Of a stretch of 64,000 nt of DNA, positions 1 through 64,000 are shown one piece after another; the first letter of the stretch is position 1, and each line of letters begins with the position of its first letter. The translations under genes were made by a program, and so were the position numbers. The notes under the pieces were generated by a model. The model worked only from the letters and a program-made list of their open reading frames with translations. It did not search any database and had not been told where the DNA came from. Origin of the DNA: Octopus bimaculoides (lineage: Eukaryota); NCBI RefSeq assembly GCF_001194135.2, contig NC_068990.1, positions 77,987,458-78,051,457 of the forward strand, in the 5' to 3' direction.

Positions 1-317
1 TATATATATATATAACTATGTGTATTTCTTCTATCTTAATGAATAAAAATTCTTCTGATAGAATAAATGGGTTAATAGAAACCAATGTAGCAAAGAACAC
101 AAAATAACTGTGGTTAGCTCCTGTTTTTAAGGCAGGAACTCCTTGAAATTTTGGGTATTTGAGTATATTTGAGTATATTTAAGAATTTATACATACATAT
201 ATACGTGTATAAGGGATGACCACTAGGTGGACATCCAATATGCTAGAAAGAGATCATCAATGACCCAACCACAAAGAAAAATAATGTCCTCCAGAAAAAG
301 TTCACCCTATCTATATA

Positions 318-347
<30 letters not shown>

Positions 348-348
<1 letters not shown>

Positions 349-755
349 CATCATCATCATCATCATCATCGTTTAACGTCCGTTTTCCATGCTGGCATGG
401 GTTGGATGGTTCGACTGGGGTCTGAGAAGCCAGGAGGCTGCACCAGGCCCCAATCTGATCTGACAGTGTTTCTACAGCTGGATGCCCTTCCTAACGCCAA
501 CCACTCCAAGAGTGTAGTGGGTGCTTTTTACGTGCCACCAGCACAAGGAGCCAGAGGATCTGGCATCACCCATGATCGGATGGTGCTTTTTACATGCCAC
601 CGGCATGGAAGCCAGTCAGGGCAGCACTGGCATCAGCCATGTTCAGATAGTGCTTCTTATGTGCCACTGACACGGGGCTCACAACTACAATTTCCATTTG
701 ATTTGATTTTGATATTGCTGATGTTGATGTACTTGACCTGGCATGATGAATAGAT
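348..755 (-). mobile_element. 3' UTR/tail of an RTE-clade LINE (or RTE-tailed SINE) ending in (GAT)n
   Basis: (CAT)n followed by cgtttaacgtccgttttccatgctggcatgggttgg. The same terminus recurs near 7890, 31135, 41030, 44395 and 47150 (-) and 14170-14470 and 47720-47935 (+). The copy at 7885-8560 links it to RTE coding sequence. Confidence 0.75.
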
Positions 756-1248
756 GGGGATCAAATTATAAAGGAAGGTATCATACAAGCACTTAGTCAT
801 AATCTGGGGTCTAGCAAATTGCATTGAGTTATAAGGAGCACCTAGGGTTACTTAAGGCAATCAATCCCGCTGTAATTCATCCAACCTGTAATCCTAGGTT
901 TGCTTCTCTGGATTTTAAATATTTTAGCAAGTGCATATCCAAGACAATTACAATGAATACAGAGATACATCTTCTTATTCCTTTATTTATACAATCAATT
1001 ATAGGGCATATTTTGTTTGAATTTGTCCAACATACATTTCCGTTGCATAGACAACTAGCAACTGCATTTACATCCAGCTACTTTCTATTAGTAAGCATTC
1101 TATGCAACTTTAGTCAATGTCCATCCACATATGTGCTTATATATATAAAACTTAGATAAAACTTAGATTTGTTTCGATCAAAGATTGGTCCAGGCCATGT
1201 CTAACTTAATAGCCTTGTGAGTGGGTTTGGTAGATGGAAACTGAAAGA

Positions 1249-1286
<38 letters not shown>

Positions 1287-1379
1287 GCGTGTCATACCAG
1301 TTATTTGTCCATACATCAGAAAAAAGCACTCTCTGAAAGAGAGATAAAGCTGTTGTATTTTTATGCTGTGACACAGTGT

Positions 1380-2070
1380 ATTACTAGTCAGAATGTTACC
1401 AACAGTTTCATACTTGACAATATTGACAATTCTTCAGACACACTGACCAGAATGCTCAGTTTGTCTCCTGTTCATAAAGGTCCTACTGCAAATCTAATGA
1501 AAGGCTGTCATATATCAACACAGACTTCTGCCATTTGCTTATAGTGTTTAAGGATCTTGTAAAAGGTGCCAGTAGAAGGATTTTGAAATTATCCTCAAAT
1601 AAAGATTTTTTTGACATAGTAAGTCCCCATTTCAATGAGGCTCTAGCAGCCATCGGTTCAATGCCTTCATCAATCATATGTCTAGTCATGACATCCACAA
1701 GAGAAAGTGCCACCATAAAGTGCTCTGGTTTGTTCTACATTTTTCACCTAATGTGAAAAGCTGCATCAGTTGGGCCTTCTTTAGATTAGTGGATAAGCAT
1801 TTTACAAAGGACCATATGTATAGAAGACTATTCAATCGGCATAACTTAAAGATCTTGATCAGCTATGTGCCTAGCATCAAACAAATATTTGTGAATGCCC
1901 CAAGGAGTTAACAGTGGCTACTCAGTAAATGGTCAATGCAACACAGAGGTTAGGATCTACAAAGCAATGGTGGTGTCATACCGCAACACAATATACTGGG
2001 GCAACAGTGGGTCCATTTAAAGGCAGGCTAAATAATCACAGATCCTCTTTTAGACTACGAAATCCACTCA
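1380..2070 (+). mobile_element. Penelope-like element remnant (RT thumb/linker + GIY-YIG endonuclease), frameshifted
   Basis: Successive frames give RSYCKSNERLSYINTDFCHLLIVFKDLVKGASRRILKLSSNKDFFDIVSPHFNEAL, KRKCHHKVLWFVLHFSPNVKSCISWAFFRLVDKHF..RLFNRHNLKI and YTGATVGPFKGRLNNHRSSFR. These resemble the PLE motifs WFNPPFSxNVKTNIG..LxDKHF..IFNRN and YIG...FKxRxNNHxSSF. Confidence 0.8.
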
Positions 2071-3129
2071 CAAGGCTTCAGACAGTCTATAGCAGAAAAC
2101 GTTTGCTCAAGGTACCATGCAGTGGGACTGAACCCAAAACCATGTAGTTTGGAAGCAGACTTCTTATCCCTACAACTGCATCTGTACCTGTGCATAGCTA
2201 TGCCTGCATGCACACACACACACACACACACAGATATATATATATATATATATATATANNNNNNNNNNNNNNNNNNNNNNNNNNNNNNNNNNNNNNNNNN
2301 NNNNNNNNNNNNNNNNNNNNNNNNNNNNNNNNNNNNNNNNNNNNNNNNNNNNNNNNNNNNNNNNNNNNNNNNNNNNNNNNNNNNNNNNNNNNNNNNNNNN
2401 NNNNNNNNNNNNNNNNNNNNNNNNNNNNNNNNNNNNNNNNNNNNNNNNNNNNNNNNNNNNNNNNNNNNNNNNNNNNNNNNNNNNNNNNNNNNNNNNNNNN
2501 NNNNNNNNNNNNNNNNNNNNNNNNNNNNNNNNNNNNNNNNNNNNNNNNNNNNNNNNNNNNNNNNNNNNNNNNNNNNNNNNNNNNNNNNNNNNNNNNNNNN
2601 NNNNNNNNNNNNNNNNNNNNNNNNNNNNNNNNNNNNNNNNNNNNNNNNNNNNNNNNNNNNNNNNNNNNNNNNNNNNNNNNNNNNNNNNNNNNNNNNNNNN
2701 NNNNNNNNNNNNNNNNNNNNNNNNNNNNNNNNNNNNNNNNNNNNNNNNNNNNNNNNNNNNNNNNNNNNNNNNNNNNNNNNNNNNNNNNNNNNNNNNNNNN
2801 NNNNNNNNNNNNNNNNNNNNNNNNNNNNNNNNNNNNNNNNNNNNNNNNNNNNNNNNNNNNNNNNNNNNNNNNNNNNNNNNNNNNNNNNNNNNNNNNNNNN
2901 NNNNNNNNNNNNNNNNNNNNNNNNNNNNNNNNNNNNNNNNNNNNNNNNNNNNNNNNNNNNNNNNNNNNNNNNNNNNNNNNNNNNNNNNNNNNNNNNNNNN
3001 NNNNNNNNNNNNNNNNNNNNNNNNNNNNNNNNNNNNNNNNNNNNNNNNNNNNNNNNNNNNNNNNNNATATATATAGTGACAGACAGGCAGACACAAAGAG
3101 AGACAGAGAAAAAGATACATATATACATA

Positions 3130-3130
3130 A

Positions 3131-3175
<45 letters not shown>

Positions 3176-3221
3176 TAGCGAGAGAGAGATAGCGAGAGAG
3201 AGAAAGAAAGAGATAGATAAC

Positions 3222-3270
<49 letters not shown>

Positions 3271-3319
3271 GGATGAATAGATAGATAGATGGATGGATGA
3301 ATAGATAGATAGATGGATG

Positions 3320-3408
<89 letters not shown>
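3130..3408. repeat. Compound microsatellite (GA)n-(GATA)n
   Basis: Directly visible. Other long simple repeats: (CAT)n 11295-11420, (ATT)n 19255-19340, (TA)n 21775-21850, (GAT)n(GAC)n 32795-32905, (CCA)n-like 32960-33075, (TC)n 55125-55235, (GT)n 61270-61370, (GACA)n 63945-64000. Confidence 0.95.
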
Positions 3409-3409
<1 letters not shown>

Positions 3410-3983
3410 CCCATGTGTATTTGAAATATTTTTCTATATGTACACATACAAAATAACGGCAATCACTTGAAAAAGTAAAGTGAAGAATTAAAGAATAAAG
3501 ATCACATGAATAAAATCAAACAGATGTAAGTGGAACATAAATACATGAGTGGCAGGGGGGAAGAAAGGGGGGGATGTTTTATATCATGTGTGGAATCAAG
3601 TTGGTGGTGTATTATGTTCAATTAAATTGGCAGTTCTTCTTACTGAACACTGTTTTGAGAAGTTAGTATCAGCAGAACATCAAAGTAAACAGTCTCCATT
3701 GATAGTAAATAATATTTTGAGTGAAGTCAGTACTCCAGTATTGAGTCCTTGATGCAGCTCATGTTGAATGTACTAAAGTATACAAACCCATAAAGCAAGT
3801 GATTTTGCACCCAACACACACACACACACACACACATAGATATGTGTATGTATATAAATATGTGTGTGTATATATGTATATATATATATATATATATATA
3901 CCACGTGTGTTCCATTTGATTTATTATCTGATAATATACATAGGTATGTATGTATGTATGTATGTAGGTGTATTAATATGAAT

Positions 3984-4022
<39 letters not shown>

Positions 4023-7000
4023 TATTAATATGTATGCATGTATATANNNNNNNNNNNNNNNNNNNNNNNNNNNNNNNNNNNNNNNNNNNNNNNNNNNNNN
4101 NNNNNNNNNNNNNNNNNNNNNNNNNNNNNNNNNNNNNNNNNNNNNNNNNNNNNNNNNNNNNNNNNNNNNNNNNNNNNNNNNNNNNNNNNNNNNNNNNNNN
4201 NNNNNNNNNNNNNNNNNNNNNNNNNNNNNNNNNNNNNNNNNNNNNNNNNNNNNNNNNNNNNNNNNNNNNNNNNNNNNNNNNNNNNNNNNNNNTATAGTGA
4301 AATCGAAATCGAGTTAAATTTGATGACTTGCACCCATGCCAACGTCGTCTCCTTCATTGGGGCACGAAACTCAGCTTGCGAAGACTTATTGGGGTAAGCG
4401 AAAGCAAAATTGTGATGGTACCTGTGCCCAGCATCGCCTTTCTGGCACTTGTGCCCGCGGCATGTGTAAGGACTTTTCAGCGAGGTTGTTGCCAGTGCCC
4501 TTGGACTGGCTCTTGTGTGGGTGGCACATAAAATACACCATTTTGAGCGTGGCCGTTGCCAGTACCGCCTGACTGGCCTTCGTGCGGGTGACATGTAAAA
4601 ACACCCACTACACTCTCTGCGTAGTTGGCGTTAGGAAGGGCAAGAATATCAAAACACTACCAGCATATTGGTCAATCCTGAAAGAATGAAAGGCAGATTT
4701 GGTGGGATTCGAACTCTGAAAGTAAGCACACATAACTAAATACTGCAGATACTTTATCCAACTCTCTGACAATTTTATGGTAAAAATAGTAAGGGGGGAT
4801 GGACACAGCTGGAATGCCAGTCAAATTATGAAAATAAAGATGTTATTTGTTTTCTCTCAGAACAAATATTATATTCAACCAAGTTAATCCTGATTTTAAT
4901 GACAGTTTAGTTTAATATGTCTACTGGCAGACAAGACTATTTTAGAAGACGCATTTTGGCAAGAGTAATGTTTATCATTCTAAACTTTTATGACAACATA
5001 TTAGTTTTGACATGAGACTCTTCTTTGCCACATGTTTCCACATTGATTTCTACATATATAACAATTCAGCTCAAAACAAATTTTCATATGTAAACTTCAC
5101 TTGTCTCTCTCTACATGTTCTTTTATGTATCTCTCATTCTCATGTGTCTTCCTTTGTGTTCCCATGTTTGTGTGTTTCTCTTCATGTAAACTTTCCAATT
5201 GCCACTCTAAGTATTGCTAAGGATCCCCCCATGAGTCTCCTGGCATATTCCTATAAAAATTACTCTATGTATTTCCATGCTTGCTTCCATGTCTCTTGAT
5301 GCATTCCTTTTGGTATCTCTCCACATGTTTCATAGAACTCTCTCTCTCTCTGAGTATCCTCATCTCTTCCCATAAATAATAGTCCATGTACCTCATGTGT
5401 TTCCCCAAAAGTCTGTCCAATATGTCTATTTATGTGTTACTAGATGAATCTGTTGGTGGGAATTTCTACGTGTCTCTCTACATACATTTCATCTTAACAC
5501 GGCCTTAGATGTCATTCCATGTGTTTGTCCATATGTATAACCATGTCTTGCTCTCCTTTACAGTTTTTCTCTCTAAGTAAATGTATGCCACGTAAAAAAA
5601 GAACCCATACCATGCTGTAAAGTGGTTAGCATTAGAAAGGGCTCACCCCCGATATATATATATATGCATGAATAGATTTATGCATATATATATATATATA
5701 TATATATATANNNNNNNNNNNNNNNNNNNNNNNNNNNNNNNNNNNNNNNNNNNNNNNNNNNNNNNNNNNNNNNNNNNNNNNNNNNNNNNNNNNNNNNNNN
5801 NNNNNNNNNNNNNNNNNNNNNNNNNNNNNNNNNNNNNNNNNNNNNNNNNNNNNNNNNNNNNNNNNNNNNNNNNNNNNNNNNNNNNNNNNNNNNNNNNNNN
5901 NNNNNNNNNNNNNNNNNNNNNNNNNNNNNNNNNNNNNNNNNNNNNNNNNNNNNNNNNNNNNNNNNNNNNNNNNNNNNNNNNNNNNNNNNNNNNNNNNNNN
6001 NNNNNNNNNNNNNNNNNNNNNNNNNNNNNNNNNNNNNNNNNNNNNNNNNNNNNNNNNNNNNNNNNNNNNNNNNNNNNNNNNNNNNNNNNNNNNNNNNNNN
6101 NNNNNNNNNNNNNNNNNNNNNNNNNNNNNNNNNNNNNNNNNNNNNNNNNNNNNNNNNNNNNNNNNNNNNNNNNNNNNNNNNNNNNNNNNNNNNNNNNNNN
6201 NNNNNNNNNNNNNNNNNNNNNNNNNNNNNNNNNNNNNNNNNNNNNNNNNNNNNNNNNNNNNNNNNNNNNNNNNNNNNNNNNNNNNNNNNNNNNNNNNNNN
6301 NNNNNNNNNNNNNNNNNNNNNNNNNNNNNNNNNNNNNNNNNNNNNNNNNNNNNNNNNNNNNNNNNNNNNNNNNNNNNNNNNNNNNNNNNNNNATATATAT
6401 ATATATATATATATATATACCTATGTACATATATGCATATGTATGTGTGTATATGTATATGTGCATGAATGTTTATGTGTTTGTTTTTATATTTCACCAT
6501 TCAACAACTGGGTGTTGTTCTTGTAACTTAACTGCTTCACTAAAAATCCCAATAAACTAAGTGAAGCTCTTAAACATGTGTATTAGGGTCAACATGCCTG
6601 ACTAAACCCTCCAATGCAGTGCTCCAACATGGTCACAGTCCAAGAACTGCAACAACTAAAAGTACAAAAGAATATAGTGTGCATTTGTGTGTGTTCTGTA
6701 AGGTCCGTGTATTCGTATGTTTTTCAATGGGTCTATAATCCTCTCCAAATATCTCTCCATGTATTGTTCCATGAATCTTTCTATGTTTATCTTTCTTGTT
6801 GTTTATGTTGTTTTAACTCCAGTTCAGCTTTGACTAATTAATGATCAACAATATTCCTGCCATGACAATCCCTCCTTTTGAGATATAGCTTTTCTCCGAC
6901 CAAATTATCTAATGTCCTTCATTTTTACCTGTTTATAAGAGATAGCAATACATTATCTTAGAGACATTTTGTTATTTTTAACAGATCAAGCAATGACATA

Positions 7001-7637
7001 GTGATTTGATTCCATGTATCTCTCCCTGCCACATTATCATTTGCCTTCTCCATATCTTCACATTTATTCATCTGTCTTCGTATTTCTCTATATATCTCAT
7101 CTACTTGTCTTCAAATGCATCTCTTCTTGTGTCTTCCGAATCCTTAGAGTGTCAAAGAACATACACCACGATATTTAGCTATGGCTCTTTATGTACTCAG
7201 TTTAAATTCCACCATTTGCATGCCTTTCATTCTTATGGAATTAATAAAATTACGAATCAGTTATGTACTGCAGTACATTTAATTAACTAAACTCCTTCCT
7301 TAAATTTGTGGCCTTACACCAATGTTAGAAACAATTTTCTATTATTGTTAATAATTGGCACTGGCATGGCTGTGTGGTTAAGAAACTTGCTTTCCAACTA
7401 TGTCGCCTTGGGTTCAGTCCCACTGACTGGTAACTTGGACAAATGTCTTCTCCTACATCCCAGGGTCAACCAAAGCCTTGTGAGTAAATTTGGTAGATGG
7501 AAAATGAAGAAGCTTGATATATAAACAGACAGGCAGATAGGTATATTTTGATTAGGCATTGTGTGACTAATAACCTGGTGTAGAACTCAATACATGTAAG
7601 TTTTTGAACGAAGTGTTAATCAGGAACAGAGCAGTAA

Positions 7638-7879
7638 TAAGAAAAGAGATGACAAAGGAATAAATGATTATCTTATGAACTTCATTAGCTTACAGCTTTT
7701 TCTGTAATAAGATGCAATGGACTCATAGCTGAGTATCTGAGTAACACCTTACATGTTTGTGGCTCAGATGAAATTGTGAGGTACTCAACTATGAGTCTAC
7801 CACACCTTATAGTGGAAATAACTGTAAGTTAAGGAAGTTCATAAGATAATCCATTATTCCTTTGTCAACTCTTTCCTTA
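7638..7879. repeat. Fold-back element with long imperfect inverted arms
   Basis: aagaaaagagatgacaaaggaataaatgattatcttatgaacttc pairs with gaagttcataagataatccattattcctttgtcaactctttcctt; inner arms ggactcatagctgagta / tactcaactatgagtct. Confidence 0.8.
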
Positions 7880-7884
7880 TATAT

Positions 7885-8560
7885 ACATATCATCATCATC
7901 ATCGTCACCATCATTTAACGTCCATTTTCCATGCTGACATGGGTTGGGTGGTTTGGCAGGAGCTGACCAGCTGAAGAGCTATTCAAGCTCCATGTCTGTT
8001 TTGGTATGGTTTCTATGGCTGGATGCCCTTCCTAACACCAACCACCTTACAGAGTGGACTGAGTGTTTTTACGCAGCAGCAGCAGTATGAGTGCTTTTCA
8101 CATGGCACCAGCACCTACAAGACCACAAGATTAGGGATGCTCACCTGGAGAGGGTTGCAGGGGACATGACTGTATGCAAGAGCAACCATGCTTTTACTTA
8201 GCTTGATATGTCCCTTCAAGCACAGCAAACCACCAGGAGTCTTGCTCCACTGTCATCCTCTCTGTGAGTCCTAATGTTTGTAGATCCTTTCTCACCACTT
8301 CATCCCACGTCTTCCTGGGGCCACCCCTTCCACATGTTCCCTCTACAATTAGAGATTTGCATCTCTTGATGCAAACTATTTTCATTCATATGCATTATAT
8401 GGCCATACCAGCACAGTCTTTTCTCTTGCACACTGCATCTGATGCCTTGCATACACAGAGAGTTTTTTCTCTCAAATTACTTATGCACACTGACATTACC
8501 CATCCAGCGAAGCATGTGTTTATGTGTACCCTTGTTTAGACATCATATGAGGGTTGCAAA
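7885..8560 (-). mobile_element. 5'-truncated RTE-clade LINE (ORF C-terminus + 3' UTR + (GAT)n tail)
   Basis: Minus strand reads VEGTCGRGGPRKTWDEVVRKDLQTLGL, the RTE C-terminal GRPRKTW motif, and is followed by the shared 3' UTR and tail. Confidence 0.82.
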
Positions 8561-9599
8561 TGATGATTCTCGTCACACAAGGGAAATTGTTTGTTTCCAG
8601 TCTTCCATGGAAAAACATGATTAGCTGTGGGGAAATATTACCTAACTTGGAAACAGGTATGAGTTGGCAACAGGATTGACCTCAAGTCATAGAAAATCTA
8701 CCTCAACAAGTCTCATTTGACCCAAGCAAGCATGTATAAGTGGATATTAAATGATGATTAAATGATGATGATTAATGGTTTTATTTCCTCTACCAGAAAT
8801 CATTGTGGAGGGGCAATGGCCCAGTGATTAGGGCAGCAGACTCATGGTCGGAGGATCGCAGTTTCAAATCCCAGACCGAGTGTTGTGAGTGTTTATTGAG
8901 TAAAAACACCTAAAGCTCCATGAGGCTCCGGCAGGGGATGGTGGCGACTCCTGTTGTACTCTTTCGCCCCAACTTTCTCTCAGTCTTTTTTCCTGTTTCC
9001 TGAGTAACGCTGCAATGGACTGGCATCCCATCCAGCTGGGGGGAACACATATGCCATAGAAACCGGGAAACCGGGCCCATGAGCCTGGCTAGGCTTTAGA
9101 AGGGCGCATAAATAAAATAAAACCAAAATCATTAATACAAGTTTGTTAAGATCACATATTTTCTTGGTGTAAATTCTCCACAATTTATTTCTTTTCTTTT
9201 GTATTATGTCATAGTACTGTCAATGTCTTGAACTCTTGCAGACAGAAAAAAAAATTAGTATTATTTTTTCTTCAGTAATTCCGTGCAAATTTCTATAGTA
9301 CTTCCTGGTGCACCTCTGTGTTCCTAAAGTGTGTGCAGCAGTGTGTTCTTAATTATGTGAGCATTGCAGGGAGAAGAAGAGAGTTTAGATTCCTCCTGTT
9401 GGTGTATTGTATCAGTTAGGATATTTTTTGAGGACTTGGTTCATGTTATATGAGTGCTTGTTCCATTGTGTGTGGTGTGAGTAATGTAGATGGTGTTATA
9501 TTATTGAACTTTCATCTTGTATAATATATGTTGCAGGAATTGTATTGTTTTAGATTATTAGGTGCTTATTGCATTGAGTATGTGTTGTGTTTAATGATT

Positions 9600-11045
9600 A
9601 TTCTATTGTTATCATCATCATCGTCATCGTCGTCATCATGACTATTGGTATTATTTTTCCTTCGTAACTGTGTAGGTAAAAATGCACCAGAATCTTTAGT
9701 CATTTGTCAAGTCACAAGGACCTCAGACAGATGATATTTTCCTTAAGATGTATGTTGTATCCAATAAGACTGCTTTTTGCAAGACATCAATCTTGCATGG
9801 GATTTCCAGTTGCCTTAAGAAGTTTTGAAGTTTCAATGGGATTGAGTCCAACTCTCCGATCACCACTGGTATCACTTTTACATTACCCTCTTGCATTCCA
9901 TACAGTCTTGCCATTTCCACTTTCAATTCAGAGTACTTGGTGATTTTTTCAACTTCTTTATTCACAACATTCATGTCATTTGGTATGGCTACATCAATGA
10001 TCTGACAGTATTTGTCTCTCTTATTCACTATGACAATATCCGGCCGACGGTGTTCGATTACACGATCCATCTGAAAATCATAGTCCCGGAGTATTGTTAC
10101 TTTTCCATCCTCCTGCATAACTTTACTTGATACATGCTCATACCAGTTCTTTGATACTTCAAATTGGTATTTACAGCATAAGAGCCAATGAAGATACACA
10201 CACACTTTATCACAGCAGCGTTTGTATTTTTGGGGGCAAGGCTCTCATATCCACTTACCAAGTGGGTTACATTTTCCACACTCTTTCCACAGATTCTGCA
10301 TTTCTGGGTGTCAGAAGTTTTATAGGTGTTATGCTTCACTGAATTGGTAGCAAGAGCCTGATCTTTTGCAGCAAGGATCAGGTTTTTTATGATACACTTC
10401 AAATCACCTCACTCAAGCCATGCCCACGATGCCGTATTATCCTTAACGTCTTGTGTATGCCTTTCAAACTGTCCATGCATTTTCATTTCAAGAAGGTCTT
10501 CTTTTCTCTTCTCCTCAGCTCTCTGGTTAAACTCTTCCTTGCCCATCATTTCATCTACATTTACACCCATATCTTTGATGACATATTGCAGCAGGTCTTC
10601 ATCACTATTTATCAAATACTCAGCAAGCATTCTCCTTTCACTCCTTATATAATGGTCTATACTAATTACTCCTCTTCCACCATTCTTTCTTTTTATATAC
10701 AGTCTGTTTACGTTTGCTTTAGTGTGTAGTACCCCATGCAGCATCATCAACTTTCTCATCCTTCTGTCCAGTGTTGATATTTCCTCCTTAGTCCATTTGA
10801 GGATGGATGCACTATATCTGACCACCGCAACTGCCCCGATATTCATTGCGGTAATCAAATTTTAGGCAATCAGGTTGGATTTCAACACCATCTTCACCCT
10901 TTTTTTGATATGCCTCGCTGACCTTGACTTTCATTTCTCTGTGTAGAATGTCATCCAGCTCCAAAATCCCTAAATATCTATACCCACTACCGTTGGGTTC
11001 ACCCATGGTCTCTCCTGATGGTAACCACAATCCTCTGCAGGCTGA
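9600..11045 (-). mobile_element. R4/Dong-like non-LTR retrotransposon (RT C-terminus, CCHC knuckle, restriction-like endonuclease), 5'-truncated and frameshifted
   Basis: YRYLGILE; LHTKANVNRLYIKRKNGGRGV; CRICGKSVENVTHLVSG; RRPDIVIV..QIIDVAIPND...KYSEL (PD-(D/E)xK). The 5' junction abuts (TTA)n at about 11045-11080. Confidence 0.9.
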
Positions 11046-11372
11046 TTATTATTATTGTTATTATTATTATTAATATTATTAAGGCAGCAAGCTGGTAGAA
11101 TCGTTAGCATACCATGCAAATGCTTAGCAGCATTTCATCTGTCATAATGTTCTAAGTTCCAATCCCACCGAGCTTGATTCTGCTTTTCGTCCTTTCAGGG
11201 TCAATAAAATAAGTAGCAGCAGAATATTCGGGTCAGTTTAAATTGACTTATCTCCCTCCCTCAAAATTGCTGGCCTTGTGCCAAAATTTGAAATCATCAT
11301 CATTATCATCCTCACCATCATCCTCATCATCACCATCACCACCATCATCATCATCATCATCATCATCACCAC

Positions 11373-11417
<45 letters not shown>

Positions 11418-11732
11418 TATTCTGCTGAGGCCAATTTTGCTTTTCATACTTTTGGGGTTGGTAAATTATACTGGGGACAATATAATCGACTTACCTCAAT
11501 CCCCTTGTGCCTATAGCAGGAAGAATTATTATTTACACTTTTACACTTTTACACTTTTATTTGTATCAGCCATTTCAACTGTGGCCATGCTGGAGCACTG
11601 CCTTTTAGTTGAAGAAATCGTCCCCCCCCCCCACCAGGACTTATGCTGAACCACTAAGTTATGGGGACGTAAACACACCAAGATCAGTTGTCAAGTGATG
11701 GTGGAGGGACAAACACAGACACAAACACACAA

Positions 11733-11781
<49 letters not shown>

Positions 11782-12122
11782 ACAGGGTTCTTTCAGTTTC
11801 TGTCTACCAAATCCACTCATAAGGCTTTAGTCAGCCTAAAGCTATAGAAGAAGACATTTGCCCAAAGTACCACACAGTGGGAGCGAACCCAGAACCATGT
11901 GGTTGGGAAGCAAGCTTCTTACCACACAGCTACGCTTGTGCCTGTTGTTATTATTATTATTCATCTATCTTTACATTCTGAGTTCAAATTCTGCTGAGGT
12001 CAATTTTGCTTTTCCTCCTTTTAGTGTTGATAAAATAAATACCAGCTGAGTACAGGAATTGATATAATTAACTAGCATCTCCCTCAAAATTTCAGGCCTT
12101 GTGCCTTTAGTAGAAAAGATAA

Positions 12123-12185
<63 letters not shown>

Positions 12186-15100
12186 TTGCACACAGGCGTG
12201 GCTGTGTGGTAAGAAGCCTGCTTCCAAACATGGTTTTGAGTTTAGTCCCACTGCATGGCACCTTGGGCAAGTGTCTTCTGCAGTGTCTTCTGAGTTTATG
12301 CAAACAATGATACCCTTATGCCTATTCAACTGATTTGTGATCTTGTGCCTTTATAACTGATCACTGCTATCATGCTGAACAATAGATATTATATTATATG
12401 TTATACTCTGGAAAATTCTGCATCAGAATAGTGTACAACAACCACTTAACTACATTGATGTTAGAGACACGATGAATTTGAATATCTACTGAAGCTAATG
12501 TGGGACAGAGATTCACAGTGCAGTTTGATGAAATGTACCTTACTTGCAACCTGGAAGAGAAGAGTACTCATATAGCTAAGCCTGTCAAAGATGCATGCAG
12601 GGAGAGGAAAACATTCCACAGACACTCATTCAGCGTTCAAGCAATACTGATTTACAGAATTATGCTGAACAGTTATTGTTGCTTCAAGAATGCTTCAGGT
12701 TATCAGTAAAATCCATTATGAAGATTGCTTTTTTAATTTCCTTAAACCAAAAACTGAAAGACGTTTTCCTTTATCTCATGACTCTCGTGAAAGTGACAGT
12801 TCAGTAAACAATATTAAAAGGGCTGAAAACCTTCATTGACTTCAAGTTTCTCATAGAGAGGAAAGTAAATGTGGAGAAGGAGGTGATGCCTTCTAATGAT
12901 TTTGCTGGGAAGTTGGTAAGTGTAGTGAGAATGCCTCAAGTGGGCCTACTCTCAATAGATACCACTAAACCAGAGAACACAACAGAGAGAGAGCATTTGC
13001 CCTTGGCAGTCAGAATTTGTTTGAGCCGTAGGGATTCCTTGATAGGCCCTAGGTGACAGTACCCTATTCAGATGTTTCTTTTCATTCCTTTGGTATACTG
13101 TTGTTCTCCATAAAGAGTTTTTCTCATAATTGATTCTGTAATGTCTTCTCACTCGTTCTTGTAGTATTTAGTTACAGGTCTTTATGTTTTCAGTTCAGAT
13201 CCTGCAGAAATCAACTTTGCCTTTTATCTCTCAAAGATTAATAAAATATGGTACAATCAAGTTCTGGGGTTAATATAACCCATTCTTCTTCTCCACAAAT
13301 CTTTCATGCCTTGTGCTTAGATTAGAAACAATTATTGATAGATAATAAAGGTACTGGATTGGCACAATAGTTACAGTGTTATGTTGTGAGTTCAAATCCT
13401 GCCAAGTTCATCTTTGCACTTTCATTCTTTCTGGGTCAATAAAATAAAGGGTGCCACACAACATGAGATTGGTTTAACTAGCTTTTCTCAACCCCAAATT
13501 TCTGACCTTCTACTTATGTTAGGAACAAATATTAAGAAAATGCTTAGTGGCATTTCTTTCAACTTTACGCTCTGAGTTCAAATGTTGCTGGGGTCAACTT
13601 TGCCTTTCATCCTTCCAGGATTGATAAAATAAGTACCAGTTAAGCACTGGGGTCGATGTAATTGACTTGCACCCACCCCCAATAAAATGCTGGTCTTGTG
13701 CCAAAATGTGAAACCAATATCAAGGGTGATGGATTGGCAGAATCATTAGAGCATCAGGCAAAATGCTTTCTCATCTTTTTTCCAGCTGTTTGTTCTGTGT
13801 TCAAATCAAGCCAAAGTCAATTTTGCTTTTCATTCTCTCAGGGTAAAAAATAATGAAGTACCATTTGAGTAGTGTGCATAATGTTATTAACTAATCCTCC
13901 CCTCAAAATTGCTGATCTTGTTCCAAAATTAGAAATGATTAAAGCAATGCATTGACTGAATCATTAAGCACATAGGCAAAAGTGCCTTGCAATATTTTTA
14001 CTAGTTCTTTACATGCTGAGTTCGAATCCTTCTAAGATCATTCTGCCTTTTGTTCCTCCAGGGTTTGTAAAACAAAGTATCAGTCTAGTACCAGGGTCTG
14101 GACTGGTACTTTGATACCAACAAACCATTCCACCTAAAACTGCTGGCTTTGCACCTAAATTAGAAATGCCATGTAAAAGTAAAATGCACCCCTACTGGTG
14201 CCGGTTAAAAAGCACCCATTCTGGTGCCACGTATAAAGCATCCATGCTGGTGTCACATGCAAAGTGCCTATGCTGGTGCCACGTAAAAATTGCTCAGTGG
14301 TTGGCATTAGGAAGGGCATCTTGCCATGGAAACCATGCTGAAACAGACAAGTGGAACCTGGTGCAGTTCTTTGGCTTTCCAGCTCCTGTCAAGCCATCCA
14401 ACCCATGCCAGCATGGAAAATGGACATTAAATGGTCATGATGATGATGATGATGATGGTGATGGTGATGATGATATTCTCAACAATTTTATGCACATTTC
14501 TACACCATCACCATATGCAGTTCAGTGTTGCTGATAAAAGACACTTGTGCAGCTTTGTCTTTTGGAGATGTAGAATTAGATTGTGTACTACATCAGTTTT
14601 ACTTTATTGTAGGATCTGTTTTATTGCTTCTGTTATTTTAACCCTTTGACTGCATAATAAAATTTCATAGCCATTCCTGTAATGATGCTAATTATCCACC
14701 CAAAAAATTTGAACTGACATTTTTTACTTCAGCAATACTTTTTCAGTATCTTCTGTAGATATGGTTTTCATATCCACCACTAAAAATATTTGATTCTTGC
14801 TTTATGAAGAAATATTTGATGAAATATGTGAAAAAAATTTTTTAATCTGAATAATTGCTTTCCATAAAAAGTGTCACCAGGGTGTCTCTGCTTCTCACAG
14901 CATAAGGAGAGTTTTTTGTTTTTTTCAAAGCTGCAGAGTAAAAATACTTTCTGCATTTAACGGTAATAAAATTACGAGCAGATACATCTGCTTTCTGCAC
15001 TCAAAGGGTAACTGTTTCTTCTTTTGCACATATACGCGGTTTGTGAGTTCTGCTATTTCATTGGTTTATGACTGCATTTCATATCTGCTGTTTCAGTTGT

Positions 15101-15786
15101 GTTACATCTTTTAGCGTTGTGTGGTGATTATGCAGAATATAAAGAATATATGCCATTTGGGTTGTGTTATATTTTCAGGTGGCAATTGTGTACAGAACAT
15201 GATTTATGTGAGTTGTTGGTGATATGTAGGATGTGTTATAATATCAGGTGTTGATAATGCAAGAGTATGCTGCATTATTTTTCTGTGTGCTGATTCTATA
15301 GATTATGTTCCATGTGGATTGTGTTATATTATAAGGTGATAATTGTGTAGAATATTTGAATGCATGCTATGACAGTTGTGCTATTGAATTGAAAGTGTCT
15401 TGTTTAGATTGTGAAGTATGCCTTGCAGAACTATTTTCTGGAATGAGTTTGAGCCATGCTATGATTATTATCATTATTATTATTAGTTGGTCGATTAGGG
15501 CAGTGAGCTGGCAGAAATACTAGCATGCTAGGCAAAATCCTAAGGTGGCAAGCTGGCAAAATGATTACCATGCTGGGCAAAATGCTTAGTGGCATTTGTT
15601 CTGTCTTTGTTCTGAGTTCAAATTCCACCGAGGTCAACTTTGTCTTTCATCCTTTCGGAGTGAATAAAATAAGTACCAATCGAGCACCAGGGTTGATGTA
15701 ATTGATTTATCCCCACACTCGCAATTTTTGGCCCTGTGCTGACAGTTGAGACCATTATATTAGCTGGTGCGGTGACAGAATTATTG

Positions 15787-17080
15787 TTAGGTTGTCAAGA
15801 AAGTTCTTGCGGTTTTTAACCTTTAAATTCAGATGCGCATATCTCGGCTCAAACAAAACTTTATTAATCAAAATAAACACCATCAGAATCAACACACTTT
15901 TGCCAACGTGAAACAAGTTTATTTATGCCAGTAGCATAAAAATCCTGCATTCTGGTGGCAATGAAGTCGTTGAAGGCGTGTTTGGCATTGTCTTGGTTTT
16001 TGAAGCATTTCTCAAGCAGGAAGTTGTCAAGATGCTTGGAAAAGTGGTAGTCGGTAGGTGAGAGGTCTGGTGAGTATGGCAGATGAGGCAGAGTTCTGTA
16101 GCCCAATTCGTTCAACTTCTGCAGGGTCAGTTGTGCGACGTGCAGCTGAGCATTGTCATGGGGAAGAATTGGTCCTTTTCTATTGACTAATGCTGGCTGT
16201 TGTTGTCGGAGTTTCTTATGCATTTCATCCATTTGCTGACAGTACTTCTCCACCGTAATGGTTTTGCCTGGATCTAAAAAGCTGTGATAGATGATCCGGC
16301 TGCAGACCACCAAACAGTCACCATGACCTTCTTCTGGTGCAACTTTGGCTTTGGGAAGTGCCGTAGAGCTTCATCAGTGTCCAACCACTGAACTGAGCAT
16401 CACTGGTTGGCATAAAGAATCCACTTTTCATTGCAAGTCACAATCCGGTCGAGAAACGGGTCGTTCTTGTTGCGTAAAAGAAGAGAAGACAACACTTCAA
16501 AACAGAATTTTCTTTTTGTTGTCATTCAATTTGTGCAACACCCATTTCTCAAGTATTTTTGTTTTTCTAATCTATTTCAAGAGGCTGGAAATTGTCATAT
16601 ATGTTACATCTAATTCAGAAGCATGCTCTCGAACAGTTGTGTGTGGATTGGCTTCAACTAAGGCTCTTAGCTGTTCGTTGTCAACATCCGATGGCCAACC
16701 ACTACGCTTACCATCTTCAAGACTCTCGTCACCGCTATGAAATTTCTTGAACCACCATTGTATTGTACGTTCATTAATGGTTTAATGGTTCCTTGGGCCA
16801 AACGCATCATTGATATCAGGAGCTGTTTTAGCAGCTTTCGGCCTAGCTTGAACTGGAATAAGAAAATTGTGTGAATTTGCTTTTTGTCTGCGTGGTATTC
16901 AATGTTCCGGAAAAAATAGCCTAATTATTCAAAAAGAAAAAGATTAACATGATTAGATAGAGTGAAAAACGGGCTTTAAAATGATATATAAATTCAAAGT
17001 AATTTAGCAAAAATTAATTTGAAAATACATCATTTAAAACCAAAATTAAAAATTCCACAAGAACTTTCTTGATAACCTAA
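15787..17080 (-). mobile_element. Full-length (1294 bp) degenerate mariner, Hsmar1/cecropia-like D,D34D transposase
   Basis: TIRs ttaggttgtcaagaaagttcttgcgg (15787) and ccacaagaactttcttgataacctaa (ends 17080). TA follows the right TIR; TG precedes the left. Transposase reads DKKQIHTIFLFQFKLGRKAA...ERTIQWWFKKF...KWVLHKL...HDNA...YSPDLSPTDYHF...RWQKCVDSDGVYFD*, with stops and indels. Confidence 0.95.
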
Positions 17081-17139
17081 TAGAACATCAGACAAAATGC
17101 CTTGCTTTATTTATTCAGGTTCTTTATGTTCTAAGTTCA

Positions 17140-18375
17140 ACTATTATAAAATAACCACAATTGGACTAGGAAAGTATTTGGAAACAAAAAGTGGAAGACT
17201 ACTACATGTAATAAAGCAACACAAGAAAAAGAAAACGCTTTTCTCTATACACAAGGAGGCAACAAAATACAAAACAGAAGCAAACTACATTGATACATTG
17301 ACTTCAGATGACAATATAGCAAAAATGGTCAAAGAGACAAAAAAACAACATGAAAACAGAATAACAAAAGGTAATGAAGAAGAAATGGAGAGAAAAATCA
17401 CTCCATAGTCAATACCCTCCAAGGCTTGACAGAAAGGAAGTGAACTTAAGTAAAAGCCAACAATGGCTCAAAAGCTCTAGACTAAAAGCTGAAACAGAAG
17501 GACTGATTTTCAATGCACAAGACCAATGCCTGACTACAAACAATTATAAAAGCAAAATAATGAAAATAGGTCTCAGCACCAAATGCAGTATGTGCAACTA
17601 ACACAATGAGACAGTTGACCACATCATCTCTGGTTGCCCAGTCCTTGCCAAATCTGAGTGTATATACAAACATGACCAAGTAAGTAGTTATATTCACTGA
17701 ACAATATGCCAACACTACAACATTAGAACTGACAATAGGTGGTGTAAACATGTGCTAAACAACGTACAAGACAACAACCAGACCGAAATCATCTGGGATA
17801 TGCCAGTTGAAACTGATGAAGAAATAAAAGCTAATCACCCAGACATAATAATCAAGAATTTGGAGAAAAAAAACACCTACTCACTGATAGACATTGCAGA
17901 CCCTTCTGATCAAAATATTGTCTAAAAAGAAGTGGAGAAATTTTCAAAGTACAAAGACATCGAAATTGAAGTATTCAAGATGTTGAGCATGAAGGTGAAA
18001 ACAATATCAATAATAATTGGAGCATCAGGCATGATAAAAAAACTTATGAATGAAAATGGAGAAGTCATACCTGGATCCTCAATACTACACACTATCCAAA
18101 AAATAGCTCTGCTAGGAACAGCCGACATCCTACACAAGATACTATCGATTCAATAATAAAACCTACACAAAATAACCCACAAACACAAGACACTCTATAC
18201 AGCAATTATCCAACGAAATAAAATTTCACCAGCAAGCCAAATAACTAACACATTACATACTCAACACACAATACCACCAATAATACAACAAAAAACTGCA
18301 CCACACCTCAAGAGACAAAAAAAACAAAACTGATGCAATACAATACCAAGAAGAGTTTGCACACTCTCAACAACA

Positions 18376-18412
<37 letters not shown>
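17140..18412 (+). mobile_element. R4/Dong-like RLE LINE 3' portion with A/C-rich 3' UTR and (AAT)n tail
   Basis: WLKSSRLKAETEGLIFNAQDQCL; CSMCN*HNETVDHIISGC; NHPDIII..LIDIADP..EKFSKYKDIEIE..QKIALLGTADIL. Ends in (AAT)n at about 18377-18412. Confidence 0.9.
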
Positions 18413-18415
<3 letters not shown>

Positions 18416-18696
18416 TTTCTGTATGTTATATATATTTGTAAGTCCTGGTGTTTTTGTTATGTATTTGTCTGAATATTTTTTTATTATACCTAAGGCACCT
18501 ACTATGATAGGAATTGTTCCTGTTTTTAGATTCCACATTCGAGTTAGACCTGGAAATAGAGATAACTCGAATGTGGAATCTAAAAACAGAAACAATTCCT
18601 ATCATAGTAGGTGCCTTAGGTATAATAAAAAAATATTCAGACAAATACATAACAAAAACACCAGGACTTACAAATATATATAACATACAGAAAATT
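18413..18696. repeat. Near-perfect fold-back inverted repeat: 134-bp arms (18413-18546 and 18563-18696), 16-nt loop
   Basis: Manual reverse-complement comparison shows one mismatch across the arms. The ORF track gives nearly the same peptide on both strands. Confidence 0.95.
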
Positions 18697-18870
18697 GCAC
18701 TACTGGGTACTGCACACATTCTACGCAAAACACTTTCAATACAGTAAACATAAGAGCACCACAGCAAACCACAGCACATACCCAAGGCGCACAGAGCTGC
18801 GCTCGGTAGTGAAGTGAAAGCACGTTATAAAAATAAAACTACTGAATAATAATAATAATAATAATAACGA
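18547..18870 (+). mobile_element. Short 5'-truncated R4/Dong-like LINE copy with intact ORF end, 3' UTR and (AAT)n tail
   Basis: DLEIEITRMWNLKTETIPIIVGALGIIKK...IQKIALLGTAHILRKTLSIQ* with no internal stops, then a 3' UTR and (AAT)n from about 18845. Confidence 0.88.
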
Positions 18871-19253
18871 TAATGTTAAAGCAGCAGCAAGCTGGCAGAA
18901 TCATTAACACTTCGAACAAAATGCTTAGCAGTATTTATTCTGCCTTTACATCCTGAGTTTAAAGGCCACCAAAGTTGACTTTGCCTTTCATCTATCAGGG
19001 TTGATGAAATAAGTACTAGTCAAGTACTGGGGTCAAAGAGCCCCTGCTCGCCAAAGTTTTAGCTCTTGTGCCTATAGCAGAAAGGATACTTCTTCTCCCG
19101 TCACTACGTTCTGAGTTCAAATTCCACCGAGGTAGACTTTGACATTCATCCTTTCAGGGTTGATAAATTAAATACCAGTGAAACACTGGGGGTCAATGTA
19201 ATCAACTGGTCTCCTCCCCTCAAATTTCAGTCCTTGTGCCTTTAGTAGAAAGG

Positions 19254-19344
<91 letters not shown>

Positions 19345-19596
19345 TGGCAGAATCGTTAGCACGTCAGGCAAAAGAGTTAGTGGTCTTTCATCCACCATTA
19401 GGTTTTGGGTTCAAATTCCGCCAAGGTTGACTTTGCCTTTCATCCTTTCAGGGTCAATAAAATGAGTACCAGTTATGTACTGGGGTTGATGTAATCAACT
19501 TAATCCCTTCCCCCAAAGTTTGTGGCCTTGTGCTTCCAACAGAAAGGATTATTATTATTTTCATTATTATTATTATTATTTTCATTATTATTATTA

Positions 19597-19636
<40 letters not shown>

Positions 19637-20123
19637 GCTTCCCAACCATGTGGCTCTGGGTTCAGTCCCACTGCATAGCACCTTGGGCAAGTGTCTTCTA
19701 CTATAGCCTAGGACCAACTAAAGCCTTATGTGTAGATCTGGTAGATGGAAACTGAAAGAAGCCCATCATATATATGTGCATGTGTCTATGTGTCTTGACG
19801 TCTGTGTTTGTCCCCTTCCACCACTTGATAACCAATGTTGGTACGTTTATGTTCCCATAACTTAGCAGTTTGGTAAAAAGAGACTAATAGAATAAGTACC
19901 AGGCTTAAAAAAAAGGAAAATAAGTCCTGGAGCAGATTTGTTCAACTAAAAGCATTCAAGGCAGTGCTCCAGCATGGCCACAATCAAACGAATGAAACAA
20001 GTAAAAGATAGAAGATAAAAGATAGTTGCAAGTGAGAAGTGTCAAGCATCTCAACCAAATGTAAAAATTTTATGCAGCCTTGACCTTTTGTGTGTGCACG
20101 TGCATGCATGTGTGTGTGTGTGT

Positions 20124-20161
<38 letters not shown>

Positions 20162-20640
20162 CTGTGTGTGTGTGTGTGTGCGCGCGTGCGTGAGTGTGTG
20201 TGTATGTGTTTACCTCATGATGTATTTTCTTTTTATCTTCTATGTAAAATTAGTTTCTGACAAAAGCATAAGGTCAAATTTCATGGTTAGATGTCAATTC
20301 ATCGAAAACAGATGATAAAATAAAGAATCAACGATGATGAAAATCAGTTGCTTGAATAAATAATTCCTCAACGTAACAGCTGCTCAAACCAGTAAATAAT
20401 TGAATTATAAATAAATATTCAAAATATAAAAAATAGGTTGAGAGAAAAGATGTAATAGAGTCATCTTGTTACTGACTTATTTTTTTAATAACTAAAATGT
20501 TAATTTGAAGCACAGGCACAAACACACGTCTTAGTGGTTAGGATGTTGGAATCATGATCATAACTTGGTGGTTTTAATTCCTGGACCAGGTGATGTGTTG
20601 TGTTCTTGAATAAAACACTTCATTTCACATTGCTCCAGTC

Positions 20641-20925
20641 CAGAGGTTTTCAAACTTTTTGACTTGCAGACCCCTTTATATTTCAGGCTTTACCTTATAA
20701 ACGCTTATGAAATTTAAACATAAATATTTGCTTAAAATAACATATATTTTTACATTTATTTATTTAACAGTATTTAACAAACAGGTTTATTGTCAATTAA
20801 AAGATTTCGATTAAAAAACATATATAAAATCAAATTGCCCATAAAAAGTATTTGCTGTCCACGGACCCCCTGTCTTGTCCTTGCGGATCCCCTGTGGTCT
20901 GTGGACCACAGTTTGAAAACCCCTG
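20641..20925. mobile_element. hAT-type MITE (285 bp) inserted into a SINE
   Basis: TIRs cagaggttttcaaact / agtttgaaaacccctg and a perfect 8-bp TSD ctccagtc (20633-20640, 20926-20933). An uninterrupted paralogous SINE site is visible at about 54560-54590. Confidence 0.92.
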
Positions 20926-21095
20926 CTCCAGTCCACTCAGCTGGCAAAAGTGAGTAATCCAGCAACCGACTAGCATCCCATCCAGGTGGAGAATATATAT
21001 GCCATTGAAACCAGGAAACTGGCACTATTCATGTATATGACTTGGGAAGGATCTATATCCCTTTTTCTAAAATATTAAACCATATGTAATGTCAT

Positions 21096-21392
21096 GGAGG
21101 CGCAATAGCCCAGTGATTAGGGCAGTGGACTCGCGGTCAGAGGATCGCGGTTTCGATTCCCAGACCAGGCGTTGTGAGTGTTTATTGAGCGAAAACACCT
21201 AAGCTCCATGAGGCTCCGGCAGGGGGTGGTGGCGACCCTTGTTGTATTCTTTCGCCCCAACTTTCTCTCACTCTTTCTTCCTGTTTCTTGAGTAACACTG
21301 CGATGGACTGGCATCCCGTCCAGCTGGTGGTAACACATACGCCATAGAAACCGGGAAACTGGGCCCATGAGCCTGGCTAGGCTTTGAAAGGG
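21096..21392 (+). mobile_element. SINE family C (tRNA-derived head ggaggcgcaatagcccagtgattagggcagtggactc)
   Basis: A-box/B-box-like head. Copies at 8810-9110(+), 38545-38925(-, different 3' part) and 45820-45880(-). Contains gcgatggactggcatcccgtccag. Confidence 0.85.
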
Positions 21393-21541
21393 AGACATTT
21401 TTTTACATTTATATGTAATGTCATGTTATAGATAATGGGTGTATGGTTAATGAAGATACTTTGAGCCAGTGTCTTCTACTATAGCCCAAGGTCAGCCATT
21501 GCCTTGTGAGGGAATATGGGAGACAGATAGTGCACAGAAGC

Positions 21542-21579
<38 letters not shown>

Positions 21580-21771
21580 GTCTACATAAAAGGCATTGTA
21601 AAGTACAGCATTTAACATTTTTGCCAAACTGCTAGTTTACAGGTGTACAAACAAGCCAGTACTGGTTGTTCATTGGTAAGAGACAAACACAAAGATGAGT
21701 GCACAAACATACACTCATGCACAAACACACATATATACATGTATATGTATGTATATATATGTGTATGTATG

Positions 21772-21854
<83 letters not shown>

Positions 21855-22197
21855 GTGTGTGTATGTGTGCAAGCGTGTTGCACGCATGTGTGTGTGTGTA
21901 TGTGAGTATGTATGTGGGTATGTATATATCTTTTGGTGAATGTGTGGGTGAGCATGTGTGTGTTTCAAGTGAGGGTCGATGAGTATATACATATAAGTGC
22001 ATATACGTGGGTGTGCGGGCGCGCATGTGTATGTATGGACTGGTGTGCTTACGCGAATACTATGGACATTTTTACTCCCTTACCTTTACTCCCTCCCCTC
22101 ACTTAGCGGTCATTCTAATTGCTCTTTTGTCTTAATAACAGTCAATTATACAGTAATTTCCCTTTGTTTAACAGTCATTTTCATAGCATTTTTTCAA

Positions 22198-22270
22198 TGG
22201 CCAGATAACTGAAGAGATGGCTGCGTGGATTTCACCCTGGCATCCGAAACTCAGAGTTTTATCATGGCTA
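22198..22270 (+). ncRNA. Type I hammerhead ribozyme motif with intact catalytic core, predicted cleavage GUU after 22258
   Basis: CUGAAGA at 22209-22215 and GAAA at 22246-22249. Stem III ACUC-A-GAGU, H17=U. Stem I UGGCCAGAUAA/UUAUC(A)UGGCUA has 11 bp with one bulge. Stem II G-C plus AUG/CAU with a bulged C and a longer apical hairpin. Folded by hand. Confidence 0.75.
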
Positions 22271-22385
22271 CCGACTAATTGTCACATATTATTTACAGAT
22301 ATCAAACTTAAAAATAAATACTGAGTTTGATTTGATTAATTAAGTAAAAGAAATACGCAGATATAAAAGAGTGTGTGTGTGTTTC

Positions 22386-22417
<32 letters not shown>

Positions 22418-22587
22418 CATGTGTGCGTGCATGTGTAAGTGAGTGTCTTTCATATTTACATTTACAGCCTAAAATCACCAGTTCTCTAAATATAAACATG
22501 ACAGACATGGGCACACACTCACACACACACAAACACACACATACACTCACACACACACACTCACACACACACTCACACACACACACG

Positions 22588-22632
<45 letters not shown>

Positions 22633-22998
22633 CTACATTGGTTTTTGCATTTTTAATAAGAAAGTTATCTCAGTAAAATGTGACACTGTAACCTTATTTC
22701 AATGTTTGTTCTTTTGAGCAACTGTTACTTTGATCAATCAATATTGATCAATTGCTTTATTTTGTTTGTTCTTTTTTCTGTCAACTATTTTTGATAAATT
22801 GTACTTTGGTTGACTGATTTCCATCAGCTGTCAAAGACATGTGCTGTATGGTAAAAACTTTGTTTCTCAACCACATGGTTCCAGTTTCAGTTCCACAGTG
22901 CAACACCCTGGGCAAGTGTCTTCGACTATAGCCCTGGGTCAATCAAAGCCTTGTGGGTGGATATGGTAGATAGAAACTGAAAGAAGCCAGTCATTTAC

Positions 22999-23039
<41 letters not shown>

Positions 23040-23491
23040 NNNNNNNNNNATGTATGCGTGTATGTATGTATGTATATACGTATGTATATATAGATGTATG
23101 TATGTATATTCATGTATGTGTGTATGTATGTATGCGTGTATGTATGTATGTATATATAGTCCCAAAATAAAGAAAACACAAAGATGAGGTGAAAAAATAA
23201 CAAATGGAGCATCTTAGTGTCTCTGTTTGTCCCCACCACTGCTTGAAACTGGTGTTGGTTTGTTTATGTCCCTATGATATAGTGGTTTGGCAAAAAGAGA
23301 CTGATAGAATAAGTACCCGGCTTTAAAAAAAATAGATGTTTGGGTTGATTTCTTGACTAATCCTTCAAGACAAGTGCTTCAGCTTCGCCAGAGTTCAATG
23401 ATTGACACAAGTGAATGATAAAAGACAAAATAAGATATCGAATTTTATAGTAAAACAAGTACAATCAACTGAATTGAATCGCATTCCAATA

Positions 23492-24412
23492 TATTGGATC
23501 ATCCCATGAATAATGTAGATTTTTCAATTGCATGAACTAAAAGTCAGAGGGGGATGGGATAAACTACCTGCATGAACTTGCTATAAAAGCAGGTAGTAAT
23601 TTTACCTTGACCTTATTCTTAGTGCAAGTTTTGAAAAGTGCAGTTCAATTTTAACAGTTATTTTTTTCAAAGCCATAGTGGAAGTGACAAAGGAGCATAT
23701 TCGACATATTTTACTTAATGAATTCAATAAAGGTAACAACACAATGGAAAGTGCAAGGAATAGTAATGCAGTACATGGAGATTGAACAGTAAGTGCAAGC
23801 CAGTGTCAACGGTGGTTCCAGAAATTCCGAGCTGGAAACTGCAATCTAGAGGACAAGCCTCAACTTGGAAGATCTGTAGAGCTCGATGAGGATGTCCTGC
23901 AAATCCTGGTGGAACAAAATCCTATCGTAACTGTTGAGGAAGTAGCAGAGAAGCTTGGATTTGCTCATTCAATCATCCATCAACACCTCCATGCCATCAG
24001 AAAATGACCATCTTCAGTTTCAAGACAAAATGTGTTCTTCCATCAGGAGAATGCTCAGCCACATACAGTGAGGATGACATTCTAAAGACTGGAGCAGTTT
24101 GACTAGGAAACGATGCCCCACCTACCATATTCGCTGATCATTGCCCTATCATTTATTCTGCAGTCTTCAGAATCATTTGGATGGGAAAATATGAATTCTG
24201 TAGACAAAGTCAGAACAGTACCGGAGGAGTATTTTTCGTCACACACAAGTGAATTTTGGAAGAGGGGCCTTGCAAGTCTACCAGAGAGTTGAAAGAGCAT
24301 TGTAGAAAATGAAGGAGAGTATATTTTAGATTAAAAAAGAACTTTGTTTATCTTAATTATGAAAAATAAAGGAAGTAAAAAAAAGACGCATTATTTATGG
24401 GATAACCCAATA
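23492..24412 (+). mobile_element. Internally deleted mariner transposon (921 bp)
   Basis: TA-flanked TIRs tattggatcatcccatgaataatg / cattatttatgggataacccaata. Remnant ORF reads KEHIRHILLNEFNKG...QRWFQKFRAGNCNLEDKP...[deletion]...FHQENAQPHT...PHLPYS...ENEGEYILD*. Confidence 0.88.
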
Positions 24413-25037
24413 TAATTGGCAGTTCTTTGTTGTTGTGTTATTTGACTGCAGGTCAGTACTAAAAAAGTAAATTTATAAACCAGTCATGGACAAACTGCAG
24501 CCTGCAGGACTTTCTGGATGGTACGCCTTAGGAACACAGAGGTGCCCGAGATGATGCCATATGAAATTTGTATGAAACTACTAACACTGGCAGTACTAAG
24601 GTAAAATACGAAAGTAAACAGCAAACATTCCTGCCTGAGGTGGTACGTTGTGTTCTGGAGCTAAACCCATCAGTTTGTGTTGCTCCAGTTCACTCAACTG
24701 TAAATAAGTAGCCCTGTGATGGACTGGCATCCAGGTAGAATGTTGAGACCTCTGTCACTTATACACCATGGAAACCATATCCAAGTAATTGAGACAGTAA
24801 TGTACAGGATAATTAATAATAATAATGATTAACTTCTATGGAAGCCTATCTTAGAGAATGTCCCTCATCTTAAGTGGTACTCTTAATCCCTCACTTGGTT
24901 TTACACCAACATTTTGACATCTTTTGTTTGCAGCGTCGTCTCTATTACAAGAATTCATGCCGATTCTTCATTCTGAGGATAATATTCTCCCACCAGACTT
25001 GGAAATTTTGAAAGAAGCTATTACACACACAAACAAA

Positions 25038-25270
25038 TGGCGGTGAGCTGGCAGAACCGTTAGCACACCGGGCGAAATGCTTATCGGTATTTCGTCTGCC
25101 CGCTACGTTCTGAGTTCAAATTCCGCCGAGGTTGACTTTACCTTTCATCCTTTCGGGGTCGATTAAATAAGTACCAGTTACGCATTGGGGTCGATATAAT
25201 CGATTTAATCCATTTGTCTGTCCTTGTTTGTCCCCTCTGTGTGTAGCCCCTTGTGGGTAGTAAAGAAATA
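25038..25270 (+). mobile_element. SINE family B (head ggcggtgagctggcagaa...ttctgagttcaaattccgccgaggt)
   Basis: Near-identical copy at 27055-27283. Clusters of decayed copies lie at 13190-14165, 18885-19520, 26355-26720 and 46185-46400. Confidence 0.88.
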
Positions 25271-25367
25271 ACACACAAACAAACAAACAAACAAAGCCTA
25301 AGAAGGTAAAAGAATGATCCTTTATCTGTATACTTATATTTATTTGTTTCTTTTCTTCTCTTTCCAG

Positions 25368-25528
25368 GAGTTCTAAAAGATTATCTAAGGGAACTTCCAG
25401 AACCACTATTTACTAATGTGTTGTACCAAATGTTGTTGGACGCTCTTACCGTGCGTCTTCCAGGAGACCCTGATGGAAGTGCCAAACTCATGCTTAGTAT
25501 TTTAGAATGTTTACCCAAGGCTAATCAG
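25368..25528 (+). CDS. SYD-1: Internal coding exon of a SYD-1/SYDE (RhoGAP100F-like) Rho GTPase-activating protein, central RhoGAP domain
   Basis: Pyrimidine tract + CAG acceptor (ttttcttctctttccag|) and CAG|GTAACA donor. Phase-1 start reads (G)VLKDYLRELPEPLFTNVLYQMLLDALTVRLPGDPDGSAKLMLSILECLPKANQ. LKDYLRELPEPL is the RhoGAP core motif, and the following segment resembles Drosophila RhoGAP100F/SYDE as I recall them. Confidence 0.93.
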
Positions 25529-25950
25529 GTAACACTTATTATTTTTTTTATTCTATATTAATTTTGGAAAGATTTCATAATCGGTCGAGTATCAGAACAA
25601 AATGGCTTGTGGTTTTAATTATAGCCCTTTACATTCAGAGTTCAAATTATGTCATGGTCAACTTTGCCCTTCATCCTTCTGGGGTCCATGAAATAACAGT
25701 AAAAAACTATGGTCAGTTTGATCAACTAGTGTACTTTACCAATCTACCAGAAACTGCACCAGGTTCTTTTTTATAAGATTCTTGTTTTAATCTGATCTAA
25801 ATTAAAACCATTCACATTAGTTTCATGCTAATTTATATTCCTAATATAGTTTAATAATGCTAAAGTTGGGAAAGTGTCTTCTACTGTAGCCTCAGACCAA
25901 CCAAAGCCTTGTGAGTGGATTTGGTAGACAGAAACTTAAAGAAGCCTGTC

Positions 25951-25991
<41 letters not shown>

Positions 25992-27616
25992 ACAAATAAT
26001 AAATGAGTATATGCATATATACGTACAGGTATGTGCATACCTATGTCTACCTGTATATATAGGTGCATACCTGGGTACAGGACATTTCAAACAAAACGTA
26101 GACAAGAAAATAATAATAACCAGAGTACAGAAAACACACAAGCCACATAGAGAACATTTTCCTTCATCAGCTACCCCCGTTTTAACACCGGCGTTTCGAA
26201 GGTCACAATCAAATAACAAACAAGTAAAAGAATAAAAGAATATATATCAAAAGAGTGTATATACACACATATATACATAAAACTGTATTTATTTATATAA
26301 ACTGGAAGTAGTTAAAGGATGAATCCACCTGATAAATTCTTACAATATTTGTTCTGACTAAGGCAGCAAGCTAGTAAAACTGTTAGCCCGCCATGTAAAA
26401 TGCTATTTTTACGTTCTAAGTTCAAATGCTATTGGGATCAACTTTACTTTTCATCCTTACAGGGTCAATAAAACAAGTACCTGTTGAGCAACAGAGGTTG
26501 ATTTCATTGACTTAGCCCTTTCCCCGCATTTGCTGGCCTTCTGCCAAAATTTGAAACCAATATTTGTTGTGACACATTTTGAGTTCAAATCCCACCTAAG
26601 TCAACTTTGCTATTAATTCCTCTATAGCTAATAAAGTACCAGCCAAGTATAAACAAAACCCCTACCACCTCTTACCAAATTTCAGCCTTTCTTTTCTATG
26701 TTGGGCTGTGGATATCAGTGAGCTGAACAAAATTCCTTACAGAACTTTGTGATAGCTGTTTTACATTGTGTGTTCAAACATTGCAGGGGTCCATTATGCC
26801 TTTCATTTTTAAGAAATTATTAATCCTTTCTATAATAGGCACAAGATCTGAAATTTTGGGAGAGGGGTCAGTTGATTACATTGACCCAGTGTTCAACTGG
26901 TACTTATTTTGTTGACCCTCAAAGTTGATCTTGGCAGAATTTGTGCTCAGAACTTAAAGATACACAAAAAGCTGTTGAGCATTTTGTGTGGTGTGCCAAA
27001 GATCCTGCTAACACACCACCTTTAAAAACTTATTAATTACTATCAATTTAAAAGCAGTGAGCTGGCAGAATCATTAGCATGTCAGGCGAAATGCTTTGCA
27101 ATATTTCATCTGTCTTTACGTTCTGAGTTCAAATTCCGCCGCGGTTGACTTTGCCTTTTATCCTTTCTGGGTCGATTAAATAAGTACCAGTTATGCACTG
27201 GGGTCAATATAATTGACTTAATCCATTTGTCTGTCCTTGTTTGTCCCCTCAGTGTGTAGCTCCTTGTGGGCAGTAAAGACATAAGAATCATTAGCATGCC
27301 GGACAAAATGCTTAGCAGTATTTCTTTTAGCTCTTTACATTCCACGTTCAAATTCTGCCTAGGTTGACCTTGCCTTTCATCCTTTTAGGATTGATAAAAT
27401 CAGTACCAACTGAGCACTGGGGTCAATGTAATTGACTAAACCTCCCCACCAAAAAAATTTCAGGCCTTGTGCTCATAAAAGGCAGAATTAATAGTTTTCG
27501 ATTTAAGTATCTCTCTTGTCATAAAATAAGATATCATTACAATGGTTCTTTAGAATCATTAGAATAACAGACAAAATGCTATGTGGTATTCAGTTGCATC
27601 CTTTTACATTCTGCAT

Positions 27617-27845
27617 TTAACTCTTTAGCATTCAGACCAGCCATATCCAGCCTAAATATTTGACCTCCAATGTGTTCAAAATTGGTCAGATCCAACCTCT
27701 TAAACTTACCCCAGAATATCATTCCCGAAGTAACGAGTCACATCATGGAAATCTCACAGCTATGAAATAATGCATGATTAATTCAATATAATGTGATTAA
27801 ATAAGCATCACATTTAGTAGAATGATCTGAATACAAAAGGGCTAG
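27617..27845. mobile_element. piggyBac-like (TTAA-flanked) MITE; relatives at 32075-32433 (internally duplicated) and 45668-45820 (truncated by a SINE)
   Basis: Left end ttaa+ctctttagcattcaga, inverted right end tctgaatacaaaaggg. The body (cagatctggcctctcacac...gctacaagataatgcatgatt) is shared among the copies. Confidence 0.6.
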
Positions 27846-28545
27846 AATCCCCTTACGAATCAACTTTACATTTCATTCTTTTGAGATCAAAAAATTAAAT
27901 ACCAGTCAAATAATGAAGCTCATTCAATTAACTATAGCCACCTCTAAATATTTATTGTTTTATATCATAAATCAGTAGACCCTTTTGCTTCCTATTTTAT
28001 TCAGATAGACCCTCACAGCTATTCGATGATTAAAAAATCCTGTTATATTTTGCTAATTAAATATATTATAAGGAATTGTATTTATTGTTTTAATTTTTTT
28101 GCATGTTTCAGTCAGTTGACTGTGGCCATGCTGGAGAACCACCTTACAAAGAATAAGTATTTTGTAAGCCTGGTACTTATTCTATTGGCCTCTTTTGCCA
28201 TACCGCTAAGTTACAGAGACATAAACACATCACCATCGGTCGCCAAGCAATGGTGGTGGGGAGAAACACAAAAACAAAGACACATACACATAAATATATA
28301 TATATATACACACATACCTACACATACATGCATCCACACACATACACANNNNNNNNNNAGATAAATATATGTATACAAATAAATGATTTGAAGAAGATTT
28401 TTGTTTTATAAAAAAAGCCATTACTTTTATACCTAGTGTGCATTTTCTTTGTTTCTTTTTACTTTTCCCTTATATAGGTTGACTTTGCCTTTCATCCTTT
28501 TAGGATCGATAAAATAAGTTCCAACTGAGCACTGGGGTCTCTCTC

Positions 28546-28990
28546 CAATGCCGCCAGGAGTGCTACATCATTTGTGTGATGTGGAAAATATTCCATCAAT
28601 ATTGCACAAATGATGTCAGCATCAATTTTAAAATCCATCCAAGACTTGGCCCCCGTGCTATCCTCCCACTACAAAAATCGAACTTGGAACACACAGCAAC
28701 ATTATGTCACAATTACTTTGCTTCAACCAGTCAAGCTCTCGTTAATACCATACCAAAATACATCAAAACAGAAACGGATCCCATAAAATTCAAATGTTCA
28801 CTGGATAAATTTCTTCAAAATATCCCAGACCAACCTCCTTCACCCAGATATGTCTCCAACAATAATAACTCTTTGCTAGAGTGGGCCATGGTGCCCCATA
28901 TATGACTAAAAGACTTCACCAGGTGGTGCTATTAAGTTAGACATAGCCTAGGCCTAAACTGGCCGAAACCTATCAAAGTTATCAAAGTCA
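28546..28990 (+). mobile_element. CR1/L2-group LINE 3' remnant
   Basis: NTIPKYIKTETDPIKFKCSLDKFLQNIPDQPPSPRYV..NSLLEW resembles the CR1-group C-terminal FKxxLDKFLxxIPDQP. A short tandem tail (tatcaaagt)2 follows. Confidence 0.7.
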
Positions 28991-29689
28991 TATATATATA
29001 TATATATACAACAGTTTTCTTTCAGTTTCCATGTACCAAATCCACTCACAAGGCTTTGGTCGGTTTGAGGCTATAGTAGAAGACACTTGCCCAAGGTGCC
29101 ACACAGTGGGACTGAACTCAGAACCATGTGGTTGGGAAGCAAGCTTCTTACTACACAGCCATGCCTGTGCTTATTTTTTGAAAAATTCTTAAAATATTTT
29201 GTATATTTAATAAGTAGAACCAATTATTTGTGCATACATTTTAACAACAAAATCTTGTATGAACTCCAAGGGTCATGTAGGCCCTCAAAAGTCATATGGA
29301 CTGTGCTTGAGAACCATTACTATAAATGAAATTTATGTTTTTTATTGCTTTAGTAATTGCATTGCATGATGGGAATGTATTGCCATATTGAAGTGGTGTG
29401 ATACAGAATTCTTGTATTTCTTTGTCATCAGAGAGAGTGAGTCATAGATATTTAGAGATAGTTATTTATGTGTGTGTATGTATAACTAAATGTATCTATG
29501 TGCATATGTTTGTGTGTGTGTGTGTGTGTGTGTATAACTAAATGTATCTATGTGCATATGTGTGTGTGTGTGTATACACACACACGCACACACACATGTA
29601 TATGTTGATGTTTGTTTTTATGATCAGTTATAATAAAAACAGTTTTACATTAATTTGATGGGTTTACTCTATACTTTTGTAGAATAAAA

Positions 29690-29829
29690 TTTATTATTCT
29701 TAAACAAGATTATCATTGATAGTGATTTCAAAATTTTAGCCAGTTAAGCCATTGTCATCAGTCTGACAATGGCTTAACTCACCGAAATTTCAAAGTCACT
29801 ATCAATAATATTCTTGTTGAATAATAAAT
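29690..29829. repeat. Short hairpin repeat (about 65-bp arms, loop tcagtc)
   Basis: gttaagccattgtca / tgacaatggcttaac is perfect; the outer arms ttattattc..gatagtga / tcactatc..gaataataa are imperfect. Confidence 0.8.
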
Positions 29830-30031
29830 ACACACACACACACACACACACGTGGTGATGTGCCTGGCTGTATACTAAGAAGCTTGCTTCCAAAACACAT
29901 GGTTCTGGGTTCAGTGCCACTGCATGGCACCTTGGGCAAGTGTCTTCTACTATAGCTTCAGGCTGACCGCAGCTTTGGATTTGGTTGATGGAAACTAAAA
30001 GATGTTTGTCGTATGTATGTATATATGTATG

Positions 30032-30069
<38 letters not shown>

Positions 30070-30744
30070 NNNNNNNNNNNNNNNNNNNNNNNNNNNNNNN
30101 NNNNNNNNNNNNNNNNNNNNNNNNNNNNNNNNNNNNNNNNNNNNNNNNNNNNNNNNNNNNNNNNNNNNNNNNNNNNNNNNNNNNNNNNNNNNNNNNNNNN
30201 NNNNNNNNNNNNNNNNNNNNNNNNNNNNNNNNNNNNNNNNNNNNNNNNNNNNNNNNNNNNNNNNNNNNNNNNNNNNNNNNNNNNNNNNNNNNNNNNNNNN
30301 NNNNNNNNNNNNNNNNNNNNNNNNNNNNNNNNNNNNNNNNNNNNNNNNNNNNNNNNNNNNNNNNNNNNNNNNNNNNNNNNNNNNNNNNNNNNNNNNNNNN
30401 NNNNNNNNNNNNNNNNNNNNNNNNNNNNNNNNNNNNNNNNNNNNNNNNNNNNNNNNNNNNNNNNNNNNNNNNTCTTTGTGCAGCTGAAGATTGCTCTGCA
30501 TTTTAAATTGATGTAATGGTTGCATTGTTTAATTAAATGGAGTTGCATGAAACGATTGTACTGCATTACCTCTGGATATCCTTGTTGCTTATTTTGATTA
30601 TATATATATATATATATATATTATTATAAAATCTGGTAATTAGTCATATATTAATTAATATCGATTAATTATCAGGAGGCCAGCACATCTAAAGAATCAA
30701 AGAGATTCAGAAATATTATCTGCAATCTCAGGGGATTAAGGTAC

Positions 30745-30776
<32 letters not shown>

Positions 30777-31814
30777 ATATATCTATGTGTGTGTGTCTTT
30801 ATGTCTGTGTTTATCCCCCACATCACCACTTGACAACTGGTGTTGGTGTTTCTATGACGTGTAACTTAGCAGTTTGGCAAAAGAAACCAATAGAATAAGT
30901 ACTAGGCTTTAAAAAAATAAGTCCTATAGTCAATTTGTTGGACTAAAATCCTTCAAGGCAATACTCTAGCATGGCCACTGTCAAATGACTGAAATAAGTA
31001 AAAGAATAAAAGAATATATATGCATGTATATATGTATATATATGCTCTCCATTCTCACTCTTTGTCTCTCTCTTTCATTCTCTCACTATACACACACACA
31101 CACATATATATATATATACATGTGTGTGTATTTACCATCATCATCATCATCATCATTTTATGTCTGCCTTCCTTGCTAGCATGGGTTGGACGGTTTAACT
31201 GAGGACTGACAAGCCAGGAGGCTGTACCAGACTCCAATTTGATCCGGCAAGGTTTCTACAGTTTGATGCCCTTCCTAATGCCAACCACTCTGAGAGTGCA
31301 GTTGGTGCTTTTTATATCCCACCACTATGGGGACCAGTCAGGTGGCATTGGCATCGACCACACTTCAATGGTGCTTTTTACATGTCACCAGCATGGGAGC
31401 TAGTCAGGCAGCACTGGCATTGACCATGCTGGAATGATACTTTTTATGTGCTACCAGCATGGGTGCCAGTCAAATGGCACTGGCATCAGCCATGACTACA
31501 ATTTTGCTTGACTTAACAGGTCTTCTCAAGCACAGTATATTGCCAAAGAAATGAAGGGTATTTTTAAACATGCTGGTAATGTGACACTGGCATCAGCCAC
31601 TGCTACGATCTCATTTGATTTGCCAAGTCTTCTCAATCACAGCATGTCTTCAAAAATCTCAGTCGCTTGTCATTGCCTCTGTGAGGCCCAACATTCAAAG
31701 GTCATACTTCACCACTTTTATGCAATTGATCCTATGGAAACTGATATCATTTTTTGTAATTTGTTCTTGTCATGTCCCATCACTCCTAAACCTTGTGAAA
31801 AAAGTTTTTAAAAT

Positions 31815-31819
31815 CATCG

Positions 31820-31883
<64 letters not shown>

Positions 31884-32060
31884 GTGATTAAAACTCACAG
31901 CTTATTTTGCTAGGTATGACAGAAAGTGTCAACTGTCCACACCCAGCAGACTAAAGTGACACTTGTTTACTGGTCATGCTTTAAGAATTCTGCAAAGAAT
32001 TCTTGCAGTTCCAAGCAATGCTGATTTTTGTAGGTGTTCTACCTTCACACTTACCGAAAT
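31815..32060 (-). mobile_element. 3' end of another R4/Dong-like LINE with (AAT)n tail
   Basis: Minus strand reads VKVEHLQKSALLGTARILCRILKA*, then a short UTR and a long (AAT)n. Confidence 0.8.
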
Positions 32061-32794
32061 ATTTTACTTCTTTTATGATCAAACCAGCCAGATCTGGCCT
32101 CTCACACCAACCCTACAATTTCATTCTAAAAATTAACAGTTACCTCATCAAAATCTCAAAGCTACAAGATAATGCATGATTAATTAATGATGTGAACAAA
32201 TGAGGAATATTTTTAAGAGAATAATGTGAATGCTAAAAGCCCAAATATCCTACCTGTTTTATGTTCAAACCAGCCAGATCTAGCCTCTCACACCTGCCCT
32301 ACCATGTCATTTTAAAATTTAACAATCACATCAATAAAATCTTGAAGCTACAAGATAATGCATGATAAGCTTAAAGCAATGAGATTAAATAAGGATTACA
32401 TTTGACAGAATAATCTGAACGCTAAACGGTTAATCCCATTCTCCCTCAGTTTCCTATAAATTCAATAGGGAGCAGCCCATCTCTCCTCCATTGGAACCTT
32501 CCTCTCCAAACGGAAATTTGAAGAAGTCAATGAGGGCTTGGCTTAAAAGAAAGGTGTCTGTTCTGTTCTCAGATTTTTCAGTCTTGTCCACCACACAGGC
32601 TCTTTGTCATAGCAACCACCAGATAGAGGGAGAAAACAAAAAAAAAACAAATTCTTGTAATTTCCAACCAAAGAGAAATGGAGAAACAACCAAAACCCCA
32701 CCCCCCACCCATGAGAGACTTCGGCTGGTAACTGGCTCTGTCTTATATGTGATAATGTTGACGATGACTAGAGTAACAACAATGATAACAATGT

Positions 32795-32901
<107 letters not shown>

Positions 32902-33504
32902 TCGACTACCAAGTGATCATCATTATCACTATCATCAGCACTCCCATCATCATCATCACTACCACAACACCACCACCACCAACACCACCACCAACACCAC
33001 CACCAACACCACCACCAACACCACCACCACCAACACCACCACCACCAACACCATCACCTCCTCCTCCTCCACCATCACCATTGTCATCATCATCATCATC
33101 ATCATCATGGTGATGGTGACTAGTTATATACTGTCTGTACATCCATTTAGTTGAAACAACAGAAGCTATGTCAAACAAGGTTATATATATATATATGACC
33201 ACCCAAGAGTATAAACATTGTAACTCCTGGGATTTTCTGCCCAAACTCTTTTTCTTACATTAGCTACGTACACTGGTCACTGACACAGGCTGAAAGCTCT
33301 TTCGGTAATTGAAGATCTGCATATACAGTTCTAGATTAGAGAATCGGCTGTTAACATATGAAAGATCCATGTGGGTGTGGACCAGTGTATTGGCCATGTA
33401 TGAATATATGTGTGTATGTATGCATGCATGTATGTCAGTGTGGGGGCAGTATATTTGTGTGCATGTGTGTGTGTATGTGTGTGTGTGTGTGCGCATGCGT
33501 GCGT

Positions 33505-33713
33505 GTGTGTATTTTCTTAGAATTCCATGTTTATGTGTAGATACATGTGTATATTTATGTGCATGTTATGATATATATGTATGTGTGTATGTGTGTATGA
33601 GTGAGTGCGTATGTGTGTGTTTGTGTGTGTGTGTGTGTGTGTGCATTTTCTTAGAATTCCGTGTATTTGTAAAGATATATGTGTATATTTATATGCATGT
33701 TATGGTACATATG

Positions 33714-33763
<50 letters not shown>

Positions 33764-33860
33764 TGTGTATGCTTGTATTTTCTTAGAATTGCATGTTTAT
33801 GTGTAGATACATGCATATATTTATATGTATGTTATGGTATATATGTATACATGTGCGTTG
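33505..33860. repeat. Three-copy minisatellite (period about 133 bp) with embedded (GT)n
   Basis: The unit core ttttcttagaattccatgtttatgtgtagatacatg recurs at about 33511, 33645 and 33778. Confidence 0.85.
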
Positions 33861-34836
33861 TGTGTATGTGTCTGTTGTGTGTGTGCGTGTGTGTGTGTGT
33901 ATGAGTGTGTAACTATACATATATATATAAATATATCACTAAGATCACATACATATATGCATGCATGCATGCACACACACTCACATACGCACACACACTC
34001 ACATACGCACACTAACACATACATATGTATGTGAGTTTATGTATACATGTATGTAAGTGTATATGACTGTAAACAGTCTATGCATGTATATCAAACATAT
34101 CAATATATATGATGTATAATATCGAATACTTTCTTTTTCATCAAATTACAATGATCTGTGATTATATATATATATANNNNNNNNNNNNNNNNNNNNNNNN
34201 NNNNNNNNNNNNNNNNNNNNNNNNNNNNNNNNNNNNNNNNNNNNNNNNNNNNNNNNNNNNNNNNNNNNNNNNNNNNNNNNNNNNNNNNNNNNNNNNNNNN
34301 NNNNNNNNNNNNNNNNNNNNNNNNNNNNNNNNNNNNNNNNNNNNNNNNNNNNNNNNNNNNNNNNNNNNNNNNNNNNNNNNNNNNNNNNNNNNNNNNNNNN
34401 NNNNNNNNNNNNNNNNNNNNNNNNNNNNNNNNNNNNNNNNNNNNNNNNNNNNNNNNNNNNNNNNNNNNNNNNNNNNNNNNNNNNNNNNNNNNNNNNNNNN
34501 NNNNNNNNNNNNNNNNNNNNNNNNNNNNNNNNNNNNNNNNNNNNNNNNNNNNNNNNNNNNNNNNNNNNNNNNNNNNNNNNNNNNNNNNNNNNNNNNNNNN
34601 NNNNNNNNNNNNNNNNNNNNNNNNNNNNNNNNNNNNNNNNNNNNNNNNNNNNNNNNNNNNNNNNNNNNNNNNNNNNNNNNNNNNNNNNNNNNNNNNNNNN
34701 NNNNNNNNNNNNNNNNNNNNNNNNNNNNNNNNNNNNNNNNNNNNNNNNNNNNNNNNNNNNNNNNNNNNNNNNNNNNNNNNNNNNNNNNNNNNNNNNNNNN
34801 NNNNNNNNNNNNNNNNNNNNNNNNNNNNNNNNNNNN

Positions 34837-35124
34837 GATCTTACTTGGCTTGCCGGGTCTTCTCACGCACAGCCCATTTCCAAAGGTCTCGGTCCGTAGT
34901 CATCGCCTCGGTGAGGCCCAATGTACGAAGGTCTTGCCTCACCACCTCAGCCCAGGTCTTCCTGGGCCTACCTCTTCCACGGGTTCCCTCAACTGTTAGG
35001 GTGTGGCACTTTTTCACGCAGCTATCCTCCTCCATTCTCACCACATGTCCATACCAGCGCAATCGTCTCTCTTGCACGCCACAACTGATGCTTCTAATGT
35101 TCAGCTTTTCTCTCAAGATACTTA

Positions 35125-35127
<3 letters not shown>
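34837..35127 (-). mobile_element. Well-preserved RTE-clade LINE ORF C-terminal fragment, running into a gap
   Basis: SILREKLNIRSISCGVQERRLRWYGHVVRMEEDSCVKKCHTLTVEGTRGRGRPRKTWAEVVRQDL contains the LRWxGHVxRM and RGRPRKTW motifs. Confidence 0.9.
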
Positions 35128-35173
<46 letters not shown>

Positions 35174-35474
35174 CGCACTCAAGCATATACATATATATAT
35201 GTGTATGTACACTTATATATTAACTTTTTATGTTTTGTATGTGCATTTGGTTGTGTATGTGTGTGTGTGTATGTGTTCTGATACTAGTTATTCCGCAAAA
35301 GGTTTTAGCCAAGTATCCATACAAATATTAATCTGAGTAGATAAGAGAAATTCTCAATGGATATGAATTCACCAAGTAAAGCTAAACATAGGCATGGGTA
35401 TGGTTGTGTGGTAAGAAGCTTGCTTCCCAACCACATGGTCCCGGGTTCAGTCCCGGGTTCAGTCCCACCATGTG

Positions 35475-35604
35475 CAGGGCTGGCCCTAGGGTTGCTGGTG
35501 CTACAGTCAAGCAGAACTTGTCTTTGTTACATCCTCCTTGGTGCCCCTTAGCACAAGGCATCCTGGGTGACTGCCTGAGTTGCCGGTACCTTGAGCCAGC
35601 CCTG
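35475..35604. mobile_element. 130-bp hAT-like MITE inserted into a SINE
   Basis: TIRs cagggctggc / gccagccctg. The 8-bp flanks accatgtg and accgcata can both derive from accgcgtg by transition mutations. Confidence 0.7.
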
Positions 35605-35722
35605 ACCGCATAGCACTTGGACAAGTGTCTTCTACTATAATGTCAGGTTGACCAAAGCCTTGTGAGTGGATTTGGTAGACAGAAACTGAAAGAAGCCAGC
35701 CATATATGTATATAATGATATA

Positions 35723-35761
<39 letters not shown>

Positions 35762-36155
35762 GGGAGTAAGCACATGAAATGTGCAACAAGGTGGAAAAAG
35801 GAGTACTCAAATACCAGAGGTAGAGTAATATGCTTTATTTAAAAGCAGCAGAAATATAAGAAAAGAATCTTACTCTGAGTTTCACGTTCCCGTTNNNNNN
35901 NNNNNNNNNNNNNNNNNNNNNNNNNNNNNNNNNNNNNNNNNNNNNNNNNNNNNNNNNNNNNNNNNNNNNNNNNNNNNNNNNNNNNNNNNNNNNNNNNNNN
36001 NNNNNNNNNNNNNNNNNNNNNNNNNNNNNNNNNNNNNNNNNNNNNNNNNNNNNNNNNNNNNNNNNNNNNNNNNNNNNNNNNNNNNNNNNNNNNNNNNNNN
36101 NNNNNNNNNNNNNNNNNNNNNNNNNNNNNNNNNNNNNNNNNNNNNNNNNNNNNNN

Positions 36156-36199
<44 letters not shown>

Positions 36200-36805
36200 T
36201 ATACATGCATATATGTACATACATCTATACATAAATAAATGCATATGTGAGCACAAGACATCTTAAAACGTGTACAACAAAAAAATATGAAGTACGGGTA
36301 CACGGAATAGGAACTAATTTTTCGAACAACAAAAGACACAATTGGAAAACAAGACAAACAATATAAGGAACGACCCTTCATCAGTTGTTGGCTGTTTTTC
36401 TACTCTCATATTTTGAGCATTTAACAACAATATACGCTTTCGATAAAACATTTGCTCCCACAAAGCAAATTAAAAATAAAATTTGGGATTTTGCGGAGGG
36501 TCAAAATTGGTAACACAAACAGGACAGTGCAAAAAAACAGGAAGGGCTGCTAAGCCTAAATGAGGTTGTGGTGGCAAACACGTAAATCAAGCTTGGACAG
36601 GAGACAGACAAGAATATGTCTTCCATGTTCAAGCTACAACGGAGAGAAAGAAAGAAACAGAAGTTAGGAGAAGAAAGAAAGATGGCCGAATGTCACGTGG
36701 GAGCCACATGAGCAAGAGAGGAGGAGTGAGGGAGAGAGAGAGCATGATAGGAAAAAATTCCAGTGAACAATAATAACATCTTACCTCTGCTAGGTCAGCA
36801 AAACA

Positions 36806-36836
<31 letters not shown>

Positions 36837-37640
36837 CTTTTATTCTTTTGTTCTTTTACTTGTTTCAGTCATTTGACTGTGGCCATGCTGGAACACTGCC
36901 TTGAAGAGTTTTTAGTCGAATGAATTGACTCCAGTATTTATTTCTTTTTAAAGCCTGGTACTTATTCTATCGGTACTTTGTGCCAAACTTCAAAGTTACA
37001 GGGACGTAAACACACTAACACCAGTGAGCCAGCAGTGATGGGATGGGGGACAAACACAGACACAAAGGCACACACACATAGATGTGTGTGTGTGTATAAA
37101 CAACAGGCTTCTTTCAGTTTCTGTTTACTAAATCCCCTCATAAGGCTTTGGTTGGCTCAGGGCTTTAGTAGAAGACACTTGCCCAAGGTGCAATGCTGTG
37201 TGACTGAACCAGGAATCATGTAGTTGGAAACCAAGCTTCTTACCATGCTATATATATGCTACAAAAATGTTTAAGAAAACATGAAGACGAGGGGTAGGAA
37301 ATGAACAAATGGTATATATTATGTTTATGCTCAGGTGAAATATGAAGTCTTACATTTCAAGGATATGTTCTTCTTCAGAAAGAATCAATCACTGCATGTA
37401 TGCATGCGTGTATGTACGTATGTATATAAAGATGATATGTAAAAGTGGAGTACACTAGCAGTTAAATAGTACAAGGGAGATAATCACTTTTTCATAACAT
37501 CTGGTGGGATTATAAGTTTGAATTTGAAATTGAGGAATTTAAAAAATGCACAGAATACACATGCTTAATTTTCTACTTTTGCTTACTCGTTACAAAGGTC
37601 TTAAAGTATCTAGTCTTAAGTAATCATGTGTATGTGTGTG

Positions 37641-37711
<71 letters not shown>

Positions 37712-39078
37712 ATATATATATTGATATATTGTTGTACCCCACGCCACCTCCTGATACCACCAACAGGCTCCAATAGTCCATGTTAGTAGCTCAGGAGACC
37801 TCAGGGAAGCTAACTTGCTTAGAGAAGAAGTGCTAGTGAAAGAAGTCAGAAGAGTTGACCATAACATGCAAAACCGTTGAGTGCAACCAAAATAGAACTT
37901 TAATTAAGAGGTGAATAAATATTTATGGAATAAACAGGCAGTTCTTTAGAGATTTTTTAGAGTTCTTTCATTCGCCTTTGAAATGTGTAGACTTTTGGTG
38001 AGCTCTACTTTTATTCACCAATCTAATGATTCTTTTTTTTTATCTCTTTATTTTTTCAACTGGACTCTGTTGTTACTCCTGAATTTACATTAGTCCAGTA
38101 ACTATTCTGCATTCTTTACATGGCCAAGTTCACACTGACTATTTTCACAGCAAGTTTAATACCTTCCACTTTACAAAGACACCACTGTTCACATTAACTA
38201 CAGACATTCACCATTGCATCAAACTAACTTATAACCATTCTCCTCGCAGCAAAGACACTACTGTTGATATTAACCACTGGCATTCGCCAACACAATACAT
38301 GTCCCACTTCTGACACCAATTACTGTTCAGCACGAACTGCTCAACTTCAACTGCATGGCACCAACCTCAACCAATATTCACATAAACCACTCATGTTGAC
38401 TTCCATTGCATCAACTTCCAGCAGACTCCAAACCAACCACCTCACTTATCAACACCACACATTAGCTAACAGTACAGACTCAATTGCCATGTGTTCAATA
38501 CTAGTATTTATATTTTGCCCACACAGTAAAAAGCATGTCAAAATCATTGTTGTTGTTGGCACTCTGTCGCTTACGACGTCGAGGGTTCCAGTTGATCCGC
38601 TCAACGGAACAGCTTGCTCGTGAAATTAACGTGCAAGTGGCTGAGCACTCCACAGACATGTGTATCCTTAACGTAGTTCTCGGGGATATTCAGCATGACA
38701 AGGCTGACCCTTTGAATTACAGGCACAACAGAAACAGGAAGTAAGAGTGAGAGAAAGTTGTGGTGAAAGAGTACAGCAGGGTTCGCCACCATCCTCTGCC
38801 GGAGCCTCGTGGAGCTTTAGGTGTTTTCACTCAATAAACACTCACAACGCCCGATCTGGGAATTGAAACCGTGATCTTATGACCACGAGTCCGCTGCCCT
38901 AACCACTGGGGCATTGCACCTCCACATGTCAAAATCATACCGCCTACACTTTAAACAGTCACAATGAATTAATTTTTCATTTATTTTGCAAAACCAGAGA
39001 GCAGTGTTCAAATCTGCATCACATGAATGAGAAATTATCTGAATATAATTTTTCATTCATAACAAAATATTTATATAC

Positions 39079-39357
39079 GAAAGTAAAAAGCGAGAAAGTA
39101 GAATGCTTCTGACAATGTGGAAAGTTTTATAAAACCATTATATTTCCGGCACAAAGGCCCATCTTGTGAAGAAAATGTCTGGGAAACGTCCAGTTGTGTA
39201 GGAAATTTGAAAGAGTTAACAGAACCTACATACCTGGACATTTCCCAGACTGTTTTTCTTCTGAAGATGGGCCTTTGCCCCTGAAATATAAAGGTTTTAT
39301 TAAACTAACTTTCTGCATTGTCAGAAGCTTTCTATTTACTCTCTTTTTACCTTTTTC
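39079..39357. repeat. Fold-back element (about 125-bp arms, roughly 80% identical); each arm carries a minimal HHR-like motif
   Basis: Right arm (+) 39257-39294 reads UCUU-CUGAAGA-U-GGGC(CUUU)GCCC-CU-GAA-AUAU-A-AAGG. The left arm (-) has a decayed copy (CACAAGA...GAA-AUAU-A). Confidence 0.75.
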
Positions 39358-39649
39358 AATATAGCAATGATTCAAGTGAACTACAATACTCATATATATG
39401 TACATAGGACAGCTGGCATGCCACAGCCAGTCATTTTAATCTTACATCAACCCTGTATATGCAATAAGATATTTTCATTGACTTGTCCATCATTCCTGCT
39501 ACAAATCATTTTGCAACATAGACGAGGTGCATTTAATCGACTATCACAAGATTCTGGGTTTAGTCTTATTGCATGATATCTGGACAAGTCTCTTTTACCT
39601 TAGCTCCAGACTAACACAAAACAACCTGCTTGGCTGAAATTGAGTTGAT

Positions 39650-40113
39650 CAGTGCTTCTCAACCATTTCTTACCCATGGATCCCCTTCGATTTCTGTTTT
39701 ACATGGGTGGACCCTCAAAACCATTTGATGTTTGAAAAATTTCCCATTAGATTCTTATAATTAAATACTTGTACCAGTGCCACTTAACAGTACTCACGCC
39801 AACATCACTAAAATCACCCAGCACACACTTTAAAGTGGTTGGTGTTAGGGAGGGTATCCAGCTATAGCAGCCAGGCCAAATCAGACTGGAACCTGGCATA
39901 GTTCTCTGGCTTACCAGCTCTGGTCAAACCATTCAACCCATTCCAGGAAGGAAAACAGACCTTAAGGAATGACAATAAACGGGAATTTTATTAAAAATGG
40001 TCAAAATTTTTATATATTGTAGAAAAATAACTAATTTATTGCTCATAAACTTTAGCAACAAAATCATATATGGACCCCACCAAGGGTCATGTGGACCCCA
40101 TTGAGAGCCACTG
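39650..40113. mobile_element. hAT-type MITE carrying a nested RTE-tail insertion (about 39790-39975)
   Basis: Termini cagtgcttctcaa / ttgagagccactg; degenerate 8-bp TSD gagttgat / gagtaaat. Confidence 0.7.
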
Positions 40114-41379
40114 GAGTAAATGATAACTGTAGTTTAAAGATACGGCCTGGTTCTGTCTGAGAATTATGTTAAGGGGTATAAATGTCTGTGTAATATTCAG
40201 CCATTTATTCACTAATTCTAGGAGCAGATAGTTCAACTAATGGTGAGCCATTATTGTGGCTGAACCAATGAATTTGTAGCAGTTTTATGTGTGTAATCAA
40301 TATATCTATTTTATTGTTGTTGTTGCTCTTGTTATTGTCTTGTCCTAGGTCAATCCTAATTTAGCAAATCTATAATCAAAAGCATTCATTACTATAAGTA
40401 GCATAATGAAATATCATTGGCTCCTACTTTACCTCTCTGATTCCAGATGCCCTAGCCATCCCCTTTCATTCTTCTTACTCACTGACCTTCTCATATTCAT
40501 CCTCTGTCAACCTTCACCTCCAACCATTGCCTGCATCGTATCATTCTTTCACCTCATTTCCTTGTTGCGTACAACCAAAGCAACAATACTACTTTCTACC
40601 TCCCTCTCTTCTCATTTATCAGATGTGCAACAAGATCTCTCATGATGTTAGATCGTTGACTTGTCATGGCATCTGAGCTGAAAAATCAAGCTCTTTCTCA
40701 AACTCTCCTTTGGTCTATGATCATTCTATCCATTTGTACATCTAGGACCACACTGTAAAATTTGTTAGTGTGATTTGAAGAAAATGTAGCTACTCTTTCT
40801 AGCAGACTGAGTGACCATGTAGAAGTTCCCTAGTCTGTTTAGTAGATAGCATTGGTTCAAAATGTTGTGGTGATGTGTTGATGATCAAAAAGGATGTTTG
40901 TTATCTCATGAAGTCTTAGAAACATTCTCCAGTAAGGATGACAACAGTACCAAACTGCAGTTACCACACAAATCAGAATACACAAATAACCCCTCATCCT
41001 TTCCATGTTCTTTCTTATGAACAATCATCATCCTCATCATCATCATCATTATTATCATCGTTTAACGTCCGTTTTCCATGCTGGCATGGGTTGGACGGTT
41101 TGACTGGGGACTGGCAAGCTAGGAGGCCGCACCAGGCTCCAATCTGCTCTGGCAATGTTTCTACAGCTGGATGCCTTTCCTAACGCCAACCACTCTGAGA
41201 GTGTAGTGGGTGCTTTTTACATGCCACTGACACAGAAGCCAGTCAAGTGGCGCTGGCATCAGCCATATTCAGATGGTGCTTCGAACAATATGTGACTAAA
41301 ACTCTTCATACCTTTACAGATGCTAGGTTTTACCATCTATGATAAGCATTTGTAGAGATCCCGTGTCTATAACATTTCC

Positions 41380-41730
41380 CAAATTGCTTTTCCATCCATA
41401 TTTGTTACTCAGTATTCCTGGAAGAATTGTGGGGATAGAGTCTTCAGACACTTCCTACATAAGGGTCCAATCAGAAGCAACTGTCATTAGACTTTCCAGC
41501 TGAGTTCCTCCATATGACTTACTGAGACTATGGATGTTATCTAACCATCTCAACCTTGGTCTACCCCTAAATCTCCTATAGATGGCTTGGCTTGATTCTT
41601 ACCATTCATTCCTGTGACATTCTAATCACATGTCCATAATGTCAGAGCTGTGACTTCTCAATGCAAGGAAGTAACATCTCATTTCGGAGAGGATTCCTGA
41701 TATCCAAGCTATGCAGCCTGTTGAATAATA
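41380..41730 (-). mobile_element. Degraded RTE/RTEX-like LINE 3' coding remnant
   Basis: Minus strand reads IEKSQL*HYGHVIRMSQE ... RGRPRLRWLDNI, with stops and frameshifts. Confidence 0.65.
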
Positions 41731-41741
41731 TTGCCCCAGAG

Positions 41742-42117
41742 TAGTGCTTCCCAACTTATTTTCCCCTGGGCATCACTATAACTTTCCAGAAAAATGTATG
41801 CCCCACTGGCAGTTGGAAAAAAAACAACTTTATATTTAATGTTTCATAATAGTATATTTTTCCTTTACAAAATATCTACACTAAGGCATTAGAATAGTAC
41901 TATACTATAGTAAACGGTCTTCATACAGTATGCTTAGCTGGAGAGAATGGTTTGGCTTGGCTGAGTATAGGTTTAGCATATTTGCTGTGAAACATAGATT
42001 TTCATAATTCCATCCCTCCCACACACACTCCCCCTCAAAAAAATTTGGATCCCATGCCCCAACACAATTTTCCCAGGCCTCAACAGTGGGGCATATACCC
42101 CACATTGGGAATCACTG
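41742..42117. mobile_element. hAT-type MITE
   Basis: Termini tagtgcttcccaa / ttgggaatcactg; TSD ccccagag / ctccagag (7/8). Confidence 0.75.
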
Positions 42118-42697
42118 CTCCAGAGATCCAGAGAGCAATGAGTGTGCCTACATATATAGTTGTATAAATGAAATAAATGGAAGAAGCAGTGAAACACTAC
42201 AGCTGTTTCAGAAAGGTTACTGGGTGCATATTTAGTTCAATAAAAAATATTTCATGCCTATCTGGTGTCCTTTCTCAATGGATGCATGCTGCTAATTCAA
42301 TACAAAATTCGCTTGAAATTTCTCTTGATAGCTTTGCAGCCTGCAATATTTGAATCACAGATGACTTTTCCTGCTTGATTACTACATTCTTCTCCAAAAT
42401 GGTGTCCCTTAGCATTTATCCAAAGAAGATATTCGTTTGCTTTTAACGGGGCTTGCAGAAGTTTTAGTGGGTAGAATTCATTAAATGAAAGTGGAATAAT
42501 CTCATTATACCAGCAAGACTGATTTTGTAGGTGCATGCATAGCTGTGTGGTAAGAAGCTTGCTTCCCAACAACATGGTCTTGGATTCAGTCCTACTGCAT
42601 GGTATCTTTGCTCCAGGCTGAGCAAAGCCTTGTGAGTGGATTTTTGTAATTGAAAACTAAAAGAAACTCATTATGTATCTCTGTGTATATGTCTATG

Positions 42698-42735
<38 letters not shown>

Positions 42736-43891
42736 GGTTCATAGCTCAGTGGTTAGAACATCAGGCTCACAACCATGAGATAATGAATTCGATTCCTGGA
42801 CCAGACTGTGTGTGTTGTGTTCTTGAGAAAGACACTCAGCTGCAGAAATGAATTGCAATGTCGCTGGTGCCAAGCTGTATCGGCCTTTGCATTTCCCTTG
42901 GGTAACATCGGTTGCAGGAAGAGGGGAGGTTGATATGCATGGGTCACTGTTGATCTTCCATAAACAACCTTACCCAGAATTATGCCTCTGAGGGGAACTT
43001 TCTAGGTGCAATTCTATGGTTATTCATGACCAAAGGGGTTCTTTACCCTTTACCCTTTATTTGTGTGTGTGTGTGTGTNNNNNNNNNNNNNNNNNNNNNN
43101 NNNNNNNNNNNNNNNNNNNNNNNNNNNNNNNNNNNNNNNNNNNNNNNNNNNNNNNNNNNNNNNNNNNNNNNNNNNNNNNNNNNNNNNNNNNNNNNNNNNN
43201 NNNNNNNNNNNNNNNNNNNNNNNNNNNNNNNNNNNNNNNNNNNNNNNNNNNNNNNNNNNNNNNNNNNNNNNNNNNNNNNNNNNNNNNGTGTTACTACCTC
43301 CTTGCTTTGGCTTCATGTGAAAAGATGTCTGGTCACAGAGAGTATCGCCTTACTTGAAAATAGGTGAGGATTAGTGACAGCAAAGGCACCTGACTGTAAA
43401 AAAAAAAATCTGTCTCAGCAAATTCTGTCCAATCCATGCAAGCATGGAAAAGGATGTTATGTATGTTTATATATATATATATATATATATCTTTTATCTT
43501 CTACATGTTTCAGTCATTGGATGGTGGCCATGCTGGAGCATCACATTGAAGATCGACTCAAGTACTCGTTTTCTTTTAAGCCCAGTACTAATTCTATTGG
43601 TCTCTTTTGCCAAACTGTTAAGCTACAAAGACATAAACAAACAACAAACACTGGTTGTCAACCAGTGGGTGAGAAAACAAACACAAACACAAGAACATAC
43701 ACATATACACACATACATGACTATATGTGTGACTAAGGGAGCTGAAGTGCCTACATTGCATATATATATATATATATATATATATGATTACATTTAGGTA
43801 TTTGTGCATATGTGAATGTACTTGCATCATGTTAATGTATCTAAATGTCTCTTTAAAGTATGAGTATATGCTTATATAGTAATGTTTATAC

Positions 43892-44282
43892 GCCAACATA
43901 AAGTGGCAGTCCTATAAAGGACGATGTTACTGTTGTTTTAACCCCAAGAAAATATCTTTTCTAACTAGCTATCGACACAGTTTGTATCCATATATGGTAT
44001 TTGCAAAGGAGGTCACCGCTCCCATCTCTAGCCTTATGTGATACTCACAGACCTAGGTTTCTGGATGTTATCTGTCCTCAGTGTGAGACAATCACCAGCT
44101 AGTGACAAAAGCTATCTTCACTCACAAATACTAAGTCTGTGAGTATCACGTAAGGCTAGAGATGGCAGCTATGCTTTTTATATGGACATAAACTGTGCGA
44201 CAATAACCAGCTGGAAAAGGTGTTTTCCTGGGCTAAAACAACAGTAACATCGTCCTTTATAGGACTGCCATGTTATGTTGAC
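43892..44282. mobile_element. Long-TIR fold-back MITE (arms about 170 bp)
   Basis: ggcagtcctataaaggacgatgttactgttgtttt is perfectly inverted at about 44235-44270, and catctctagcctta..tgatactcacagac is also mirrored. Confidence 0.85.
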
Positions 44283-44680
44283 ATATAAACATTACTATTC
44301 AGGAGTTACTGTATTTCTCTCGCTCAGAGATTTAAAACATGTATGTATATATGTATATATGTATGTATGTATGTATGTGTATATATATATATATCATCAT
44401 CATCATCATCATCATCGTTTAACGTCCGCTTTCCATGCTAGCATGGGTTGGACGATTTGACTGAGGACTGGTGAAACCGGATGGCAACACCAGGCTCATA
44501 TATATATATATATATATATATAAGCAATGTTAATTCTCTAAATGAAGTATTAACAGTAACTGCACGATAAAGNNNNNNNNNNNNNNNNNNNNNNNNNNNN
44601 NNNNNNNNNNNNNNNNNNNNNNNNNNNNNNNNNNNNNNNNNNNNNNNNNNNNNNNNNNNNNNNNNNNNNNNNNNNNNNNN

Positions 44681-44733
<53 letters not shown>

Positions 44734-44992
44734 CATATATATATAAGTATGAATATGTGTCTGTGTCTGTGTGTACATGCATATGTTAGTGTATGTGTGC
44801 ATTTTTACATGTGCATTCTGAATGCGCATACATCACAGCACATACATTTTCTTTCCAGAGGACTCAAATCCCAAATCTTAAGAATGTCTTACAAAGCTTA
44901 TACATCTATGCATGCATACAGATTTGTTTGTATATATATATATTATGTATGTATTTATATGTCTATGTCTCTGTTGTTCTCTTTCATGCCAG

Positions 44993-45191
44993 GATACGAT
45001 GACAATGGTGCTGAACCACCTGAAGAAGGTTGCCAGCAAAAGTGATTTAAACAAGATGACCCCCGAGAATGTGGCTGTCTGTTTCGGACCCGTGCTACTG
45101 TGTCCATCCCCGTCGACATCAGCTGACTTAGACTTCAGGAAACATATCGATGTACTTAAATACTTGCTTGAAATATGGCCAGATGACTTCA
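44993..45191 (+). CDS. SYD-1: Next coding exon of the same SYD-1/SYDE-like RhoGAP (C-terminal part of the RhoGAP domain)
   Basis: Acceptor ctgttgttctctttcatgccag| and donor A|GTAAGT. Phase-0 start matches the phase-0 end of 25368-25528. Reads [66 protein letters not shown]. [17 protein letters not shown] is the RhoGAP motif; DFxxHIxVLxYLLxxWP is SYDE-like. Confidence 0.93.
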
Positions 45192-46811
45192 GTAAGTTGG
45201 CAGCACACTCTTCTTTTTCCCCATTTTGTTGTTACCGCAGGTGATGTGGCTGCTGCTGCTACTACAGCAGCTGTTGCCAATGTTGTTGTTGTTATCATGA
45301 TGTAGCCTCACATCATCCTTGATCAAGCTATTCTATCATCAAAGACTTTCTAACTGTTACTATCCTGTCTTTCTTTTTTTAAGGTAACGTATATATATAA
45401 AACTACATTATCTTATGTTTATTTCTTACTTCAAGAAAAGGTATGATATCAGTTGAGGGCAACTTGATTGCTATTTCTACACAGGTCAAACAAATATGTG
45501 GCAGCCACTTCATTGGCTTATTGGCTTGTTGATTATGTTGTTATTTCTCTAATTACTGTTACAGTTGCTATTGAATTAATGATGTAATGTTGCGGTGGTT
45601 AATGAATAAAAACTTTGAACCAAAGTTTTGTAATACATGGTGGAATTTATTTAACCTAATGTGTGTTTAAAACCCTCTAGCCTTTAGACCAACCATATCT
45701 GGCCCGAATATTCTATCTGTTTTATGTTTAAACCTGCTAGATCTGGTCTCTCACACTTACCCTACAATGTCAATCTAAGAATACAATAATCGCATCATTG
45801 AAATCTCAAGGCTACGAAATCGAAATTGCGATCCTACAACCGTGAGTCCGCTGCCCTAACCACTGGGCCATTGCGCATCCACCATCAAAATGCAACAGTA
45901 TTTAATTATGCCATTTTACAGTTTGAGTTCAAGCCCAGCCTTCTCTCTATTCTCTAACTGTATATCTTTTCTCAACTCATAATATTTGAGGCTTTATGCC
46001 TTAAAAACTAATATCATTATAGTGGAAAGTCAATGGCATAAAGAGTTTTAGCCCACATATAGTTGCTCGATCTGCATGAAATAACTGCCAAATCTCTCAA
46101 CTTAAATCCTACCATGAACAACACTTTTAATGATGTAGTGTCCCTGATGCATAGTCTGGGATAGTAACATACGGAATGCTTAAGATGGCAAGTTGGCAGA
46201 ATTGTTAGCTTGCCAGGCAAAATGCTTAGCAGCATTTCATCCATCCTTACGTACCGAGTTCAAATTCTGCCAAAGCCAACTTTGCCTTTCATCCTCTTGG
46301 GGTCAATAAAATAAGTACCAGTCGAGTACTGAGGGTTGATGTAATCGACTTAGCCCTTTCTCCGAAATTGCAGGATTTGTGTGAAAATTTAAAACCAATA
46401 TCTGGAATTCTTTGAATATGGTCTGCTTGATCTGAGTTGACCTGGGATACCTTGGGTTAAACAATAGCAATAGCCAACACAAATCCGAAGGACGGGAGCA
46501 AGACAGAAGCTGCACAGTAGGCATAATGCTTCTCAGTACGTAATACTTCTCTACATTCAGAGTTCAAATCTTGCAAGGATTAGCTTTGACATTAACTCTC
46601 AGGAGAAATGCCAAACCAATGAAGAACTAATCATAAATTGTTTACGCTCCAACTTGAGCAAAAATTCAATGAAATCCCAAATCCAAGGAATCCAGTGACA
46701 GTCTGCATTAGCAATAAAGAATTCAAAGGAAATAGTAACACCAATAACTTTTATATTATATTATACCATATTTATTTATATTATATTCATTTTTATTCTT
46801 ATTCTTATTAT

Positions 46812-46886
<75 letters not shown>

Positions 46887-47371
46887 TAGTGGGGGGGGGG
46901 ACAGTGCAGTTTATATTCAACATCAGTAGTTTAGAAATGTGTATCTTCTTTTACTCATTGGACTGTGGCCATTCTGGAGCACACTGCCTTCAGGGGCTTT
47001 AGTTGGACAAATCTACGCCAGTACATATTTTTAAGCCTGGTCCTTATTCTATCGATCTATTGGTGAATTAAGTAACAGGGATGTAAACAAGCCAACATCA
47101 GTTATTAAGTGGTAAAGGGGACAAGACAGACACAAACACACACATAATCATCATCATCATCATCGTCGTCCTTTAACGTCCATTTTTCATGCTAGCATGG
47201 GTTAGATGGTTTGACAGGAGCACCACCTTTAGTCAAGTAAATCGACCCCAGGACTTATTCTTTGTAAGCCTAGTACTTATTCTCTGAGTCTCTTTTGCTG
47301 AACCACTAAGTTACAGAGACATAAACACACCAGCATTGGTTGTCAAGCAATGGTGGAGGAACAAACACACA

Positions 47372-47415
<44 letters not shown>

Positions 47416-48583
47416 CATATATATATATATATAAAACGGGCTTCTTTCAGTTTCTGTCTACTAAATCCACTCACAAAGCTTTGGTTGGCCCGAGGCTATA
47501 GTAGAAGACACTTGCTCAAGGTGCCATGCAGTGGGACTGAACCCAGAACCATGTGGTTGGTAAGCAAACTACTTACCACACAGCCACTCCTGCATGTGTA
47601 TGTTTGTATATAATCAAGCAGAAAGTCTACATCAATTTGGAAAAAATATTATGATGATTGCAAATACTAACTAGACTCAATGTTGCTTAACTTCAGGAAT
47701 CAAACAAGAACTGNNNNNNNNNNTACTGGTGTTGGTGCCATGTAAAAAGGCACCTGGTACACTCTGTAGGGTTGTTAGTATTAGTAAGGGTGCCCAGCCA
47801 TAGAAACCATGCCAAAATAGACAATGAAGTCTAGTGCAGCCCTGGCCTTACCAGTTCTTGTCAAACTATCCAACCCATGCCAGCATGGAAAACAGACATT
47901 AAAGATGGTGATGATGATGATGATGATGATGATGATATATACGTTTGTACCTGCATACACATGTCATGTATGTCTATGTGTGTGCATACATGTGTATATA
48001 TATATACATATATATATATGTATATATATGTATATATATGTATGTATATACACACACACACACACACACACATATATACACAAATATTTGATGCACAGTG
48101 ATATTTAAATACATACATAACTAAACTGCTTCTTACTAGAGAAACTTTCAATACAAATGCTTGTATGCATGTATATGTATTCATATGTAAGAATGTATGT
48201 ATGTATCTATGTTTTTGTATATTTTGTGCATGACAGATGTATTTATCAGTTGTTTTGTGTCTGTGCTTCCTTGCACGAGTGTGTGTGTGTGAGTGTATAC
48301 ATAAAATGTATGTAGGTGCTTATGAGAAAGCCGCAATATTTAATCAATTATACTTAACGTATCGATTAGGCTCCAGAGTTCAACTAATGTGTTTGATCAC
48401 ACATTGTATGTGTGATTATGGTCTGCATGCAAGCATGCATACATACATATATGCACATGTGTATATGTATATATGTGTATATATATGTGTGTGTGTGTGT
48501 GTGTATGTATTCATATTTATATATATATGTGTGTGAATGTATGTATATATATATATGCGTGTGTGTATATGCATATAAATATA

Positions 48584-48657
<74 letters not shown>

Positions 48658-48799
48658 NNNNNNNNNNNNNNNNNNNNNNNNNNNNNNNNNNNNNNNNNNN
48701 NNNNNNNNNNNNNNNNNNNNNNNNNNNNNNNNNNNNNNNNNNNNNNNNNNNNNNNNNNNNNNNNNNNNNNNNNNNNNNNNNNNNNNNNNNNNNNNNNNN

Positions 48800-48846
<47 letters not shown>

Positions 48847-50753
48847 CATGTACACATGTATTTCAGACATGTGTGTGCATGTGGCATGTGTGTGTGTGCA
48901 TGTGTGTGGATAGAGGAATATACATGTATGCATAATCAGTTTGAATCTTTGGTAAAATGGCATTAAGTGTAAAGAAAGTCATTTTAAGATGGAAATGTTT
49001 GATAAAAACAACAAGAGAAAAATCGCTTGTCTGCTTCTCAACACTTACATAAGACAAAATAAAAAGCAAAAACAATCTGCAACTTCCACGTAATAGTAGT
49101 TTTGTCTAAGCCTCGCTTCAATCTGATTACAGAATTGCTAAAGCAAAGCTGTAGGAGAAATGCGATTTCTGTCATGCAAAACCAGTTAAAAGACAAGTGT
49201 GGAGAAGGATTATGAGTACTAAGCAGTTGTAGACCTTGAAAGCAATTCGTGTCTGAAGAAGCAAGAGTCAAAATTTTGACTCAAGGGAAGCTTTCAAAGC
49301 TATCAAAAGTCTGATCTTTGCTGAAGAGAAAATCAGATCACATGATCGAGAGGGTTAGAGTTTTAAGGTATTTACAGGCTAATTTCTGTTCAACTTGATC
49401 ATTTGCTCACACAGTAGAAGTTTAGGACTATCTAAAACTGATCTTTACTGAAGGTGCTGGTCACTTACTCAAAGTGTAGAGTTTTAAGATATCTAAAGAA
49501 ATATCTCTGTTGAGCAGAAAATAATTATTCTGTCTGAAAGTCAGTATTTTGAAAATTTGTTAACACTTAAAACACCGAGAGACCTCAGACCACCTTTAAC
49601 TCTTTGATCAGAAACTTCATGTTTTAAAGTGTTTATAGGTGCAGGTATGACTGTATGGTTGAGAAGCTCAATTTGCAACCATGTGGTTTTGAGTTCAGTC
49701 CCATTTCGCAACATCTTGTGCAAGTGTCTTCTATTATAGCTCCAAGCCAACCAGTGCTTATAACTGAACTTGGTAGCTGAAAACTGTGTGGAATCTCTTT
49801 ATACATATATATTACGTATGCATGTATGTTTGTGTGTATGTGTATATGTGTGTTTGTATGTGTGGTGTGTGTCTCCTCACCATCACTTGACAACTGGTGT
49901 TGGTCTTTTTACATCCCCATAACTTAGTAGTTGAGAAAAAGAAACCAATAGAACAAACACCAGACTTTAAAAAAATAAGTAGTGCCCCAGCATGATCATA
50001 GTCCAATGAGTGAAACAAATACCTAAAGATACAAAATACCGAAAGTAAAACTTCCATCATAACGTTATGCAAGAACCCTTTGTTCAGATAGTTATTCTTT
50101 CTAAATTCTCTAAAATTCTTGATTATTTGCCAAATTAATTGAAATGATTCATTAGAAATATGGCCATAAAAGGATTAAGAAAAACGTCTGCCAAATTTGA
50201 AAAAACATCAGCTAAACAGCACTGAGTTTCAAAATTATGTAAAATACAAATCAAGACTTAGCTGAATAGCTAATCTCTGACTCAAACTGGGCTGAGTCTA
50301 AGATTATTAAAAACCTCCTATCTGTAGAAATTGAGAACAACAGTTCATTATACGATCAAATAATAGAAAGCAATTTGCATATTTAACATGGCATAAATAT
50401 TTAGAGAGAGACATAAAAAAAAAATGTAATTGCACCCTCATAACCATTTGGGTCAGAAGTGAAGATACATGAAATAGCTCTGATCAAAGTCATGAATGGA
50501 TAGAGTGAATGAAAGAATATGGTGATAAAAAAAATGGGTGAAATTGTATAGAAACTGCATGGAAATTTCTCTTATACAGAGAACAATTGCATGTAAAAAA
50601 ACAGCAGATATAAGGCAGCAGAATATATGTGTGTGTGTGTGTGAGAGAGAGAGAGTCTCTCTCTCCTTCTATATATATATATATATATATATTGACCGTT
50701 GACTGAACACTATTCAATTTTTTTTCTCCGTGTTTTTCTCCTTGTCTCCGTAT

Positions 50754-50790
50754 TCTTTCTGTTGAAGAGCGTAGCTCGAAACGTCAAAGA
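50754..50790 (+). ncRNA. Minimal type I hammerhead-like motif (A6U core variant), predicted cleavage GUC after 50785
   Basis: UCUUU-CUGUUGA-A-GAGC(GUA)GCUC-GAA-ACGU-C-AAAGA: 5-bp stem I, 4-bp stem II, loopless palindromic stem III typical of PLE minimal HHRs. Confidence 0.6.
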
Positions 50791-50829
50791 CTTTCCGTAT
50801 TCCCGAGCGTCATACTAATATATACTTTT

Positions 50830-51798
50830 NNNNNNNNNNNNNNNNNNNNNNNNNNNNNNNNNNNNNNNNNNNNNNNNNNNNNNNNNNNNNNNNNNNNNNN
50901 NNNNNNNNNNNNNNNNNNNNNNNNNNNNNNNNNNNNNNNNNNNNNNNNNNNNNNNNNNNNNNNNNNNNNNNNNNNNNNNNNNNNNNNNNNNNNNNNNNNN
51001 NNNNNNNNNNNNNNNNNNNNNNNNNNNNNNNNNNNNNNNNNNNNNNNNNNNNNNNNNNNNNNNNNNNNNNNNNNNNNNNNNNNNNNNNNNNNNNNNNNNN
51101 NNNNNNNNNNNNNNNNNNNNNNNNNNNNNNNNNNNNNNNNNNNNNNNNNNNNNNNNNNNNNNNNNNNNNNNNNNNNNNNNNNNNNNNNNNNNNNNNNNNN
51201 NNNNNNNNNNNNNNNNNNNNNNNNNNNNNNNNNNNNNNNNNNNNNNNNNNNNNNNNNNNNNNNNNNNNNNNNNNNNNNNNNNNNNNNNNNNNNNNNNNNN
51301 NNNNNNNNNNNNNNNNNNNNNNNNNNNNNNNNNNNNNNNNNNNNNNNNNNNNNNNNNNNNNNNNNNNNNNNNNNNNNNNNNNNNNNNNNNNNNNNNNNNN
51401 NNNNNNNNNNNNNNNNNNNNNNNNNNNNNNNNNNNNNNNNNNNNNNNNNNNNNNNNNNNNNNNNNNNNNNNNNNNNNNNNNNNNNNNNNNNNNNNNNNNN
51501 NNNNNNNNNNNNNNNNNNNNNNNNNNNNNNNNNNNNNNNNNNNNNNNNNNNNNNNNNNNNNNNNNNNNNNNNNNNNNNNNNNNNNNNNNNNNNNNNNNNN
51601 NNNNNNNNNNNNNNNNNNNNNNNNNNNNNNNNNNNNNNNNNNNNNNNNNNNNNNNNNNNNNNNNNNNNNNNNNNNNNNNNNNNNNNNNNNNNNNNNNNNN
51701 NNNNNNNNNNNNNNNNNNNNNNNNNNNNNNNNNNNNNNNNNNNNNNNNNNNNNNNNNNNNNNNNNNNNNNNNNNNNNNNNNNNNNNNNNNNNNNNNNN
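50830..51798. other. Assembly gap (largest of 17 N-runs; others include 2259-3066, 4047-4292, 5711-6392, 30070-30472, 34177-34836, 35895-36155, 57958-58268)
   Basis: Runs of N, most bounded by (TA)n. Missing exons or element ends could lie inside them. Confidence 0.98.
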
Positions 51799-51931
51799 TT
51801 ATTCTTTGTAAGCCTAGTACTTATTCTATCGGTCTCTTTTGTCAAACCGCTAAGTTACGGGGACGTAAACACACCAGCATCGGTTGTCAAGCGATGTTGG
51901 GGGGACAAACACAGACACACGAACAACACAC

Positions 51932-51964
<33 letters not shown>

Positions 51965-52129
51965 CGACGGGCTTCTTTCAGTTTCCGTCTACCAAATCCA
52001 CTCACAAGGCTTTGGTCGGCCCGAGGCTATAGTAGAAGACACTTACCCAAGGTGCCACACAGCGGGACTGAACTCGGAACCATGTAGTTGGTAAGCAAGC
52101 TACTTACCACACAGCCACTCCTGCGCCTA
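51799..52129 (-). mobile_element. SINE family A (tRNA-like head, internal (TA)n/(CA)n), least-diverged copy in the window
   Basis: Head ggctgtgtggtaagtagcttgctt...ttccgagttcagtccc has A/B-box-like motifs. Many copies occur, e.g. 11560-11940(-), 19645-20020(+), 22850-23430(+), 29010-29170(-), 35390-35705(+), 36830-37250(-), 47225-47595(-). Confidence 0.88.
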
Positions 52130-53474
52130 TAGTGATATTATTATAAGACTGGCTCCCTTCATCAAGAGAAAATTAGCAAAAGCAGTTGATATTGTAGGGT
52201 GAGAGATTCAAAGGTTGAAGGGAGAGAGGAGGGGGAATAAGTGCAAAAAGTAGGGGTAGGAGGATATAAGCAGCGTATGAGGGAGGAACAGAAGAAATGC
52301 AAAGTAGGGAAAGGGAGGAGGATTTCTATAACGTAGAGAGAATAAACAGAGGTAGAATAGGTGAAACGGAGATATGCCACAGAATCTCCAAAACTAGAAA
52401 CCATGGATTTAGTATCAAAGTCTAATAAGATTATTTATGAATGCAATCATGCAATATCAGTATGTGTACTCACCATAAACCTTGAACTCATAAATATGTT
52501 CAACCTTACGTTATAACACATTTAGGGACACACACACAAACACACATAGATATATATAATATATACAACAGGCTTTCTTAAGTTTCTGGCTACCAAATCC
52601 ACTCACGAGGCTTTAATAGAAGACAATTACCCAAGGTCCTGTGCAATGGGGCTGAACCCAGAACCATGTGGTTGGGAAGCAAGCTAGCCAAGGGAACTTT
52701 TATGAAGTGATTCAAGAAAGCCGGAATTAGTAAGGGTTAAAGATCAACTCCTTGCATGGATTATTATGTGTTACTGATGAGAGCTTCATATTTTAATCTC
52801 TGCTTCTGATATGATAGAGAAATATTGTGGGAAGATTTTTACTGCAAGTCACATGAAGTTCATAGCAACATTGGTTCAGATTTTGAAGAAAATATATGAT
52901 TGATCCTTAAGATGCTATATTTTGGAGAAATCAATAAAACAGATATTTATATGATTTCATTTTTTTAATGTATTTTGATTCAATTTTCTTTTTTTGCATA
53001 ATTTAAATGTTTATATTTCTTCTTTTTTCAATTTTTACAATGAATGTGAGATTAAGAATAATATGTTAAACTTTAGAGTTCAAGGTTGTGTGTTAAATAT
53101 TTACTTTTACAGCCATTGTTTTATGTTTCCAAGTAAGAAACTTAACTCTATTTTGCTTCAGTCTGACTGACTGACAAACAGGTTCCCCACCAACATCAAA
53201 GCTGAGTGTTCAGTTACAGATAGTAACAGATAAATAACTCTAAAAATAATGGATTCAATAAAACCCAATCAAAAGTGGGTGTGAATTGTAGAAGAAAGGA
53301 CACATAATTCTTTTAAGATTAATATTTTGATTTTATTTAAACTCTAATGTACTCTATTTTTAAAGTAGATTAGACTAGAATTTTAAAAGATTTTCCTTTT
53401 GCTTTAAATTTTGAACTTTCAAATATCATTTACATTGCCTTTTACTTTGCTTGAACATTATGTCAACAGTACTT

Positions 53475-53900
53475 ACTTTGTATTTTAACTTGCTTTAAAA
53501 TGTATTTCAATATACTTTGTATTATATTTTAATTTGCTTTAAATTGTATTTTAAATAATTTCAAATTGCATTTTAATTTACTTTAAATTATATTTCAATG
53601 TATGTTAAATTGTGTTTTGATTTACTCAAAATTATATTTCATTGTTCTTTGAATTGTGTTTTCAGTTTCAGTTAACTTTTAATCGTCTTTCCATTTAGTT
53701 TAAATAAATTGCATTTTCATTTTTAATTTCATTTAAACTGCATTTTAATTTAATTTGAATTGTATTTGAATTGAATTTATTTTATATTTAAATTTGCTAA
53801 AGTTTTCAATCTAATTTCAAAGTGCATTTAATTTTAATTTTAATTTCAATTTTAATTATATTCCAATTCAGTTGAATTTATTATATTTTAATTTGCTAAT
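53475..53900. repeat. Extremely AT-rich degenerate 22-bp tandem repeat
   Basis: Seven consecutive exact 22-mers from 53497 (aaaatgtatttcaatatacttt, gtattatattttaatttgcttt, aaattgtattttaaataatttc, aaattgcattttaatttacttt...), decaying downstream. Confidence 0.8.
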
Positions 53901-54459
53901 TTGCTTCTGTCATTCAGTTTTGTCTCTTTGTTTCCATCTTATGCGATTATTGTCATCACATTGCAAGGCTGTCTCTCTTCAGTCACACTTTGTGAAACAT
54001 GGCCAACAGCAACAATGAGAATACATGTCGTTCCCATCATTCACATTGGGATCATTTACTTACAATAATGACATGGCAGGAATACTTCAAAATATATCTG
54101 TGATGTATGCTCAACTATGATAGTCATTCTGAGTAGGACTTTAAACTGAATCCAGTAGTGGAACCCTGGCTTGGGAGTTCCAGAGTTTTGAGAAGTGTGG
54201 AACCAGCCCTTAACCAGTCTTGTTTCAAGATCTGCTCTAACCTGAAGTAGTAAATTCTGCCAGGGTCCCAACTATGGGCTAATTTGCATATTATGGCTTA
54301 TCTACCTATGCATGTGAAAAGCAAATCTGGCAAACACTGTGGAAGAAACTTGCATGGTTCAATGGAAGGGAAGGTAGCTGCAGCAATGCATTGAGGAGTA
54401 TTGAGAGCAAGATGAGACAAGTAAGGCATTTTGGTCTCATCTCCTGCATCAGTGTGGAG

Positions 54460-54700
54460 GTACTTGGCTTAGTGGTTAGGGTGTTGGACTCATGATCATA
54501 AGATTGTGGTTTCAGTTCCTGGACTGGGCAACGTGTTGTGTTCTTGAACAAAACACTTCATTTCACATTGCTCCAGTCCACTCAGCTGGCAAAAATGAGT
54601 AATCCTGCGATGAATTGGTGTTCCATCCAGGTGGAGAATTCCTACACCATGAAACTGGGCAACTGGCCCTTATGAGCTGGCATGATTCAAGAATTTAACT
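54460..54700 (+). mobile_element. SINE family D (tRNA-derived head ggcttagtggttagggtgttggactc), related to family C
   Basis: Copies at 20525-21050(+, MITE-interrupted), 42725-43050(+), 56200-56552(-) and 57550-57795(-). Confidence 0.75.
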
Positions 54701-55124
54701 TTTACCTGCATCTGTTTCTGCCCCAGTCATCTTGACCTAGTCTTTACTACTGGATTGAAGATGGTCACGGATAAGAGAGTGAGATCACTGCTGTGCAACT
54801 CTTCTTCATTATAAAGTTACTTTGCAAGTTATCAGTCCTTATCGCTCCAACAGACCAACATGGACTATAATGGCTCAGAACTATCAGAGGCAAGACTGAG
54901 ACTTAATGTACTCACTACTCAGTGGTGTCACTGTTTGCAGTAAGAACAGCTGTACTTGTACATGATATCATTTTACAGCATGGTGGACTAGAACAGTATA
55001 AGTCTTAGCTATTGACACAGTTCAGTGCCAGTGACAGGACACAAGCCATTGAACATTCAGCCAGAGCTCAATGCTCTACTGACTTGGTCAGCTATAAGTC
55101 TAACCACACAGCTCTTTCTTTCAA

Positions 55125-55237
<113 letters not shown>

Positions 55238-58200
55238 ATTCTTCATTCTCTCTCCTTGTTACTTTTCTCACTCTCAAAAATATAGATAAGGTAAGCTTAA
55301 GGCTGCCTGTGTCTTTGAGGAAAATACTGTAATTCATTGGTATCGGCCTTCTTGATGTTATCATAGACGTTTGTTCGTTGATGGATGATACTTGAGTATT
55401 GAACAAAAAGGCCTTTCAGCAGAATCTAGTTTTGACCCATTGCATTAAGCTCAAATATCTCCAAGTTTGCCTTTGATCTTTCTGGAAGTCAATGAAAATA
55501 AAGCACAGGGGTGAATTTATATTTTTATAAAGCACCCTGGATATGCATAAAATTATAACAGAAAACTATTATAAAAGTCTCTTATATAATAGTCTAAATC
55601 TTTGATATAAAAGATTAAGTTAGCTAAGGATTGTTGAAAGAAACATGAAATATGACCACATTATGATACAAATGTACGTTTCACCAATGAATAACACAGT
55701 TTCTTTTTTTCAAGAAACACGATGCAGTAACTGCAACAAGGCTCAGTGTCTGCTTTATTTCATCAAGATAATCTTCTTTATCAAAAATGAGTAACCCTGT
55801 GACGGACTGGTGTCCTGTCCAGGTGGGGAATTCATACAATATGAATCCAGGAAACTGGCCTTTATAAGTCAGTATGACTCAATAAGGTAAACTTTACCTT
55901 ACTTTACCTGCATTATCACCCACTCTGTACCACAATAAAAAAAAAATAGGTAGATCTGATCAGCAACAATAATAATCTCTTGAGTCATGGTCCTTTACTA
56001 ATTAGATGAAAGACTAACTAGATTAAAGAGATCCAATTCAATGACAACATCATGACACAATTTATCTCTCGATAAATGAAGACACAGTTGTCTTACTCAG
56101 AGAGTAACAGGATGGAGGTATTCCTCACAACTCCTACTGACCACCACCACTCAAAGTTGCACTGATAATAAATGTAGCTAAGTCTTTGGGTCTGCTACAC
56201 TAAATCCAGCAATAAACCAACCAACCGTAGCCATCATTTGCAATTGAGTTTCAGCTGGTAGCATGTATCATACTTTCACTAAATGATTTAGGTGTTTATG
56301 TAGTTGCAAGCAAGCATAGACACCTCTTATCCCTCCCAGCTTGGACCCAACATAACATCAAGGATGTGACAGATGGAACGATAGAGGGATTGAGAATTCT
56401 ACCAGTAGTCAGGTGGTACTCAATTTCAGCTGAAGATATTAAAGTAATGTGAAATAAAGTACCTTGCTCAAGGACAAACAGTGCTGCCTGGTTCAGAAAT
56501 TGAACCTATGGCCATAAGATCGTGAGTCCAAAACAGCAACAACTAGGCCATGCATTGTCACTGTAAACTATGTATAAATAATGATAATCAATGTCAGTTC
56601 TTTGTGTCTGAGGATCATGAAGAAGAGCAGCCACCTACAAATTTGAAGCTGCAACTGCCAGTACCATCCAGTACCTATGATTTTCATTACTTCCACATTG
56701 CTGCATGGATTTTCTTTGTCTGCAATGAGCAGTTTTAAAGTGAGAGTCAGTCTGTGTGACCCAATCCTGTTCTTCAGGCTTGGAGGTCTGAGCACAGTGG
56801 ATCAGAACGCTAAGACAGCTGACAGTTGTGGTGACCAGAAAGTTGTAGGTTTTACACTGGAGTGGCATTCTCTCAGGTGAATTACCCTACAGGGCTGGAA
56901 CGCTTCACCCTACCCTGATAACTATAAATGAGGAAATTGTCAGAACTGATGAAATGGGAGGAAGAATAGTCTCCACTATTGTATATCACATGGTCTTTCA
57001 ACTTACTTGAAATGAGGTCTACATACTCAGTGACCTCACTAGTGCTGGTTACATGTGAAAACACCCACTACATTTTATGAAGTGGTTGGCAAAGGGAAGG
57101 GTACCAAGCTGTGGAAACCATGCCAAAAGAAAAATAAAAGGAAAAATGAAACATATGAATGGAACGTGGTCCCTTACTCATGGAATAGGGCATTGATACT
57201 GAATAAGGACTCATACATGAAATAGCAACCTAAATCCATCAAATTACACTTTACTGTCCTTAAAAAAGGAAGGTTACATTACAAAATGTAGTTCTAGGTG
57301 TGGATGAGATAGCTGCAGCTGATTCAGTAAAATTTCATTCATAAGTCTACTTCATCAGGGTTGAACTGGAAGTTAAACCACAACAACAAGCATGACCACA
57401 ACAACAATGGAGTCAAGCCAATGAATAGACATCTACATGCAGATATTTGACCAGTAAGAATTAGCAACTATTTCTTCCTCAAAGTATACCCTACTACCTA
57501 AGTAAAGGATAGGGCAGACTGGATACAGTATATCTGTTTATCACGTCACGTGACTGACCAGGCTATCAGATATTGTTACACATCACTGGTCACAATACCC
57601 TTTTGCATTGTTTTAGCCTTCAAATGATGCCACCCCACTGGGTAGGTGAGCAGGCCAACAATCTCCCCTGGATGAAGATTGATGACTGGAGCAATGAGAA
57701 ATGAAGTGTTTTACTCAAGAACAAAACATGCCATCTAGTCAGGGAATTGAACCCACAACCTACTGATTGTGAGTGCAACAGCCTAACCACTTGGCTATGC
57801 ACCCATCTGTTTATAGGGGAAATAATTAAGATGGTTACAGCTGTAAGATCTTTGAGCTCGCATCAGCTTTGTCAAGGCTAGCTTAAGGCTAAACAACAAG
57901 AACAACAACAATCAGAGTAATGTACAAAGATGAAAGATGCAAAGAGATGCCTCCTTCNNNNNNNNNNNNNNNNNNNNNNNNNNNNNNNNNNNNNNNNNNN
58001 NNNNNNNNNNNNNNNNNNNNNNNNNNNNNNNNNNNNNNNNNNNNNNNNNNNNNNNNNNNNNNNNNNNNNNNNNNNNNNNNNNNNNNNNNNNNNNNNNNNN
58101 NNNNNNNNNNNNNNNNNNNNNNNNNNNNNNNNNNNNNNNNNNNNNNNNNNNNNNNNNNNNNNNNNNNNNNNNNNNNNNNNNNNNNNNNNNNNNNNNNNNN

Positions 58201-59264
58201 NNNNNNNNNNNNNNNNNNNNNNNNNNNNNNNNNNNNNNNNNNNNNNNNNNNNNNNNNNNNNNNNNNNATATATATATATATATATATATATACACTCACA
58301 CACACAAACATACACACCCATACACTAACACTCACATATACACATGCACGCACGCACACACACACACACACACATATTGACAGATATGTGATAAGCTTTT
58401 TTTTTTTTTTTTTTATGCCTATTTCAAAACCCTTTTGCTCCTGCTAAATGCGCCTCTGCTGCCATAATACGCCAAGCTGAAAACCAACTGTTTCATGTCC
58501 TTTGTTTACAGAGTAGTGTTCAAACCCCTAGCTTTCTCCTGAGATGATCAGTAAGTCTCTTTACATTTAAACGTTTGTAGCAAATACACCCAACCTCTTC
58601 CAACTGCCGCAGTGTGTGCGTTTGTAGATGTCATGTTTCTCCTCTCTCACCTTCTTCTTCTTATTCTTCTTCTCCGTCTTCTTCTTCTTCTTCTTCATCT
58701 TCTTCTTCTTTTTCTCCTTCGTTTTTTTTTTTTTTTTTGCTCTTCCTCCTTTTCCTCTTTCTTCTTCATCATCTTCTTACTTTTTTTCTTCGACTTTTAA
58801 CTTTCTAACCACTGGCTTTCTCACTTTTGCTTTCCGTGTGTCCATATCAATTTGTATATTATATATTTACACACATACACACACATATAAATATGCTTGG
58901 TCACAGTCTAATGATTGAAACAAATAAAAGAAAGACATATATATATGTATATNNNNNNNNNNNNNNNNNNNNNNNNNNNNNNNNNNNNNNNNNNNNNNNN
59001 NNNNNNNNNNNNNNNNNNNNNNNNNNNNNNNNNNNNNNNNNNNNNNNNNNNNNNNNNNNNNNNNNNNNNNNNNNNNNNNNNNNNNNNNNNNNNNNNNNNN
59101 NNNNNNNNNNNNNNNNNNNNNNNNNNNNNNNNNNNNNNNNNNNNNNNNNNNNNNNNNNNNNNNNNNNNNNTATATATATGTAGACACACACACATGTAAA
59201 ATAAAACTAATAAATGTGTGCATGAATATGTATGTATATATATATATATATATATACACTTTTT

Positions 59265-59460
59265 ATTGAAGCTGTAAAATTACCACTTTACTCAGAGTTT
59301 CACATTCCCGTTCATCGAACGCAAGTGTCCAATGAACAGGAATGAGAAACTCCGAGTAACAGTTCTGAGATAATTTTGCAGCTTTAATAAAATTATATTA
59401 CTCTACCTTTGGTATTTGAGTGCTGTTTTTTCCCACCTTGTTTTGCATTTATGTGTTCAC
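59265..59460. repeat. Head-to-head inverted pair of pLTR-like units with decayed HHR-like motifs; same family as 35760-35894
   Basis: Arms ttactcagagtttcacattcccgttcatcgaac / gtccaatgaacaggaatgagaaactccgagtaa and outer arms tttattgaagctgtaaaatta / taattttgcagctttaataaa. The downstream part aligns in reverse with 35760-35894. Confidence 0.75.
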
Positions 59461-59554
59461 CTGTGTGTGTGTGTGTGTGTGTATATATACACACACACAC
59501 ACACACAGATATCGAATATAATATATATATATATATATATATATNNNNNNNNNN

Positions 59555-59585
<31 letters not shown>

Positions 59586-59605
59586 AGAATATATATATAT
59601 TTTAA

Positions 59606-59674
<69 letters not shown>

Positions 59675-59805
59675 TTACACATAAATGAATATATATCAAC
59701 GTTAATTTTTATGCATATATGTGTATATATAGAGAGAGAAATAGGTGTAGACACATATATGTACACGCAAGATGTACACACATGCACGCATGCACATGCA
59801 CGCAT

Positions 59806-59883
<78 letters not shown>

Positions 59884-61289
59884 TCATGCACATATATGTA
59901 TGTGTGTGTGTGTTTGTCTGTGCATGTGTGTGTATTGGAAATGTCATTATTGCATCTGCAAATACACTCACCGATTTTGCTTTTTGCTGATGTTTTTAAG
60001 TTATATTTTGCTTTTCCCAGAATATTTTCTCTACACTATTCCTGTAGCCTTCTCAATAGGTTTAGATTTTTAAATTATTTAGATTTACTAACTGATTTTC
60101 CTCTTGTGTTATGTAGTTATATTTTATATCTATGGCAAACCTGCGAGACGATGACTTAGGTATTATTTTGGTTGTGTAATTATATATTTTTTTGTACTTC
60201 ACTATTTTTTATTGCGGCCAACATATGAATACACGCACACACAATTGTGTGTGCGTGTGTGTGTGTGCAAGTGATGTGTGTGTTGTGGCAGACTTTAGTT
60301 AGTTTTAGTCTTATTAAATCCATATTTTTGTGCTTCTGAGTTGATGGATTGTGGTGAAAGGAACATTGTTGAATCATTTATTCTTTCTGTTGAGTAAATA
60401 TTGACGAGTGTCAGTAACTGCTTCCTGTATTTATGGAGCTTCTGTAATTTATCTCAATGTTGGTTCTTTTGGATTTATTGAAAGAATTTTTACTTCAACA
60501 TTTTTTTTATTGATTAACTGAGTTTTTTGTACAGTAAGTTTTTGTTGAGTAAGGATATTTGCATCTTTTCATGCAGCGTTGGTATTCTGCATTCTTTTCA
60601 CATATACTGCAGACCATTTCTCCTATATATATTACCTTTCCATGCAGCTCAAATGGTAAACTACATTTGTAGTTTTGCAGTTTACTTGTGGGTTGATGGT
60701 GCATGCTGTACAGTTATATGTCCAGAAAATTCACCATATAGGAAAATCTGTCATAAGACAAATTTACCATATAGACAATTATATCAGCATCTTTTAAAAT
60801 ATAAAAAAAAAGAACGATGAAAGGTCTTATAAAAGCATCAAATATGCAAGTCTTTACTCACTGTCAAATATTTAAAAAATTGTGAGGAGGTCACTTAACA
60901 TGAAATTCCTTATGATGAATTTTCCTACGGCAAAAATGGTTAAGACAAAATTTCCTATAACCATGCAGTTGCTATCAATGTGGGATTCGATACTTGAATG
61001 ACTATGACTCTTATAGTAGTGACTTAATAGAATTACCTGGTTTGGTTTTAAGCTTTGTTTCATGTAGGGCGTTCTTAAAGAAAAACGAATTAGCGTATCT
61101 TAAATCATTTGAAAATCTAAATCCATTGAAGAAGTGACAGGAATAATGTGACGGAAAACTTCTGGGAAAGAAATAAATATCATACATAAGCAAGAAACAA
61201 CAACGGGTGAGTGTTTAGAGGCTTTGATAACATGACTCTTCCACAACAAGTGCACACACATACATGTGTGTGGTGTGTGTGTGTGTGTT

Positions 61290-61372
<83 letters not shown>

Positions 61373-61866
61373 AATAGCAGGCTGACTCAACTCAACATTA
61401 CTTAAAGTTTCATGGGTGCAGAATGCAAACTGATGCATAACCTGTCACTACCAAACCATTTACTGCACCACATAGTGCATCAATAGCTGTCATCACTGAA
61501 CTGTCAAATCAGACAGACCTCCAGCTACCTGACACCTCTATACCATATACTTTTACTCTGCCATGTGAAGCATATAATGCAATCAACTGTTGTTGCTCTC
61601 TCATATGAAAGTATCCATGTGATCCATACTGACCAATGGAGACCAAAATATTCTCACCCAGAAGGTGTTTTTTTTTTTTAGAATTTCTTTTAAATTCTCT
61701 TTATTCTAACTCTGTACACCTGAGAATGTAGAAGTGTTCTCAGGTGTACAGTGTTGGAAACCATAAGTAATGTAGAGCAGAGTCAATCTATTATTGAATA
61801 CTTACAATTCCAACTAGATGTATTGAGTGCTATTTTCTTATGTTTGTTCACCTACTCCATACATAG

Positions 61867-61923
<57 letters not shown>

Positions 61924-61941
61924 TGCATATATATTCATGCA

Positions 61942-61973
<32 letters not shown>

Positions 61974-62234
61974 TATATNNNNNNNNNNATCATCATGAAT
62001 TACCTGGTTTGGTTTTAAGCTTTGTTTCATGTAGGGCGTTCTTAAAGAAAAACGAATTAGCGTATCTTAAATCATTTGAAAATCTAAATCCATTGAAGAA
62101 GTGACAGGAACATGATGATGATGATGATGATATTCACACCCATATATACATATGTATTATGCATATGATGTTCATATCTATATCAGTCTGTTTGTATGTG
62201 TGTATATATTTCTATGTTACTATGATCTATATCA

Positions 62235-62287
<53 letters not shown>

Positions 62288-62756
62288 ACTGTCTATCTAT
62301 CTATCTATCTATCTATTTGTTTATCTACCTGCTGTCTAGCTCTGTCTCTCTAATAACCTCTCTTCCCCTTTATCACACCCCCTCACATAGAGTTCACCTA
62401 AGAAGTATGATATGCTGTAGTAATACTAGTATCAGTAGTACTAGTAGTAGTATTAGTAGAATTAGTTTCCCCAACCACCACTGTCACATTGTGAATAAAA
62501 GTATGTTTTGGTGATCAATAAGTTGAAAAACACCATTTTTGCTATTTACTTATCCGTACGAAACCACACCACGTTGTACTACCCCTTGTTACATCATGCA
62601 GTGCCACACCCATACTACCTCACACTGCATGGAACAATGATGAAACCTGTACTCATTTTTGACATGCTAGAAATAGCAGCTAAATTTATTTCAAGTCACA
62701 TCGCACTATCTTAGTACTTTGGAGAAAGCAATCCTTCATATTTCTTCCTTCTAAAG

Positions 62757-63031
62757 TAGTGGTTCTCATACAGGGTCCATATGACCTTTGGAGTGTGGTG
62801 GGAGGTCCATTTAGCCTTTGGAAGTCTGTTTAAGATTTTGTTGTTAAAATTAATGTGCAATAAATTGGTTATACTTCGACAATATGCAAAATATTTTAAC
62901 TAATTTTTTTAATACAATTCCTAATGATACTTAATTCTAAAAATATAAGATTTCCTAATGGCTAGGAGGATCTGCCCAAGTAAAATAAGAACCTAAGGGA
63001 TCCATAGGCAAAAAATGGTCGAGAACCACTC
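62757..63031. mobile_element. hAT-type MITE whose right end is tandemly duplicated downstream (62998-63071 vs about 63106-63180)
   Basis: Termini tagtggttctca / cgagaaccactc; TSD ttctaaag / ctctaaag. A second gagaaccactgctctatag occurs at about 63130. Confidence 0.7.
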
Positions 63032-63941
63032 CTCTAAAGAAAGATAGGAGGGTCACATGTGGAATGCCTATGATCAGGGTCATATTTGGAATGCTTATGA
63101 TCAAAGAGATCCATAGACAAAAATTCGTTGAGAACCACTGCTCTATAGAAAGACAGGATGGTCACATGTGGAATGCTTATAACCATAAGCCTATGATCAT
63201 CCATTAGAATTGACCTGATGCTAAATAACAACATCAATGACAACACCAAGCTGCATACAAAAGCAATAAGGAAGCCTTTGCACTAATCAAGACAGACTGT
63301 AACCTGTGGAACTTCCTGAATGGTATGCCTAATGAAAACTTATCTTGAATATTTTTTAGTGGTGGAGCCCACCTGGTGCTGAGTCATCTCTCATGTGGCC
63401 TGCGGTTCAAAAATGGTTACCTATACCTGCTTTACAGAGACGCCCAATATGCTAGAAATAGCAACCAAATACTGCTCAAATTATAGCCTACTGTCTTAGA
63501 TGAAAAAAAAGTATTTTTGATATGGTCGTGTGAAGACATTCCTATGAAAAATACAGGATGGTCATGGCCAGGAATTACTTTGATGACAAATCTGTCTGAT
63601 CAGGCTTATGAAGAAATGCAATGACCCTACACAACACAAACTAATAAGGGAGAGCCTCTATGTGGTTGCTGAACCTGCTAGAAATAGCAACCAATCTTTC
63701 TTTAGTCACATTGTAAAGTGAAAACATGAAATAATGTAGACCAGAGTACACAAATTCTATAAAAAAAAAGAAAAGAAAATGGGATGGTCACAGTTGGAAT
63801 ACTGCTGTTTATATGTCTGCTTGATCAGTGATTCTTGAGACTAAACAGTAACAACACTTCAACATACCATATTACAAAACTGAACTTTTTTTATCACTAC
63901 CTTTGTACTATTTTACTCTGTGTGTGGATATGTGTGTGTGC

Positions 63942-64000
<59 letters not shown>

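What the first reader, a model, noticed from the sequence alone, without database searches (positions are those of the whole stretch)
22198..22270. Near-canonical type I hammerhead ribozyme, sense to the synaptic RhoGAP gene SYD-1
Seen in sequence: CUGAAGA and GAAA core boxes with no substitutions, an 11-bp stem I with one bulge, a palindromic stem III (ACUC-A-GAGU), a GUU triplet and a closed stem II. It lies about 3.1 kb upstream of exon 25368, which has no start codon and so is internal; the motif is therefore probably intronic. Established: type I HHRs occur in Penelope-like pLTRs and retrozymes, and a few intronic HHRs in amniotes are conserved. Inference: if active, it would cut the SYD-1 pre-mRNA co-transcriptionally and could affect splicing or output of a presynaptic-assembly gene. 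I cannot tell whether it has been described in cephalopods.
Basis: partly seen in the sequence, partly recalled or inferred. Interest (0 to 1): 0.85.

Follow-up and report, generated by a model that had tools for sequence, protein, structure and literature searches.

The report
Lone hammerhead-like motif in SYD-1 intron
A single sequence in a long intron of a synaptic RhoGAP gene has every conserved base of a hammerhead self-cutting RNA, but one stem joins the core abnormally, there is no partner copy and no conservation could be shown, so it is most likely an inert look-alike or a dead transposon relic rather than a gene switch.

Summary
The motif is at 22198-22270 (+) as described. It has CUGAAGA, GAAA, a GUU site (cut 22258/22259) and an 11-bp stem I with one bulged A.

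"Near-canonical" overstates it:
- An extra C (22245) sits between helix II and G12.
- Helix II is 4 bp followed by three mismatches.
- The proposed 1-nt loop in helix III is impossible; the realistic form is 3 bp plus a CAG triloop, which is not stable alone.
- Rfam gives no hammerhead hit, even at E<=10.

Three null models put a motif this good at about 0.001-0.01 per 64-kb window. That is unusual for one window, but about 200 would be expected by chance in a genome of about 40,000 such windows, if this genome is that large.

It is a single copy. No tandem partner, Penelope-like ORF or repeat family is visible.

The context claims hold: it lies sense-strand, 3.1 kb upstream of an internal RhoGAP exon of a SYD-1/SYDE-type gene.

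The source species and its relatives are absent from the searchable collections, so conservation in related species could not be tested. Six orthologous loci from distant invertebrates show no conserved ribozyme.

Best reading (0.7): an inert or very slow hammerhead-like sequence, either chance or a retroelement relic. A regulatory ribozyme is possible but unlikely (about 0.03).

The parts
22198..22208 (+). Helix I, 5' strand (UGGCCAGAUAA)
   Evidence: Pairs with 22259-22270. Pair probabilities are 0.55-1.0 in the ensemble. Duplex energy -10.9 kcal/mol.
22209..22215 (+). Core box C3-A9, CUGAAGA
   Evidence: Read directly and found by the pattern search.
22216..22244 (+). Helix II: GAUG/CAUC (4 bp), then G.G, C-G, U.U, G-C, C.C, then GUG/CAC closing a GAUUU loop
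   Evidence: Constrained fold. The closing pairs have only 0.09 probability in the free ensemble, against 0.98 in a genuine control hammerhead.
22245..22245 (+). Extra unpaired C between helix II and G12 (or C11.1, if C22244 bulges instead)
   Evidence: Sequence. The only registers that close helix II need this insertion or a bulge.
22246..22249 (+). Core box G12 A13 A14 plus A15.1 (GAAA)
   Evidence: Read directly.
22249..22257 (+). Helix III, ACU[CAG]AGU; near-palindrome ACUCAGAGU
   Evidence: The hairpin is predicted unfolded alone. A self-duplex of two copies gives -7.4 kcal/mol with a central A.A mismatch.
22258..22259 (+). U17 and the predicted scissile bond 22258/22259 (GUU triplet 22256-22258)
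   Evidence: Position follows from the core numbering. Cleavage was not tested.
22259..22270 (+). Helix I, 3' strand (UUAUCAUGGCUA) with bulged A22264
22046..22368 (+). About 320-nt unique island carrying the motif. It lies between TG-rich microsatellite sequence (21840-22040) and (TG)n/(CA)n (22371-22630).
   Evidence: No second copy in the window. Microsatellite flanks seen. No exceptional folding, z = +0.25.
25368..25528 (+). Internal RhoGAP exon of the SYD-1/SYDE-type host gene, 3.1 kb downstream of the motif. A 10-N assembly gap at 23040-23049 lies between them.
   Evidence: Splice signals and translation. Pfam RhoGAP. Homologue names.
44993..45191 (+). Next RhoGAP exon. The start is set by the AG acceptor; the end is inferred from a GTAAGT donor.

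Best explanation
This is a solitary hammerhead-like sequence in sense orientation inside a long intron (at least 25 kb) of a SYD-1/SYDE-type RhoGAP gene. It carries every invariant core base. Even so, it most likely does not act as a ribozyme of consequence, for four reasons.
1. Helix III cannot hold together in one molecule, and no second copy is nearby to build the dimeric form used by short-helix-III type I hammerheads.
2. Helix II joins the core through an extra C next to the general base G12, and it is mismatched beyond 4 bp.
3. The cleavage triplet is the weak GUU.
4. The intron RNA is therefore expected to be spliced out and degraded like its surroundings.

On origin I split this reading roughly evenly. 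One possibility is a chance match (about 0.4). The other is a decayed, single-copy remnant of a retroelement-borne type I hammerhead, either a Penelope-like pLTR or a solo retrozyme, that landed in microsatellite-rich intron sequence (about 0.3).

Shown: the anatomy, the single-copy state within the window, the intronic sense position and the chance level. Inferred: low or absent activity, and origin.
For: - Anatomy and its flaws.
- No Rfam hammerhead hit at gathering score or at E<=10.
- Helix II closing pairs have 0.09 probability, against 0.98 in a genuine control.
- Helix III is unfolded as a monomer and gives -7.4 kcal/mol only as a duplex of two copies.
- No second copy or tandem repeat in 64 kb.
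- No Penelope-like RT or GIY-YIG ORF was recognisable among the reading frames listed for 14-32 kb. This was judged by eye. Only four transposon-type ORFs were scanned against Pfam, and the only transposon-type match was a mariner transposase.
- The island does not fold like a retrozyme or viroid-like rod, z = +0.25.
- A motif this good arises at about 0.001-0.01 per window. That is about 200 chance instances in a genome of about 40,000 such windows.
- Six orthologous loci from other invertebrates carry no related motif upstream of the same exon.
- The literature reports that Penelope-like-element hammerheads with short palindromic helix III show no or very low cleavage as single motifs (PMC4209133; PMC6765202).
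Against: - The per-window chance level is low, and the motif is by far the best in the window (-16.3 kcal/mol against -9.5 for the runner-up).
- It has features I did not select for that are typical of natural hammerheads: a G10.1-C11.1 pair, C15.2-G16.2 (GAAAC...GU), and a near-palindromic helix III.
- Stem I has a bulge 5 bp from the core and helix II has an internal loop 4 bp from the core, roughly where loop-loop contacts sit in natural type I motifs.
- Two genuine type I hammerheads found in L003 score worse on the same energy measure (-10.1 and -6.6). One reaches only 14.4 bits in Rfam. Their HHR-compatible ensemble fractions are similarly small. So neither the Rfam miss nor the competing fold refutes activity.
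- Invertebrate hammerheads with a 2-bp helix III plus tetraloop are reported to cleave as monomers (PMC7229834).
- The microsatellite flanks fit the insertion bias reported for some Penelope-like clades (PMC8557442).
Confidence: 0.7

Rival explanations
1. It is a genuine, still active type I hammerhead brought in by a retroelement (a Penelope-like pLTR fragment or a solo non-LTR retrozyme monomer). It self-cleaves slowly as a monomer within the intron. Any effect on the host transcript is incidental and no host function is selected.
For: - The core is complete, G10.1-C11.1 and C15.2-G16.2 are present, and helix III is near-palindromic.
- It has the best HHR-type junction energy in the window, with p about 0.001-0.01.
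- The island of about 320 nt lies between microsatellites, with an A-rich end followed by (TG)n, as retroposed copies in this window tend to have.
- Solo retrozyme monomers, many of them intronic, are described in 10.64898/2026.07.22.740005.
- Genuine type I hammerheads do occur in the same intron of another invertebrate (L003).
Against: - No other copy of the island or the motif in 64 kb.
- No Penelope-like ORF was recognisable nearby (by eye).
- The architecture differs from Penelope-like-element hammerheads, which have an unpaired base between A9 and G10.1, a 6-8 bp helix II and a 4-5 bp helix I (PMC4209133). Here the extra base is on the G12 side, helix II is 4 bp plus mismatches, and helix I is 11 bp.
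- The triplet is GUU.
- No Rfam hit.
Confidence: 0.2
2. It is a domesticated intronic ribozyme that cuts the SYD-1 pre-mRNA co-transcriptionally and tunes mRNA output. This would resemble the amniote intronic hammerheads or the CPEB3 ribozyme.
For: - Sense orientation inside an intron, 3.1 kb upstream of the next exon.
- There is precedent. Type I hammerheads are conserved in introns of RECK, CTCL and DTNB (PMC6155905). An intronic ribozyme in Cpeb3 has a half-life matched to the time the polymerase needs to reach the next exon, and inhibiting it raises expression (PMC10919898).
Against: - No conservation evidence of any kind.
- The same intron in six loci from other invertebrates has no related motif. 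The only hammerheads found there (L003) are unrelated in sequence and look transposon-borne.
- The structural flaws and the missing dimer partner argue against the fast cleavage such a role would need.
- In Xenopus, retrozyme hammerheads are reported as depleted from introns (10.64898/2026.07.22.740005).
Confidence: 0.03

Closest known systems
Type I hammerhead ribozymes of metazoan retroelements (Rfam RF00163; Penelope-like-element pLTR hammerheads and non-LTR retrozymes)
   Same: - Type I topology with helix I open.
- Invariant CUGANGA / GAAA / UH core.
- G10.1-C11.1 and C15.2-G16.2 pairs.
- A short, near-palindromic helix III that is unstable alone and could extend in a dimer (PMC4209133, PMC6765202).
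   Different: - Single copy with no tandem or inverted partner, no pLTR or ORF context and no repeat family visible.
- The extra base is on the G12 side of helix II, not between A9 and G10.1.
- Helix II is a 30-nt stretch (29-nt hairpin plus the extra C) with three mismatches.
- Helix I is 11 bp.
- The triplet is GUU rather than GUC or GUA.
- There is no Rfam score.
Conserved intronic hammerheads of amniotes (HH9 in RECK, HH10 in CTCL; also DTNB)
   Same: Type I motif, sense strand, inside an intron of a protein-coding gene (PMC6155905).
   Different: Those are defined by strict conservation across birds and mammals and closely resemble the Schistosoma/Xenopus motifs. Here no conservation could be shown, the Rfam HH9/HH10 models do not match, and helix II is irregular.
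CPEB3 intronic HDV-like ribozyme
   Different: It is a different ribozyme class, is experimentally active and is conserved in mammals. None of that is shown here.
Genuine type I hammerhead pair in locus L003 (unidentified invertebrate contig, ENA ERZ25069870)
   Same: It lies in the orthologous region upstream of the same RhoGAP exon, and one copy is sense. It was found by the same descriptor.
   Different: - The L003 motifs are compact, with a 4-bp helix II, a 5-nt loop 2 and a CGCG or UGUACA palindromic loop 3.
- They occur as two homologous copies with compensatory changes.
- One gets a sub-threshold Rfam Hammerhead_1 hit (14.4 bits).
- They share no sequence with the window motif outside the core.

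Membership tests
Hammerhead ribozyme, type I (Rfam RF00163, clan CL00010) | Invariant core C3 U4 G5 A6 N7 G8 A9 ... G12 A13 A14 ... A15.1-U16.1, with H17 not G | tested here: met
   CUGAAGA at 22209-22215, GAA at 22246-22248, A22249-U22257 and U22258.
Hammerhead ribozyme, type I (Rfam RF00163, clan CL00010) | Three helices around the core, with helix I open and helices II and III closed | tested here: met
   A constrained fold exists at -15.7 to -16.3 kcal/mol. Helix III is 3 bp plus a triloop and is unstable alone. Helix II is irregular.
Hammerhead ribozyme, type I (Rfam RF00163, clan CL00010) | Helix II abuts the core directly: A9|G10.1-C11.1|G12 with no insertion on the G12 side | tested here: not met
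   One extra C (22245, or a bulged 22244) is needed in every register that closes helix II. Whether this is tolerated is unknown.
Hammerhead ribozyme, type I (Rfam RF00163, clan CL00010) | Covariance-model score at or above the Rfam gathering score (34 bits) | tested here: not met
   No hammerhead family is listed at gathering score or at E<=10 on 301 nt or 91 nt. Caveat: a genuine control (L003) also fails gathering, at 14.4 bits.
Hammerhead ribozyme, type I (Rfam RF00163, clan CL00010) | Site-specific, Mg2+-assisted self-cleavage 3' of H17 | not testable with these tools
   Needs in vitro transcription or mapping of RNA ends.
Hammerhead ribozyme, type I (Rfam RF00163, clan CL00010) | Loop 1 / loop 2 tertiary contacts that give fast cleavage at physiological Mg2+ | tested here: inconclusive
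   A bulged A lies 5 bp into helix I and a G.G mismatch lies 4 bp into helix II, at about the right distances. No conserved loop sequences can be recognised from one sequence.
Penelope-like-element pLTR hammerhead | Lies in a pseudo-LTR flanking an RT plus GIY-YIG ORF, usually in tandem or inverted copies | tested here: not met
   No such ORF was recognisable by eye within 14-32 kb. No repeat of the island was found. Not tested with an RT or GIY-YIG profile, and a 5'-truncated solo fragment cannot be excluded.
Penelope-like-element pLTR hammerhead | Unpaired base between A9 and G10.1, helix II of 6-8 bp, helix I of 4-5 bp, palindromic 15.2-16.2 and loop 3 (PMC4209133) | tested here: not met
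   Only the near-palindromic helix III is present. The extra base is on the other strand, helix II is 4 bp plus mismatches, and helix I is 11 bp.
Non-LTR retrozyme | Tandem repeats of about 170-400 nt, each carrying a type I hammerhead | tested here: not met
   Single copy in the window with no tandem array. The island of about 320 nt has the right size for a solo monomer, but this needs the whole genome to test.
Conserved (domesticated) intronic ribozyme | Sense orientation inside an intron of the host gene | tested here: met
Conserved (domesticated) intronic ribozyme | Retention at the orthologous intron across related species | not testable with these tools
   The source species and its near relatives are absent from the collections. 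In distant invertebrates (L001-L008) no related motif is present.

The most novel reading that the evidence does not exclude
The motif is an active, lineage-conserved type I hammerhead co-opted in an intron of a presynaptic-assembly gene. It would cut the nascent SYD-1 pre-mRNA about 3.1 kb before the next exon and thereby set the yield of spliced mRNA. This would be an invertebrate counterpart of the CPEB3 and HH9 intronic ribozymes. It would use an unusual helix II/G12 junction that tolerates an inserted base.
Probability: 0.03. Interest if true: 0.75.

Novelty: new member of a known kind. Interest (0 to 1): 0.22.

Why it matters
If it were active and conserved, it would be the first intronic hammerhead tied to a synaptic gene outside amniotes. 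It would also be a natural test of how an insertion beside the general base G12 is tolerated.

As it stands, the finding mainly shows how easily a complete hammerhead core with three plausible helices turns up in a large repeat-rich genome. It also shows that family or orthologue evidence, not fold energy or a single-window p-value, is what separates real ribozymes from look-alikes. The genuine hammerheads in L003 score worse than this motif on energy and are convincing only because two copies covary.

Tried and rejected
- **Rfam scans.** Gathering score on the whole window, and E<=10 on 301 nt and 91 nt: no hammerhead hit. I do not treat this as a refutation, because a genuine control reached only 14.4 bits.
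- **Competing fold as refutation.** The MFE (-21.5) pairs core bases, and the HHR-compatible ensemble fraction is 4e-5. Rejected as decisive, because genuine controls give 5e-4 and 1e-3 and the Rfam consensus gives 2e-6.
- **Second copy, tandem repeat or repeat family.** None found in the window.
- **Penelope-like ORFs nearby.** None recognisable by eye. The one Pfam scan covered four transposon-type ORFs and found only a mariner transposase.
- **Retrozyme-like rod structure of the island.** Not seen, z = +0.25.
- **Fetching the same locus or orthologous intron from related species.** Exact look-ups of three window ORFs were not on record. A translated proxy of the motif region had no candidates. 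A LINE ORF had best hits of only 51-58% identity. The species and its near relatives are therefore not in the collections.
- **Exact-pattern scan of JGI metagenome contigs.** 0 hits.
- **Deep conservation in the orthologous intron.** Eight loci fetched, representing six distinct orthologous loci. Only L003 has hammerheads, and they are unrelated in sequence.
- **Second hammerhead-like core at 44040-44098 (-).** Rejected as a ribozyme. Helix II cannot close, and its 3' helix I strand is locked in a roughly 400-nt foldback.
- **Supplementary files of PMC8557442, for cephalopod Penelope-like consensus sequences.** None held.

Full report
**What is in the sequence.**
Window 22198-22270 (+) reads UGGCCAGAUAA-CUGAAGA-GAUGGCUGCGUGGAUUUCACCCUGGCAUCC-GAAA-CUCAGAG-UU-UUAUCAUGGCUA. 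In standard hammerhead numbering:
- C3-A9 is 22209-22215.
- G12-A14 is 22246-22248.
- A15.1 is 22249 and U16.1 is 22257.

Stem I is real and strong. It has 5 contiguous pairs next to the core, a bulged A22264, then 6 more pairs. The duplex energy is -10.9 kcal/mol and ensemble pair probabilities are 0.55-1.0. All invariant core bases are present.

**Where "near-canonical" fails.**
- *Helix II junction.* Thirty nucleotides separate A9 from G12. They close with GAUG/CAUC only if one C (22245) is left unpaired directly 5' of G12. Otherwise G22216 pairs with C22245 and C22244 bulges, which costs about 3.4 kcal/mol more.
- *Helix II body.* Beyond those 4 bp come G.G, U.U and C.C mismatches alternating with single pairs, then a 3-bp tip.
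- *Comparison with known variants.* Natural Penelope-like-element hammerheads often have an extra base, but on the other strand, between A9 and G10.1 (PMC4209133). I know of no natural precedent for one beside G12; this is from memory and not tested.
- *Helix III.* It cannot be ACUC-A-GAGU on a 1-nt loop. Sterically it is A-U, C-G, U-A around a CAG triloop, which RNAfold leaves unfolded. Two copies could form an 8-bp duplex with a central A.A mismatch at -7.4 kcal/mol.
- *Cleavage triplet.* GUU obeys the NUH rule, but from general knowledge it is a weaker site than GUC.

**Is it more than chance?**
I scored every CUGANGA...GAAA...UH occurrence by the minimum free energy of a fold forced into the hammerhead three-way junction, allowing 0 or 1 extra base on either side of helix II.
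- The motif is the best in the window at -16.3 kcal/mol. The runner-up scores -9.5.
- 1 of 1000 global dinucleotide shuffles and 0 of 1000 local shuffles reached that value. A Gumbel fit gives about 0.01.
- On the real window, 3 of 719 decoy cores (permutations of the two boxes) reached it.
- A rule-based descriptor gave 0.0033 hits per shuffled window.

So p is about 0.001-0.01 per 64-kb window. That is unusual for one window. At about 0.005 per window, it corresponds to about 200 equally good chance motifs in a genome of about 40,000 such windows.

**Database and thermodynamic tests, with controls.**
Rfam finds no hammerhead family at gathering score. It also finds none at E<=10 on 301 nt or 91 nt.

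While fetching orthologous loci I found two genuine type I hammerheads in L003, at 1685-1726 (+) and 2454-2495 (-). They are homologous copies with compensatory changes in helix III (C-G to U-A) and palindromic loops CGCG and UGUACA. I used them as positive controls.
- The better one reaches only 14.4 bits in RF00163, where gathering is 34.
- Their constrained energies are -10.1 and -6.6.
- Their HHR-compatible ensemble fractions are 5e-4 and 1e-3, against 4e-5 for the window motif and 2e-6 for the Rfam consensus.

Neither the Rfam miss nor the competing MFE fold (-21.5 against -15.7 kcal/mol) can therefore refute the motif. The one clear difference is helix II. Its closing pairs have probability 0.98 in the control and 0.09 here.

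**Context.**
- *Host gene.* It is on the + strand. Exon 25368-25528 has an AG acceptor and a GT donor. The exon starting at 44993 follows it. Together they match Pfam RhoGAP profile positions 58-146 of 148.
- *Gene identity.* The best named homologues are RhoGAP100F, SYDE and "synapse defective 1".
- *Intronic position.* The N-terminal part of the domain is not found anywhere in 1-25367. The motif therefore lies in sense orientation in an intron of at least 25 kb, 3.1 kb upstream of the next exon. A 10-N assembly gap lies between them.
- *Local setting.* The motif sits in a unique island of about 320 nt (22046-22368). TG-rich microsatellite lies on one side and (TG)n/(CA)n on the other, in a landscape of SINE-like repeats with microsatellite tails.
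- *Repeats and ORFs.* The island has no second copy in the window and no rod-like fold (z = +0.25). No Penelope-like ORF was recognisable nearby by eye. The Pfam scan covered only four transposon-type ORFs.

**Relatives.**
The source species and its close relatives are not in the searchable collections.
- Exact look-ups of three window ORFs failed.
- A translated proxy of the motif region had no candidates.
- A LINE ORF found nothing above 58% identity.
- A metagenome pattern scan found nothing.

The octopod assignment and conservation at the orthologous intron therefore remain untested.

Eight loci were fetched from other invertebrates, representing six distinct orthologous loci. No related motif lies within 10 kb upstream of the same exon. 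Only L003 has hammerheads there, and they are unrelated in sequence and look transposon-borne.

**How it most likely works.**
I commit to the reading that it does nothing of consequence (0.7).
- Helix III is of the kind that needs a second copy to form the active dimer (PMC4209133; PMC6765202). No partner exists in cis.
- The helix II/G12 junction is perturbed.
- The triplet is weak.
- No conservation is shown.

Within this reading, chance (about 0.4) and a decayed retroelement relic (about 0.3) cannot be separated without the genome.

Two rivals remain.
- *A slowly active, transposon-derived hammerhead with no host role (0.2).* Features I did not select for speak for it: G10.1-C11.1, C15.2-G16.2, the near-palindrome, and a bulge and an internal loop at the usual tertiary-contact distances. 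The microsatellite setting also fits (PMC8557442).
- *A domesticated regulator of SYD-1 splicing, by analogy with HH9/HH10 (PMC6155905) or the CPEB3 ribozyme (PMC10919898) (about 0.03).* Nothing found here supports it beyond position and strand.

**Verdict.**
The context claims are right. The functional inference is unsupported. At best this is one more member of a well-known kind.

Noticed in passing
L003:1685-1726 (+) and L003:2454-2495 (-): Two genuine-looking type I hammerheads in inverted orientation about 770 nt apart, on an unidentified invertebrate contig (ENA ERZ25069870). They lie about 8 kb upstream of the exon orthologous to window 25368-25528. Their flanks are homologous. Helix III shows a compensatory C-G to U-A change, with palindromic loops CGCG and UGUACA. 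Copy 2 has an A.C at the 10.1-11.1 position. No RT ORF lies between them, so this may be a non-autonomous hammerhead-bearing element.
   Followed up: partly
window 43886-44290 (hammerhead-like core at 44040-44098, minus strand): A roughly 400-nt near-perfect foldback (-224.5 kcal/mol), present once in the window. Near its tip is CUGAGGA...GAAAC-CUAG-GUC with a good stem I (6 bp, internal loop, 5 bp). However, helix II cannot close, and the 3' stem I strand is also part of a 31-bp arm of the foldback. It is antisense to the RhoGAP gene and about 900 bp upstream of the exon at 44993.
   Followed up: partly
window 15867-16370 (-): Remnant of a mariner-type transposase (Pfam Transposase_1, E = 3.9e-09).
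   Followed up: partly
window 9726-10861 (-): Two adjacent open frames of 173 and 150 aa that look like a LINE-type retroelement. They have no Pfam hit, and the best database relatives are only 40-58% identical. This shows the source lineage is missing from the protein collection.
   Followed up: partly
window 21462-21532 and 22909-22979; also 21095-21400: SINE-like repeats, each followed by a microsatellite tail: (ATCT)n, and (ACAT)n/(AT)n. A tRNA-like head at about 21095 is not called by ARAGORN. Related repeat-derived frames (…SGTEP.TMWLGSKLLTTQP…) recur across the window.
   Followed up: no
window: 17 runs of N, for example 2259-3066, 30070-30472, 50830-51798, 23040-23049: Many assembly gaps. 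One 10-N gap of unknown true size lies between the motif and the downstream exon, so the 3.1-kb distance is nominal.
   Followed up: no
window 25529-44992: The intron between the two RhoGAP exons is about 19.5 kb here. In the other invertebrate loci (L001, L003, L005) the next RhoGAP-matching ORF lies only about 2-6.5 kb downstream. The upstream intron exceeds 25 kb here and exceeds 10 kb in the other loci checked.
   Followed up: partly
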